IMG/VR virus record: IMGVR_UViG_3300006120_000027 | Coordinates: 1-54,304 of that record | Direction: 5' to 3' (one strand) | Length of the DNA stretch: 54,304 nt | From: a virus | Taxonomy: Duplodnaviria; Caudoviricetes | Shown: positions 1 through 54,304 of the stretch, piece by piece | How the letters are laid out: each line of letters begins with the position of its first letter | How positions within the stretch are numbered: the first letter of the stretch is position 1 | Program-made: the position numbers and the translations under genes | Notes under the pieces: generated by a model | Databases searched by the model: none | What the model was told of the DNA's origin: nothing | What the model saw: the letters and a program-made list of their open reading frames with translations, nothing else

Positions 1-1
1 C

Positions 2-3000
2 CCTCTAGACAATAGCACTAAAATTGCCACAACCGCTTACGCAGACGCAGCTGTCGCTGTCGAAGCCTCAGCACGTGCAACAGCTGTTACCAGCGAAGCC
101 TCCGCTAGAGCAACCGCAGTTACTAACGCAATAACAACTGCAGAATCATTTGCAACTAATGCAGATGCAACAGTGCTTTCAAGCGCAAAGTCTTATGCTG
201 ATACAGTTGCTGCAACAGCAACATCTAATGCTGAAAGTTATGCTAACAGTACAGCTTCAACATTAACAAACAAAACAATTTCTGGTTCTGCAAATACATT
301 ATCCAATATTCCAAACTCAGCTTTATCTCACAGCTCAATAACTGTTGATGGAAATCAAATAAACCTTGGTGGATCAGTAACAACTTATCAACAACCTACA
401 CTTGGCTCAACTCCACTAACTTCAGGTAATACAATAACATCAGTAAGTGGTTTAACTCTTGTAAATCCATCAATGTCAGCAATTATTAATGGTGTTACAA
501 ATACACTAACGTTACCGCAGAGCACAGACACGTTAGTTGGTCGTGCAACTCAAGACACATTAACAAATAAAACAATTTCTGGAATGTCAAATAATATAAC
601 AAACATTCCAAACAACTCAACAACAGCAACATCAAATAATACAAACAATGCAATTGTATTGCGTGACTCATCTGGTTCATTCCAGGCATCAATGATAACA
701 CTATCTGGAACTCCAGTAAATAGTGGAGATGTAGTTACAAAGTCTTATGCTGACAGCATCGCCGCTGGAATGAACTGGCACTCTAATGTTGTTGCTGCAA
801 CTACTGCTAACTTGTCTTCAGTATATGCAGCGGGCAGCACGGATGCAAATGGCGGGAATGGAATTGGTGCTACTTTAACAGCATCGGCAAATGGAGTTCT
901 TACTGTTGATACTATAAATGTTAACGTAGGAAACCGTGTTCTTGTTAAAAACCAAACAACAAAAACTCAAAATGGTATTTATGTTGTAACAGATAAAGGT
1001 TCTGCTTCATCTAAATGGATTTTAACACGTTCAACTGATGCAGATAACCATATAAGTAAGCAGGTTGAGTCTGGAGATGCAGTTTATGTACTTTATGGTA
1101 CTACAAATGCAAATCAAGCATTTGTTCAAATTGATCAGGGTACTGGAACAGACAATTCAATTGTAATAGGTACAGATAATATTGAATATTCACAGTTCTC
1201 TGGAACTGGAGCTATTACACCAGGAAATGGTCTTGTTAAAACAGGAAATACTCTTGCAGTTCAACAGGGATCAACAAATACAATAAATGTTCAAAATACT
1301 GGAATTGACCTTGCATCAGTATCACAATCAAATTCAACAGGTTCGGCTGCAACACAGTTTGTTACCGCTATAAATGTTGATCAGTGGGGTCGTGTAACTG
1401 GACAAATTACAAATCCTATTCCTGTAGCAACAAACAGCGTATCAGGTATAGCTCAATTTGATTCATCTACATTCACAGTTAATGGCGGTTCTGTTGCTAT
1501 AAGACTTGGCTCTATAACTCCTCAAATGCTTACAGCAAGTAAAGTAACCATTGGCTCCACAGATGTTGGCCTGGGCGGAAGTGCATCAACAATTGATGGA
1601 TTAACTTTAACTAATTTAACAATTGGATCCCTAACATCTAGTGCTACATTGTCTAATTTAACTTTAACTACCCCAAGAATTTCTTCGATTGTTAATACTG
1701 GTACACTCACCCTTCCAAGTTCATCTGACACATTGGTGGGTCGTGCAACAACTGATACATTAACAAATAAATCAATATCGGGTACTGCAAATACTTTGAC
1801 AAATGTACCAAACTCAGCACTCACAAATTCTTCAGTGACTGTTGGTACAACATCAATATCACTTGGCGGATCTTCAACTACATTATCTGGCTTAACATCT
1901 GTATCTTCAACAGGATTTACAGGTGCTCTTACAGGTAATGCTTCAACAGCAACCAAGCTAGCCGCAACAAAAAATATCAACGGTGTTGCCTTTGACGGTT
2001 CGGCTGACATCACTGTAAAGGCTGTTAATCCAAACGCACTTACAATTGGCACAGGTCTCTCAGGAACATCTTATGATGGCTCAGGAACAGTTACAGTTGC
2101 CATAGATTCAACAGTAGCTACATTAACTGGATCACAAACTCTTACAAATAAAACTCTTACATCTCCAGTAATTGGAACTATTTCAAATACAGGTACATTA
2201 ACACTTCCAACATCAACAGATACACTTGTAGGTAAGGCAACAACAGATATCTTTACAAACAAGACATTTGATACAGCTGGAACAGGTAACATATTTAAGA
2301 TCGCTGGAACTCAGATTACGGCTAACACAGGCACAGGATCAAACGTTCTTGCTACCAGCCCAACTGTAACTGGGCTTTCAACAGACACAATAACAACCTC
2401 TGGAAATGTAACTATAGGTGGTAATATATCGGTTGGCGGTAATACAACAATTACTGGTAACTTAACTGTTAATGGTACAACTACCACAATTAACTCTACT
2501 ACAGTTACAACTTCAGAAAAAATTCTTGAAATTGCTAAGGTAGCCACACCTACAAATACAACAGCAGACGGAGCTGGCATTCAAGTAGATGGTGCAACAA
2601 ATAAAACATTCCTATATGGATCATCAGCAAATGCCTGGAACTCATCAGAAACAATCAACCTTTTTTCTGGTAAAACATTCCAAATTAATGGAACAGATGT
2701 TCTTACTGCTAATGCAGTCGGAGGAAGAACAATCCCATCATCTAATATTGTTGGTTTAACAGATATTCAAACTCTTACAAATAAGACTTTGACAGCACCA
2801 ATAATTACTCTTCCTTCTGGTGGCATAACATTCTCTGATTCAACTGTTCAGACTACAGCTGGAGTACCATCTATAACACCAATTAATATTTCAAATACAA
2901 CATCATCATTTACATTATCTTCATCTATTGTAAAAGATTCGTTTGTGTTGATTGGAAATTCTACAACAGCAGTTAACGTAACTGTCCCACTAGATTCAAC

Positions 3001-3190
3001 TTATTCTTATCCAGTAGGTGCATCAATGACATTCCAGCAAACTGGTACAGCATTAGTAACATTTGTAGCAGCATCAGGGGTAACAATTCAAGCAACACCA
3101 GGATTAAAGTTAAGAGCCCAATATTCAGCAGCAACACTTCTAAAAGTTGCAGCAAATATATGGTCACTATATGGAGATCTTTCAGCTTAA
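2..3190 (+). CDS. Large Thr/Ser/Gly-rich virion fibre-like protein, 5'-truncated
   Basis: Frame is open from base 2 (PLDNSTKIATTAYADAAV...), so the real start lies before the window. Recurrent TLTNKT / TLTLPxSxDTLVGxATxD repeats, a RVLVKNQT...NGIYVV...LTRSTDAD segment typical of phage fibre proteins, and a C-terminal ...LRAQYSAATLLK...WSLYGDL domain. Confidence 0.75.
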   Translation, partial: PLDNSTKIATTAYADAAVAVEASARATAVTSEASARATAVTNAITTAESFATNADATVLSSAKSYADTVAATATSNAESYANSTASTLTNKTISGSANTLSNIPNSALSHSSITVDGNQINLGGSVTTYQQPTLGSTPLTSGNTITSVSGLTLVNPSMSAIINGVTNTLTLPQSTDTLVGRATQDTLTNKTISGMSNNITNIPNNSTTATSNNTNNAIVLRDSSGSFQASMITLSGTPVNSGDVVTKSYADSIAAGMNWHSNVVAATTANLSSVYAAGSTDANGGNGIGATLTASANGVLTVDTINVNVGNRVLVKNQTTKTQNGIYVVTDKGSASSKWILTRSTDADNHISKQVESGDAVYVLYGTTNANQAFVQIDQGTGTDNSIVIGTDNIEYSQFSGTGAITPGNGLVKTGNTLAVQQGSTNTINVQNTGIDLASVSQSNSTGSAATQFVTAINVDQWGRVTGQITNPIPVATNSVSGIAQFDSSTFTVNGGSVAIRLGSITPQMLTASKVTIGSTDVGLGGSASTIDGLTLTNLTIGSLTSSATLSNLTLTTPRISSIVNTGTLTLPSSSDTLVGRATTDTLTNKSISGTANTLTNVPNSALTNSSVTVGTTSISLGGSSTTLSGLTSVSSTGFTGALTGNASTATKLAATKNINGVAFDGSADITVKAVNPNALTIGTGLSGTSYDGSGTVTVAIDSTVATLTGSQTLTNKTLTSPVIGTISNTGTLTLPTSTDTLVGKATTDIFTNKTFDTAGTGNIFKIAGTQITANTGTGSNVLATSPTVTGLSTDTITTSGNVTIGGNISVGGNTTITGNLTVNGTTTTINSTTVTTSEKILEIAKVATPTNTTADGAGIQVDGATNKTFLYGSSANAWNSSETINLFSGKTFQINGTDVLTANAVGGRTIPSSNIVGLTDIQTLTNKTLTAPIITLPSGGITFSDSTVQTTAGVPSITPINISNTTSSFTLSSSIVKDSFVLIGNSTTAVNVTVPLDSTYSYPVGASMTFQQTGTALVTFVAASGVTIQATPGLKLRAQYSAATLLKVAANIWSLYGDLSA

Positions 3191-3221
3191 CAAATAGATA
3201 AAATTAAGGGGAAAAAAATAA

Positions 3222-4733
3222 ATGTCAAAAAATGCAATTAACGCAGGTCAAGGAAAAGAAGTATCCCCGTTAGCAGTAACGGGGATAACAGCAACAGATG
3301 TTGGAGTAGGACGTGCTTATAATAATGGTGCAGTAAATTTATCATGGACTTTGCCATCAAATTCTAATGCTGCAACTCTTTATACAGTTACTTCTACACC
3401 AAGTACAACAACTCAAACTTCTGCAACAAATTCTTTGACATTTGTCGGGCTTGTATCTGGAACTTCTTACACATTTACAGTTGTTCCTTCAAATATCCAT
3501 GGATCTGGACCAAGTACTACATCATCATCAGTTACTGCAACAACAGTGCCGTCATCTCCAACAGGTGTATCAGCAACAGATCAGGGATCTGGAAGAGCAT
3601 ATAATAATGGTCAAGCATCAGTGGCATTTTCAGCACCAAGTTATACTGGCCCAGGAAGTTTATCTTATACAGCAACATCCTCTGGTTCTCAATCGGCTAC
3701 AGGTTCAGGAAGTCCACTAACAATAACAGGTTTGTCATCAGCAACAAATTATACCTACACTGTTACTGCAACAAATTCAAATGGTACCTCTGCAGCATCT
3801 GCAGCATCTGCAGCAGTTACTGCAACTACAGTGCCAGATACGCCTTCAGCACCATCTGCATCGTCCCCTTCAGCGGGAACAGATACCGTTAGCTGGTCAC
3901 CTCCTGCAAATGGTGGTTCAGGAATTACTTCATATTATTTATATGATAATGGAGGGGCAGTAGGAAACGTTGGTAACACAACTTCATATAATATTGGTGA
4001 AGGGCAAGGAAGCAATCACTACTTCCAAGTAGCTGCAATTAATGCAAATGGACAAGGCGGAACTTCGGCTGCTGGAAATACAGTAACTACAACATTTTCA
4101 TTTGTACCATTTGGCTTTGCGCCATTCGGATTCACACCGTTTGGATTTACTCCATTTGGATTTACTCCATTTGGGTTTACACCATATAGCTTTACCCCGT
4201 TTGGTTTTACCCCATCTGGTGCGTTTAGGTTTACCCCTTGGGGTAACTCAATTGATGTAGATGTTAAAGTAATTACTCCAGAGGGACAAAAGTATGCTGG
4301 AGAATTAAAAGTAGGAGATAAGATATTAGCACTTGATTTTGACCATGAAGTGCCTGATGCCGATAAGACATTAGCCTTTGCAAGAGATCTTGAAAATTGG
4401 AATATAAATTCAACTGAATTTGCTAATCGTAAAATTGTTGAAACAACAGTAACTGAAATTAATGAAGCAATTGGAACAAATTATATTTATGTAGATGGCG
4501 AAATGTTTACAAGAACTCACTACATATTAGTTAAAAAAGATGATATTGTAAAGTTTATAAAAGTTACAGATGTTGATACAAGCTATCAAAGATACTCTTA
4601 TAAAGAAAAAGCATTTGTTGACATAACATTAGTAGAAGATATTTTTACAGAAATGAAAAATGTATCTATAAAGTGTGAGCCATATCGCAATTTCTTTACC
4701 GCAAATATGCTAGTATTTGATAGCATTCACTAA
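3222..4733 (+). CDS. Three FN3-like domains + (FGFTP)n repeat + C-terminal Hint-like domain; probable virion protein
   Basis: FN3 signatures (LSWTLP...GLVSGTSYTFTVVPSN; GLSSATNYTYTVTATN; VSWSPPANGGSGITSY...YFQVAAIN). Nine pentapeptide units. Hint-like block A (SIDVDVKVITPEG..GELKVGD), block B (FTRTH) and block F/G (VSIKCEPYRNFFTANMLVFD). SD AAGGGG upstream. Confidence 0.85.
   Translation: MSKNAINAGQGKEVSPLAVTGITATDVGVGRAYNNGAVNLSWTLPSNSNAATLYTVTSTPSTTTQTSATNSLTFVGLVSGTSYTFTVVPSNIHGSGPSTTSSSVTATTVPSSPTGVSATDQGSGRAYNNGQASVAFSAPSYTGPGSLSYTATSSGSQSATGSGSPLTITGLSSATNYTYTVTATNSNGTSAASAASAAVTATTVPDTPSAPSASSPSAGTDTVSWSPPANGGSGITSYYLYDNGGAVGNVGNTTSYNIGEGQGSNHYFQVAAINANGQGGTSAAGNTVTTTFSFVPFGFAPFGFTPFGFTPFGFTPFGFTPYSFTPFGFTPSGAFRFTPWGNSIDVDVKVITPEGQKYAGELKVGDKILALDFDHEVPDADKTLAFARDLENWNINSTEFANRKIVETTVTEINEAIGTNYIYVDGEMFTRTHYILVKKDDIVKFIKVTDVDTSYQRYSYKEKAFVDITLVEDIFTEMKNVSIKCEPYRNFFTANMLVFDSIH
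4095..4238 (+). repeat. Coding 15-bp tandem repeat: FSFVP FGFAP (FGFTP)x4 YSFTP FGFTP SGA FRFTP
   Basis: Read directly from the sequence; most units differ at synonymous third codon positions. Confidence 0.95.
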
Positions 4734-4750
4734 TACAATTATATTAAAGT

Positions 4751-4779
4751 AAAAAGGGGCTATTAAATAGCCTCTTTTT
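4751..4779 (+). terminator. Intrinsic terminator, possibly bidirectional
   Basis: AAAAAGGGGCTAT-TAA-ATAGCCTCTTTTT hairpin just after the stop at 4733. Confidence 0.8.
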
Positions 4780-4787
4780 ATATATTA

Positions 4788-4816
4788 TTGACAATAAAAA
4801 TAAAAAGAAATATAAT
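4788..4816 (+). promoter_or_regulatory. Perfect sigma70/SigA consensus promoter, probably giving a leaderless mRNA
   Basis: TTGACA (4788-4793), 17 nt spacer, TATAAT (4811-4816). ATG at 4823 follows after 6 nt with no SD. Confidence 0.85.
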
Positions 4817-4822
4817 GGTAAA

Positions 4823-5548
4823 ATGAAAACAAAAAATATTGAATTTCATCTTTCTTTGCCAAAAATGATTGATGTATTCCCTGAACCAGAACCAGCATAC
4901 AAAAATTTGTCTGAGTGGTATAAAAAAATGAATTCTTATTTAAATGATAATAAAACCCCTAAAAATGGAGTGCAAGCTTTAACTGTAAAAAAATGTCAAG
5001 CAATTCTTGATTCTATGATGATGGGCTATGTATTTAAATGTCCAGTTGACGTTTATATAGATACTACTGGAGAAAATCCCATTTTTGAAATATCTGGCGG
5101 TTTTAATTTTTTGTCACACCCAATGACGGGATCTCACGCTAAAGAGCAGTATCATCAAATGCCAATAGATGAAACATTGTTTGTTAAAGAACTACTTAGG
5201 TTAAACATGATTTGGCTTGTAAAAACACAACCAGGATATAGTTGCATGTTTACTAATATAAATCATTCTGATGAGTCACCACTAGTAACCGTTCCAGGAG
5301 TCATAGACACTGACTCTTTTTACAATGAAGGTTTATTTTCATTTTTTGTTAAGAAAAATTATAAAGGTTTTATTAAAAAAGGAACTCCTTTAATTCAAAT
5401 TATCCCTTTTAAAAGAGATGTTTTTACCCACACGGTTGTAAAAAATAAAGATATATCCGAAAAGTTGTATAAACAACAAGTTATGCTAAGGTCTGTTTTT
5501 AATTCTGGTTATAAAAGATTTTTTTGGAGTAAAAAAAGATATGAATAA
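4823..5548 (+). CDS. DUF6065-like / dUTPase-fold-like phage protein (paralogue 1)
   Basis: Motifs PEPA...EWYK, TVKKC..ILDSM..GY, GVIDTD, IKKGTPLIQIIPFKRD, all shared with 6758..7492. Confidence 0.6.
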   Translation: MKTKNIEFHLSLPKMIDVFPEPEPAYKNLSEWYKKMNSYLNDNKTPKNGVQALTVKKCQAILDSMMMGYVFKCPVDVYIDTTGENPIFEISGGFNFLSHPMTGSHAKEQYHQMPIDETLFVKELLRLNMIWLVKTQPGYSCMFTNINHSDESPLVTVPGVIDTDSFYNEGLFSFFVKKNYKGFIKKGTPLIQIIPFKRDVFTHTVVKNKDISEKLYKQQVMLRSVFNSGYKRFFWSKKRYE

Positions 5549-6128
5549 AAATATAATTATAAAAAACATTTTTACAGAAGAAGAGCGTCAAACATTAAGA
5601 AGCATTATTAAAGATATATTAAGTAAAGATTTAAATTGGTTATCTGAACACCCTAAAGATGAACAAGGAAATTTAATCAATACAGCAGATTTAATTACAA
5701 TGATGAAGCACGACCTGGGAAGAATTATTATTCATAACATAACAATACCTGAAAATATTGTAAATAAATTAAATCAAATAATTAAAAATCAAGGTTTTGA
5801 TGGTTACTTTTATCAAGATGCTACAACTTATTGGGAATATAATTATAAGTACGGAAACCCAAAGCTTAGAGATCATAAAGACACAACGGAAGCAGATGAA
5901 ACTTTGCATTTTGACTACCAGCTAGACTCCACATTAGACTGGGCAGTGACTGTGGAAGATACTCCTTACATATTAAAAGATAATGATGCTTTGACATTTA
6001 TGGGCAAAGTCCAAGAGCATGGAAGGCCAGTCATAAAGTTTAAAGAGGGAGATTATTTAAGCAATTTCCTATTTAGGTTTAACACAAAAGACACTAAAGA
6101 ATTAGCTAAAAATACAATAAAATATTGA
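5541..6128 (+). CDS. 2OG-Fe(II) oxygenase superfamily protein
   Basis: HxD (LRDHKD), distal His (QEHGRP), beta-rich DSBH-like pattern. Confidence 0.7.
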   Translation: MNKNIIIKNIFTEEERQTLRSIIKDILSKDLNWLSEHPKDEQGNLINTADLITMMKHDLGRIIIHNITIPENIVNKLNQIIKNQGFDGYFYQDATTYWEYNYKYGNPKLRDHKDTTEADETLHFDYQLDSTLDWAVTVEDTPYILKDNDALTFMGKVQEHGRPVIKFKEGDYLSNFLFRFNTKDTKELAKNTIKY

Positions 6129-6129
6129 A

Positions 6130-6768
6130 ATGTTAATTACATCAAAAAATAAAATATCAGGATCTAAATATTGGATTAACTCTGAAAATAAAACGTTCTC
6201 CAGTTTAGTTAAAGATAGCAAATTAATTGATTATTGGGCAAAATTTAATTATATAAAAAAATATAATTTTGAAAACAAAATATTAATACCAGCAAATTTA
6301 TATGTTTTTTATTTTGGTAATAAAATTAATATTAAATCAAAAGAGCCTTTAATCTTAAATCAAAATACTCATGCTGAAATATGGGTGCAAAAAATGGAAG
6401 AAAGTCTATATGCACTAGACAAATGCTGGCAAAGACAATTTTATCCTTCGCCTAATTCCTACAACGTGCCAAGTGATTGTTTTGATGCAATTTATAGGTT
6501 TTATACCCCTTGGATTATAAATGATGATGTTGAGGTAAAAATATTAAATTCAAGTGATGTTTTTTATATTTATACAAAAAATATTAAATTTAAAAAAAAT
6601 AATATAAATAGTGAATACATAGATATTCCATTTATAGATTTTTCAATAAAAAAAATGGGGCCTCACATGAAAGATAAAGATTATGGTATTATTGAAATAG
6701 GAACAAGTATGTATGATGTTTTAATAGAAGATAAAAAGATCAAAGAAAGAGTTTTAAATGGAAAATAG
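6130..6768 (+). CDS. Hypothetical protein, possibly a degenerate third DUF6065-like paralogue
   Basis: 212-aa ORF tightly packed with its neighbours. YRFYTPWII and GIIEIGTSMYDV echo LRLNMIWLV and GFIKKGTPLIQI of the neighbouring paralogues. Confidence 0.55.
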   Translation: MLITSKNKISGSKYWINSENKTFSSLVKDSKLIDYWAKFNYIKKYNFENKILIPANLYVFYFGNKINIKSKEPLILNQNTHAEIWVQKMEESLYALDKCWQRQFYPSPNSYNVPSDCFDAIYRFYTPWIINDDVEVKILNSSDVFYIYTKNIKFKKNNINSEYIDIPFIDFSIKKMGPHMKDKDYGIIEIGTSMYDVLIEDKKIKERVLNGK

Positions 6769-7492
6769 TAAAGATTTTACATTAATCCCAACAGATAGAT
6801 CAAATTTAAATTTATCAGAAATGATTCATCCAGTTCAAGCATCCAAAGCACTCCCAGACTGGTATAAAGACTTAGCAGGATATAGCAATGGAACCAGTCA
6901 TGATATAAAAAATCTTTTACCCAATAATGATCGTGGTTCTGATGGATCTGATGTTTCTACAAAACTGTGCTTACCTTTTCTAGATGCAATGATATCTGGA
7001 TACATGTATTTACTTGAAGATGATTTAACTGTAGATTTAGATAAAAACGGCAAGCCAGAGCTTTCCTGGGATAAGCCAACCATGATAGATATTAGACCGC
7101 ATGTAGATATGGCAATTCCAGAAGATTGTCACCCTATTCAATTTGGGTTTAAGATGTCTTGGTATTACAGAACTCCAGAAAAATATTCTACACTTATTAC
7201 CCACCCAATGAATAGGTTTGATTTGCCTTTTTATATACCTTCGGGTATTGTAGATTCAGATATATGGGGGCTGCCAGTATTTATTCCATTTTTCTTAAAA
7301 AGAAATTTTGTTGGAACTATAAAAAAGGGCACACCAATATTTCAAATGATTCCAATAAAAAGAGATGATTGGAATTTAAATATAGATTTCAGTGAAGACT
7401 CATATATGGAAAATTTAATTCTTGAAGAAAAAAGAAGGTCACACATTACAGCGCATTATAAAAAATCAACTTGGCAAAAGAAAAATTACTAA
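6758..7492 (+). CDS. DUF6065-like / dUTPase-fold-like phage protein (paralogue 2)
   Basis: PVQASKALPDWYK, STKLCLPFLDAMISGY, THPMNRFDLPF, GIVDSD, IKKGTPIFQMIPIKRD. Confidence 0.65.
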   Translation: MENSKDFTLIPTDRSNLNLSEMIHPVQASKALPDWYKDLAGYSNGTSHDIKNLLPNNDRGSDGSDVSTKLCLPFLDAMISGYMYLLEDDLTVDLDKNGKPELSWDKPTMIDIRPHVDMAIPEDCHPIQFGFKMSWYYRTPEKYSTLITHPMNRFDLPFYIPSGIVDSDIWGLPVFIPFFLKRNFVGTIKKGTPIFQMIPIKRDDWNLNIDFSEDSYMENLILEEKRRSHITAHYKKSTWQKKNY

Positions 7493-7502
7493 AAGGAAAA
7501 AA

Positions 7503-8165
7503 ATGGAAATAGATTTTTACAACATACCTAAAAAATATAATAAGCCTCATAAATTTTTTGAAAGATACCTGGATAATGATCTTGATTCATTGTCTAAGTA
7601 CTTAGAAGAAAAATATGAAGAAATTAAAGGGCTTAAAGTTCCAGGCGTAAGAGCTTTAAATGCAAATGGACCAGAATACTGGGTCGAATCAGGTAGCCTT
7701 TCTACTGTAAAGTGGAAAGAATATAATGTATTTCAATTTAATAATGAAGCAATATATTCAATTTTTGTAAACATTAGAGATGCTGTTAAGGAAGCTTGCA
7801 ATTATTATGAAATTGACTTTGATGCTCAAAAGTATATGGTGCAAGGTTGGTTTAACATTAATTACAATAAAGTTGGAAAGTTAAATTGGCATGATCACGG
7901 CGGTCCTTGGGCTCCAAGTTTTCATGGGTATTATTGCATAAAGGCACAGCCTTCAAGCACATTTTATAGAATTGATAATAAAGATTCAGGGCTTGTTGAA
8001 AATATTAATATTGATAATAGACTTATAGTTTCGGAGATGGGGCACCCACATGCTCAAGGAGACTGGGATTGGGACGGACCAAGAATAACCTTAGCCTATG
8101 ATATAGTCCCATTAAAAGATTTAATGGAAATGAATGCAGCAGATCAACATTGGTTGCCACTATAA
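7503..8165 (+). CDS. Putative 2OG-Fe(II) oxygenase, HxH type (TIGR02466-like)
   Basis: QGWFNIN...WHDH...FHGYY...HPH...PRITLAYD. Start moved to ATG 7503, which has SD AAAGGA and removes the overlap with the upstream gene. Confidence 0.7.
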   Translation: MEIDFYNIPKKYNKPHKFFERYLDNDLDSLSKYLEEKYEEIKGLKVPGVRALNANGPEYWVESGSLSTVKWKEYNVFQFNNEAIYSIFVNIRDAVKEACNYYEIDFDAQKYMVQGWFNINYNKVGKLNWHDHGGPWAPSFHGYYCIKAQPSSTFYRIDNKDSGLVENINIDNRLIVSEMGHPHAQGDWDWDGPRITLAYDIVPLKDLMEMNAADQHWLPL

Positions 8166-8168
8166 CAT

Positions 8169-8975
8169 ATGAATATAAAAGTATTTTTATATTCATATAA
8201 AAATAAAAACTTGTTAAATATTTGTAATGATATTTTAAGCAAATCTTACAATAAAGTTGAGATTAAAGTTTATGATCAATCTAATGTTAATAGAATAAAG
8301 TTTTTTTCTGAAAATGAAAATATTACGTATAAACACATTAAATGGGATGATAATAAAGGTAAAAATTTTTTTGTGCAAGAGGTTATTAATGAAGATTTTG
8401 ATTATTTATTGGTAATTTCTGATAATGTAATTTTAACCCAAGACTGGGATTTAAAATCTTTAAATGAATTAAAAGAAAATTCAATAGTATCTGGAAGCAA
8501 TTACCCAATTGTAAAATTAAATAATTTTGACCTAAAAATAAAATATAAAAAAATAAAAACCCCTTCAGAAGTTTATTTTTTGGACAAAGATTTTATTTTT
8601 ATAAAAAAAGATAACATTAACATCTTAAAAAAAATATTTTTAAAAGATAAAGGTACTGATATTTTATTATCATTAAGAGCAATTAATTCAGGGTTAAAAA
8701 TTATTTCTATGTCATCTGAATTTTATACAAAATCTAATATCTATGATGGATATTTTCCGTATTCATTACGTCATGGATATAATAAATTAATTTATTTAAT
8801 CAAAAGCAATAATGTTGATACTGATATTTTTAATAAAAAAAATAATATTGATATTAAAAATATTAACTTTGTGCCTTTTGAGGTGAATGATGTGGGGTAT
8901 TCAGATATTGATATAAAACTAGATTCATCAGAGGCAACAAGATTTCACTCAGGTATATTTAAAATTTCTTTATAG
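8169..8975 (+). CDS. Divergent GT-A glycosyltransferase-like protein resembling 35873..36748
   Basis: KVFLYSYKN...DILSKS aligns with IFVQIAAYHD...DCIEKS, and DYLLVISDNVILTQDWD aligns with DYYLQIDSHTRFVENWD. Confidence 0.55.
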   Translation: MNIKVFLYSYKNKNLLNICNDILSKSYNKVEIKVYDQSNVNRIKFFSENENITYKHIKWDDNKGKNFFVQEVINEDFDYLLVISDNVILTQDWDLKSLNELKENSIVSGSNYPIVKLNNFDLKIKYKKIKTPSEVYFLDKDFIFIKKDNINILKKIFLKDKGTDILLSLRAINSGLKIISMSSEFYTKSNIYDGYFPYSLRHGYNKLIYLIKSNNVDTDIFNKKNNIDIKNINFVPFEVNDVGYSDIDIKLDSSEATRFHSGIFKISL

Positions 8976-8982
8976 GAGAACA

Positions 8983-9597
8983 ATGAAAACAGAAATTATT
9001 CAAGATGATGATTTTTTAACTAAAGAAGATCAACAAAATTTTATTAATAAAATGTTTGGAAATGAAACAAAAGAAGGTCAGATCCCTTTCTGGAGGATGT
9101 CAAATATCCTAGCAATATTTAACAGTCAAAATAACAAAGAAGATTTTCCGTTTAGACAAACTCCACTTGCTTTCATGACTCCAGAAACTGGTTTATTCCT
9201 TCAATCTTTTGGAGATTTAAATCTTGAAGATTTTAAAGATATATTTGATAAGTTTTGCAAAAAACACAATATAGAATATGATAAAATATTAAGGTCAAGG
9301 CTTGTTATTACTGGCATGGATAATCAAGGCAAATATCATCTTCCACATGTTGATACAATTATTGATCATGATGTATTTTTATACTATTTGCATGACGTTG
9401 ATGGGGATACTATATTTTTTGATAAATTTTTAAATGATGATTTATCAAACCCACAAATAATAAAAAGAGTTTCTCCAAAAATGGGTAGAGCAATAAGATT
9501 TGACGGTCATCAATTTCATTCATCATATACAACAGAAAAGATGCAATTCAGATGCGTTTTAAATGTTTGCTACACAACTAAAAAGGAAAAAAAATGA
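8983..9597 (+). CDS. 2OG-Fe(II) oxygenase
   Basis: PHVD (HxD), LYYLHDVDGDTIFF, PKMGRAIRFDG..FHSS, distal RCVLN; SD AGGAG. Confidence 0.8.
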   Translation: MKTEIIQDDDFLTKEDQQNFINKMFGNETKEGQIPFWRMSNILAIFNSQNNKEDFPFRQTPLAFMTPETGLFLQSFGDLNLEDFKDIFDKFCKKHNIEYDKILRSRLVITGMDNQGKYHLPHVDTIIDHDVFLYYLHDVDGDTIFFDKFLNDDLSNPQIIKRVSPKMGRAIRFDGHQFHSSYTTEKMQFRCVLNVCYTTKKEKK

Positions 9598-10346
9598 TTA
9601 TACAAATTATTGGACTGCCAGGGAGTGGTAAAACTACTTTGGCAAATGCTTTAGTAGATAGAATCAATGCAGTTCATTTAAATGCAGATTATGTACGTTC
9701 TACTATAAATTCCGACCTAGGATTTTCTACAGAAGATAGAATTGAACATTCTCGTCGTATGGGAGAGATGGCAAAGATGCTGTCTAATCAAGGCTTAAAT
9801 GTAGTAGTTGATTTTATTTGCCCAACACAATCTACACGAGATGCCTTTGGTAATCCCGACGTACTTATTTGGATGGACACCCTGCAAAAAGGTCGCTTTG
9901 AAGATACAAATAAAATATGGGAAGAACCAGTAAAGTTTGATTACCGTTGGCTTACTTATGACGCTGCAGGCCAAGTTGAAATTATGATTAAAGAGTTAGG
10001 TCTCCCCGACTGGAAAGCACCAACTACTTTAATGCTTGGTCGCTATCAACCTTGGCATGAAGGTCATCATGCTCTATACGATGAGGCGGGTAAAAGAACA
10101 AGACAAGTTATGCTTGGTGTTCGCAATACTCAAGGTACAAGTGATAAAGATCCATTATCATTTGAAGAAGTTAAAGGTTATATTCTTAAAGACCCACATA
10201 TGTCAAAAGCTATGATTGTGAAGATGCCTAATATTACCAATATTATATATGGAAGAGATGTAGGTTATAAGATTGAACAAGTATCGTTAGGAGCAGACAT
10301 TGAAGCTATTTCAGCAACTGAAAAACGCAAGCAACTCGGTCTTTAA
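9594..10346 (+). CDS. Adenylylsulfate kinase-like domain fused to a HIGH-motif nucleotidyltransferase-like domain
   Basis: P-loop GLPGSGKTT; LNADYVR...DLGFSTEDR (CysC-like); VVDFICP; C-terminal GRYQPWHEGH. Confidence 0.8.
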   Translation: MIIQIIGLPGSGKTTLANALVDRINAVHLNADYVRSTINSDLGFSTEDRIEHSRRMGEMAKMLSNQGLNVVVDFICPTQSTRDAFGNPDVLIWMDTLQKGRFEDTNKIWEEPVKFDYRWLTYDAAGQVEIMIKELGLPDWKAPTTLMLGRYQPWHEGHHALYDEAGKRTRQVMLGVRNTQGTSDKDPLSFEEVKGYILKDPHMSKAMIVKMPNITNIIYGRDVGYKIEQVSLGADIEAISATEKRKQLGL

Positions 10347-10362
10347 GTTTATATGGGCAGGG

Positions 10363-10629
10363 ATGGAAGGCATAGGAGATGCCGAAGAAAGGTTATGGGC
10401 AACACCAGTGGATAGAAAGCCAATTATGTGGGTATCACATGCAAGATCATTTTTAAAAGCAATAAGTTGGAGATTTTTTGGCAATTTAATTTCATGGATA
10501 GTTATTTATGAATTAACACATAAAGCTAAATTAGCATTTATTGCTTCAGGGATTGAACTTGTAGTAAAGGTTATACTTTATTATGCACATGAACGTGTAT
10601 GGAACAAAATTAGATGGGGCAGAGAGTAA
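10363..10629 (+). CDS. DUF2061-like small membrane protein (start uncertain: 10363 or 10426)
   Basis: RSFLKAISWR...KVILYYAHERVWNKIRWG signature. Confidence 0.75.
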   Translation: MEGIGDAEERLWATPVDRKPIMWVSHARSFLKAISWRFFGNLISWIVIYELTHKAKLAFIASGIELVVKVILYYAHERVWNKIRWGRE

Positions 10630-10674
10630 AATGGTACTAACAAAGTACATTTTATTCGTTTAAACTAAGAAAAG

Positions 10675-10683
10675 TGGTAGAAT
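10675..10683 (+). promoter_or_regulatory. Extended -10 promoter, probably leaderless
   Basis: TGG-TAGAAT, 6-nt spacer, ATG 10690, no SD. Confidence 0.6.
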
Positions 10684-10689
10684 AGTAGC

Positions 10690-11025
10690 ATGAAGATGAA
10701 AGTAACCCCTATAGATGAGGTAAACTATGGAACTTACGTTTGGCAAATGCCAGATGGCAAAGTGGTCATGGATGAAGATGGAAACTACCTTTGCATTTTT
10801 GCAAATAAAGGGGATGTTGAAAAAATTAAGCTTTTACGTGATGCAGCAGAGCATCACGGACTTGAGGAAGGAAAGCCTTTATTTTTCAGCGGTCACAGAC
10901 CAGTGTCTAACGAAGAATTTCAAAATCAAAAGCAAAGGCAAGACTGGGGATTAATTGCTGATGAATGGGATATCCCAGCATTAGAAGAAGATTTAAAGCA
11001 TAAAAAGGATTTGGGAATTATATGA
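10690..11025 (+). CDS. Hypothetical phage protein preceding the portal
   Basis: 111-aa ORF with ATGA overlap with the portal gene. Confidence 0.7.
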   Translation: MKMKVTPIDEVNYGTYVWQMPDGKVVMDEDGNYLCIFANKGDVEKIKLLRDAAEHHGLEEGKPLFFSGHRPVSNEEFQNQKQRQDWGLIADEWDIPALEEDLKHKKDLGII

Positions 11026-12623
11026 TAAAGCACACTGCATCAGTCGAAGATGATTTTGATGAGACTTCAACACAATTTGTAACAGGTGTTGCTTTGGGGA
11101 CAGTCCCAAGAGAATTACAAGAATCTGATTTTGATGATCCATTTTTGTCACATGCTGATGAAATATTAAAGCTTGAAGGTTTAAACCCAAACTTTAAACG
11201 TAATGCAAACAGACGTATACAAAAAGCATACACAGGACTTGATGATGCAAAATCTAAGAAACTTGATCCACTTGATTTAACAGGCTACTCGTTATTTCAA
11301 ATTGTTCAACCGCCTTATAACTTTATGTACCTTGCTCAACTATATGATATATCTCCATTCCATCACGCAGCAGTAAATGCAAAAGTTGCTAATGTGGTAG
11401 GACTTGGTTACGATTTTGAAATGACACAACCAGTGCTTGATAAAATTGAAGCAGCAATGGGGGATGATGAAAGGCTTGACTTTTTACGCAACAAGATATC
11501 TAGAGCTAAGAATACATTAAGAAATAAAATAGAGTCTTTAAATTCAGATGATTCATTTGAAGAAATTATGAAAAAGGTTTACACAGATCTTGAAGTAACT
11601 GGAAATGGCTTTCTTGAAATAGGTCGCACATCTTCTGGCGATGTGGGCTATATAGGCCACATACCTGCCATTACAATGCGTATAAGGCGTCATAGAGACG
11701 GCTTTGTGCAGGTTGTGTACAATCGCTATACCTACTTTAGAAACTTTGGCGACACGACCACACAGGACCAAATAGGAACAGATCCACGTCCAAACGAAGT
11801 TATTCATTTTAAAAAATTTACTCCTACAAATACCTATTATGGTGTTCCTGATATTTTATCTGCAAAGAATGCAGTTGCAGGTGACGAATTTGCTTCACGA
11901 TATAATTTAGACTATTTTGAAAATAAAGCAGTCCCAAGATATTTGATTATTGTTAAGGGTGCAAGACTAAATGCAGACTCTGAGCGCAAACTTCTTGAAT
12001 TTTTCCAAATTGGATTAAAGGGAAGAAATCATAGAACACTTTATATTCCTCTTCCAGCAGATGGTGAAAACTCACGTGTTGAATTTGAGATGAAGCCAGT
12101 TGAGGCAGGGATACAAGATTCTTCATTCCAAAATTATATGGTAGAAAATAGAGACCGCATACTGTTAGCACACAGAGTACCAGTAAATAAAATAGGAACC
12201 CCAGCGGGCATGTCAATGTCTGGTGCCATAGAAGCAGACAAAACATTTAAAGAAGAAGTATGTCGTCCAATGCAAGATGCTTTACAAATGCAAATTAATA
12301 AAATTGTAAAAGAATTTACAGATATGTTTACCTTTAAATTTGAAGAACTTACTCTTACAGATGAACTTGCTCAAGCACAAATTGATCAGATTTACCTTAC
12401 AGCTAAGACTATATTGCCAAATGAAGTCAGACAACGAATGGGTAGAAACGCTATACCTGGGGGAGATGAACCTCTAGATTTAAAGCCAGAAGAGGCTTCT
12501 GAAGAAAAAACTAATGCTTCGGGAACAAGGGCAAGGGATCAGCAAAGAGCAGCTACCCCATCCGAATCAGTCTCTGGAAGAAATACTAAAGGGGCGGGTA
12601 GAAAAGTAATATCAAATAGCTAG
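11022..12623 (+). CDS. Portal protein (PBSX/HK97-like)
   Basis: DLEVTGNGFLEI, NEVIHFK...YYGVPD, YFENKAVP, ILLAHRVP, NEVRQRMG; directly upstream of protease and capsid. Confidence 0.92.
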   Translation: MIKHTASVEDDFDETSTQFVTGVALGTVPRELQESDFDDPFLSHADEILKLEGLNPNFKRNANRRIQKAYTGLDDAKSKKLDPLDLTGYSLFQIVQPPYNFMYLAQLYDISPFHHAAVNAKVANVVGLGYDFEMTQPVLDKIEAAMGDDERLDFLRNKISRAKNTLRNKIESLNSDDSFEEIMKKVYTDLEVTGNGFLEIGRTSSGDVGYIGHIPAITMRIRRHRDGFVQVVYNRYTYFRNFGDTTTQDQIGTDPRPNEVIHFKKFTPTNTYYGVPDILSAKNAVAGDEFASRYNLDYFENKAVPRYLIIVKGARLNADSERKLLEFFQIGLKGRNHRTLYIPLPADGENSRVEFEMKPVEAGIQDSSFQNYMVENRDRILLAHRVPVNKIGTPAGMSMSGAIEADKTFKEEVCRPMQDALQMQINKIVKEFTDMFTFKFEELTLTDELAQAQIDQIYLTAKTILPNEVRQRMGRNAIPGGDEPLDLKPEEASEEKTNASGTRARDQQRAATPSESVSGRNTKGAGRKVISNS

Positions 12624-12632
12624 ACAAATATT

Positions 12633-12666
12633 TTGCCTTTGTCTCAAATGTTGATATTATTTAACT
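12633..12666 (+). promoter_or_regulatory. Putative promoter for the head genes
   Basis: TTGCCT...TGA-TATTAT-TTAACT; TATTATTTAACT recurs at 18452. Confidence 0.5.
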
Positions 12667-12670
12667 TAGA

Positions 12671-14125
12671 ATGAACATTCAAAAAGTACAATGGAATAAT
12701 AGCGAAAATCGCATCAGCCTTTCCTTTCCTATAGCGAAAGTCAATAAGGAGAAAAGAACTGTATCAGGGTTTGCAACATTAGATAATGTTGACCAACATG
12801 GTGATATTGTTACATCCGAAGCAAGCGAAAAAGCTTTTCAAAGATTCCGTGGAAACTTACGACAAATGCACCAGCCAATTGCTATTGGTAAGGTGCTTTC
12901 TTTTCATCCAGAAGATTATTATGATAAAGCATCAGGAAAAACTTACAAAGGTGTTTATGTAGATGCTTATATTTCAAAAGGTGCTCAAGATGCTTGGGAA
13001 AAAGTTCTTGATGGTACATACACAGGTTTTTCAATTGGTGGAAATATTGTAACTGCTTCAAATGAAGCGGGAGATGATAATAAAGATCATCGTGTTATTA
13101 AAGAATATGACTTAATGGAACTTTCAGTTGTTGATTCTCCAGCAAATCAACTTGCAAATATTTTTTCTATTCAAAAAAATTCTGAAGGAAGTACAGTAGT
13201 AAAAGGATTAGCAGCAGACACACATATTGATAATGTGTATTGGTGCACAACAGATCAAATTGCATCAAGCACAAGTGAAGTTACAAAAGATTGTGTTATT
13301 TGCGGAAGCCAAATGGAGAACATTGGCTGGATAGAAAGTGCTGAAGTAGAAAAAGGACTTACTATTAGTAAACTTGTAGAAGCATACTTTAAAAAAGATA
13401 ATGCTCCAGGACCAGATCATTCTGCTACCACTATGGATGCAGACGCAGGGACAGTTAATTCCAATCAAACAATTAATCTCTATCCCGACCAAAATAAAAA
13501 GAAAGTCGTCTTTAATGACGGCATGAAAATAAATAAGAGTGAAGATTCACTCAGTAAAGGAGGTAATACAATGGCAGACGAAAAAGAAAACGAAGTTACA
13601 GAACCTATTGAGAAAGCAGCAGATTGCCCAGACTGTGGCAAAGCTATGACTCTATGTGATTGCTCTGAGGTCAAAAAAGCAGCAGACGAATCAGATTCTA
13701 AAGAAGAATCTAAAGAAGCTGAAAAAGAGGAAACCGTAGAGAAGTCCGTCACTAACGCAGAGTCAGAAGATGCTTTTGCAAAGATGTTGGATGATGTGCG
13801 TAACCTCTTTGGCGAAGCAATCAATAAGAATTCTGCAGAAACAAGCGAAGCTATCGCAAAGTCAGTAGAGTCAGTAGAAGCAGCACGTGCTCAGTACATG
13901 AATGCTGTAGAAGGTATGAAAAAAGAGATCGAAGGTCTCACAAACAATATCGCTGACTTCTTCAAGAGAATTGAGTCTCTTGAAAAGAGACTAGAAGCTT
14001 ATGAAGGCGAAACTGCAGTAAAGAAATCCATTGGTGAAGTAGATAATTCATCAAGGGAAAATAAACTACGCAAAAATGCGGAGTTTAGTTGGCAAGGATC
14101 CTTCCTCGGTTCCGCAAATCTATAA
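12671..14125 (+). CDS. HK97-family prohead protease fused to a scaffold domain
   Basis: VSGFAT..NVDQHGD, QMH, YTGFSIGG, ELSVVDSPAN; acidic coiled-coil C-terminus. Confidence 0.9.
   Translation: MNIQKVQWNNSENRISLSFPIAKVNKEKRTVSGFATLDNVDQHGDIVTSEASEKAFQRFRGNLRQMHQPIAIGKVLSFHPEDYYDKASGKTYKGVYVDAYISKGAQDAWEKVLDGTYTGFSIGGNIVTASNEAGDDNKDHRVIKEYDLMELSVVDSPANQLANIFSIQKNSEGSTVVKGLAADTHIDNVYWCTTDQIASSTSEVTKDCVICGSQMENIGWIESAEVEKGLTISKLVEAYFKKDNAPGPDHSATTMDADAGTVNSNQTINLYPDQNKKKVVFNDGMKINKSEDSLSKGGNTMADEKENEVTEPIEKAADCPDCGKAMTLCDCSEVKKAADESDSKEESKEAEKEETVEKSVTNAESEDAFAKMLDDVRNLFGEAINKNSAETSEAIAKSVESVEAARAQYMNAVEGMKKEIEGLTNNIADFFKRIESLEKRLEAYEGETAVKKSIGEVDNSSRENKLRKNAEFSWQGSFLGSANL
13571..14125 (+). CDS. 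Putative scaffolding protein from an internal in-frame start
   Basis: AAAGGAGGT (13556-13564) lies 6 nt before in-frame ATG 13571 (MADEKENEV...). Confidence 0.65.
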   Translation: MADEKENEVTEPIEKAADCPDCGKAMTLCDCSEVKKAADESDSKEESKEAEKEETVEKSVTNAESEDAFAKMLDDVRNLFGEAINKNSAETSEAIAKSVESVEAARAQYMNAVEGMKKEIEGLTNNIADFFKRIESLEKRLEAYEGETAVKKSIGEVDNSSRENKLRKNAEFSWQGSFLGSANL

Positions 14126-14159
14126 ACCTAAATAATGAAAGGTAGGTGAAAGAAAAAAA

Positions 14160-15311
14160 ATGAGCAATGAACTATTACAAAAAGTAATTGATACAACAAA
14201 TCTTGGTACTAGCCCAGCTAACAACCTCTCAGGTGACGGAGTTACTAACTCTGGTACTGGTCTTCTATACCCAGATCAAGCTAACAGATTCCTTGATTAC
14301 ATGTGGGATGCTACAATTCTCGCTAAGGCAGCACGTACAATCCGCATGCGTTCAAACACGACAGAAATTGATCGTGTATCTGTTGGTCAGAGACTTATGA
14401 CAGTTGCAGCAGAAGAAAATCCACGTGATTACACTGGAGTTTCTGGAGGCTACACCAATGCAGCAGCAACTTTCTCAAAGATCTCTCTTACAACTCGCAA
14501 GTTGCGTCTTGACTGGGAGCTCTCAGCAGAAGCACTTGAAGATAATATCGAAGGTCCAGACCTAGAAGATCATATCGCACGTCTTATGGCTACGCAAGCT
14601 GGTAACGACATCGAAGATGTTCTTATTAACGGTACAGGATCTGGATCAGGTCTTCTTTCCGCTTTCGCAGGTTTCCGTACATTAGCACTTAACAACGCTC
14701 ACGTTGTTGATGGTAACGCACAGGGTATTGATCGCTCTCTCTTCAATCAGGCAATCAAGATCATGCCACGTAAGTACAAGCAACGCCGTAACCAGCTTAG
14801 ATTCTTCGCAGGATCTAACCTCGTTCAGGATTATTTGTACAACCTCACAACACAGGCTGGTTCTGTAAACCCATGGGATATCGCTTCTGGCGTTATTCGT
14901 GGAGACGTTGTTGCTAACGACGGTGGTCCAGGAAGCACAACTCCGTTTGCTTTCGGTATCCCTGTAATCAACGTTCCTTTGATGGATGAAACTCGTGACA
15001 GCACAGGTAAGTCTTATTCAGACTCTGGCTACGATGCTTCAAATGGTCTCTTTGGTGATGTCCACTTGACATTCCCACAGAACTTCATCGTTGGTATTAA
15101 GCGTGACGTTGTTGTATATCGTTTGTTCCAACCAAAGAAAGACACAATTGAATACACACTATTCATCCGTGTCGGTGCACAGTTTGAAAACTACGACGCA
15201 CACGTTCTTGTAAAGAATGTTAAAGTCGCAGGATCATCATTCGGTACATTTGGTTCAGTTACAAATGGCGCAAGCATCTCTAACCAGACTGGTTCAAGAG
15301 GTACATTCTAA
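14160..15311 (+). CDS. Major capsid protein (HK97 fold)
   Basis: GLLYPDQANRFLD, KLRLDWELSAEALEDNIEG, INGTG; strong SD, position after protease, terminator downstream. Confidence 0.92.
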   Translation: MSNELLQKVIDTTNLGTSPANNLSGDGVTNSGTGLLYPDQANRFLDYMWDATILAKAARTIRMRSNTTEIDRVSVGQRLMTVAAEENPRDYTGVSGGYTNAAATFSKISLTTRKLRLDWELSAEALEDNIEGPDLEDHIARLMATQAGNDIEDVLINGTGSGSGLLSAFAGFRTLALNNAHVVDGNAQGIDRSLFNQAIKIMPRKYKQRRNQLRFFAGSNLVQDYLYNLTTQAGSVNPWDIASGVIRGDVVANDGGPGSTTPFAFGIPVINVPLMDETRDSTGKSYSDSGYDASNGLFGDVHLTFPQNFIVGIKRDVVVYRLFQPKKDTIEYTLFIRVGAQFENYDAHVLVKNVKVAGSSFGTFGSVTNGASISNQTGSRGTF

Positions 15312-15330
15312 ATTAATTTTTAGGATCAAA

Positions 15331-15370
15331 ATAAGCGGGGAGGGCATAAAACCCTCCCCCTTATACTTTT
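15331..15370 (+). terminator. Intrinsic terminator after the capsid gene
   Basis: GGGGAGGG-CATAAAA-CCCTCCCC stem followed by a T-rich tail. Confidence 0.8.
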
Positions 15371-15382
15371 AATTATCAATAA

Positions 15383-15391
15383 TGGTATAAT
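15383..15391 (+). promoter_or_regulatory. Extended -10 promoter
   Basis: TGG-TATAAT in the intergenic region. Confidence 0.6.
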
Positions 15392-15414
15392 ATCTTTAAG
15401 TGAAAGGAATAATA

Positions 15415-15804
15415 ATGTCATTTGACACACTTAAAATAACAGAACTCAGAAAAATTGCAGACTCTTTTGGAGTAACAGTTCCAGAAAAAGCAAATAAACA
15501 ACAAATTCTCCTTGCTCTTGAAGAAGAAGGAGTAACTTATGATACATATTCACAATTTGATCAATCAGAAAAAGAAGAACTTGAAGTTCCAGAATCAAAA
15601 GCCAAAAAGGTTTCTTTAAAGAAAGAAGATTCAGTATTGGTAAGAATGGATAAAGCAAATCATTCGTATACAATTGCAGGATACACATTTACTCAAGAAC
15701 ATCCATTTGTAGCAATGCCAGTATCTCATGCACAAAAGATTTTTGACACTGACTCGGGATTCCGTTTAGCGAACCCACGAGAGGTTCAAGAATACTATAA
15801 TTAA
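15415..15804 (+). CDS. Head-associated protein with an N-terminal Rho_N/HeH-like motif
   Basis: LKITELRKIADSFGV; SD GAAAGGA favours ATG 15415. Confidence 0.55.
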   Translation: MSFDTLKITELRKIADSFGVTVPEKANKQQILLALEEEGVTYDTYSQFDQSEKEELEVPESKAKKVSLKKEDSVLVRMDKANHSYTIAGYTFTQEHPFVAMPVSHAQKIFDTDSGFRLANPREVQEYYN

Positions 15805-15816
15805 TAGGGGGCAGAA

Positions 15817-16767
15817 ATGCATCAAATAATACGTGGTACAACAGCAACAGCTGAGCTTGAAATATATTACAAGAAAGAGCTTTGTAACGCAGATGGCGAC
15901 GTTCATGTTGTTATCGTTGATGCAGATTACCCCACTACGGTTTTATTGCCATCTACAGTGGCCTACAACGATCCAGAAATAGGGAAGTATACATTAGACT
16001 TAAACAGTAATGTTACTTCCCTAAATCGTGTAATAAAGGTAACTTGGTCCTACTCAACTCATGGACAATCAACTTACCAAGAAGATTTTTATGAAATTTA
16101 TACACCATACGCATCAATTGCAGATATTATTGAATACTATGGATTTGGCACAAGACCATCTGACCTTAACTATAAAACAGAAGAAGAAATTCAAGCTGCA
16201 GAATTTATTGCAAGAATGCAGATAGAAACATATGCAGGACAAACATTTGGTCGGGGCTGGGGGGACCAAGAAGTGTTTGGAAATGGCTCAGATGCTTTAG
16301 AGCTAACAGAAAGAATGTTACACATAGGTCAATTATATGAGAACGGAGTTTTAACAATAGATTATGACTCTGATCCAACTCTTAATAAATTTGGTTTTGA
16401 CATAGAGTTGACTCCAACTTATCGTGCTGTACGTATTGTTAATAAAGACTATCAAAATATAATTACTTATGACAGCTCCTTTGATGTTACTGCTGAATAC
16501 GCTGGTAGTTTTAGGTCTGGATTTAGGTATAGAATTTACGGTGAAAAAGGCTGGCTTTATGTACCTCAAGACGTAAGAAGATGTACAGTTCTTTTGGCGG
16601 GAGATTATTTGTCTAAAGATTCTGAGTGGAGACAAAAATACCTTAATAAAATTCAATTAAGTGATATAAGCTTCCAATTAGATTCTGGCGCATTCACTGG
16701 AACTGGAAATGTAATTGTAGACCAAATTCTTGATCAATATAGAAATACAGGAATTGTGATAATATAA
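15817..16767 (+). CDS. Head-tail adaptor
   Basis: Position; YASIADI...ARMQIETYAGQTF...GWLYVPQDV...VDQILDQY pattern. Confidence 0.7.
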   Translation: MHQIIRGTTATAELEIYYKKELCNADGDVHVVIVDADYPTTVLLPSTVAYNDPEIGKYTLDLNSNVTSLNRVIKVTWSYSTHGQSTYQEDFYEIYTPYASIADIIEYYGFGTRPSDLNYKTEEEIQAAEFIARMQIETYAGQTFGRGWGDQEVFGNGSDALELTERMLHIGQLYENGVLTIDYDSDPTLNKFGFDIELTPTYRAVRIVNKDYQNIITYDSSFDVTAEYAGSFRSGFRYRIYGEKGWLYVPQDVRRCTVLLAGDYLSKDSEWRQKYLNKIQLSDISFQLDSGAFTGTGNVIVDQILDQYRNTGIVII

Positions 16768-17216
16768 TGTTTACATCTTTAGTGGGAAGCATTATGAATA
16801 TGACTGCTGATATTTATGTTCAAAAAAATACACAGACATTAGGCAGTGGAAAAATTAGCAGAGAATGGGTTTATGACCGCACAGTTGTTTGTAAGGTTGA
16901 ACCAATTAAAACAAAAGGATCCTCTAGTCGCTCAGATAACAAAACATTTTCGGGTGGAAAGTTTGATGAATATTCAGAAAAACTTCAACTTAAAATGAAA
17001 GTAATGGAAAATGTTTCAAAGCGTTGGCGCATATCTTCTGTTAGAACAAATGATGGAAAGCCAGTTTTTGTTGAATTAGATAGATATGATCAACCAGATA
17101 CTATATTTGATGTAACGGCATCACATGCAGTTTTAGACCCATTTGGCAAAATTTCATATTATGATGTCACACTTCAAAGAGTAGAGATTCAAAATGATAA
17201 CACTACAGCTGAATGA
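16767..17216 (+). CDS. Head-tail stopper/closure protein
   Basis: Synteny, size and beta-rich sequence. Confidence 0.55.
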   Translation: MFTSLVGSIMNMTADIYVQKNTQTLGSGKISREWVYDRTVVCKVEPIKTKGSSSRSDNKTFSGGKFDEYSEKLQLKMKVMENVSKRWRISSVRTNDGKPVFVELDRYDQPDTIFDVTASHAVLDPFGKISYYDVTLQRVEIQNDNTTAE

Positions 17217-17919
17217 AAATGAAATTGCAGCATTTACTCATGAAATTGATTTAAAAATTCAAGGTCTTACTGCTTTGCAAAATCAACAAGTGCTTGCAGA
17301 AATAGGCTCAGCAATATTTACAATATCAACAAAACGTTTAATAAAAGATTTAAATATGGCAGCAAAAATTTATCCAAAAAAGTTTCATCATATTTATGAA
17401 TGGGGAAAAGTTGGAGATAATGCATCAAGACTTTTTTATTTAAAAAGAAATTCTGTCAGCCAAAGTAATATTAGAATTGAAGCAGGGTTTTTAAATTCAA
17501 GAACTCCAGTACCAATTCCACCAGAATTATTGACACCAGGTGCTAAAGGCAAATCGGTTACAAGAAGAAGTATATTTTCAAAAAAAGCAGAAGTTATGGA
17601 AGCAGGGCAATCCGTATCTTTTCAAGCACAAAGGACACTAGCCTTTTTGGGAAATTCAGGAATTGCATTTATTCCTAAAGATAAGTTCGTTAATATACTT
17701 AATCCAGGCGGGAATCAAGTAAAAGGTGCGTTTGAAAAGTTTGTAAGAGATTGGTATGCTACAAAAACAATCAGCGTTATAGAATCTTCTGGCATATTTA
17801 AAAGATTACAGGATGCAATTACAGAAGCCCTGGCACCTAGGTATGCAGGTGAATTACAATCTACACAAGCAGTTATGAATACTGCAAAGATTTATTCAGA
17901 AGATAGGGTGGTATTATAA
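17194..17919 (+). CDS. Neck / tail completion protein (putative)
   Basis: Synteny between stopper and terminator. Confidence 0.5.
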   Translation: MITLQLNENEIAAFTHEIDLKIQGLTALQNQQVLAEIGSAIFTISTKRLIKDLNMAAKIYPKKFHHIYEWGKVGDNASRLFYLKRNSVSQSNIRIEAGFLNSRTPVPIPPELLTPGAKGKSVTRRSIFSKKAEVMEAGQSVSFQAQRTLAFLGNSGIAFIPKDKFVNILNPGGNQVKGAFEKFVRDWYATKTISVIESSGIFKRLQDAITEALAPRYAGELQSTQAVMNTAKIYSEDRVVL

Positions 17920-18428
17920 TGACTGACTATACAATAAATGCTCCATTTTATTTAAGAGAATATATATGGGATGCTTTAAAAAATGCTAAAATATTAAATG
18001 AACAAGATTACTATCCAGATGGATTTTTTGATCCACTTGTTCCAATTATTCCTGCTCAAGAAATACCAGAATTTAATAATCTTCTTCCAGGAAAAACATA
18101 TATAACTTATGATTATGAAGTAAAGCCAATCCCACAAGATTGGTGGATGCAAGAAGAAATTTTAATGTTAACTATTATTAGCACTGATTATGATAAAATT
18201 ACTGAAATAATAATGATGCTTCAAGATGTCTTTAGAAGGTACGATCTGTCTGCTGGCGATATTAATTTTTACTTCAACTCGGCTGGTACAATTCCAATAC
18301 ATTTCCACTACACAGCTATAGAAGCAGTCATCTCCCCCGAACCTTTTAGAACTGAGGGCGGTCAACAACAGGGCGTAGTCCACATCCTCTATAAATACAC
18401 TAGAAATTCTAATAATGGGCGGTTTTAA
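17919..18428 (+). CDS. Tail terminator (putative)
   Basis: Directly upstream of the major tail protein; acidic, with a YITYD motif. Confidence 0.55.
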   Translation: MTDYTINAPFYLREYIWDALKNAKILNEQDYYPDGFFDPLVPIIPAQEIPEFNNLLPGKTYITYDYEVKPIPQDWWMQEEILMLTIISTDYDKITEIIMMLQDVFRRYDLSAGDINFYFNSAGTIPIHFHYTAIEAVISPEPFRTEGGQQQGVVHILYKYTRNSNNGRF

Positions 18429-18437
18429 TTGGTATTA

Positions 18438-18463
18438 TGTCTCGTTTGTGTTATTATTTAACT
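18438..18463 (+). promoter_or_regulatory. Putative promoter for the major tail gene
   Basis: TGTCTC-GTTTG-TGT-TATTAT-TTAACT. Confidence 0.5.
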
Positions 18464-18515
18464 GAGGAAAGATTTTTGCAAGTTTAATTTAAACCAAAAA
18501 GGTGGTGAAACAAAA

Positions 18516-19244
18516 ATGGCAGCAAATGTAAAAAACGTACTAGTAGGTGCAGCACAGATTTTCGTCAGCACAACAAACGGTGCTAATCGTCCTTCCACCG
18601 TCCCAGGTGCAGGAGACTTAGCATGGGGAACACAGAAGGCAGCAGGATACCTTGATACTTCTTCTAAATGGAGAGATGTCGGTTACACAAACACAGGATT
18701 CGAACTTTCTTATGAGCCTGGCTATGGTGAAGTTATGGTTGATCAACTTCTAGACGCAGCAAGACTATTCAAGCAAACAATTAAAGTTATGCTTAAGACA
18801 GAATTAACAGAAGGTACACTTGAGAACATCCACCTAGTCTTTGGACAGATGGATTCTTATTTGACATATTCTGGTTCAACTGGATCAGCAGTTCAAACAT
18901 TTACACCAGCATCAGGAATTGCAGCGTCAGCAGAAAATGCTACTCTCAATCTTGCAGCAGGTGCACTTGGAGATGCTCCAGTAGAACGTTCACTCGTTGC
19001 AATTGGAAACGCTCCAGCTAATTTAGGTACAGAAGGCACTCCAGCAGATGCTTCTGCAGTATCTAAGAAAGAGCGTATTTATGTCGCACGTCGTGTAGTT
19101 CAAATGCAGACAACTTCACACGCATTAAAGCGTGATGGAGCAACTGTATTCCCAGTTCAATTCCGTTGTCTTCCAGATGATGGTGATTCCTATGATGGCG
19201 CAGAGTATGGCGTTATCATTGATCGTGTTTATACAACATACTAA
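18516..19244 (+). CDS. Major tail tube protein
   Basis: NVLVGAAQIF, WRDVGYTNTGFELSYEP, VDQLLD, TELTEGTLEN; followed by terminator, chaperone and tape measure. Confidence 0.88.
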   Translation: MAANVKNVLVGAAQIFVSTTNGANRPSTVPGAGDLAWGTQKAAGYLDTSSKWRDVGYTNTGFELSYEPGYGEVMVDQLLDAARLFKQTIKVMLKTELTEGTLENIHLVFGQMDSYLTYSGSTGSAVQTFTPASGIAASAENATLNLAAGALGDAPVERSLVAIGNAPANLGTEGTPADASAVSKKERIYVARRVVQMQTTSHALKRDGATVFPVQFRCLPDDGDSYDGAEYGVIIDRVYTTY

Positions 19245-19262
19245 AAAAAACTTAATATCGTG

Positions 19263-19300
19263 ATAAATGCCCCCCAGAAATGGGGGGTGTTTATGTTTTT
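19263..19300 (+). terminator. Intrinsic terminator after the major tail gene
   Basis: ATAAATGCCCCCCA-GAAA-TGGGGGGTGTTTAT followed by GTTTTT. Confidence 0.88.
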
Positions 19301-19311
19301 ATATTACATTT

Positions 19312-19320
19312 TGATATACT
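19312..19320 (+). promoter_or_regulatory. Extended -10 promoter
   Basis: TGA-TATACT upstream of SD AAGGGAG and GTG 19347. Confidence 0.5.
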
Positions 19321-19346
19321 TATTTTAATAATAAAGGGAGTAAATA

Positions 19347-19688
19347 GTGCCAACAACAATATATGAAACCGTTGAAGTTACACTTTCTAACGGAGAAACA
19401 CTAAAAGTAAAACCACTAACAATTACATATTTAAAAAAATTTATGGAACAAGTTAATAAACTTCAAAGCGATGATGTTAAAACAGAAAATGATGTTCTTG
19501 AAGTTCTAATTGACGCTGGTATGGTATGCATGCAAGCATTTGGATCTACACTTGCAAATGATAGAGATGCATTACAAGCCAATATAGAAGTGCCAACACT
19601 AATGAAAATTCTAGAAATAGCTGGCGGATTAAAGCTGAGCGGTGACGACCCAAACGCACCAAAGGCGAGTCTTCTTGGGAACAACTAG
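19347..19688 (+). CDS. Tail assembly chaperone (gpG-like)
   Basis: Between major tail and tape measure genes; slippery site near the 3' end. Confidence 0.85.
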   Translation: MPTTIYETVEVTLSNGETLKVKPLTITYLKKFMEQVNKLQSDDVKTENDVLEVLIDAGMVCMQAFGSTLANDRDALQANIEVPTLMKILEIAGGLKLSGDDPNAPKASLLGNN

Positions 19689-19957
19689 ATCTCGCCAAAC
19701 TAGAAGCTAGAGCATTTCTGCTTGGCCATTGGAAGAACTTTGAACAGTTAGAAGATTCTCTTTCTGTAGAAGAACTTCTAGCAATACTTGAAGCAATGAA
19801 TGAAAAAGATTATGAAGATAAAAAGTTTCATGCAGCAATTCAAGGAATTGAATTGGACAAGGAAGAAGACGAACTGGACATAACCAGTCTTAAAGGATTC
19901 CATGCTCAAGAAGCGGGATTCGGAATTGGTTTAGGTCTGGGGTATGTGGAGGGATAG
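19649..19957 (+). CDS. -1 frameshift extension of the tail assembly chaperone (gpGT-like), absent from the ORF track
   Basis: Heptamer C CCA AAC at 19649-19655. The -1 frame reads ...RTKGESSWEQLDLAKLEARAFLLGHWKNFEQLEDSLSVEELL...GFGIGLGLGYVEG* and ends 5 nt before the tape measure start. Confidence 0.85.
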   Translation, partial: PKRTKGESSWEQLDLAKLEARAFLLGHWKNFEQLEDSLSVEELLAILEAMNEKDYEDKKFHAAIQGIELDKEEDELDITSLKGFHAQEAGFGIGLGLGYVEG

Positions 19958-19962
19958 TATAG

Positions 19963-22900
19963 GTGGCACTTAATTCAATTGACATTCACTTAAATGCGTT
20001 TGCCAATTTTAATCCAGTTTATGCAGAAGTAACTAAATTAAAAGCTGCAATGGCGGATATGCAAAACAGCTCATTTGGCTCTACTTTAACCACTGATTAT
20101 GTTTCTAATCTTCAAAATGCACAAAGTCAATTTAATAGTCTAGTATCTTCAACAAGAGCTTTTAATGTACAATCAGTACAGATGGCTGATAGTGTTCAAC
20201 GCTTCAGTGCTCAATTACAAAGTGGACAATTAAAACTTGGTCAATATTTTTCTATGTGGAGACAAGGCACACATGGAGTTGCAACAGACCTAGATAATTT
20301 AGCAACACAACAAGCACGTGTAGCAAGATCAACAGTTATCCCAGATACTTTGCATGCTGGATATGCACAAGTTATTACTGATTTAAATGGTACTGTTACT
20401 GCAACAGAAAAAGCAGCATTTTATCAATCGGCATATAATACAGTATTGCGTGATGGTGCAAATAAATTAATTGATTTTGGTAAAAATATGCAATGGGCAG
20501 GCCGTCAAATGACTGTTGGCTTGACTGTTCCGCTTGCTTTATTTGCATCTCAAGCATCTCAAGCTTATCTTGCTTTTGATAAACAAATGACAGATATGTT
20601 GAAGGTTTACGGAGCACATGCTGTTGTTCAATCACAAGCCACTTTAGACGCAATTAAAGGCCAAGTAACAGAACTTGCAAGCACACTTGCTCACACCTTA
20701 GGTATAGCAATGACTGATACTGCAGCAATTGCTGCAACTTTTTCACAAATTGGGTTAGAGGGTCAAGACCTTATTAATTCTACAAAAGCAACTGCAGAGC
20801 TTATGAAACTTGGTAATTTAACTGCTACAAATGCAGCCCAATCTATGGTTGCAATACAAAATGTATTTAAACTTAGCGGGTCTCAAGCAATGGATGCCGT
20901 TAATTTCTTAAATGCTGCTAAGCACTCAACATCTACATCTATGCAAGATATTATTGATGCAATACCACGTGTGGGACCTATTCTGCAACAAATGGGCGGA
21001 ACTTATAAAGACTTTGTAACCTTATTGGTTGGTATGAGAGAGTCAGGCGTTCCTGCAGCGCAAGCCGCTAACGCAATTAAATCTATGATGGCTTCTTTAA
21101 TTAATCCAACAACCAAAGCAGTAGATACATTTAATAATTTAGGAATTAGTTTACGATCTATTGTTGCAAAAGATAGTAAAAATCCATTGAAGATGATTGA
21201 AGATTTGCAACAGGGTCTTGACAAACTTCCTTCAACTGCAAGAACACAAGCTATTGAGCAATTATTTGGTAAATTCCAATTTGCACGTGTAGAAGCTTTG
21301 CTTAATAACTTAGGACAAAAGGGCTCTCAGACAGAAAAAGTTCTTGAACTTTATAATCAATCAAATGAACAACTTGCAGCAGTTGCACAACAAGAATTAA
21401 CAGTAGCTACAAAAGGAACTCCAGCAGCAGCATTTGCAACTATGAAAGCAAGTCTTCAAGCAGATTTAATGCCACTCGGACAAGGCTTCTTGCAATTAAT
21501 GACAAAAATTGGAAACGTTGTTGATACAATTGTTAAAGGTTTTAACCATCTCGGAGCATTAAAAGGAGTAATTTTGGGTGCTCTTGGATTTGCAGCTTTA
21601 ATTGGACCACTTGTCATGTTTGTTGGACTTATGTCTAACTTAATAGGAAACGTTTTTAAAGGTGTAAACTATTTAAGAATGTTTAAAGAAGGTTTTAATC
21701 AAGCAACAGATGTTGGGCTAGTTGGTAGATTCAATGCTGGTCTTCAAAATATGTCTAATTTTTATAAAGAAATTGATGTTAACGTACTAGCAGCAGCACA
21801 TTCTCAAGATCTCATGACACTATCTGTTGAAAATAGTGCTAAGGCTTTTGATATTCTTAAAATAGCTGTACAAAATCTTACAACACAAATTGCATCATTA
21901 AATGCAACAACAGCAATAGGTGGAATAAGTGGTACAGCTTCTGTAATGACAGAAGCTGGAGTAGCTGCAAAAACATTAACTGCAGGTGAAGCAATGCAAA
22001 TGCTACTCCCACTTGGGCTGGCTACTGGAGGTACTGTGCCTGGCTCAGGTAACGGAGATACTATTCCAGCAATGCTTACACCAGGTGAATTTGTTATGTC
22101 TAAATCAGCCGCATCTAAGTATCGTCCCGTCTTAGACGCAATGAATAAAGGATCATTACGTGGTTATAATGCTGCAGGTGAAGTTACCGAAGAGAAGTCT
22201 GGCTCAGTAAGTTCTTCTGGTGGGTATGTATTTGCACATGGCATGGACAATAAACCATTAAGTCAGTATGAATTCCAACAATTAAAAGGTTTATTTGCTG
22301 GAATTGCTAACCCTAAGGGGCTAGCAAGACGCATGCAAGATGCAACTTCTGCAACAGGTTTGTCAAATTACGGATTTATATTACCAGAATCTGCAAATCA
22401 AGGAAAAATGTCACCAGCGAACCTGGCCGCTGAATTCTCTGGAGAAAATATTTCAAGAACAATGGCTCCTATTTACCATGCGTATGCGCAGCAGCTAGGT
22501 ATGACTTTAAAAGAAGCACTTGCTAATCCACAAATAGCAGAACAAATGCATAATGATATTCGACGTTTTGCTGAAAAAATATCTGTTGAGATTGGATCAT
22601 TAACAACAAAGGCAGTAAGTGATCCTCAATTTTATGAAGCATTGAAGACAGCAGAATTAGAATTATCTAATGGTTTTTCTAAAACTTTACAAAATGCTGT
22701 AAAAGATTCAAAAGGAACCTACACACTAGGTATATTTGGTGGAGATGTAAACAGAGGCACTCGTGGAGAAAGACAAACAATTGCTGAAAAAGAAACAACG
22801 GCAAGAGACATACTTGGCTTAAAGCAAGGAGTAAAATCTTATAAAGATGTAGGTACTCAAGCGTACAGAGAAATGGGACAAGCAATTCAAGAATCATTTG

Positions 22901-24807
22901 CGGGCTTAGCTCAATCCGCAACAGCTCTTGCCGAAGGTTCAATGTCAGCATTAAAAATTGCCTCACCTTCTGTAGCTATGGAAGAGATTGGTAAAAATGC
23001 TGGTCTGGGAGCAATACAAGGATTAGAAGCAACAATTCCAGAAGCAAAGGTCGCTGGAGAAAAAATTGGTGGAACTATTGCCATGAGTGCAGAGCAAATG
23101 GCTTTGCCAGGAATGGGTAACATTGGTGGCGCAACCGCATTAGAAGGCGAATTAGCAGCAGGCGAAGTAGGCTTAGCTAAATCTGGATTCTTGTCAAAGA
23201 TGATGGGTGGTCTTAAAGGAATAGCTAAATCTCCTGTAAAAATGGGAACTGCAGCACTTGTTGTTCAAATGGCTCTACCAGTAGTAGAGAGTGCTATTCC
23301 AAATAAAATAGGTGGGGTTAACACTCAACCAGGCAAAAATATAGTATCGTCCGTAGCGGGAGATGCTGCCACAGGTGCTATGATTGGATCATTTATCCCT
23401 GGAGTTGGTACCGCAGTAGGAGCAGCTGTAGGTGGATTGTTTGGTTTGTTTAAGAGTGTTAAACATGAAGTAGATCAACACACACAAGATGTAAATAATA
23501 ATATTAAAAAAACATTTGCAGAGCAAATGACAAGTATTCAAAAAGGCGCAAAAGATTATAACGATGCTCTTGTTGGACAATTAAATTATGCAGCAAGCCA
23601 AGTAAAACCAAACCTAGTAACAACTGGACAAGGATTTAGAGGACTTGGACAAAATCTACAAACTACAGATAAAAATCAAACAGCCACAAATTATAAAGAT
23701 TTAACTCAACAAGCAAAAGACCTTTCTGATACACTTGCAGGACAGTTCCAAATTCTTACTCAAAGTACTGGAACTATTGAGCAGTATAATACAGAAATGC
23801 AAGCACTTAAAAAATCTACAGCAGATACTACAGGAACTGCTCATGCATTTTCTCTTGCAATTAAAGCTAACGGAGACCCAGCAGCAAAAGCAGCACTTGC
23901 ATCAATTGAAAAACAAGCGGGGTCTGCAAAACTTACAACAGATCAATTAATGTCTTCTCTTATTGCTGTTATGCAAGGTGCCGATGCAGCAAGTCTTCTT
24001 AAAGATCCATCAAAGCTACAAGATGCAATTAAACAATTCTATGCAGGCCTAGCTCAAAATCAAAATAACCCAGACTATAAAGATCCCGCAGTGGTAGCTC
24101 AACAAGCTCAAGCAGCAGCAGCTCAAAAATTGAGCAAATACTATACCGATTTAATGAAGCCATATCAAGGTATAAAATCTTTAATTGAAGCACAAGCAGC
24201 TGCTCAAAAGAAATATAACGATCAATTAAAAGAAACGCAAGATTATCAATCTAAACAAATGTCTTATTTTAATCAAATGAAGCAAGCAACAATTTCAGGA
24301 GACTATCTAGGAGCAGCTCAAGCAAAGCAAAGTGCATCATTTACGCAAGCACAATTTGCAGCAACAATGGCAGGAAATGCAACATCCGATCAACTTGCTG
24401 CTGTTAATAATATTATTGCTCAATTGACAAACGAAAAAGATTCAAACACTCCCGCAAGCAAGAATAAGATTAAAGCTTTGACTTCTACGCAAACAAAATC
24501 TTTCCTTGGAGGTTTATCAACAACAGATTATGCAGCATTAACTGCAGATATAACTCGACAAAATTCAGCAAATGTAGGACTAGCGCAAGGCTTAGCATCT
24601 GGAAGTCCATTCCAAGGAACTCAAGTTTCTCAAACTTTTAATTTCCAAGGTGCTTTAATAACAAATCCTACTGATTTTACAAATCAAGTTTCTGCTCAAG
24701 CAGCACAAGCTGTTTCTGCAGCAGCAGCAAAAGCAGCAGCAAAAGGCGGAGGAAGCCATAAGGTTATTGTTAAGCCAAAATCTACTGCAAGGGTGGTAAG
24801 AACATGA
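19963..24807 (+). CDS. Tape measure protein
   Basis: 1614 aa, Ala/Gln-rich helical sequence, TP901-like core, hydrophobic segments, GGTVPGSGNGDTIPAMLTPGEFV motif. Confidence 0.93.
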   Translation: MALNSIDIHLNAFANFNPVYAEVTKLKAAMADMQNSSFGSTLTTDYVSNLQNAQSQFNSLVSSTRAFNVQSVQMADSVQRFSAQLQSGQLKLGQYFSMWRQGTHGVATDLDNLATQQARVARSTVIPDTLHAGYAQVITDLNGTVTATEKAAFYQSAYNTVLRDGANKLIDFGKNMQWAGRQMTVGLTVPLALFASQASQAYLAFDKQMTDMLKVYGAHAVVQSQATLDAIKGQVTELASTLAHTLGIAMTDTAAIAATFSQIGLEGQDLINSTKATAELMKLGNLTATNAAQSMVAIQNVFKLSGSQAMDAVNFLNAAKHSTSTSMQDIIDAIPRVGPILQQMGGTYKDFVTLLVGMRESGVPAAQAANAIKSMMASLINPTTKAVDTFNNLGISLRSIVAKDSKNPLKMIEDLQQGLDKLPSTARTQAIEQLFGKFQFARVEALLNNLGQKGSQTEKVLELYNQSNEQLAAVAQQELTVATKGTPAAAFATMKASLQADLMPLGQGFLQLMTKIGNVVDTIVKGFNHLGALKGVILGALGFAALIGPLVMFVGLMSNLIGNVFKGVNYLRMFKEGFNQATDVGLVGRFNAGLQNMSNFYKEIDVNVLAAAHSQDLMTLSVENSAKAFDILKIAVQNLTTQIASLNATTAIGGISGTASVMTEAGVAAKTLTAGEAMQMLLPLGLATGGTVPGSGNGDTIPAMLTPGEFVMSKSAASKYRPVLDAMNKGSLRGYNAAGEVTEEKSGSVSSSGGYVFAHGMDNKPLSQYEFQQLKGLFAGIANPKGLARRMQDATSATGLSNYGFILPESANQGKMSPANLAAEFSGENISRTMAPIYHAYAQQLGMTLKEALANPQIAEQMHNDIRRFAEKISVEIGSLTTKAVSDPQFYEALKTAELELSNGFSKTLQNAVKDSKGTYTLGIFGGDVNRGTRGERQTIAEKETTARDILGLKQGVKSYKDVGTQAYREMGQAIQESFAGLAQSATALAEGSMSALKIASPSVAMEEIGKNAGLGAIQGLEATIPEAKVAGEKIGGTIAMSAEQMALPGMGNIGGATALEGELAAGEVGLAKSGFLSKMMGGLKGIAKSPVKMGTAALVVQMALPVVESAIPNKIGGVNTQPGKNIVSSVAGDAATGAMIGSFIPGVGTAVGAAVGGLFGLFKSVKHEVDQHTQDVNNNIKKTFAEQMTSIQKGAKDYNDALVGQLNYAASQVKPNLVTTGQGFRGLGQNLQTTDKNQTATNYKDLTQQAKDLSDTLAGQFQILTQSTGTIEQYNTEMQALKKSTADTTGTAHAFSLAIKANGDPAAKAALASIEKQAGSAKLTTDQLMSSLIAVMQGADAASLLKDPSKLQDAIKQFYAGLAQNQNNPDYKDPAVVAQQAQAAAAQKLSKYYTDLMKPYQGIKSLIEAQAAAQKKYNDQLKETQDYQSKQMSYFNQMKQATISGDYLGAAQAKQSASFTQAQFAATMAGNATSDQLAAVNNIIAQLTNEKDSNTPASKNKIKALTSTQTKSFLGGLSTTDYAALTADITRQNSANVGLAQGLASGSPFQGTQVSQTFNFQGALITNPTDFTNQVSAQAAQAVSAAAAKAAAKGGGSHKVIVKPKSTARVVRT

Positions 24808-25277
24808 TAAATCATATTAATGCAGGGATTCAATTGTCCTTAGACGGCAGTACTTGGTATGCCCTTACAGATAATAATAGAGGTCCTATTGTTGTAAATA
24901 ATAGTTTAATAGAACAATCTCAAAGAATGGCAAATGGAAAATTAAGAAAATATGTTATTGCTTCTAAAAAAACTTTTCAAGCTGATTGGAAAAATTTAAC
25001 TTCAAGTTCTACAGATACCGTTGATGGAAATTATTCTTCAGCATGGCTATCTGCTTTTTATGAAGCAAATGTTTTTGTGCCAATTTATCTTAAATTTACG
25101 CATTCAAAAGAAACAACACCCACAACGGGCACGGTCCCAGATGATTCTACTTTTCAAAATTCTCAAGGTGGTTATGATGTTTATAAAGTTTTTATTACTA
25201 AATTTGATGTAACTACCACACATAGAAACAGAATCAGAGATTTTGTAGATATGACAATAGAATTTACGGAGATTTAA
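24804..25277 (+). CDS. Distal tail / minor tail protein
   Basis: Immediately after the tape measure; RMANGKLRKY motif. Confidence 0.65.
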   Translation: MINHINAGIQLSLDGSTWYALTDNNRGPIVVNNSLIEQSQRMANGKLRKYVIASKKTFQADWKNLTSSSTDTVDGNYSSAWLSAFYEANVFVPIYLKFTHSKETTPTTGTVPDDSTFQNSQGGYDVYKVFITKFDVTTTHRNRIRDFVDMTIEFTEI

Positions 25278-28200
25278 TGTTATCTCTAAATGGTTTAACA
25301 AGCACTCAAAGTTCTAATATTTTCTTAAATGCAAATTTAATTAAAATGCTTCCTGTTGTTTCTGCAGAATGGAATCAAAATTTATTTAATGCTCCTTATA
25401 TAACAGTAGCAGGTGCGGGAAGTAAAGAAAATATTATTGCAACAACAGGATCAGTTTCCGATGTAACTGGCACAACTAATGCATATAAAAATTTTACAAC
25501 AAAGGCGATGGTAACAAATAACGGTACGGCACTAGTTTCATACCAATCAAATCCAGTAAGTTCAAGTGCTGCTTATAAAATAATTACTTACGTTAAAACT
25601 AGTTCAAATCTTCCTGTAATTGTATCTTCTTATGCTAAAGGATCAAGCAGTCAATTTGGCTCTACAAGCTCAGAAGCAAACGTATTTGGTTGGACCCAAG
25701 TAGTAACATATATTGGCGGTCAAAATGCAAATGATACAATATCATCATTTCTATATACATTAAAAGTCAGTAATTATTCTTCTAATACCGCAGATTCAAC
25801 AATTTATTATACACTCCCAGAAGTTTATGCAACTAGCTTTTTTGATTATCAATATCATTCATTGTGGCCAACAGATTCAGCATTTGGATCGTTTAGGCCA
25901 GGGGAGTCTTATGTAAAATCTGGGAATCCAAGTTATTCCTTGCCAGACAACTTTAGAAAAATAAATACTCAAACGCTTTCTAATTATAATTATGATACTT
26001 ATTCTCCAATAAGCTCTATAATACAAAACCCTAGTTTTTCACTAGTATCCCCACCCGTACCAAATTATAAAAATGTTATGCCAACTGACATATCTCCATA
26101 TCAATATTTTGTTTCCGATGCATCAAACAAAAGTATATCTGGAATATATGCAAATCCAATTTATTGTAATAAAATAATTATTAAATTAAATACTACAATG
26201 ACGGTTCCTACAATTAGAGTAACTATTGATTCTATAAATAACTATACAGTAACTCCAGATAAAAATGGTTTAATAACTTTATATTGGGATGGTTCTACTT
26301 GGAGCACAACACCATGGTCATCAATGCCAGTGTTTAATGACAGTGGTTTGCTATCTTTAAAAACAACCATTTCAAAAATAACAGTTACTCAAACAGAACA
26401 AAGTTTGCAATCACAATTCTCTAATTTTACAAATTCTAATTTTACAGATGCAAATGGAGACTGGCAAAGAATGCAGTTAATCGAAGTTTCTCCAAGACTT
26501 GAGATAGATCTTTCTCCTTATGTAGAAGATTTACAAATTTCTAAATCTTTAGATAGCAAAAGCACAGTAGTCCCACTTTCTACTCCAAACCCAGGCGATA
26601 CATCTATTACCTTAAGTGGAATACCAGCTTTTGATGGAACAAATCTTATACCATTGTTTTCAAACAACAGCAATTCTAATTTATCTATATTATCGGGCAT
26701 GCTATATAAAAATATAAAAATATATTCAGGGTACCTTATGGATTCGTACAGTGATTATAATGTAGGTCCATTTACATCTGTAAAATCTTATATCCCAGGG
26801 TCTGTAAATTATGTAGATACCTGGGATGAAACAGATATTAAAGAAGTTAAAATACAATGTTATGATATTTTAAGATACCTTCAAACAACACCAGTTGCTG
26901 ATTATGTTGCAAACCTTAAAAGTGTTTTTGATATAATAACTAACATTTTAGATTTATCAGGATTTACAGACTATGATTATGATTCTTTGTATAAAGTTTG
27001 TAACGACCCAGCAACTCCTATGGATATCAGTTATTTTTATTGTAATTCAAAAGACACAACACTGTCCGCAGCCCTAGCTGAAATATTTTTAGCTTATCAA
27101 ATTGGCTGTTACATTGATGAATACGGAGTTATGAAATTTTTAAGTTTGTCTCAAATATTAACTCCACAAACTACAGCATTAAATTTAACAGATAACCATG
27201 TTTTAAATGAAGGCTATTCAATTACTAATACTGCAAAAATTGGTAAAGTTTCAGTAAGATATCAAGAGCCAAAAATTAAACAATCACTTGCTTTACAAAA
27301 TGCTACAGACCCTTCAGTCAGAGAAAATCCTTCATTTATTTATACAACCTCAAACGATGTAGTATGGCAACAACAAGTTTCCGACTCTCTGGGCTTTAAT
27401 TACTTGCATTCAAACATGAGTGAAACAGATAGTTCATTTAATTTAAGTATTAATGATTTACTTGATATATTTCACACATATTCATTAAATAATAATGGGT
27501 ATGCCGTAATTGAAAATGAAATTGTTTCTTTTGCTTATAAGCAATATACAATATCAAACTCAAGTGGGCAGTCTACAACAGTATCTGTTAAAAATGACTT
27601 GGAATTAGCATCAGAAATAAATAAGTTTATTAAAAAATATCAATCTGGATTAAATATATCAGATGGCAAAACTCCATCAAATTACAATGTTATTGTGTCA
27701 CCATCGTCTGGGCCTAGCTCAAACCCAAGCACATCAGCACAATCAATTACAAATGTGCAAAGAGGTATGTTTGGGACTGTTCCAGTTGCTCATACTATTT
27801 TGACAGATGTGCAAAGCAAAGGGTTATCTCAAGCATTAGTTTCAGGATCAAGCATAGCAGTTGGCGGGTCTTATGCTGCACCTACAACAATTTCAACAAC
27901 AAATTCAAATGCTATATCTGTGATCGGCGTAACTGTTCCAGCCAATGAACAAATATTAATATATCCTTCAAATGTAGTTGACGCTGGACATCATACATAT
28001 TCTGCTAAATTTAATATTAATTATCAAGATAGTTTTGCTGGAGGCGTATTCTTTAATATGCCAGCATCAATGACTTCTACAAATGGTGCTTATTTTGTAG
28101 AAATGACTCAAAAAAATTCAGGGACTGATACAAACAATAACACAACATATCAATACTTGTTATCTATTTATCAAATGGTGGGTGGAGTAGCAACACCAAT

Positions 28201-29401
28201 TGCAATAACAGATATCAGTGGTCAAGTTCAAGACATTCAAAAAAGTTTTGCAAAGGTCTTGCAAAAACAAACATCTGGAAATACATATACTTATACTCAA
28301 ACTGTAGATGAAGCATTTCACATAAAGGTTGTTCATTATTATTCAGATGGTGAAAATGGAGAACCTGTTGGAGAAGTAATTGAAGTATTTTTAAATAACA
28401 TAGAGATAACTGGATGGCAACAACCAGACAATACTTCTTCAACTAAATTTAGTGCTTTTCCTAAAAATACACTTACTGGATTAAATCAAAGCCCAGTATT
28501 GCCAACAGCTGTAAGCACGGGAACAAAATTTGGAGCTTATTTTTCAACAAGTGCAGCTGCAATAACAAATGTATCATATGCTTATGCTGCACCATCAACA
28601 ACAATATTAAATGCATCATCTTTAAGAGAAATTTATGCAACTACAAAACCATTAATTGATAGAAGTGTAAATTACTGGTATCAAGATCGAGCATTTTTAA
28701 ATGGATTAATTCAAAATCAAAATATATTTAACAATGAATTAAGTTATATGATGCAAACAAATCCAGAAATTGTTGGAATAAATTATTATGATGTTCAGTA
28801 TACTACTCCAGCAGCTACAAATGTTGATGTACTTCCAGTGGAATATCTTTGGTATTATTTCCCTGGGAATGCACCAACTGACCAAGCTTATCTTCAAACA
28901 CAATTGGTTGATGAATACTCTGCATCTTACTCAGTACCATTAAATACTGGATTCAGGGCAAAAATGGCTATTGTCAATAATAGTCCTCATATGGTTTATT
29001 TAAATAAAGTTGCTGATGATCTTAATCAATTTACAATTACATTAAACTTATGGACTCATGAAATTATTGCTCCATCAGATCCATCAATTATTGAAAAAGT
29101 AATAAATAAAGCTAATGCTTTAGAAGTAGCTCAAATTGATTCACCATGGATTCAATCTAAATCTGCTGCAAATAAAACAATTGATGTAATAGCAATGGGA
29201 GTAGATGGTTTTTCAAAAGATACACACTTAAAAATTTTTGGAAATCCATTAATACAACTTGGGGATATTGTAGGTTTGACGTACAAATTAACGGGAGTTA
29301 ATCAAAAAAAGTATGTTGTTCAGTCTGTAAAACATATATTCAAAACAGGATTGGAGACAGAGTTAGTACTAAATGTAGTAGACAATGGAATTTCCTACTA
29401 A
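25277..29401 (+). CDS. Large minor tail / hub protein
   Basis: 1374 aa; YIDEYGVMKF and C-terminal IFGNPLIQLGDIV...YVVQSVKH hub-like motifs. Confidence 0.75.
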   Translation: MLSLNGLTSTQSSNIFLNANLIKMLPVVSAEWNQNLFNAPYITVAGAGSKENIIATTGSVSDVTGTTNAYKNFTTKAMVTNNGTALVSYQSNPVSSSAAYKIITYVKTSSNLPVIVSSYAKGSSSQFGSTSSEANVFGWTQVVTYIGGQNANDTISSFLYTLKVSNYSSNTADSTIYYTLPEVYATSFFDYQYHSLWPTDSAFGSFRPGESYVKSGNPSYSLPDNFRKINTQTLSNYNYDTYSPISSIIQNPSFSLVSPPVPNYKNVMPTDISPYQYFVSDASNKSISGIYANPIYCNKIIIKLNTTMTVPTIRVTIDSINNYTVTPDKNGLITLYWDGSTWSTTPWSSMPVFNDSGLLSLKTTISKITVTQTEQSLQSQFSNFTNSNFTDANGDWQRMQLIEVSPRLEIDLSPYVEDLQISKSLDSKSTVVPLSTPNPGDTSITLSGIPAFDGTNLIPLFSNNSNSNLSILSGMLYKNIKIYSGYLMDSYSDYNVGPFTSVKSYIPGSVNYVDTWDETDIKEVKIQCYDILRYLQTTPVADYVANLKSVFDIITNILDLSGFTDYDYDSLYKVCNDPATPMDISYFYCNSKDTTLSAALAEIFLAYQIGCYIDEYGVMKFLSLSQILTPQTTALNLTDNHVLNEGYSITNTAKIGKVSVRYQEPKIKQSLALQNATDPSVRENPSFIYTTSNDVVWQQQVSDSLGFNYLHSNMSETDSSFNLSINDLLDIFHTYSLNNNGYAVIENEIVSFAYKQYTISNSSGQSTTVSVKNDLELASEINKFIKKYQSGLNISDGKTPSNYNVIVSPSSGPSSNPSTSAQSITNVQRGMFGTVPVAHTILTDVQSKGLSQALVSGSSIAVGGSYAAPTTISTTNSNAISVIGVTVPANEQILIYPSNVVDAGHHTYSAKFNINYQDSFAGGVFFNMPASMTSTNGAYFVEMTQKNSGTDTNNNTTYQYLLSIYQMVGGVATPIAITDISGQVQDIQKSFAKVLQKQTSGNTYTYTQTVDEAFHIKVVHYYSDGENGEPVGEVIEVFLNNIEITGWQQPDNTSSTKFSAFPKNTLTGLNQSPVLPTAVSTGTKFGAYFSTSAAAITNVSYAYAAPSTTILNASSLREIYATTKPLIDRSVNYWYQDRAFLNGLIQNQNIFNNELSYMMQTNPEIVGINYYDVQYTTPAATNVDVLPVEYLWYYFPGNAPTDQAYLQTQLVDEYSASYSVPLNTGFRAKMAIVNNSPHMVYLNKVADDLNQFTITLNLWTHEIIAPSDPSIIEKVINKANALEVAQIDSPWIQSKSAANKTIDVIAMGVDGFSKDTHLKIFGNPLIQLGDIVGLTYKLTGVNQKKYVVQSVKHIFKTGLETELVLNVVDNGISY

Positions 29402-29404
29402 AAA

Positions 29405-29413
29405 TGGTATAAT
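29405..29413 (+). promoter_or_regulatory. Extended -10 promoter
   Basis: TGG-TATAAT in the intergenic gap. Confidence 0.55.
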
Positions 29414-29438
29414 TTAAATATAAAAATGGAGAAAAACA

Positions 29439-29975
29439 ATGGCATATATTAAAATTTCAGATCCTCATATTGTAGATCTGGCAGCATGGCATCAAGTTAT
29501 CAATGTTGTAAATCAACATAGTGATACTATTAATGCTTTAACCAATAATTTTGGCACTACGGGAAATCTTAATACAAATTTTAACGCTGAAAGCTTTTCG
29601 CATACTTTTGATTCAGGAAGCCAACAAATTGTTTATGGGAAAATTGCAATTAATGGTAATACTTCCAAGGTAACAACAGCTGCAACAAAAACAAAAGCAG
29701 CTCAAACAGTTTATTATGGAACTGCTGTATTTGCTCAAACAGGTGGGGTAAGTGCTTTTTCTACAACACCATTTGTTACAGCTACTTGGTTTGGTCCAAA
29801 TAGCTCAACTTCCTCGCCAGATTTAACAAACGTAGATGTTGTATTATCTATTTATAATATTAAATTCAATCAATTTTCTTGGAAAGCAGTACGAACAAAC
29901 GGGGCTGCTCTTGATTCCCTTTCAACATCTGGAAATTCTGCTTATATAAATTGGATGGCAATAGGACCAAGATAA
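29439..29975 (+). CDS. Minor tail protein
   Basis: C-terminal INWMAIGP, a WxAIG motif common in tail fibre C-terminal domains. Confidence 0.6.
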   Translation: MAYIKISDPHIVDLAAWHQVINVVNQHSDTINALTNNFGTTGNLNTNFNAESFSHTFDSGSQQIVYGKIAINGNTSKVTTAATKTKAAQTVYYGTAVFAQTGGVSAFSTTPFVTATWFGPNSSTSSPDLTNVDVVLSIYNIKFNQFSWKAVRTNGAALDSLSTSGNSAYINWMAIGPR

Positions 29976-29984
29976 GGGAGAGCA

Positions 29985-32900
29985 ATGAAGACGGAATATG
30001 TATCGCCGTACTCTGTATCAAAACGTCAAACAATACCAATTGACGTAAATGACCCACGTCTATCTTACCTTAAAGCAGGAGCAACAAGAGGACGTATCGG
30101 TGCTGAAATTCAAGTTGTTGATTTATCTAATAGCGGCGTATTAAATCTATTAGGATCTGGACTTAGTGGAAGTGGTGGTGGAAATGGTGGTGGAGCCCCA
30201 GGAGACGGTTCCAGCACACCAGGAGCAGTATCAAAAGTTGGAACCCCACCTCTTAAAGTAACTAATCTTGCAGCAATTTGGGATCCATCAAATGATGGAC
30301 AACTTATTTTAACATTTAATTTTGATTTAAATGATCCAGCAAATGCATATTTTGATTCTATTGTTGTTCAGCTGCATGACCCAATAAGCAATGCATTTTA
30401 TCCTATTCTTGAAACTATTCCTTATACTGCAGCCAATATACCTTTATCTTCTTCATCCGCAAGCCAAACATTAAAAATTTCTCCTTCTGACATGTCAACA
30501 ACTGGTTTTCCTAATTTTACAACTGCATTTGATCAAGTTGAAGTAGCAACATATGATACAAGCAATCAAACAGCAGGATTTTGTGACCCAGTTGATATGC
30601 CAACTTACGTGGTTACTTTGCCAGCACCAATTATATCAGAACAAGATGCAACATCTTCGTATATAATAACAACATCAAATCTTGCTAATGCAATTTCCTC
30701 TCAAACTTTTTTAGGCGAAGTAATACAAGAGTTTGTTTACAATACAGCAAATTTAACTTCTACACAAGTTGATGCTGCAGTTTCAGAAGCAGTTGCAGCA
30801 AACAGGCCAGGTTGGATTCAAGTAGGTGAATTAAAAACTATTAGCCCTACAACAGTTTTTGCAGCAGACGGCCTTCATAGATACGTAAGAGCATATTTTA
30901 TAACTAAAAATGGTGCAAAGTCTGCATACTCTAATTATGTTGAAGCAACACCAGCAGCATTGTTACCAGCAAACAATTTGCCACCAGCAAATGTAACAAA
31001 TGTTTCGGGTGCTTTTTCAAACAGTGGTTCGGGAGATGACATAGTAATTAGTTATACCTTACCTGCCATCCTAGATTCAGATTTAAATAAAGCGATAACT
31101 ATTAAAGTTAAACTAGTTCCAACTGTTGCAAATAATCTATCAGGATTTTTTTATCATACTATTGGAAGTAAAACTGAAACGTCTTTTACAATTCCTAAAA
31201 ATTTAATATTTGCACAATTTGGTCAATATTATAAATCTTATACAGGAACTGTTGTTACTCAATCTCAATATGGAACAGATAGCTCAACAGTACAAAATTT
31301 AAATGCATTTACAAGAACTAGTTCAATTGCTTCAGTAGTTCCAGTAGCAACTGTTACAAATGTTATTGATGGATATAACGTACAGTTTGCTCTCGGAACA
31401 ACAGGTGCTTCATATGGAGAAGTTTATCAATTTTTTATTGATCCTACTAATAATTTTAATACTGTTGACATGCCAGATTATATGGACGCAACCTTTACTT
31501 CTGGGGGAACATCAGGCCAAAAAACTTTTGTTGTAAATTCAATTTTAATGGAAAATGGCGGGTTTGCATTACCAACTGGAAAGACTGTAAATACTTATGT
31601 CGGATATCCAATAACTGGAACTGGTATTCCTGCAAACACTTGGGTAACTTCAATATCTGGTTCTGGCCCATATACAATTACAGTAAACAATAATTTGACC
31701 CAGCAAGCAGCTGGAAATTATCATATGCAATCTTTGGTATATTCAGGAATAGGTCCAGCAAACGTATTTGACAATCTATATGCAACTGCTTATTTAATTT
31801 TAAGATATTATGATATTTATGACTCTCCTTCACAAAATTCTATTGTTTATCAAGTAACTCCAACAAATCCATCAATATCTGTTATTCAAAATGCAGTCCA
31901 GGTAGGAAGTGGCGGAGCTATATATGTTGGGTCGTCGGCTACATCGGGATCAAGAATAGTACTCGGACCATCGGGCAATAAAGGCCCTGATGGGTCATCG
32001 GCTTATTCTGGAATATTTGCATTTGACTATGGAGCCGCATCTGGAGATGCTGCAAGTACAGCTATCATTACAAACCCTGGAGCATCAAGTTATACATTTG
32101 AAACTAAAAACGCAAAAATTGCTGATTGGTCAATTAATGGTACACAGATTCAAAATACTTTAGGCACTTCGTCAAATTACGTAGGATTGTCTGCAACAGG
32201 TCCCTACTCATTTTGGGCGGGATCTACGACAAGTGGTGGAGATGCACAGGCTAAATTTACAGTAACTCCAGGCGGAGCAGTAGTAGCAAGAAATATTCAA
32301 ATAATAGGTAGTGGTAATAATTCTGATATTCTGATCAGTGCAGGCACAGGTTTTTATGTTTATGGCGATGGAAGCATTACTGCAACAAAAGCAACAATAA
32401 CTGGAACATTGCACGTAGGAAACAAATCAACATTTGATAGCGATGTAACTATCGGCCCAGCTGGCTATTTGCTTGCAAATGGAACTGGCGGGGCTTATTT
32501 AAAAATTGGTGGGAATGGTCTTAATGCTTCTCCTGACGGCACATCAATAACTACACAAATATCATCAAGTGTAATAGGAACTAACACAGACGGGCTTGGA
32601 ATATCGTTTGCAACAAAAGGAGCATACCTTGGAGGTATGAGTTCTTCTGATGGAAACCCATGGATTGTTGCAGCGGGTAAAATATATTCTTATAATGGTG
32701 CCATAGAGTTAAATTCATCATCTGCTACAATCAGCATATATCCATCAGATAGCCAAAGCAATTATGGAATTAAGCTTTATGGGAATAGCCCAAGTAGTGC
32801 AAACGCTATTACTGTAGGGTATTTGCCAGGCTCAGGATATGATCCTACATTTAAGGTGACCTACGCTGGAGTATTAACAGCTCACGGAGCTATTATTGAT

Positions 32901-33542
32901 GGAAATATAACTGCAACAACTGGGTATATAGGAACTTCTTCAAATGGTTGGATAATTAATGACAGCAATATAATTTCTAAATCATCCAAATCTGCAACTT
33001 ATTTACAACTAGATGCAGCTACCGATTCATTAATTTCACATTCAACTGGTTCATCTGCACCAGGATCCATAATATCATTCAGTGCGGTAAGTTCTGGTGG
33101 TTCAATAGTAGCAGGCTCTGCTCAAGCAGCCAGCATAGACACTATAACAAAGTACTCTGCTGGGTATATGTCGTCTACAGGGTATAGCGTATTACAAAGT
33201 GCGAAAGCCTTTCAGTTTTTTGGAGGAAATCCCACAGTTGGCTCAATGCCACTGATTTCTGTAGATCCAGACGGATCTTCAACAACATGGACAAATAATG
33301 GAAGTATTCAAGTTCAAAAACAATCATTTACTGCAATAAATACTGGAGTTGTTTATTTAAATAGCAATGATATAATTATCGGCAGCAAGAGTAACGGCAA
33401 TATTTATTTTAATGGTTTTCTTGATATTAGAAATGATACTAACATAACTGGAGCACACCAGTATATTAGAAATATTTGGATTAGTTCATCATACTCAACC
33501 CCATCTGGAGGGTTTGTTGGTGATTTATGGGTTACGTATTAA
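29985..33542 (+). CDS. Tail fibre / host-specificity protein
   Basis: 1185 aa, Gly/Ser/Thr-rich, Ig/FN3-like segments, GNITATTGYIG..GWII motif, C-terminal GDLWVTY. Confidence 0.7.
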   Translation: MKTEYVSPYSVSKRQTIPIDVNDPRLSYLKAGATRGRIGAEIQVVDLSNSGVLNLLGSGLSGSGGGNGGGAPGDGSSTPGAVSKVGTPPLKVTNLAAIWDPSNDGQLILTFNFDLNDPANAYFDSIVVQLHDPISNAFYPILETIPYTAANIPLSSSSASQTLKISPSDMSTTGFPNFTTAFDQVEVATYDTSNQTAGFCDPVDMPTYVVTLPAPIISEQDATSSYIITTSNLANAISSQTFLGEVIQEFVYNTANLTSTQVDAAVSEAVAANRPGWIQVGELKTISPTTVFAADGLHRYVRAYFITKNGAKSAYSNYVEATPAALLPANNLPPANVTNVSGAFSNSGSGDDIVISYTLPAILDSDLNKAITIKVKLVPTVANNLSGFFYHTIGSKTETSFTIPKNLIFAQFGQYYKSYTGTVVTQSQYGTDSSTVQNLNAFTRTSSIASVVPVATVTNVIDGYNVQFALGTTGASYGEVYQFFIDPTNNFNTVDMPDYMDATFTSGGTSGQKTFVVNSILMENGGFALPTGKTVNTYVGYPITGTGIPANTWVTSISGSGPYTITVNNNLTQQAAGNYHMQSLVYSGIGPANVFDNLYATAYLILRYYDIYDSPSQNSIVYQVTPTNPSISVIQNAVQVGSGGAIYVGSSATSGSRIVLGPSGNKGPDGSSAYSGIFAFDYGAASGDAASTAIITNPGASSYTFETKNAKIADWSINGTQIQNTLGTSSNYVGLSATGPYSFWAGSTTSGGDAQAKFTVTPGGAVVARNIQIIGSGNNSDILISAGTGFYVYGDGSITATKATITGTLHVGNKSTFDSDVTIGPAGYLLANGTGGAYLKIGGNGLNASPDGTSITTQISSSVIGTNTDGLGISFATKGAYLGGMSSSDGNPWIVAAGKIYSYNGAIELNSSSATISIYPSDSQSNYGIKLYGNSPSSANAITVGYLPGSGYDPTFKVTYAGVLTAHGAIIDGNITATTGYIGTSSNGWIINDSNIISKSSKSATYLQLDAATDSLISHSTGSSAPGSIISFSAVSSGGSIVAGSAQAASIDTITKYSAGYMSSTGYSVLQSAKAFQFFGGNPTVGSMPLISVDPDGSSTTWTNNGSIQVQKQSFTAINTGVVYLNSNDIIIGSKSNGNIYFNGFLDIRNDTNITGAHQYIRNIWISSSYSTPSGGFVGDLWVTY

Positions 33543-33551
33543 GGGGATAAA

Positions 33552-35861
33552 TTGGGTTTATCAGTAAACACTGGAAGCTGGGGGCCAGCTAAAAAAATTT
33601 TTGTAAATGTAGGTAGTTGGATTGAAGCCGTAGCTGGCTTTATAAATACCGCTGCTGGCTGGGTTCAATTTTATCCAAAAAGCGGACCATCAACAAAAAC
33701 CCTTCCAGTTTTAACTTCTACTGGTTCATACCCCAACTATACTTTATCTGGTAAAATTTATTATTTCTCTGGGGTAAATTCTATATTTTATAATTTTTTT
33801 AGTTCAAATGATCAAATTACTTGGACTCAAATTTTTTCATCAAACATATCAATATCAAATCCTACATCACAAACTGGATACACAAATACTCCTACAAATT
33901 ACACCACCAACTCAACATATTTTTTAAATAATGGCGGAGCATATGCAAAAATGACAGTTTTTGCATACGATGCAGCTAGAAATTTAACTCCAATAGATAG
34001 CAATATCGTAACACTTCCAAGCCCACCAATATATGTAAGTGGTGCCCCTGCAACTGTAGCAGATACTCTTAATATGAAAATAACAATTTCATCAGGCACA
34101 TTGTTATTTTATGGTGCACCTACATCTTATGATTATTATGTTATGTATTCTGTAGATGATTCTCCAAGAAGTTATGTTCAAGATACAAAGATAACAACAA
34201 GTATTGGAGTCTCAGTTGATTATATTGCAACAAAATCTGGCTATTATAAAGTTTATGCCGATGCAGTGAATTCATATGGAACTTCTTCAGCTAATAGCGA
34301 TTATAGTTCGCCAACCATATATTTATTTCAACCTCCAACAGCAAATTCATATCCATACATTACAGTAAACGGTGTATACGCATCAGGAGCTGAGATAACA
34401 GATACAATTTTAAATGTGCATTCTGGGTCTTATTCAAATTATGCAAGCGTAACAACAAAATTAATAAGATCAAATACTAGAAATAATAATGATTTTTATT
34501 ACAATGGTACATCTTTAACAACTCCATATAAAATTACATCTAATGACGGAGATCCCACATTGGGAGCGTATAGATTTACTGCTATGGATATAGTTACTGA
34601 TGTTAAAGGTACAAACTATTATTATTGGCAAGGCTCAAGCCCTTCAAATGGAACAACTGGAACAAGCCCTGGGGGCGGAGGATATTCAGTTATAGCAACC
34701 GCAGCGGTATGGACCGTATACCTTTCTACGACTGTAGGAACGTTAGCGCAACCTTCTATCCAAGTTGTAAGAGGACAATCATTAACACTACCAACACCAA
34801 CGGCAGCAGGATACATATTTCAATATTGGACACTTGGGGGAGGATCTAAGTTTGCAAACGGTGGTACTGTAATAACACCAACATCAGATCTGTACCTTTA
34901 TGCTTACTGGTCATCCAGTACACCGCCTTCTCTATCCAACTTTACTATAAGTAGTACTGGTAATTATATAAACTATTCATTTAGCAATTCTGGAGGAAGT
35001 CCAGTAAATGGATACAACATTAGTGTTGGAGGATATGATTACGCTGTTTCTAGTAATTCTGGTCAATTACCAGGGCAATTTTGGGATCCATCTGACACTA
35101 CTACGCCAAATGTAACCGCAATGGTTTACGCACTAGGAAATGGAAATTCTATTATTGGTAACACTGCGTATTCAAATACTCTACCAAATCCATATTATAC
35201 TGGCACTCAACCACCAGCTTCATCAACTTCAGGTACTGGAACACAAACACCTTCACCAACCCCTACACCAACCCCTACACCAACCCCTACACAAACTCAA
35301 ACACTTACCCCTCCATTTTCCTTCAGTACAATTTCTTTTTTCTTTACTCCATTTACATTTACTCCTTCTGGCCCTGCAGCAGGAGGTTTTGTGTTTACCC
35401 CGTGGGGAAACTCTATTGACGTTGATGTAAAAATACTGACACCAGATGGACAAAAGTATGCGGGGGACTTAAAAGTTGGAAATACAATTTTATCATTAAA
35501 TATTAGTGAAAAAGATTATGATAATTGGCAAACCAATCCAGAAATATTTAATAATTATGAAAAGACAGAAACAAAAATTGTTTCAATAAACAGGGCAATG
35601 GGTTCAAGATATTTATATGTTGATGGAGATATATTTACTCCTTCTCATTACATCCTTGCCAAAAAAGATAATATCGTCAAATTTGTTAAGGTAACAGATA
35701 TTGACACAAGTTATAAGCGTTACTCTTATAAAGAAAATGATTTTGTTGATATCACTATAGTAGAAGATATATTTTCTCAAATGGAAAATGTATCTATAAA
35801 ATGTGAGCCTTACAATAATTTCTTTACTAGCAATATGTTAGTTTTTGATAGCGTAAAGTGA
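33552..35861 (+). CDS. Virion-type protein: beta-rich domains + InlB B-repeat-like domain + PT/FTP repeats + C-terminal Hint-like domain
   Basis: TTG start with SD AAGGGG. LPTPTAAGYIFQYW...DLYLYAYW; (PT)n; FFFTPFTFTP..FVFTPWGN; Hint-like domain from 35412, about 65% identical (hand count) to that of 3222..4733. Confidence 0.82.
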   Translation: MGLSVNTGSWGPAKKIFVNVGSWIEAVAGFINTAAGWVQFYPKSGPSTKTLPVLTSTGSYPNYTLSGKIYYFSGVNSIFYNFFSSNDQITWTQIFSSNISISNPTSQTGYTNTPTNYTTNSTYFLNNGGAYAKMTVFAYDAARNLTPIDSNIVTLPSPPIYVSGAPATVADTLNMKITISSGTLLFYGAPTSYDYYVMYSVDDSPRSYVQDTKITTSIGVSVDYIATKSGYYKVYADAVNSYGTSSANSDYSSPTIYLFQPPTANSYPYITVNGVYASGAEITDTILNVHSGSYSNYASVTTKLIRSNTRNNNDFYYNGTSLTTPYKITSNDGDPTLGAYRFTAMDIVTDVKGTNYYYWQGSSPSNGTTGTSPGGGGYSVIATAAVWTVYLSTTVGTLAQPSIQVVRGQSLTLPTPTAAGYIFQYWTLGGGSKFANGGTVITPTSDLYLYAYWSSSTPPSLSNFTISSTGNYINYSFSNSGGSPVNGYNISVGGYDYAVSSNSGQLPGQFWDPSDTTTPNVTAMVYALGNGNSIIGNTAYSNTLPNPYYTGTQPPASSTSGTGTQTPSPTPTPTPTPTPTQTQTLTPPFSFSTISFFFTPFTFTPSGPAAGGFVFTPWGNSIDVDVKILTPDGQKYAGDLKVGNTILSLNISEKDYDNWQTNPEIFNNYEKTETKIVSINRAMGSRYLYVDGDIFTPSHYILAKKDNIVKFVKVTDIDTSYKRYSYKENDFVDITIVEDIFSQMENVSIKCEPYNNFFTSNMLVFDSVK
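35256..35291 (+). repeat. Perfect 12-bp tandem repeat CCAACCCCTACA x3 encoding (PT)6
   Basis: Read directly from the sequence. Confidence 0.9.
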
Positions 35862-35872
35862 GGGATTAATTA

Positions 35873-36748
35873 ATGTCAAGTATTTTTGTTCAAATAGCTG
35901 CATATCACGATTATGAATTACCAAGAACAATTAAAGATTGTATTGAAAAAAGTTCTAAAAACAATATAATAAATATTGGAGTGAACTTTACTTTTTGGAG
36001 TAGAAAAAAAGAATTTATTTTTCCAGAATATGATAATGTAAAAATTAATATTATGAAGTCTCCAGAGGGGCTGGGAGTTGGTGTTGGAAGATATAATGCT
36101 AATAAGTTTTATAACAATGAAGATTATTACCTACAAATAGATTCTCATACAAGATTTGTTGAAAATTGGGATGAAAACTTTATATCTACGCATCAAAAAT
36201 ATACAAGTCAAGGATATAATCCAATTTTAACAACTTATCCAGGATGGTATAAATATGTTGACTATAATATAGTTTACGAAGAAAATCCAACAGTGCCATT
36301 TATAGATTTTAAGCACGATGAAAAACTTTTTTTACATGCAGGGTATTTGAACCAAGATGGCAATCCAAATAAACCAGAAAATATATTTACAAATTCTGTT
36401 GCGGGGGGACAAATTTTTGGTGCTGGAAACATATCTGAAATACCTTTAAATCCCAAAATCTTTATGTGGGGCGAAGAGTTTCTTACAGCAGCTAGATTTT
36501 TTACTCATGGCTATGACTTAATGCTACCAGAACAACAAAACCTTTACCATCTTTATTTTGGGGATCCAGTAAGTAGTCAAAGAAGACAACCTACTTTAGA
36601 CTATCCAAAACAAACTGAAGCATTAATAAGAGAATCTAATGATGAAATTAGAACTATTATACATAATAAAATCATTGGCCCCGACGCCCTAGGCTCAAAA
36701 AGAACACTGGATGAATTTTTTAAATATGCGGGGATTGATTTTAATTAA
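35873..36748 (+). CDS. Glycosyltransferase, Skp1-hydroxyproline GlcNAc-transferase (Gnt1/GT60)-like
   Basis: SIFVQIAAYHDYE, GVGVGRY, EDYYLQIDSHTRFVENWD, ILTTYP, FMWGEE...ARFFTHGYDL, YHLY. Confidence 0.85.
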   Translation: MSSIFVQIAAYHDYELPRTIKDCIEKSSKNNIINIGVNFTFWSRKKEFIFPEYDNVKINIMKSPEGLGVGVGRYNANKFYNNEDYYLQIDSHTRFVENWDENFISTHQKYTSQGYNPILTTYPGWYKYVDYNIVYEENPTVPFIDFKHDEKLFLHAGYLNQDGNPNKPENIFTNSVAGGQIFGAGNISEIPLNPKIFMWGEEFLTAARFFTHGYDLMLPEQQNLYHLYFGDPVSSQRRQPTLDYPKQTEALIRESNDEIRTIIHNKIIGPDALGSKRTLDEFFKYAGIDFN

Positions 36749-36759
36749 AATATTTATTA

Positions 36760-36768
36760 TGTTATACT
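36760..36768 (+). promoter_or_regulatory. Extended -10 promoter
   Basis: TGT-TATACT, then SD AAAGGAGG and ATG 36784. Confidence 0.45.
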
Positions 36769-36783
36769 AAGAAAGGAGGAAAA

Positions 36784-37020
36784 ATGGCCGTAGATTTAAC
36801 AACAGAAGAAAAAACAGCAATAATTGAATCTCATCAAAAGAGTATCACTTATAATCAATATAACTTGCAGATAAGTCTTGTTGAGGAAAACTCTAAAGCT
36901 TTCCCAGACCACTCAATCATTGCTAATTTAGAGAAACAAATTACTGATGCTTCTAATCAACTTGCAGCACTTGAAGCACAAATTTCTCAATTGCCAGCAA
37001 CTCCTGCTACAACTAATTAA
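36784..37020 (+). CDS. Hypothetical coiled-coil protein
   Basis: Perfect SD AAAGGAGG; 78 aa. Confidence 0.75.
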   Translation: MAVDLTTEEKTAIIESHQKSITYNQYNLQISLVEENSKAFPDHSIIANLEKQITDASNQLAALEAQISQLPATPATTN

Positions 37021-37035
37021 TAGGATAAAAAAATA

Positions 37036-37224
37036 ATGGAAAAAACAGAATTAATTATTACTGCTCTACAGCAACGTATTGGCGAAATGGCGGCTTCCTA
37101 CGAATTGGAAAAAGCAATGTTAAGAGCAGAATACACTCAAATTCTTCAAGAACTTGAAACATATAAAGATCAAGTTTCTAAAGCGGAATACTCAAAAGAA
37201 GTATTAGACGCTATTCAAAAATAA
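37036..37224 (+). CDS. Hypothetical coiled-coil protein
   Basis: SD TAGGA; ITALQQRIGE helical pattern. Confidence 0.7.
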   Translation: MEKTELIITALQQRIGEMAASYELEKAMLRAEYTQILQELETYKDQVSKAEYSKEVLDAIQK

Positions 37225-37228
37225 ATTA

Positions 37229-37257
37229 TTGCTTTATAAAAAACATACATGTATATT
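37229..37257 (+). promoter_or_regulatory. Putative sigma70-type promoter
   Basis: TTGCTT, 17 nt, TATATT. Confidence 0.45.
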
Positions 37258-37288
37258 ATACACATACACACAAATGAAAGGTGTTTAG

Positions 37289-38092
37289 TTGTCTAACGAT
37301 TTAAAATGGATGTTATCTTCTGATCAACAATTCCCATACCAAGATGATAAAGCTATTGAGCTTTGGTTTAAGGTTATGAAATGGTTTAAACCAGATGTTG
37401 TAGATTATTTGGGAGATACAGACGATCAAGCTTGCTATAGTAAATACACTGAAGGCCGTTCTGCAGAATTTTTGCAGTTGCATAAAGACGACAGCAAAGA
37501 CCTTATTGTTCCCATGATGAGACATGAAGCAAAAGGCGCAAGAGATTTTTATGCAAAGACAAGAGAAATGCTTCCAGATGCTCAATTATTTTCAGCATTA
37601 GGAAATCATGACATTAGAATTTTTGATTACATTGACAAGAAGCTTCCAGACTATGCTAAAGACATAACACCAGAGTCACTTTGGTCATTAGACTCTTTAG
37701 GTTATGATTATATTTATTACAATGAATTGCCAAAACATCGCTTTGGTGATATTCATGTTCATCATGGACTTTCAATTGCTGATACAGGTGCAGTAAGAAA
37801 AGACATAGATGATTTGCAAATCTCTCTTATTAGAGGTCACTCGCATAGAATTGCTTCACATTTTCAAACATATGAATTACCAGTGGCAACGGGTGGAAGA
37901 ACAATTCGTGGATATGAAATTGGTCATATGTGTGATGAAAAAAGTTCGGGTATGAAGTATACACAGAACCATAATTGGCAAAAAGGTTTCGCAATCGCAC
38001 ACATTGAGAATGGTCAACATCCTCACGTACAGATTGTGGAAATTTCCCCTGACTACACATGTTATGTTGATGGGAAATTATTTAGTGTCTAA
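37289..38092 (+). CDS. Calcineurin-like metallophosphoesterase
   Basis: SDQQ (variant DxH), LGDTDD, GNHD, HHG, GHSH. Confidence 0.88.
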   Translation: MSNDLKWMLSSDQQFPYQDDKAIELWFKVMKWFKPDVVDYLGDTDDQACYSKYTEGRSAEFLQLHKDDSKDLIVPMMRHEAKGARDFYAKTREMLPDAQLFSALGNHDIRIFDYIDKKLPDYAKDITPESLWSLDSLGYDYIYYNELPKHRFGDIHVHHGLSIADTGAVRKDIDDLQISLIRGHSHRIASHFQTYELPVATGGRTIRGYEIGHMCDEKSSGMKYTQNHNWQKGFAIAHIENGQHPHVQIVEISPDYTCYVDGKLFSV

Positions 38093-38105
38093 AGGAGACA
38101 AAACA

Positions 38106-38369
38106 ATGAAAATTAACCAAGCGTTAATTGAATCATATGCTCGTAACTTGCTAGGACAAGTTATTGCAGCAGCAACAATCGTTTCAAGCACAAGCCATGT
38201 TTCGATTGTTAATTTTAAGGGTGCACAGATCGCACTTGTAGCAAACGCTCTCTGGGGCTCATTAGTTCCAGTAATCTTGCGTTTTGTTAACAAAAAGGAT
38301 CCAGCATTTGGTATTGTTGCTGAGCAAGCAACAGACGCAGTTACAGCAAAGTTAAAGGAAACTAAGTAG
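38106..38369 (+). CDS. Holin-like membrane protein
   Basis: SD AAGGAG, two hydrophobic segments, VILRFVNKKDPAFG motif resembling actinophage holins; start moved to ATG 38106. Confidence 0.65.
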   Translation: MKINQALIESYARNLLGQVIAAATIVSSTSHVSIVNFKGAQIALVANALWGSLVPVILRFVNKKDPAFGIVAEQATDAVTAKLKETK

Positions 38370-38393
38370 TAGTACTTAGTAAAAAAATTTAAT

Positions 38394-38579
38394 ATGTGGT
38401 GTAAAAAATGCAATGGAAGAGTCTTTATAGATCGTGTATTTTCTCAAAAATTACGCATAGAACTTTATTGCATTGCTTGCGGTAAGCGTTGGATAATTAA
38501 AAAAGACGGAAGTAAATTTGGAAGATGGTTAGAGAAAAAAGAAAAGCTTCGAGCAAGGGAATTGGGTATTTTTATTTAA
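38394..38579 (+). CDS. Small Zn-ribbon protein
   Basis: CKKC...CIACG. Confidence 0.7.
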   Translation: MWCKKCNGRVFIDRVFSQKLRIELYCIACGKRWIIKKDGSKFGRWLEKKEKLRARELGIFI

Positions 38580-39040
38580 ATGCCCACCTTCATAAAAAGC
38601 TGTACATCAACCGCTCTGAAGATACAATAATTGCATGGAATTATCCAATGGGTAAGCGTGTTGCTTATAATTTGTCAGACGTACGAAAAAATAAACAACA
38701 CGCTTATACCATATCTTATGTATCAAAAATGTTAAATAGACATATTGATACTATAAAAAGACATTTAAAAGCGGGGGATTTTTCAGTGCCACAAAGATCA
38801 TATTCGCTAGATGATCATAGTAAACTTGGTAGATATTATTTTTCTGAAGAAGATATTAGAAATATTAGAGAATTTTTTAAAACAGTACACATCGGTAGAC
38901 CTAGAAAAGATGGTATGGTAAACTCTACTACTATACCAAGTAAAGCAGAGCTAGAGGCTTTGCTTAGAAATGAGAAAATTTTGTACGTAAAAAATGATGA
39001 TGGAACGTTTGCTCCAGTTTGGAAACAACCAGAATGGTAG
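38525..39040 (+). CDS. HTH (MerR-like) DNA-binding protein
   Basis: YTISYVSKMLNRHIDTIKRH...RYYFSEEDI; GRPRK. Confidence 0.7.
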   Translation: MVREKRKASSKGIGYFYLNAHLHKKLYINRSEDTIIAWNYPMGKRVAYNLSDVRKNKQHAYTISYVSKMLNRHIDTIKRHLKAGDFSVPQRSYSLDDHSKLGRYYFSEEDIRNIREFFKTVHIGRPRKDGMVNSTTIPSKAELEALLRNEKILYVKNDDGTFAPVWKQPEW

Positions 39041-39276
39041 ATCAAAAGCTTAGCAAAGAAGCAAAATTAGTTTTACAGCATGCATTGCGTGTTTTAGAAC
39101 ACACTATGCAGACAGCAGTAGACAAAGAAGATTTAGAAGCTCAAATTGCAGTAGCTGATAGATTGATGATACTTTATCAACATTTATCAGAAAAGACAGT
39201 TAGAAAGTTTAAACCAGGATTTGGTTTGTTAGAGGAACCAGAAAAGGAAAAGGCAAATGACCACGAATCAGACTAA
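39019..39276 (+). CDS. Hypothetical protein (start may be 39034)
   Basis: Packed ORF within the operon. Confidence 0.6.
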   Translation: METTRMVDQKLSKEAKLVLQHALRVLEHTMQTAVDKEDLEAQIAVADRLMILYQHLSEKTVRKFKPGFGLLEEPEKEKANDHESD

Positions 39277-39472
39277 CGTAAAAGTTGAACTTCAGTACAC
39301 ACGTAATTTAGGTAATTATGAAAGTATTAAGGTTTTATTTGGCGTTGAAGATTTTGTTCGTGAAGGAGAAAATACTAGTGCTGCAACAGATCGTGTTTAT
39401 AAATTTGTTGAAGATAAGCTTGTAGAAAAAATGCAAGAAATTGAATTGGAATTAAAGCCAAAAGGAAAATAA
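39257..39472 (+). CDS. Hypothetical phage protein
   Basis: YTRNLGNYESIKV motif; SD AAGGA. Confidence 0.7.
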   Translation: MTTNQTNVKVELQYTRNLGNYESIKVLFGVEDFVREGENTSAATDRVYKFVEDKLVEKMQEIELELKPKGK

Positions 39473-39805
39473 ATGGGCAAAGAGGAAAATCAGCAAGCCT
39501 ACATTCTTATAGGAATATATCAACAGCTGTACAAAAACAAGTATAATAAGCCCGTAGTTGTAAATCGTTATAAAAGAAAATGGGATTTACTTGACGTTAT
39601 AGAAACCATAGGGTATGATAGGGCAAAAGAAATACTTGAATATTATTTCACATGCAATAAGCCAGGGCATACACTTGAATGGTTTTTGTCTAATTTTGAT
39701 AAATTAGATGATATGAAAACAAGAATTGAAAAAGACCAGGCGCATAGATTATTAGTAAAAGCGCAAACAAAAGAATTAGTAGAACAGGAAAAAATTGAAT
39801 ACTGA
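39473..39805 (+). CDS. Hypothetical protein upstream of the helicase
   Basis: Packed ORF overlapping the DnaB start. Confidence 0.65.
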   Translation: MGKEENQQAYILIGIYQQLYKNKYNKPVVVNRYKRKWDLLDVIETIGYDRAKEILEYYFTCNKPGHTLEWFLSNFDKLDDMKTRIEKDQAHRLLVKAQTKELVEQEKIEY

Positions 39806-41015
39806 ATCTGCAGTAATTTCAGCAATATGTAGCAATAAAGATATTGCTACTGTAATGGCAGAAAACGTTGATGATATATTTATTTCCTATCGTGATGTTT
39901 GGGAAGGTTTAAAATCATATTATCTTAAGTTCAGATCTGTTCCAGATATATCCGTATTGCAAGAAAAATTTAAAGATTTTGAAGCAGAGCCAGTAAAGGG
40001 AGAAACAGGATATTACCTTGATCAATTAAAGAATGAATTTCTTGCTTCAAGATTAAGAGATTTATTGATGAAGAGTGGCTCAAGTTTAAAATCTGAAGCC
40101 CCACTTAGAATTATGGGATCAATGCAGGCAGAATTGTCTAATCTATCAAGACTAACAAATGCTGTTCGTGATATTGATTTAACAGATTATGAGTTAGCCG
40201 AAAAACACATTGAGTCTGTTAAAACAAGATCTGCAGCGATGGGTGGAAGCCCAGGTATTATGACTGGGTTTAAAGCATTGGACCTTGCATACCCTACAGG
40301 AATGGCTCCAGGACACCTTATGGTGATGATTGGATGGGCAGGTAGGGGTAAGACATGGTTTGCTTCTTATCTGGCCTGTAAGGCTTGGGAGCAGGGTTTT
40401 AGGCCCATGATTGTATCACTTGAAATGACACCTGAAAATATGAGAGATCGTATTTATACAATGATGGGATCGGGATTATTTAGGGCTTCAGATTTTGCAA
40501 AAGGCTCTATTGATATGGATAGCTTTCATAACTGGGGAGAAAAAAAGTTTACAGACAAACAATCATTTATTCTTGTTTCTAATGAAGGTGCGGGAGAAGT
40601 AACTCCTGCAACAGTACAAGCAAAGATTGATCAGCATAAGCCTGATATTGTTATTCTTGATTATCATCAATTGTTTAATGATACTAAAAAAAGCAATTCT
40701 GAAGTAGAAAGAAATAGAAACATTTCTCGTGACTTTAAGCTTTTAGCAGTAAGAAATAATATTCCTGTAATTGATATTACCGCTGCAACTATGGATGATA
40801 TTTCAGATCAAGATAATCCACCTTTATTGTCACAAGTTGCATGGTCAAAAGCTATTGAATATGATGCTGACATTGCAATCGCTGTGCATAGAGTTCCAGA
40901 TACTAATATCATAGAAATTGTAAGTCGCAAAAATAGACATGGAACAGAATTTGATTTTAGGCTTGATTGGGATTTAAACAGAGGAATCGTTAAAGAGATA
41001 TACGAAGGTATGTAA
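39795..41015 (+). CDS. dnaB: DnaB-like replicative helicase
   Basis: Walker A GWAGRGKT, SLEM, ILDYHQL, IEYDAD, KNRHG. Confidence 0.92.
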   Translation: MNTESAVISAICSNKDIATVMAENVDDIFISYRDVWEGLKSYYLKFRSVPDISVLQEKFKDFEAEPVKGETGYYLDQLKNEFLASRLRDLLMKSGSSLKSEAPLRIMGSMQAELSNLSRLTNAVRDIDLTDYELAEKHIESVKTRSAAMGGSPGIMTGFKALDLAYPTGMAPGHLMVMIGWAGRGKTWFASYLACKAWEQGFRPMIVSLEMTPENMRDRIYTMMGSGLFRASDFAKGSIDMDSFHNWGEKKFTDKQSFILVSNEGAGEVTPATVQAKIDQHKPDIVILDYHQLFNDTKKSNSEVERNRNISRDFKLLAVRNNIPVIDITAATMDDISDQDNPPLLSQVAWSKAIEYDADIAIAVHRVPDTNIIEIVSRKNRHGTEFDFRLDWDLNRGIVKEIYEGM

Positions 41016-41028
41016 TAGTAGTCTAAAA

Positions 41029-41037
41029 TGTTATAAT
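41029..41037 (+). promoter_or_regulatory. Extended -10 promoter
   Basis: TGT-TATAAT in the intergenic gap. Confidence 0.55.
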
Positions 41038-41063
41038 TAATCCATAATCCATATGGAGAAAAT

Positions 41064-41342
41064 ATGTTAAAGAAAACTATACATCAGTTTTTGACTGGCG
41101 GACTTATAAAAAGCGATAAAGATTTAGGTCGCTTAAGAGAAATGCATGAAAGACTTTTGGTGCAAGACATGCTTGCAAAAGGATATGTTCCAGTTTTAGA
41201 TATGGAATCTCAATGGGAAATTACTTATGTTCAAAAAAAAGATGCCTACTCATTTCAATTAATTATGTTTGGTGTATACTTAGGAAAGAAAAAAGCTCTA
41301 GACTATATAGGATTTTCAGGGCAAAAATTTATTAAGAAATGA
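41064..41342 (+). CDS. Hypothetical phage protein
   Basis: SD GGAG; KGYVPVLD motif. Confidence 0.7.
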   Translation: MLKKTIHQFLTGGLIKSDKDLGRLREMHERLLVQDMLAKGYVPVLDMESQWEITYVQKKDAYSFQLIMFGVYLGKKKALDYIGFSGQKFIKK

Positions 41343-41346
41343 TAAT

Positions 41347-41985
41347 ATGATAATAGAAAAATATTCAATGGGTATAGTTTATGTTAGAAATATACTATCA
41401 AATTGCAATGAAATAATTGATAAAATTGAAGATCTTGAACATAAGATAATTAACACATCATCTTATGTTAAGACTACAAAGTGGTCTCCTTGGGATTATG
41501 ACGATTTACATTTTTGTATGAAAAAAAATATTCCAAGAACAATTGACCTTAACTCAAATGATAAATTTTATGAAGAACAATTATTTATTTCAAAAACTAT
41601 TACTGATGGTGTAAATATTGCTATGGAAAAGTATTTTGAAATATACCCACTTGCAAGACAAGAAGCAAAAAGTCTTGAAAATCCAATTTCATTATTAAAA
41701 TATGAACAGGGCGGGTTTTTGCCACAACACACAGACCTAGGGAGAAGTACTAGAGTAATATCTGGAGTAGTATACTTAAATGACGGTTATGGTGGCGGAG
41801 AAATTAATTTTCCATATGCTGATTTAAAAATAAAGCCAGAAGCTGGTAGTTGTGTGATATTTCCATCTAGCTATTTAGGTACGCATTTTGTATCAGAACT
41901 TATTGAAGGAGCTAGATATGTTTTGCCATATTGGTTCCATCATGTTAAAGAGGAGTTGCAAGTAAACTCAGATGGTAGTGCATAA
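41347..41985 (+). CDS. Prolyl 4-hydroxylase-like 2OG-Fe(II) oxygenase
   Basis: LLKYEQGGFLPQHTD, RVISGVVYLNDGYGGGEINF, KPEAGSCVIFPS, THFV, GARY. Confidence 0.88.
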   Translation: MIIEKYSMGIVYVRNILSNCNEIIDKIEDLEHKIINTSSYVKTTKWSPWDYDDLHFCMKKNIPRTIDLNSNDKFYEEQLFISKTITDGVNIAMEKYFEIYPLARQEAKSLENPISLLKYEQGGFLPQHTDLGRSTRVISGVVYLNDGYGGGEINFPYADLKIKPEAGSCVIFPSSYLGTHFVSELIEGARYVLPYWFHHVKEELQVNSDGSA

Positions 41986-41990
41986 ATAAA

Positions 41991-42953
41991 ATGATTGTTG
42001 AATCTTATAACCAAACGCAATTGCGTGAGGTTCTTCAGACTATTGGTGTAAAAATTGTTTCTGAAACAAGTACAGATTTCTTATGCCTATGCCCCTTTCA
42101 CTCAAATAAAAAAACCCCATCATTTGCCATAAGTTATTCAAAAGGTCTTTATGTTTGCTATAACCCATCTTGTGATGCTAAGGGGAATTTAAAGCACCTA
42201 ATACAAAGAGTCGGGTCTATGAGTGAAGGCGAAGCAAATCGTATGCTTTTGTCAATAGATAAGATGAAAATTGAGCATTTTGATGAAGACCTTGCAAAGC
42301 TTCTAGAGGTGCAGCCAGACTTTGAAGAGTTTTCTCAAGAAATTTTAGATACGTTGCATGATAATTTAATGTCTAGTCAAAAAGCTGTAGAATATTTTGA
42401 TTCAAGAAATATAAATTTAAATTCAATTGAATATTTTAGTCTTGGCTATTCGGAAAATCAAAATATGGTCACTGTCCCAGTGCATAGTCCTAATGGGCAA
42501 CCAGTAGGATTGGTTGGAAGATCTATAGAGGGAAAGTCTTTCAAAAATAGTACAAACTTACCACGAAGCAAAACTATGTTTAACATACATAGAGCTAAAA
42601 AATTTGGAAGCAAGATCATTGTAACTGAGTCTTGTTTTGATGCAATTCGTGTTCATCAAGCAGGTTTCCCTAATGTAGTTGCCACATTGGGCGGTCATAT
42701 ATCTAAAGAAAATTTAGCCAACTTAAATAAATATGCTTCAACAATTATAATAGCTACAGATTCAGATGAAGCTGGTAGAAAATTAGGAAATCAAATTGCT
42801 ACTACTTTAAAGTGGAAAGAAATTTTGTGGGCTAATTATAATGATTCTGTTGTTTATCCACATGATGCAAAAGACATGGGAGATTTAACAGATGAAGAAA
42901 TCAAAAGTTGTATAAAAAACGCAAAACATCACTTTGAATATATTTCTTTGTGA
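41991..42953 (+). CDS. dnaG: DNA primase (CHC2 zinc finger + TOPRIM)
   Basis: CPFH...TPSF...C, GRSI, VTESCFD, ATLG, DSDEAG, KD. Confidence 0.92.
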   Translation: MIVESYNQTQLREVLQTIGVKIVSETSTDFLCLCPFHSNKKTPSFAISYSKGLYVCYNPSCDAKGNLKHLIQRVGSMSEGEANRMLLSIDKMKIEHFDEDLAKLLEVQPDFEEFSQEILDTLHDNLMSSQKAVEYFDSRNINLNSIEYFSLGYSENQNMVTVPVHSPNGQPVGLVGRSIEGKSFKNSTNLPRSKTMFNIHRAKKFGSKIIVTESCFDAIRVHQAGFPNVVATLGGHISKENLANLNKYASTIIIATDSDEAGRKLGNQIATTLKWKEILWANYNDSVVYPHDAKDMGDLTDEEIKSCIKNAKHHFEYISL

Positions 42954-42959
42954 TATAAT
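42951..42959 (+). promoter_or_regulatory. Extended -10 promoter
   Basis: TGA-TATAAT upstream of the SSB gene. Confidence 0.55.
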
Positions 42960-43010
42960 ATATAAGACAGGAACATTTTATCGTTCCACATATACTAAGG
43001 AGAATATAAT

Positions 43011-43685
43011 ATGGGTATCGTAACAGGCTTAAACGCTATTAACAAAGCAATTGAACAACCTTCTTTTTCAAATGAAGGTGGCCCAAAAGGTCGTTGGTTA
43101 AAGTTAGACGACGGGCAAAGTACTAAAATTCGTTTTCTTCAGGAGATTGATCCTGATTCCCCACATTACATACAAAAAGCAGGTCTAGGGATTGTCGCTA
43201 TTGAACATACTAATCCAAAAGACTATAAGCGCAAAGCTGTTTGTACAATCGAAGACCAAGGTCAATGCTATGGCTGCGAAGCAGATAGAAAAATGCCAAA
43301 GTCTGGTTGGAAGGCAAAGCCTCGTTTTTATGTAAACGTACTTGTTAATGATGATAAGGAAGAACCTTATGTTGCAATCATGTCACAAGGAATTGGTCCA
43401 AAGAGTGCAACTGCAGAAATTAGTCAGTATGCAGCAGAAACTGGCAGCATCACAAATTTGATTTGGAAGATTAAGCGTAGCGGAACTCAAAAGGATACTA
43501 ATTACAGCATTATTCCATTGCCTACTGCAAACGTAGAGCCAATTGATCTTGATAAGTATGAGTTGTTTGACTTGTCTAAGGTAGCTGTTCGTGATGTAGC
43601 GTATAGCGAACAAGAAAATTTTTATAACGGAATTGTTTCAGAGACTTCAAGCGAAGCAACCACTTCTTCATCTGTTGAGTGGTAA
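43011..43685 (+). CDS. ssDNA-binding protein (gp32-like)
   Basis: WLKLDDGQSTKIRFL, His/Cys cluster, KRSGTQKDTNYSIIP, acidic/Ser tail ending in Trp; SD AAGGAG. Confidence 0.75.
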   Translation: MGIVTGLNAINKAIEQPSFSNEGGPKGRWLKLDDGQSTKIRFLQEIDPDSPHYIQKAGLGIVAIEHTNPKDYKRKAVCTIEDQGQCYGCEADRKMPKSGWKAKPRFYVNVLVNDDKEEPYVAIMSQGIGPKSATAEISQYAAETGSITNLIWKIKRSGTQKDTNYSIIPLPTANVEPIDLDKYELFDLSKVAVRDVAYSEQENFYNGIVSETSSEATTSSSVEW

Positions 43686-43704
43686 TTTAAACTAAAGGTC
43701 GGTA

Positions 43705-46700
43705 TTGGTGAATTTCACACATTTACATGTGCATTCGCACTATTCTTTGATGGATGGGCTATGCCCACCAAGTGAACTATTATTAGCTGCAAAAAATGCT
43801 GGACAAAAGGCAATGGCTATAACAGATCACGGGACTCTAGCATCACATAGAGATATGCAGATTGCTGCAAAAGAATTGGGAATGAAGCCAATACTTGGCC
43901 TTGAAGCTTATATTTCTGCAACAGATCGTTTTGACAGACGTGATATTAAACAGCGTGATGATAATACACAAGTATTCAATCATCTTATTATTCTTGCAAA
44001 AAATAATCAAGGCGTTAAAAATTTAAATAAACTTTCAGAACTTGCTTGGACTGAAGGATATTACAGAAAGCCAAGAATTGATTTTGAGATTTTGGATGAG
44101 TATGGCGACGGCTTGATTATTTTATCTGGCTGCCTTAATGGTTTAATTTGCAAAGCCTTAGAGCGTGGAGATATCCCAAAGGCAAGAGAATACATGAACT
44201 GGTTTGCAAATAGATTTGGCGAAGACTTTTATGTAGAAGTTCAATCACACAATCCAGAAAAAATTAATAAAACATTAATTGAAATGGCAAAGCAAGAAGG
44301 AGTAAAGGTAGTCGCTACTGGCGATTGTCATTATGCAACAAAAGATCAAAAGGCATTGGAAGAAGCATTACTAATTTTATCAACAAAGCCTGATGTTGCA
44401 GATAATGCTAATTACGAAACAAGTCAAAAATTTAACAATATTTTTGAAAAATTAGATCACCTCTATCCAGATCGTCCAATTTCTTTTTCAGATATTAATG
44501 TATATATCCAAAGTGTTGATGAATTAAAAGCAGACTTTGGCGATTCGTATTCAGATGAAATTTATACAAATACTCAAGAAATTGTGGATAAAGTTGAAGA
44601 TTATGAATTTCACGAAAATCTTCAATTATTACCTAAACCAAAAACTGATCCACACAAACAGTTAATAAAAATGTGTAAAGAATCACTAGAGCAAAAAAGA
44701 TTAACTTCATCATTTTTAGGAGATAATGTTTATGAAGAAAGATTGGAAGAAGAACTTGCTGTCATCAAGGACAAAGAGTTTAGTAGTTATTTTCTTGTTG
44801 TTAGCGACATGGTTAATTGGGCAAAGGAAAATGAAATCCTTGTTGGCCCAGGGCGTGGATCGGCAGCGGGAAGTTTAGTATGTTATCTATTGGGTATTAC
44901 AGAAGTAGACCCAATTAAGTTTGACCTATTGTTTTTTCGTTTTATTAACCCAGAGCGTAATGACTTTCCAGATATTGATACAGACTTTATGGATCGCCGT
45001 CGTGGAGAAGTTAAAGATTTTTTACGCAAAAAGTTTAAGAACGTCGCTTCTATTTCTACTTATCAGTATTTTAAAGATAAAGGTGTTGTTAGAGATGCAT
45101 CTAGAGTCTTTGATATACCACTGGGAGAAGTTAATAAAGCTCTTAAAGGAATTGAAACATTTGAAGATTTTGAGTCTAACCCAAATTCTAGATGGTTTAT
45201 TGAAAAGTATCCTGAAGCTATGCAGATTGCATCTCAACTTCGTGGAAGAATTCGTTCTGTAGGTATGCATGCAGCTGGTGTTGTGGTATCTAATGAGCCT
45301 ATTGTAAACTTTGCTCCAATGGAATCAAGAAGCGACGCAAGTGACGACGTGTCTGGAAGAATTCCAGTTGTTGCATATGATATGGACCAGGCAGCAGACC
45401 TAGGCCTTATTAAATTTGACGTTCTTGGTCTTAAAACACTTTCTGTTATTAAAGATACAGTTGATATTATTAAAACAAGGCACAACAAAATAATTGAATT
45501 AAATTCATTGCCGCTAGACGACAAAAATATTTTTTATGATTTATCTAATGGTTTTACAAAAGGCGTATTTCAAGCAGAAGCAACACCTTATACAAATCTT
45601 TTAATTAAAATGGGTGTTGATAATTTTGAAGACATGGTTGCATCAAATGCCCTTGTGCGCCCAGGTGCTATGAATACTGTGGGGGCAGAGTATCTTGGCC
45701 GTAAGCGTGGAGAAAAAATTGTCACATATGTTCATCCTATGATGAAACAATTTACTGAGCGTACATATGGTGTTATTATTTATCAAGAACAAGTTATGCA
45801 AGCCTGTGTGCACCTAGGTGGTATGTCTTGGTCTGAAGCTGATAAAGTTAGAAAAATTATTGGAAAGAAGAAAGACGCAAGAGAATTTGACATATTCCGT
45901 GATAAGTTCATTACAGGAGCAAGAAATTACATATCAAAAGAAGATGCTGAGCACCTTTGGCATGATTTTGAAGCGCATGCTGGGTATTCTTTTAATCGTT
46001 CCCACGCTGTTGCTTACAGCCTTCTTGGTTATTGGACTGCTTGGCTTAAGCATTATTATCCGCTTGAATTCGTATTTGCTCTTCTCAAAAATGAAGGTGA
46101 CAAAGATGCTAGAACAGAATATTTACTCGAAGCTAAAAGACTCGGAATTAAAATATTACTCCCTCACGTCAACGAATCAGAACTCGATTTTAGCATACAA
46201 GGTAATGCCATTAGATTTGGTCTTGCAAATATTAAGTTTATTTCAGAAAATATTGGAAAAAAGCTTATTGTTTCTAGACCATATAGATCGTTTGCTCACC
46301 TACAAGAAATCGCAGAAACAAAAAAGTCGGGCATAAATTCAAGAGCTGTATCTTCATTAAGTATGATTGGCGCAGCAACATTTTCAGATAACCCTAGGAC
46401 TGGTAATGAATCTCAGTATTATTATGAGTATTTAAATATACCTAAATTTGATACACGTGGTTTAACACCTTATATTAAATCACAGGTCACTCCTTTGCAA
46501 GATTTTTTGGAAGAGGGTTGCTATATTCTTATGGCAATGGTTAAACAAATTAAAAAGGGTAAGGGCTGGTCTCGTGTAGAACTTGTAGATGATACAGGAT
46601 CAATTGGGATTTTCCACTCAGAAAATACACAAATTGAAACAGGAAATATGTATTTTTTCCTTGTTGGGGATAATAGAATTCATAAATATGTTACAATAGA

Positions 46701-46989
46701 AGATGTAATTAATAAAAAAGATGAACCATTTGTTAATTATTTACACACTCAAAGTTTAGACGTGCCAGATGATAAAAAGCTTGTAATAGATTTTACACAC
46801 TATAAAACAAAGCAAGGAAAAATGATGGCACACATTATTTACTCAGATAAAACAAAAGAATTGTATAGAGTTATAGCATTTCCAAAAATGTATAACCTAG
46901 CACTAGGAAAGATGAAAGCAGGATCTTTCTGTTCTCCCGTTATTTCCAAATTGGATGACGGAACTAAATATGTAAAGGATATAGAATGA
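43705..46989 (+). CDS. dnaE: DNA polymerase III alpha subunit
   Basis: HLHVHSHYSLMDG (PHP domain), GRGSAAGS, PDIDTD, HAAGVV, KFDVLGL, YSFNRSHA. Confidence 0.96.
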   Translation: MVNFTHLHVHSHYSLMDGLCPPSELLLAAKNAGQKAMAITDHGTLASHRDMQIAAKELGMKPILGLEAYISATDRFDRRDIKQRDDNTQVFNHLIILAKNNQGVKNLNKLSELAWTEGYYRKPRIDFEILDEYGDGLIILSGCLNGLICKALERGDIPKAREYMNWFANRFGEDFYVEVQSHNPEKINKTLIEMAKQEGVKVVATGDCHYATKDQKALEEALLILSTKPDVADNANYETSQKFNNIFEKLDHLYPDRPISFSDINVYIQSVDELKADFGDSYSDEIYTNTQEIVDKVEDYEFHENLQLLPKPKTDPHKQLIKMCKESLEQKRLTSSFLGDNVYEERLEEELAVIKDKEFSSYFLVVSDMVNWAKENEILVGPGRGSAAGSLVCYLLGITEVDPIKFDLLFFRFINPERNDFPDIDTDFMDRRRGEVKDFLRKKFKNVASISTYQYFKDKGVVRDASRVFDIPLGEVNKALKGIETFEDFESNPNSRWFIEKYPEAMQIASQLRGRIRSVGMHAAGVVVSNEPIVNFAPMESRSDASDDVSGRIPVVAYDMDQAADLGLIKFDVLGLKTLSVIKDTVDIIKTRHNKIIELNSLPLDDKNIFYDLSNGFTKGVFQAEATPYTNLLIKMGVDNFEDMVASNALVRPGAMNTVGAEYLGRKRGEKIVTYVHPMMKQFTERTYGVIIYQEQVMQACVHLGGMSWSEADKVRKIIGKKKDAREFDIFRDKFITGARNYISKEDAEHLWHDFEAHAGYSFNRSHAVAYSLLGYWTAWLKHYYPLEFVFALLKNEGDKDARTEYLLEAKRLGIKILLPHVNESELDFSIQGNAIRFGLANIKFISENIGKKLIVSRPYRSFAHLQEIAETKKSGINSRAVSSLSMIGAATFSDNPRTGNESQYYYEYLNIPKFDTRGLTPYIKSQVTPLQDFLEEGCYILMAMVKQIKKGKGWSRVELVDDTGSIGIFHSENTQIETGNMYFFLVGDNRIHKYVTIEDVINKKDEPFVNYLHTQSLDVPDDKKLVIDFTHYKTKQGKMMAHIIYSDKTKELYRVIAFPKMYNLALGKMKAGSFCSPVISKLDDGTKYVKDIE

Positions 46990-47240
46990 CAGACGAAACA
47001 ACACAAGATGTTGTATCTACAGATACAAATTCAGAACAACCAAATGTTAATATTAGCGTTGAGCAAATTCTTGCTTCAATCCTAAAAACAACTGGCTCAA
47101 TTAATGTGGCTTTGGAAGATTTAATTGCAAACTATGGTAGTTTTACTATTGCTGTAAATCAAAGAGAAGATAAATCAGTAGACTTCTCATTAACCCCTCT
47201 TTCAGAAGTACAACAAAACGATACAGTTTCTGAGGAATAA
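46986..47240 (+). CDS. Hypothetical acidic protein
   Basis: ATGA and TAATG overlaps with neighbouring genes. Confidence 0.7.
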   Translation: MTDETTQDVVSTDTNSEQPNVNISVEQILASILKTTGSINVALEDLIANYGSFTIAVNQREDKSVDFSLTPLSEVQQNDTVSEE

Positions 47241-48238
47241 TGTCCCTAGTTGCAGATAAAATATTGGCTGGGTTGGATCCCAAGACCAGACAAAGAATTC
47301 AACTTGCAACAGAAATAAGTGTAGAAAGACAAAAAACACCAAGCATAGGCTTAAACTTAGGTTTAAAAGGTGGCTTGGGTTTTGGAAGACAAGTCCTTAT
47401 TTGGGGTAACAAGTCTGCTGGTAAATCTTCATTTTGTTTGCAAATGATAGGTATGGCACAAAAAGAAGGTAAAACTTGCGCTTGGATTGATTCTGAAGCA
47501 TCTTATGATTCTAATTGGGCAGCTTCCCTAGGTGTAGATTCCTCTTCCCTTATCTATTCACCAGCAAAAAGCATTAATGACATGGTTGATGTTGCTACTC
47601 AGCTTATGGAGGCGGGAGTAGATATTATTGTTGTTGATTCTATTTCAGCATTACTCCCCGCTATCTATTTTGAAAAAGATAGTTCTGATCTCAAGAAACT
47701 TGAAGACACCAAGCAGATTGGCGCAGAAGCAAAGGATATGACACATGCAGTCAAAATGCTTAATTATGCCAACAAAAATACGTTATTGGTTCTTATTTCT
47801 CAGCAGAGAAACCAGTTTGGAAGTATGCATGCATCTCATATACCCACTGGAGGGATGGCTGTTAAGTTTTTCTCTAGCACCATTATCAAGCTTTGGTCCT
47901 CAGAAGCTGAAGCAAATGCTATCAAGGCTGGAATCCAAGTTGGTGACAAGATCATTGAACAAAAAGTGGGTAGACCCGTCAACTGGATCGTTGATTACAA
48001 TAAGCTTGGCCCTATGGGCCAGTCAGGTCAATACGATTTTTACTATCAAGGAGATAAAGTCGGAATTGATTCAATAGGTGAAGTTCTTGATTCTGCCGAA
48101 ATGATGGGTAAAATTCAAAAGGGCGGTGCATGGTATACTATTGGTGAAGAAAGATTTCAGGGAAGAAATAAAGCTTTAGAGTATTTAAAGGATAACCCTG
48201 ATGTAGTAGAAAGTTTATCTAATAGTTTGTATGAGTAA
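47240..48238 (+). CDS. recA: RecA-like recombinase
   Basis: GNKSAGKS, IDSE, VVDSISAL, TGGMAVKFFSS, KGGAWY. Confidence 0.93.
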   Translation: MSLVADKILAGLDPKTRQRIQLATEISVERQKTPSIGLNLGLKGGLGFGRQVLIWGNKSAGKSSFCLQMIGMAQKEGKTCAWIDSEASYDSNWAASLGVDSSSLIYSPAKSINDMVDVATQLMEAGVDIIVVDSISALLPAIYFEKDSSDLKKLEDTKQIGAEAKDMTHAVKMLNYANKNTLLVLISQQRNQFGSMHASHIPTGGMAVKFFSSTIIKLWSSEAEANAIKAGIQVGDKIIEQKVGRPVNWIVDYNKLGPMGQSGQYDFYYQGDKVGIDSIGEVLDSAEMMGKIQKGGAWYTIGEERFQGRNKALEYLKDNPDVVESLSNSLYE

Positions 48239-48419
48239 AATAAATAATTTTGTGAATAATTCACAAAGTAAAGATTTGGATCAATGGGAAAAACTTTATG
48301 GTCAATATGGATGTAAGTATTGCAAAGAAAGCTCAGAATTTGCATACTGGGATAAAAATAATTCTAAATTAATTTGGGTTTGTTCAAAAAATCATAGAAC
48401 GGAAATGCAATTTGACTGA
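48231..48419 (+). CDS. Small Zn-binding protein
   Basis: CKYC...CSKNH. Confidence 0.65.
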   Translation: MSKINNFVNNSQSKDLDQWEKLYGQYGCKYCKESSEFAYWDKNNSKLIWVCSKNHRTEMQFD

Positions 48420-48726
48420 ACGTGGCGAGGTAAAGCGTGATGGAGCAAAAGCTCAAAAAAATTCTGGGCGTGGCGATTATCAAAAAGGTGATGCTATCTG
48501 GCATGATTTTGTCGTTGACTATAAGGAGTATGCAAAGTCAATATCCATTAGTAAGGAAATCTGGGCTAAAATTTGCACAGATACGTTTAAGGTTTCTAGG
48601 GATAAATACCCAGTTCTTAAACTTATCCTTGGAGGAGAGGGTCAAAAAACTAGACTCGCTGTCATTGAATGGTCATTATTGGAACAAATGATTGAGTGTT
48701 GGGAGGCACATAATGAGAAGGCATAA
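48412..48726 (+). CDS. PD-(D/E)XK nuclease, Holliday junction resolvase-like
   Basis: E...NSGRG..KGD...VDYKE. Confidence 0.7.
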   Translation: MTERGEVKRDGAKAQKNSGRGDYQKGDAIWHDFVVDYKEYAKSISISKEIWAKICTDTFKVSRDKYPVLKLILGGEGQKTRLAVIEWSLLEQMIECWEAHNEKA

Positions 48727-48865
48727 AGGATCACATCCCTTTAACGATATTCAAATAAAAGATGGAAATATTATTAAGTTAAGAAAAGATGGAACAGTCA
48801 AGACTATTATTGGTCCATATACAGTTATTCATAAAAAGCAATTGGTAAAAAAGGCAAATAGATAA
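48713..48865 (+). CDS. Small basic hypothetical protein (50 aa), absent from the ORF track
   Basis: SD GGGAGG; MRRHKGSHPFNDIQIKDG...; TAATG coupling to the next gene. Confidence 0.6.
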   Translation: MRRHKGSHPFNDIQIKDGNIIKLRKDGTVKTIIGPYTVIHKKQLVKKANR

Positions 48866-49188
48866 TGAGTGATAATATTATTGAATCAATAAGTGAAATT
48901 ACTGAATTTAATGATTTGTCTGAATTTATGAATGATAAAGATTTAGATTCAGCCTTAGACCTTATAATTAAACTTATTACCAAACCTGATGTGCCTTCAG
49001 CAAAAGCACCTGCTTTAATCGTCCAGTTGCAAGCAATTAGTGCAAAGTTTGCTATGCAGGCAAGATACTATACAACTTTTGAAAAGGGTGGGGATTCTTC
49101 TAAGAAGAAAAATACTTACTATACGGCAGCAGATAGTATTGATAAATTAGTTGATGCATTAAAATATACAGCAAGATTTGGGGCTTAA
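48865..49188 (+). CDS. Hypothetical phage protein
   Basis: Helical 107-aa ORF within the operon. Confidence 0.7.
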   Translation: MSDNIIESISEITEFNDLSEFMNDKDLDSALDLIIKLITKPDVPSAKAPALIVQLQAISAKFAMQARYYTTFEKGGDSSKKKNTYYTAADSIDKLVDALKYTARFGA

Positions 49189-49968
49189 GTGGGAATTGGT
49201 CAGCTAAAGATCAACAAAGTTAATAAAAATTTTGACAAGAATGTGTTTCTTCAAGAATATGAAGAAACATTTGAAAGCAAAGCTGGCTTTACACAAAAGA
49301 AAACTTTTGCTCCAAGTACTATAGGTTACGGTCACGGTAAATGTGCTAGATATTGGTTCTTGGCTTTTAATGGAGCTGAGTTTGAAGATAATAATACTTT
49401 GCAAGCAAAAGCCAATATGGAAAATGGAACTTTTACTCACGATAGATTACAAAATAGATTTAGTAAAATGAATAAAGTTTATAAAGTAGTAGAGCATGAA
49501 ACCGAAATACTTTCATCAGATCCACCAATTAGAGGTTTTAGAGATACTTTGTTTGTTAATACTGAAACGGGCGAAGAAATTCCATTTGAAATAAAATCAA
49601 TGAAAGACGATAAGTTTTATTCAAAAAAGATTTCTGAAATACCAGAGCCAAATCATTTACTTCAATTATTAATATATATGAGAGAAAAAGGTCATAAGAC
49701 TGGAGTTTTCTTTTATGAAAATAAAAATGATCAAGAGCCTTTATTAATTACAATTGAAATGAATAAAAAAAATCAAGAATTGCTAGACTATGTCTATTCT
49801 TGGTTAAAAGAAGTTTATAAAGCTTACGAAGACAATACCCTTCCAAACAGAGCTGGGGAAAGCAAAACTAGAATGCCTTGTTCTTATTGTCCAGTTAAAA
49901 AAGTATGCTGGAAAGATATGAAAGATCAAGATGGAGAAATTATTATTGAGCTTATGGAGACATCGTGA
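49189..49968 (+). CDS. Cas4-like PD-(D/E)XK exonuclease
   Basis: C at KCAR, GTFTH, D...EIKS, QLLIY, C-terminal CSYCPVKKVC. Confidence 0.85.
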   Translation: MGIGQLKINKVNKNFDKNVFLQEYEETFESKAGFTQKKTFAPSTIGYGHGKCARYWFLAFNGAEFEDNNTLQAKANMENGTFTHDRLQNRFSKMNKVYKVVEHETEILSSDPPIRGFRDTLFVNTETGEEIPFEIKSMKDDKFYSKKISEIPEPNHLLQLLIYMREKGHKTGVFFYENKNDQEPLLITIEMNKKNQELLDYVYSWLKEVYKAYEDNTLPNRAGESKTRMPCSYCPVKKVCWKDMKDQDGEIIIELMETS

Positions 49969-50249
49969 TTTGTGCTTATGATAATTGCAATAATGAATTT
50001 GAAGCAAAAACACATAATCAAAAATATTGTTCTGATGAATGTTGTAAAATTGCCACTAATATAAAAATTAAAGAAAAGTATTATAATGGAAAGGCCAGAA
50101 GGGCTGGCGTTGCATTTAAGTGTAACAATAAAGGTTGTAATTCTACTTTAAGCAGGTATTCTACTGAAAATATTTGTGAATCATGTAAGTCTAAAGAGAG
50201 GTCCAAAGAGCGCAAAGCAATACTGGATATGTTAAATGAAATTAGCTGA
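49965..50249 (+). CDS. Cys-rich Zn-finger protein
   Basis: CAYDNC...KYCSDEC; CNNKGC...CESC. Confidence 0.7.
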   Translation: MICAYDNCNNEFEAKTHNQKYCSDECCKIATNIKIKEKYYNGKARRAGVAFKCNNKGCNSTLSRYSTENICESCKSKERSKERKAILDMLNEIS

Positions 50250-50796
50250 TCTTTCAAAAAATAGACATAAAAAAATATTGGGCGTAGATGCAAGCACTAA
50301 TAGCATAGCGTTTTGCTTAATGAATGGTAAAACTCCAGCAAAATGGGGTGAAATTAATTTTGAGGGCGACAATATTTATAAAAGAATATTAGATGCTAAA
50401 AGAAAAATTCGTGCCTTAACCAATCTTATTGAGTATGATTTTGTTGCTATTGAAGCCGCAGTATCAGTGAGATCAGTTGCCACTGGGTTGAAAATGGCTT
50501 ACGTTTTTGGTACAATTATATCTGAACTTCTTACTGATAATATAGAAGTAATAGAAGTGCATCCAATAACATGGCAAAGTTATATAGGCAACAAAAATTA
50601 CAATAAAGCAGAAAAAGAGGCAATAAAAATTGAATTCCCAGGAAGATCCGATAGTTGGATCAAAGGAAAAATTCGAGAACGCAGGAAAGAAAGAACAATC
50701 AACTTTGTTAGAAGCATTGGCGTTCAGACTAGTTCCGACAATGTGGCGGACGCTGCGGGAATTGCTTGGTGGGCGGTAAGTAATGAAACTTTATGA
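50236..50796 (+). CDS. ruvC: RuvC-like resolvase
   Basis: ILGVDAS, VAIE, DNVADAAGIA. Confidence 0.85.
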   Translation: MKLADLSKNRHKKILGVDASTNSIAFCLMNGKTPAKWGEINFEGDNIYKRILDAKRKIRALTNLIEYDFVAIEAAVSVRSVATGLKMAYVFGTIISELLTDNIEVIEVHPITWQSYIGNKNYNKAEKEAIKIEFPGRSDSWIKGKIRERRKERTINFVRSIGVQTSSDNVADAAGIAWWAVSNETL

Positions 50797-50929
50797 ATCT
50801 AAACAATGGTTGTATAAAAGATATGTTACGGATAAAAAAGACATTACAGAAATAGCAAAAGAAGCAGGTTGTAGTTCAATGACTATTATAAGATATTTAG
50901 AAAAACATGAAATAAAAAAGAGGAAATAA
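50783..50929 (+). CDS. Small HTH protein (48 aa), absent from the ORF track
   Basis: MKLYESKQWLYKRYVTDKKDITEIAKEAGCSSMTIIRYLEKH...; TAATG coupling. Confidence 0.7.
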   Translation: MKLYESKQWLYKRYVTDKKDITEIAKEAGCSSMTIIRYLEKHEIKKRK

Positions 50930-51102
50930 TGCCAACATATACATACAATTGCTTAACTTGTGAAATAAAAAAAGAAGAAGTAGTTAAAATGGAGCAGAGA
51001 GATGAAATTATGATTTCATGTCCAAAATGTGGCTACAGAATGATTCGTGGAATTGATAGACCAGGATTAGTTTGGGCACCCACCGCAGGGGGAATGAAAT
51101 AG
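50929..51102 (+). CDS. FmdB-like Zn-ribbon protein (57 aa), absent from the ORF track
   Basis: MPTYTYNCLTC...CPKCG..MIR; SD AGAGGA. Confidence 0.8.
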   Translation: MPTYTYNCLTCEIKKEEVVKMEQRDEIMISCPKCGYRMIRGIDRPGLVWAPTAGGMK

Positions 51103-51620
51103 TGGAAATGGAATTAGCAGATCATTTTGAGCAAATGAATAAAGTTGTTGCTGAATTTATTAAGGGCAATAACCCAAATCAAATTGCTAAGCAATTAAAT
51201 TTAAAACCAGTTCAAGTAAACCAAATGTTAAAAAATTGGCGAGATTTAATGCAGGGCGACACTGGTATTAGGGAAAGAGCAAGAGAAGCACTAGGTGCTG
51301 CCGATCAACACTACTCTATGATTATAAAAGAAGCTTGGAATACTGTAGAGCAAGCAGATGCTCAAGAGGCTTTAAATGTAAAAGCGCAATCTCTTAAGCT
51401 TGTGGCAGATGTAGAAGGAAAACGAATTGACATGTTGCAAAAAGCGGGTGTTCTTGAAAAAAATGAAATGGCTGATCAAATTCTTGAAACGGAACGCAAG
51501 CAAGAAATTTTAGTTGGAATATTAAGAGATGTAACTTCAAATTGTATGCATTGCAAACAAGAGGTTGCAAGAAGGCTTTCTCTTGCTACAAATATAGTAG
51601 AACCAATAGTTGTGGACTAA
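51102..51620 (+). CDS. HTH protein, probable terminase small subunit (start 51102 or 51108)
   Basis: N-terminal HTH (GNNPNQIAKQLNL), helical, directly upstream of the large subunit. Confidence 0.6.
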   Translation: MEMELADHFEQMNKVVAEFIKGNNPNQIAKQLNLKPVQVNQMLKNWRDLMQGDTGIRERAREALGAADQHYSMIIKEAWNTVEQADAQEALNVKAQSLKLVADVEGKRIDMLQKAGVLEKNEMADQILETERKQEILVGILRDVTSNCMHCKQEVARRLSLATNIVEPIVVD

Positions 51621-51621
51621 A

Positions 51622-53472
51622 ATGTCATCAATAGACTTTGGAGATTTTTTAGAAGCTTTAGACGAGGATGCTTTTGAAGAAACTCCTGTTGAAATTGAAG
51701 AGTTTGTAACTTCAAAAAATTATTTATCTCTTCCACCTTTATCTGAATATCAATATCAAATGATTAAAGCTTCAACTCAAATATACAAAAAAGAAACACT
51801 TATTAAATTATTTGGAGAAGTTGAAGGCGATAAGCGTTGGAAGCAAACTTGTAATGAAGTTATATTTCAATTGGGCAAGGGGTCGGGCAAAGACTATACT
51901 TCTACTATTGCTTGCTCATATATAGTTTATTTACTATTATGTTTAAAAGACCCAGCTAGATATTATGGCAAGCCCCCAGGCGATTATATTGATATTATTA
52001 ACGTCGCAGTAAATGCTATACAAGCACAACAAGTTTTCTTTAAAGGATTTAAAGCAAGAATTGAAAGATGCCGTTGGTTTGATGGAAAGTATGAATCAAA
52101 GGTTTCAAGTATTTCTTTTTCTAAAAATATTACAGTTCACTCAGGCCACTCCCAAAGAGAATCCTGGGAGGGATATAATCTTTTATTTGCCGTACTTGAT
52201 GAGATATCTGGTTTTGATTTGGATTCAACAAGTGGAAATGAGCAGGCAAAAACTGCTGCTGCAATATATAAGATGTTCAGAGGATCTGTAGATTCTCGCT
52301 TTCCACAGTTTGGCAAGGTAGTATTACTTTCTTTCCCACGCTTTAAAAATGATTATATCCAACAAAGATATAATGAAGTGGTGGCAGAAAAAGAAGTTGT
52401 TGAAAGAACACACACTTTTAAAATAGATAATGATTTGCCAGATGATGTAGAAGGAAATACATTTACAATATCTTGGGAAGAAGATCATATTATTAATTAC
52501 AATGTTCCCAGAGTTTTTGCTTTAAAGCGTCCCACATGGGAAATTAACCCAACAATTAAAATTGAAGATCTTGCTATGAATTTTTACTCCGATCCAATAG
52601 ATGCTTTGTCTCGTTTTGCTTGTATGCCCCCAGATGCTGTAGATGCAATGTTTAGATCACGTGAAAAAGTAGAGAAAGCATTTAGTAATTTAAATATAGC
52701 AATTAACGACGATGGTTCGTTTAAAGATTGGTTTAAGCCCGAAGAAGAAAAATCTTATTACGTTCACGTAGATTTAGCTCAAAAGCATGACCATTGTGCC
52801 GTTACAATGGCACACGTTGATTCTTGGGTTACTATGAAATTGTCTGGAGCAATGACTGATGCAGCACCAATGGTTATAGTAGACGCTGTTAGATATTGGA
52901 CACCAACAAAAGAAAAAACTGTAGACTTCACAGAAGTAAAAAACTATATAATTAGTTTAAAACAAATGGGGTTTAATATTCGTAGAGTCACATTTGATAG
53001 ATGGAATTCTTTTGATATGATGGAGCAATTAAAAGCTCAAGGAATGAATTGTGAAATATTATCTGTAGCAAAAAAACATTATGAAGATATGGTTTTAACA
53101 ATTATGGAAGAACGTGTTCGTGGTCCTTATCTTAAATTACTTATTGATGAGTTGCTTGAATTAAGAATTGTTAAAAGGGATAAGGTTGACCACCCAAGAA
53201 AAGGCTCAAAAGACCTTGCTGACGCAACTTGCGGGGCAATTTATAATGCGATATCATTGACTCCTAAGGGTGACGGAGAAATACATGTTTATTCTTATGA
53301 TGCATTTGATGAAGATCTTGCAGATGAAAAACAAGAAGAGTATTATAAGATTAACAATATAACAAAAATTTCATCTGAAAAACAAATGCCAGGGACGCTT
53401 AGAGATTACTTAGGTTTGGATGAAGAAATTGATCCAGAGCGTTCATTTATAGATAATTTTACAATATTGTAG
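51622..53472 (+). CDS. terL: Terminase large subunit
   Basis: GKGSGKD, AVLDE, LLSFP, nuclease HVDLA...FDRW...DHP..GSKDLADA. Confidence 0.92.
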   Translation: MSSIDFGDFLEALDEDAFEETPVEIEEFVTSKNYLSLPPLSEYQYQMIKASTQIYKKETLIKLFGEVEGDKRWKQTCNEVIFQLGKGSGKDYTSTIACSYIVYLLLCLKDPARYYGKPPGDYIDIINVAVNAIQAQQVFFKGFKARIERCRWFDGKYESKVSSISFSKNITVHSGHSQRESWEGYNLLFAVLDEISGFDLDSTSGNEQAKTAAAIYKMFRGSVDSRFPQFGKVVLLSFPRFKNDYIQQRYNEVVAEKEVVERTHTFKIDNDLPDDVEGNTFTISWEEDHIINYNVPRVFALKRPTWEINPTIKIEDLAMNFYSDPIDALSRFACMPPDAVDAMFRSREKVEKAFSNLNIAINDDGSFKDWFKPEEEKSYYVHVDLAQKHDHCAVTMAHVDSWVTMKLSGAMTDAAPMVIVDAVRYWTPTKEKTVDFTEVKNYIISLKQMGFNIRRVTFDRWNSFDMMEQLKAQGMNCEILSVAKKHYEDMVLTIMEERVRGPYLKLLIDELLELRIVKRDKVDHPRKGSKDLADATCGAIYNAISLTPKGDGEIHVYSYDAFDEDLADEKQEEYYKINNITKISSEKQMPGTLRDYLGLDEEIDPERSFIDNFTIL

Positions 53473-53478
53473 GATAAA

Positions 53479-53709
53479 ATGTTTAAACGTAAAAAAAATA
53501 TAGACTACGAAGAGCTTTGGCACGATTCTCAGAAAAAACTCAGTTGGTATACTGAAGCGTTAGAGCAAAAACAAATACAATGTGATAGAATAGAGTTTCT
53601 TGCATCAGAATTAAAGCAAGAAAATGCCCGACTTAAAAAAGAGTTGGAAGCCCTTAAAAAGGGAATATTAGATTTACCTAAATTATTGGGTAAAAACCTA
53701 GGAAAATAA
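53479..53709 (+). CDS. Hypothetical coiled-coil protein
   Basis: SD TAGGA; heptad pattern. Confidence 0.6.
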   Translation: MFKRKKNIDYEELWHDSQKKLSWYTEALEQKQIQCDRIEFLASELKQENARLKKELEALKKGILDLPKLLGKNLGK

Positions 53710-53732
53710 CCTATATAAAGAAAAGGAAAACA

Positions 53733-54304
53733 ATGAACGTAACAAAGAAGATCGCCCTTGCAACTGCTGCAGCACTTGCAATTGTGGGCATTTCAACTTC
53801 AGCGCATGCAGCCCCATTGGCAGTAACTGTAGCTGGAGCAAGCAATACAACAACAACTGTAGCACCAGTAACGGTGGCAGTTCCAGTATCAAATGTAATT
53901 GATTCATCAAATACAGTAGCACTTGCTGCTACAGCAGATACCGCAACAGTAATTAATTTTGTTGCATCAGGCGTAAAGCTTGTTTCAGCACTTAACACAA
54001 CCCTTGCACCAGTTTCTGTTGCATCAGGTGTATCATCAATTTCTGTAACATCAACAGGTGTTGCAGCAACAGTATATGCATACACAACTTCAACTTCTGT
54101 TGGATCAGTTACCATTACAAATGGTGCGTATTCAACAATTGTTTACATTAAGGGTACAGCAGGCGTGGCAGCAAACGTTGCAGTCGCAGTGCCATCAGCA
54201 ACAGCAGTAGGAACTATTCCAACAATTTCTGTTTCAGCAACAGACGTATTTGGAAATCCAGTTGCATCTGAGGCTGTTTCTGTAACATTAATTGGTGCAA
54301 CATT
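53733..54304 (+). CDS. Secreted Ala/Val/Thr-rich surface protein with Ig-like segment, 3'-truncated, absent from the ORF track
   Basis: SD AAAGGA; signal peptide MNVTKKIALATAAALAIVGISTSAHA; frame open to the window end; ATDVFGNPVA Ig/Big-like motif. Confidence 0.8.
   Translation, partial: MNVTKKIALATAAALAIVGISTSAHAAPLAVTVAGASNTTTTVAPVTVAVPVSNVIDSSNTVALAATADTATVINFVASGVKLVSALNTTLAPVSVASGVSSISVTSTGVAATVYAYTTSTSVGSVTITNGAYSTIVYIKGTAGVAANVAVAVPSATAVGTIPTISVSATDVFGNPVASEAVSVTLIGAT

Follow-up and report, generated by a model that had tools for sequence, protein, structure and literature searches.

Aromatic pentapeptide arrays coupled to a C-terminal HINT domain in tail-associated proteins of uncultured phages

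What a phage might gain from a run of near-identical aromatic pentapeptides set between two folded parts of one protein is the question raised by P0001, a 503-residue product encoded in a viral DNA stretch of 54,304 nucleotides (IMG/VR record IMGVR_UViG_3300006120_000027, here called the window). The features of its gene that matter for the argument are listed below, the C-terminal assignments being predictions that are substantiated later in the text.

3222..4733, plus strand: gene for P0001, 503 aa, with three FN3 domains, an aromatic/Pro array and a C-terminal HINT domain (open reading frame list, translation)
3273..4094, plus strand: three FN3 domains, about aa 18-291 (Pfam PF00041, E 8.3e-16, three stretches)
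4095..4238, plus strand: array of nine [F/Y]-x-F-x-P units, with an SGA insertion before the last (translation, Tandem Repeats Finder, motif scan)
4239..4247, plus strand: junction tripeptide W340-G341-N342, end of the N-extein, identical in the window's paralogue (FTPWGNSIDVDVK)
4248..4250, plus strand: codon of Ser343, predicted HINT position-1 nucleophile and residue of the scissile bond (conservation in relatives)
4248..4721, plus strand: predicted HINT domain of the intein/BIL/Hedgehog type, aa 343-500 (AlphaFold, Foldseek, profile search against PDB)
4509..4520, plus strand: T430-R-T-H433, block B TxxH motif (alignment of relatives)
4716..4730, plus strand: domain end F499-D500, followed by a three-residue C-extein, S501-I-H503 (alignment of relatives)

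AlphaFold places strands over aa 20-281 of the FN3 region, with pLDDT mostly above 90. P0001 itself had no PHROG match; one search returned 405 homologous proteins at E<=0.01, and its relatives in IMG/VR occupy 270 contigs. The N-terminal binding-type domains are swappable across the family, precomputed Pfam annotation giving FN3, PASTA PF03793 or PF09479. The C-terminal domain amounts to 161 aa with its C-extein and to 158 aa for the HINT domain itself, which has no endonuclease.

The array and its variation among phages

The array is real, and its number of units lies far above chance. Eight units in a 15-nt register (4095-4214) read FSFVP, FGFAP, four times FGFTP, YSFTP and FGFTP, followed by the three-residue insertion SGA, a ninth unit FRFTP (4224-4238), WGN (4239-4247) and Ser343, exact FGFTP making up five of the nine units. 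Tandem Repeats Finder reported the repeat at 4088-4219 with a period of 15, 8.8 copies and 74% matches. The 108,604 six-frame positions of the window contain the motif [FYW]x[FYW]xP 62 times, and clusters of at least three occurrences are found only twice, in the P0001 array (nine) and in a paralogue at 35337-35402 (three). Translation, repeat finding and motif count thus agree with the original prediction of nine F/Y-x-F-x-P units between the last FN3 domain and a Hint domain. Its statement that this is not an ordinary linker also holds, with 33% Phe, 18% Pro and a single charged residue in a stretch of 51. No ORF of at least 80 aa runs on the opposite strand over the array. AlphaFold gives pLDDT below 50 at aa 301-337 between flanking domains above 90, a value that disorder and an unmodelled oligomeric structure would produce alike. 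A pentapeptide-repeat beta-helix of the A(D/N)LXX type was considered and ruled out, P0001 having no Pfam match to that model and the array being modelled without structure.

The codons behave as had been predicted, since the five exact FGFTP units are written in four ways at the DNA level, units 4 and 5 alone being identical, and all differences between them are synonymous. Other phages provide 64 distinct exact-FGFTP runs, in which synonymous changes are the sole difference in 224 of 296 pairs of adjacent units; from these patterns we read the array as being under selection at the peptide level. The companion claim, that recent slippage is not involved, needs qualifying: DNA-identical adjacent pairs (72/296, 24%) far exceed the 1.6% expected and copy number ranges from 2 to 13, so slippage or duplication also acts. 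The unit itself changes with lineage, and the segment before the junction may consist of FGFTP, (FGA)n without Pro, (FFPP)n, (PPPF)n, PPYxN or TP-rich sequence. The TP-rich, PPYxN and poly-Pro arrays are poor in Phe, and TP-type members still hold an aromatic patch beside the junction. The expected Phe/Pro conservation among homologues is therefore found in part: close relatives keep FGFTP and 59 of 64 family representatives are aromatic- or Pro-rich at this place, but family-wide the unit is replaced. To judge from these alignments, the conserved feature is a composition class and not the FGFTP unit, which weakens readings tied to FGFTP itself.

The C-terminal domain and its coupling to the array

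The C-terminal domain escapes direct sequence annotation. P0001 had no Pfam match there, Hint and Intein_splicing included, even at E 10, a single-protein search of PDB sequences did not detect a HINT domain, and precomputed PF14890 annotation appears on four proteins (P0045, P0062, P0070 and P0093) among the 120 homologues listed. Its fold is more telling. Confidence in the full model climbs to a pLDDT of about 90 from aa 341, and the model of aa 335-503 (pLDDT 90.6) gave 46 Foldseek matches in PDB at E<=1e-3, those listed being all BIL domains, inteins or Hedgehog. The best was the BIL domain 2lwy (E 1e-6, TM 0.82 by target), the second the BIL2 domain 6y75, and the Hedgehog structures 1at0 and 6tyy followed at E 2-3e-5; in a profile search against PDB, 2lwy again came first among HINT matches (E 2.3e-6). 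Given this resemblance to BIL domains, inteins and the Hedgehog HhC, the modelled domain is a HINT domain, and the "Hint domain" of the original prediction stands on fold and profile search despite the missing Pfam match.

Conservation in aligned relatives points to the likely catalytic residues. Position 343 is Ser in 67 and Cys in 3 of 70 relatives, Cys occupying the nucleophile position in L157 and P0123; position 430 is Ser in 57, Thr in 22 and Ala in 2 of 81, and position 433 His in 78 and Gln in 3 of 81. Roles for Thr B:7 and His B:10 in HINT domains are described in sections of PMC4031507. At the end of the domain, position 499 is His in 41, Tyr in 17 and Phe in 16 of 80 relatives (Phe499 in the window), position 500 is Asp in 62 and Asn in 13 of 80 (Asp500 in the window; L157 has His-Asn), and position 501 is Ser in 38 of 80, as in the window. 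Conserved candidates for the block F Asp (F:4), which in HINT domains lies near the scissile bond, are position 484 (Asn in 45, Asp in 22, Lys in the window) and Cys485 (Cys in 62 of 81). Position 348 is Thr in 68 of 73 relatives and Val in the window; with Phe499, Asp500 and Val348, the window's copy could be less active or inactive. Chain ends vary across the family. The domain model takes in, as its last three positions, the S-I-H that follows D500; of 204 proteins, 123 stop 0-6 residues past the end of this model, and 71 carry C-exteins of 29-164 aa beyond it, in clades other than that of the window. The C-exteins of at least 29 aa are all preceded, among those listed, by VHD|S, apart from a few with Tyr or Phe for His and one with Ala for Ser (P0080).

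The array and the HINT domain make up a single coupled module. The search for the array followed by a Hint domain was run as an (FGFTP)3 DNA pattern, which recovered 78 arrays in 74 IMG/VR loci; 74 of these arrays continue in frame into a HINT domain, one copy is frameshifted, two are cut by the end of the locus and one lacks the domain. The same pattern was found on a single contig among cellular genomes (185,579 species), and that contig bears the same array-HINT module. An array-only variant, L140, ends seven residues past the array without a HINT domain. The coupling is also seen from the other side: a profile of the C-terminal domain only, with no array in the query, yielded 97 cluster representatives, and in 59 of the 64 that have at least 60 upstream residues, the 40 aa before the junction are at least 20% aromatic or at least 15% Pro. 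Median aromatic content of the representatives is 25% before the junction versus 9.3% in the remaining N-terminal part.

This pairing is conserved in hundreds of uncultured phages, and we found no published description of it. A tblastn search of P0001 against 50,697 GenBank phage records gave no match at E 1e-5; at this threshold, the family is therefore not seen in deposited GenBank phage genomes. A single C-domain sequence used as query found no related loci, alignment A3 being needed to recover the IMG/VR relatives, and a search of cellular genomes with the smaller alignment A4 found no relative. Literature searches for the FGFTP repeat returned papers that are unrelated by their titles and abstract openings, and none for PFGFT; tandem FGA, FFPP and FGFTP strings led to synthetic peptides only, and Hint or intein-like domains combined with phage tails to intein, toxin or genome papers only. 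The "Hint domain" of the phiCbK paper, considered as a precedent, is a terminase intein.

Genomic context and rival explanations

The genes that frame the module, and those encoding candidate modifying enzymes, are the following.

2..3190, plus strand: tail-fibre-like gene, open at the 5' end of the window (PHROG 8745 tail fiber, E 1.7e-24)
4823..5548, plus strand: gene of the phrog_7084 family, distantly DUF6065-like (PHROG E 1e-44)
6758..7492, plus strand: second phrog_7084 family copy (PHROG E 2e-33, alignment A5)
33552..35861, plus strand: paralogue P0004, 769 aa, last gene of the tail module (translation; 52% identity over the C-terminal 280 aa)
35873..36748, plus strand: glycosyltransferase, PF11397 "GlcNAc", directly after P0004 (Pfam E 8.7e-38)
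41347..41985, plus strand: 2OG-Fe(II) oxygenase, PF13640, candidate prolyl hydroxylase (Pfam E 3.3e-13)

The phage is siphovirus-like, and related contigs reach about 105-116 kb. Its portal is 52% identical to those of Streptomyces phages, the GC content of the window is 34.7%, and the one ARAGORN call, with a four-base anticodon and inside an ORF, is probably spurious. In 68 of 80 related loci, the HINT gene is preceded by a homologue of the C-terminal part of the tail-fibre gene, and in 58 it is closely followed by a phrog_7084 gene. Atlas features and structure point from the phrog_7084 family to DUF6065-bearing viral clusters; the 4823..5548 product matches Pfam DUF6065 at E 0.05 only, and the model appears in only 3 of 46 family members at E 0.02 or weaker. 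P0216, searched for the phrog_7084 question, gave nothing meaningful against PDB sequences, and no paper was found on DUF6065. Modelled as a complex, the array-HINT segment (aa 285-503) and the neighbouring phrog_7084 product scored 0.18, against a mark of 0.32, which speaks neither for nor against an association.

The paralogue P0004 follows the tape measure and minor tail genes. Its N-terminal part differs from that of P0001. The protein also has a (TP)n linker and, at 35337-35402, three FxFTP units; its WGN|S junction is that of P0001, and its HINT domain (35412-35858) is 65% identical to the P0001 one. This HINT clade often occurs in two copies per genome, and in eight of nine pairs the HINT domains of same-genome paralogues are closer to each other (61-73% identity) than to other lineages. 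From such within-genome likeness, the HINT domain may dock a lineage-specific partner and remain on the virion.

Modification was one of the options put forward by the original prediction, together with a comparison of unit sequence and neighbouring enzymes. The array would then be mainly a set of repeated modification sites, its Pro hydroxylated by the 2OG-Fe(II) oxygenase and its Hyp/Thr glycosylated by PF11397, a pattern known from certain viral and eukaryotic proteins with Pro-rich repeats. In 68 usable loci, 24 of 33 Pro-rich arrays (Pro at least 15%) have a PF13640 gene at most 3 kb downstream, versus 2 of 35 Pro-poor ones; (FFPP)n and (PPPF)n arrays have two to three oxygenase genes within 3 kb downstream, and Pro-free (FGA)n arrays zero within 6 kb. 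Pfam confirmed the neighbours that were tested (oxygenases 8/8, glycosyltransferases 2/2). The TP-rich paralogues L036, L038 and L039/L040 are directly followed by an oxygenase and a PF11397 glycosyltransferase and P0004 by a PF11397 glycosyltransferase, and one contig carries both L026, with (FGA)n and no oxygenase, and L038, TP-rich and with both enzymes. The window's own oxygenase, whose homologues adjoin Pro-rich arrays in related loci, has Bacillus prolyl 4-hydroxylases as its sole PDB sequence matches, but at E about 5e-4 these matches are weak, the PF13640 family is broad and 36.6 kb separate the gene from the array. Moreover, the nine Pro-rich loci without a nearby oxygenase are all of the FGFTP type, L005 and L007, the nearest relatives of the window, among them, and phylogenetically independent oxygenase contrasts number only four to five (sign test, p 0.125). 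Since (FGA)n arrays, which contain neither Pro nor Thr, stand at this same place, the segment cannot have modification as its core function. Pro hydroxylation and glycosylation are thus a lead for the Pro-rich variants and for P0004, where the neighbouring enzymes favour them, and are not supported for FGFTP arrays; as the main role of the array, modification is unlikely.

Rather improbable, too, is a flexible low-complexity spacer of drifting composition, the sequence of which would serve no function in itself. From one lineage to the next, the kind of unit and its copy number (2-13) turn over fast, the 24% of DNA-identical adjacent units speak for ongoing duplication or slippage, AlphaFold gives the array no structure and the P0004 segment is mostly a plain (TP)n linker, all as a spacer would have it; however, linkers are normally hydrophilic, whereas this array is 33% Phe with pre-junction aromatics at a median of 25% versus 9.3%, the peptide is held through synonymous divergence, (FGFTP)3 is nearly absent elsewhere (one contig in 185,579 cellular genomes) and TP-type members retain their aromatic patch at the junction. 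An oligomerising stalk comparable to collagen-like or triple-beta-helix shafts, with the HINT domain as a self-cutting intramolecular chaperone that registers the chains as Peptidase S74 does, would suit a strictly periodic short repeat, a gene adjoining tail-fibre genes, a C-terminal domain of self-cleaving type with a Ser nucleophile, and paralogue HINT domains that co-vary within genomes as assembly-specific contacts might. Yet periods of 3, 4, 5 and 8 residues interchange at one position, which is hard to square with a single geometry, FN3 strings without an N-terminal virion-attachment domain are atypical of fibre shafts, and the domain has a HINT fold and no Pfam S74 match, so that we consider a stalk very unlikely. 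Hardly credible is the proposal that the units are RiPP-like cores or released bioactive peptides. Repeated identical short peptides and the conserved phrog_7084 neighbour might recall such systems, but the ten ORFs downstream of P0001 include no RiPP-type family in Pfam, nor do the seven unknown ones among them in PHROGs, the array sits between folded FN3 and HINT domains without a leader peptide, protease sites between units are absent and the genes stand in a virion-module context.

A predicted self-exposed tail and its known counterparts

We propose, with a probability of roughly 55%, that the array is a disordered, hydrophobic FG-like segment exposed by self-excision of the HINT domain on a tail-fibre-associated adhesin. 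It builds on the selected array, its coupling to HINT, the fold with its catalytic residues and the tail-module context, and from these we infer the cleavage itself and the binding target of the tail. P0001 would be an FN3 adhesin-like protein, encoded beside the tail-fibre gene, in which the array forms the disordered C-terminal end of the N-extein ahead of a C-terminal HINT autoprocessing domain. Ser343, aided by T430 and H433, would attack the Asn342-Ser343 peptide bond (N-to-O acyl shift), and the HINT domain would leave either by ester hydrolysis or by splicing onto the C-extein Ser-Ile-His. Since the array stands directly before a predicted self-excising domain, the sticky repeat probably becomes a free tail after self-cleavage, which would leave FN3x3-(FGFTP)n as the mature protein, ending in the aromatic array. 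As a cohesive, hydrophobic, FG-like anchor, this tail could attach the FN3 module either to the fibre or tail tip of the virion or to the envelope of the host; until assembly, it would be masked and kept soluble by the HINT domain. Such an outcome, the third option of the original prediction, fits the data best: 123 of 204 family proteins end near the domain, L140 ends shortly past the array and 68 of 80 loci have a tail-fibre homologue upstream. Splicing, if it takes place in the 71 of 204 relatives with C-exteins of 29-164 aa, would leave the array internal there.

The HINT domain could instead serve as a ligation device, the Asn342-Ser343 ester being resolved by a nucleophile of another molecule so that the FN3 adhesin becomes covalently tethered through its Phe-rich tail. 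Possible acceptors are a lysine side chain on a virion protein, an amine of the cell wall, and a hydroxyl group of a lipid or sugar; the tail would first dock hydrophobically at the acceptor site, and in sister lineages prolyl hydroxylation and glycosylation might further adjust its properties. Phages would then possess an equivalent of the cholesteroylation carried out by Hedgehog, or of the ubiquitin-like conjugation by BUBL, which offers a precedent for conjugation by a HINT domain. We consider such ligation distinctly improbable for P0001, for which no acceptor is predicted.

Set against known systems, the self-exposed tail has several partial counterparts. BIL domains (Clostridium thermocellum, 2lwy) provide both the best structural match and the best PDB profile match and share the small HINT domain without homing endonuclease, the N-terminal nucleophile with TxxH, and a non-essential, variable, extracellular-type host protein. 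In the passages of PMC4031507 that define them, BIL domains lack a +1 nucleophile. The window's domain, in contrast, is followed by Ser501, uses Ser and not Cys as nucleophile, ends in Phe-Asp and not His-Asn, and, in a phage protein, occupies the very C-terminal end, preceded by an aromatic array. The second-best structural match is the Tetrahymena BUBL BIL2 domain (6y75/6tmm), which, as set out in parts of PMC8616854, moves a ubiquitin-like N-extein from an N-terminal (thio)ester onto lysines of other proteins. Unlike P0001, BIL2 is eukaryotic, with Cys1, a terminal Asn and ubiquitin-like flanks.

The Hedgehog C-terminal domain (1at0, 6tyy) likewise sits at the C-terminus of an extracellular-type protein, and its cleavage at the N-terminal junction only leaves the released part with a hydrophobic C-terminal end, as proposed for P0001. 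Cholesterol is added there via a sterol-recognition region after the HINT core; P0001, by contrast, stops three residues past HINT with no sterol-recognition or adduct region, and its hydrophobic end would be the encoded Phe-rich array itself. Nup98 carries Phe-Gly-rich GLFG repeats upstream of a self-cleaving domain with a Ser nucleophile, but this is an analogy only, the cleaving domain of P0001 having a predicted HINT fold and no homology to that of Nup98. In FG-nucleoporins the FG cores are separated by hydrophilic spacers, whereas the units of P0001 abut directly, with a Phe every 2-3 residues. Peptidase S74, like the P0001 domain, closes a phage protein associated with the tail and is expected to cut itself off at a Ser; the difference is that P0001 has no Pfam S74 match, a HINT fold and a disordered aromatic array in front of it instead of a beta-helix. 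Decoration proteins of the T4 Hoc type are strings of Ig/FN3 domains with attachment expected at the C-terminal end, and P0001 shares both the string of three such domains and the expected C-terminal attachment; sequence similarity to them was not found, P0001 having no PHROG match, and its C-terminal part is array plus HINT. With canonical class 1 inteins P0001 has the +1 Ser (Ser501) in common, but F499-D500 takes the place of the penultimate His and terminal Asn, there is no endonuclease, only one of 78 FGFTP arrays lacks the domain and the C-extein measures 3 aa.

HINT domains are known as mobile inteins, Hedgehog processing domains and release modules of bacterial toxins. To these our analysis adds a large clade that is not mobile and has a fixed place at the C-terminal end of adhesin-like proteins associated with the tail, almost always behind an aromatic/Pro array. 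If processing occurs, it would constitute a new maturation step for phage surface proteins and a natural case of a self-unmasking hydrophobic tail, relevant to phage adsorption biology and to the biophysics of FG-like cohesive sequences. The family may also be a source of Ser-nucleophile HINT domains tolerating very hydrophobic N-exteins, and the oxygenase and glycosyltransferase genes beside Pro-rich variants make hydroxylation and glycosylation of phage virion proteins directly testable.

The pentapeptide array and the C-terminal domain of P0001

P0001, the FN3 protein under study, carries its pentapeptide array directly in front of the C-terminal domain, as follows:

3222..4733, + strand: ORF of P0001, 503 aa
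4095-4214, + strand: eight in-register pentapeptides (FSFVP, FGFAP, FGFTP x4, YSFTP, FGFTP)
4224-4238, + strand: ninth unit, FRFTP, preceded by an SGA insertion
4239-4247, + strand: WGN, then Ser343

The array was confirmed at the coordinates first given for it, by translation, by Tandem Repeats Finder (period 15, 8.8 copies) and by a six-frame motif count. Among 108,604 six-frame positions of the window, [FYW]x[FYW]xP matched 62 times, with clusters of at least three only in the P0001 array and in a 3-unit cluster at 35337-35402. Pfam placed FN3 in three stretches 5' of the array. In the AlphaFold model of full-length P0001 (60-row alignment), the three FN3 domains and the C-domain were confident, and the array (aa 301-337) was without confident structure (pLDDT below 50).

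The domain 3' of the array had been called a Hint domain from the sequence, rightly so by fold comparison and family profile, though curated models miss it. Pfam gave no match in the 161-aa C-terminal part of P0001, even at E 10, and a sequence search of the PDB with this protein alone found nothing. Modelled separately, aa 335-503 reached a pLDDT of 90.6 (81-row alignment), with the Clostridium thermocellum bacterial intein-like (BIL) domain 2lwy as best PDB match (E 1e-6, TM 0.82 by target), followed by Tetrahymena BIL2, many inteins and the Hedgehog autoprocessing domain. At the sequence level, the C-domain family profile matches 2lwy (2.3e-6) and the gp41-1 intein (9.5e-5). Since structure match and family profile both reach BIL/intein domains, the C-domain is a Hint (HINT) domain.

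In the 81-sequence alignment, HINT position 1 is Ser in 67/70 and Cys in 3/70, and block B holds S/T at 430 (79/81) and His at 433 (78/81); the functions ascribed to Thr B:7 and His B:10, like the BIL type definitions, follow PMC4031507. Position 499 is His in 41, Tyr in 17 and Phe in 16 of 80 sequences (Phe in the window copy), position 500 is Asp in 62 and Asn in 13, and position 501 is Ser in 38/80. Because this +1 Ser is present, the domain is intein-like in one respect; it is without some intein hallmarks, among them a terminal Asn, an endonuclease and domain-free alleles.

C-exteins were counted past the domain model; the S-I-H positions following D500 are the final three of that model. 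In the 204 family proteins whose domain is complete at its end, 123 end 0-6 residues past the model, 10 have 8-17 extra residues, 63 have 29-43, starting VHD|SQP and with a conserved SLExLYQxWKxSQ stretch, and 8 have 86-164. The sub-clade with the VHD|SQP extension is large (P0033-P0122 and others), and the eight longest C-exteins are helical-looking or contain Flg_new.

Array and HINT domain as a single module

The array and the HINT domain form a single module. With aa 285-503 of P0001 as query, a word-indexed protein search returned 405 proteins at E<=0.01; units numbered at least two in 121/121 sequences examined and at least three in 116/121 (median 7, range 2-13), a search biased to array-bearing proteins because the query included the array. 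When the profile was built from just the two C-domains of the window, it gave 97 matches among 1.84 billion cluster representatives, and at least three aromatic-x-aromatic-x-P units were found in 22 of the 64 representatives with at least 60 residues upstream. The others carry low-complexity arrays of (FGA)n, (FFPP)n, (PPPF)n, PPYxN, poly-Pro, GPPx, FYHG or TP-rich type. In 59/64, the 40 residues before the junction are aromatic-rich (>=20%) or Pro-rich (>=15%), with a median aromatic content of 25% vs 9.3% in the remaining N-terminal part. The refuting condition of arbitrary linkers lacking Phe/Pro conservation is answered only in part: close relatives keep FGFTP, and in the wider family the composition class is kept and the unit itself varies.

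Conversely, a degenerate DNA pattern for (FGFTP)3 matched 78 arrays, spread over 74 IMG/VR loci, and 74/78 run in frame into this HINT domain. The remaining arrays comprise two truncated where the locus ends, one (L155) with HINT in another frame and one (L140) without HINT. L140 is a natural variant (reverse strand, array from position 3257) whose FN3-array protein has at least 11 units and stops 7 residues past the array; a phrog_7084 gene comes directly after. In 185,579 cellular genomes, this pattern occurred in a single contig, L157, which carries the module too; a protein-alignment search of cellular genomes found no relative. L157 (7.6 kb, genome_contigs), assigned to the bin of an uncultured Ferruginibacter MAG, probably comes from a phage; its HINT protein (Cys1...His-Asn) also has a PASTA-like domain and an FGFTP array, and adjoins a fibre-like fragment. 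A search of 50,697 deposited phage genomes with P0001 gave no match. The C-terminal cassette is the one constant part of the family; N-terminal parts differ (FN3, PASTA, PF09479).

The five exact FGFTP units of P0001 have four DNA versions, with synonymous differences only; units 4 and 5 are identical. In 64 distinct runs from other phages, 224/296 adjacent exact-FGFTP pairs differ by 1-5 synonymous changes and 72/296 (24%) are DNA-identical, vs 1.6% expected from pooled codon use. Moreover, length differences between close relatives are multiples of five residues, and their unit counts run from 8 to 13. Altogether, the synonymous divergence, the identical pairs and the varying counts argue for selection on the peptide alongside turnover of the copy number. 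Hence, the proposed selection on the peptide stands, but not the accompanying exclusion of recent slippage.

Genome context and the paralogue P0004

The window is a viral record estimated as 48% complete (GC 34.7%), with portal, protease, capsid and replication genes, a 1,614-aa tape measure and minor tail proteins; its portal has 52% identity to those of ~128-kb Streptomyces phages. Two of its genes are as follows:

2-3190: tail-fibre-like gene, just 5' of P0001
33552-35861: P0004, paralogue of P0001, final gene of the tail module

The 2-3190 protein has many copies of a TLTNKT(I/L)SG / TDTLVG(R/K)AT-like motif and matches head-decoration and virion structural PHROGs besides tail fibre. A fibre homologue lies 5' of the HINT gene in 68/80 related loci, and a phrog_7084 gene (distantly DUF6065-like) immediately 3' in 58/80, often 3-35 nt away. 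This uncharacterised family has two window copies (4823-5548 and 6758-7492) and invariant residues W32, K56, C58, D63, D76, D162, D164, R198 and R223. Elsewhere in the window, the gene of an APS-kinase-like P-loop protein (9594-10346; PF01583, E 5.5e-18; weak cytidylyltransferase-like C-terminal match) is flanked by an endonuclease V-like gene and by the portal gene, and the tRNA-like element with a four-base anticodon called by ARAGORN at 32386-32476 (- strand), within ORF 29985-33542, is probably a false positive.

P0004 has an N-terminal part unlike that of P0001, a (TP)n linker, three FxFTP units (35337-35402), and an identical junction (FTPWGN|SIDVDVK). The HINT domains of P0001 (4248-4730) and P0004 (35412-35858) are 65% identical. 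In 8/9 genome pairs, HINT domains of same-genome paralogues are 61-73% identical, closer than to other lineages; in this comparison the window pair stands at 61%, vs 51-52% to either type in other lineages. This likeness points to gene conversion or to a common partner with which both domains co-evolve. The HINT domain itself could dock to a lineage-specific partner, a point against certainty in the processing proposed below.

Possible proline modification, predicted processing and nearest known systems

One possible role of the Pro-containing segments is as substrates of a phage oxygenase and a glycosyltransferase. In four loci (L036, L038, L039/L040), the HINT gene is followed by a PF13640 2OG oxygenase gene and then a PF11397 glycosyltransferase gene, and both enzymes lie downstream of TP-rich paralogues. 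In the window, a PF11397 "GlcNAc" glycosyltransferase gene directly follows P0004 with its TP-rich linker (33552-36748), and an oxygenase is encoded further on:

41347-41985: oxygenase, with prolyl 4-hydroxylases as sole PDB matches (E about 5e-4)

PF11397 presumably takes in the Skp1 hydroxyproline GlcNAc-transferase. A PF13640 gene lies within 3 kb downstream in 24/33 Pro-rich arrays vs 2/35 Pro-poor arrays; however, the HINT tree yields only 4-5 independent contrasts (sign test p 0.125), and all nine Pro-rich arrays without such a gene are of FGFTP type. The (FGA)n arrays have zero PF13640 genes within 6 kb. Behind the (FFPP)n/(PPPF)n arrays, 2-3 such genes lie within 3 kb, and the count within 6 kb is as high as four or five; the loci concerned are L047, L053, L056, L060-L062, L064, L066, L070, L071, L073, L077-L079, L081 and L082. 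The gene order around the TP-rich paralogues suggests that a phage-encoded hydroxylation and glycosylation pair acts on the Pro/Thr linker. Taken together, the neighbouring enzyme genes are a lead for P0004 and the FFPP/PPPF/TP flavours, and the proposal of repeated modification sites in the FGFTP array of P0001 is unsupported by them.

For P0001, we propose processing at the junction. Ser343 would attack the Asn342-Ser343 bond, and the ester would be resolved by water or by Ser501, the latter amounting to splicing onto Ser-Ile-His. Cleavage is a predicted step, and the atypical residues of the window copy (Phe499, Val348) also count against certainty. The Phe-rich array would then form the tail of the FN3 protein, possibly a cohesive hydrophobic anchor that the HINT domain may mask until assembly. 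That the array would be the mature end is favoured by the C-exteins, short or absent in most members, and by the naturally Hint-less L140.

In the literature searched, outside subscription journals and supplements, no paper has the repeat strings in a relevant sense or reports phage tail proteins that end in a HINT domain; an earlier mention is possible. We rate the P0001 module as a catalytic fold already known, placed in an architecture that is new and widespread and that pairs it with an unusual obligate partner segment. Its nearest known systems include BIL domains, the BUBL BIL2 conjugation domain (as described in PMC8616854, section 2.4) and Hedgehog HhC, and Nup98 may be likened to it by pure analogy.
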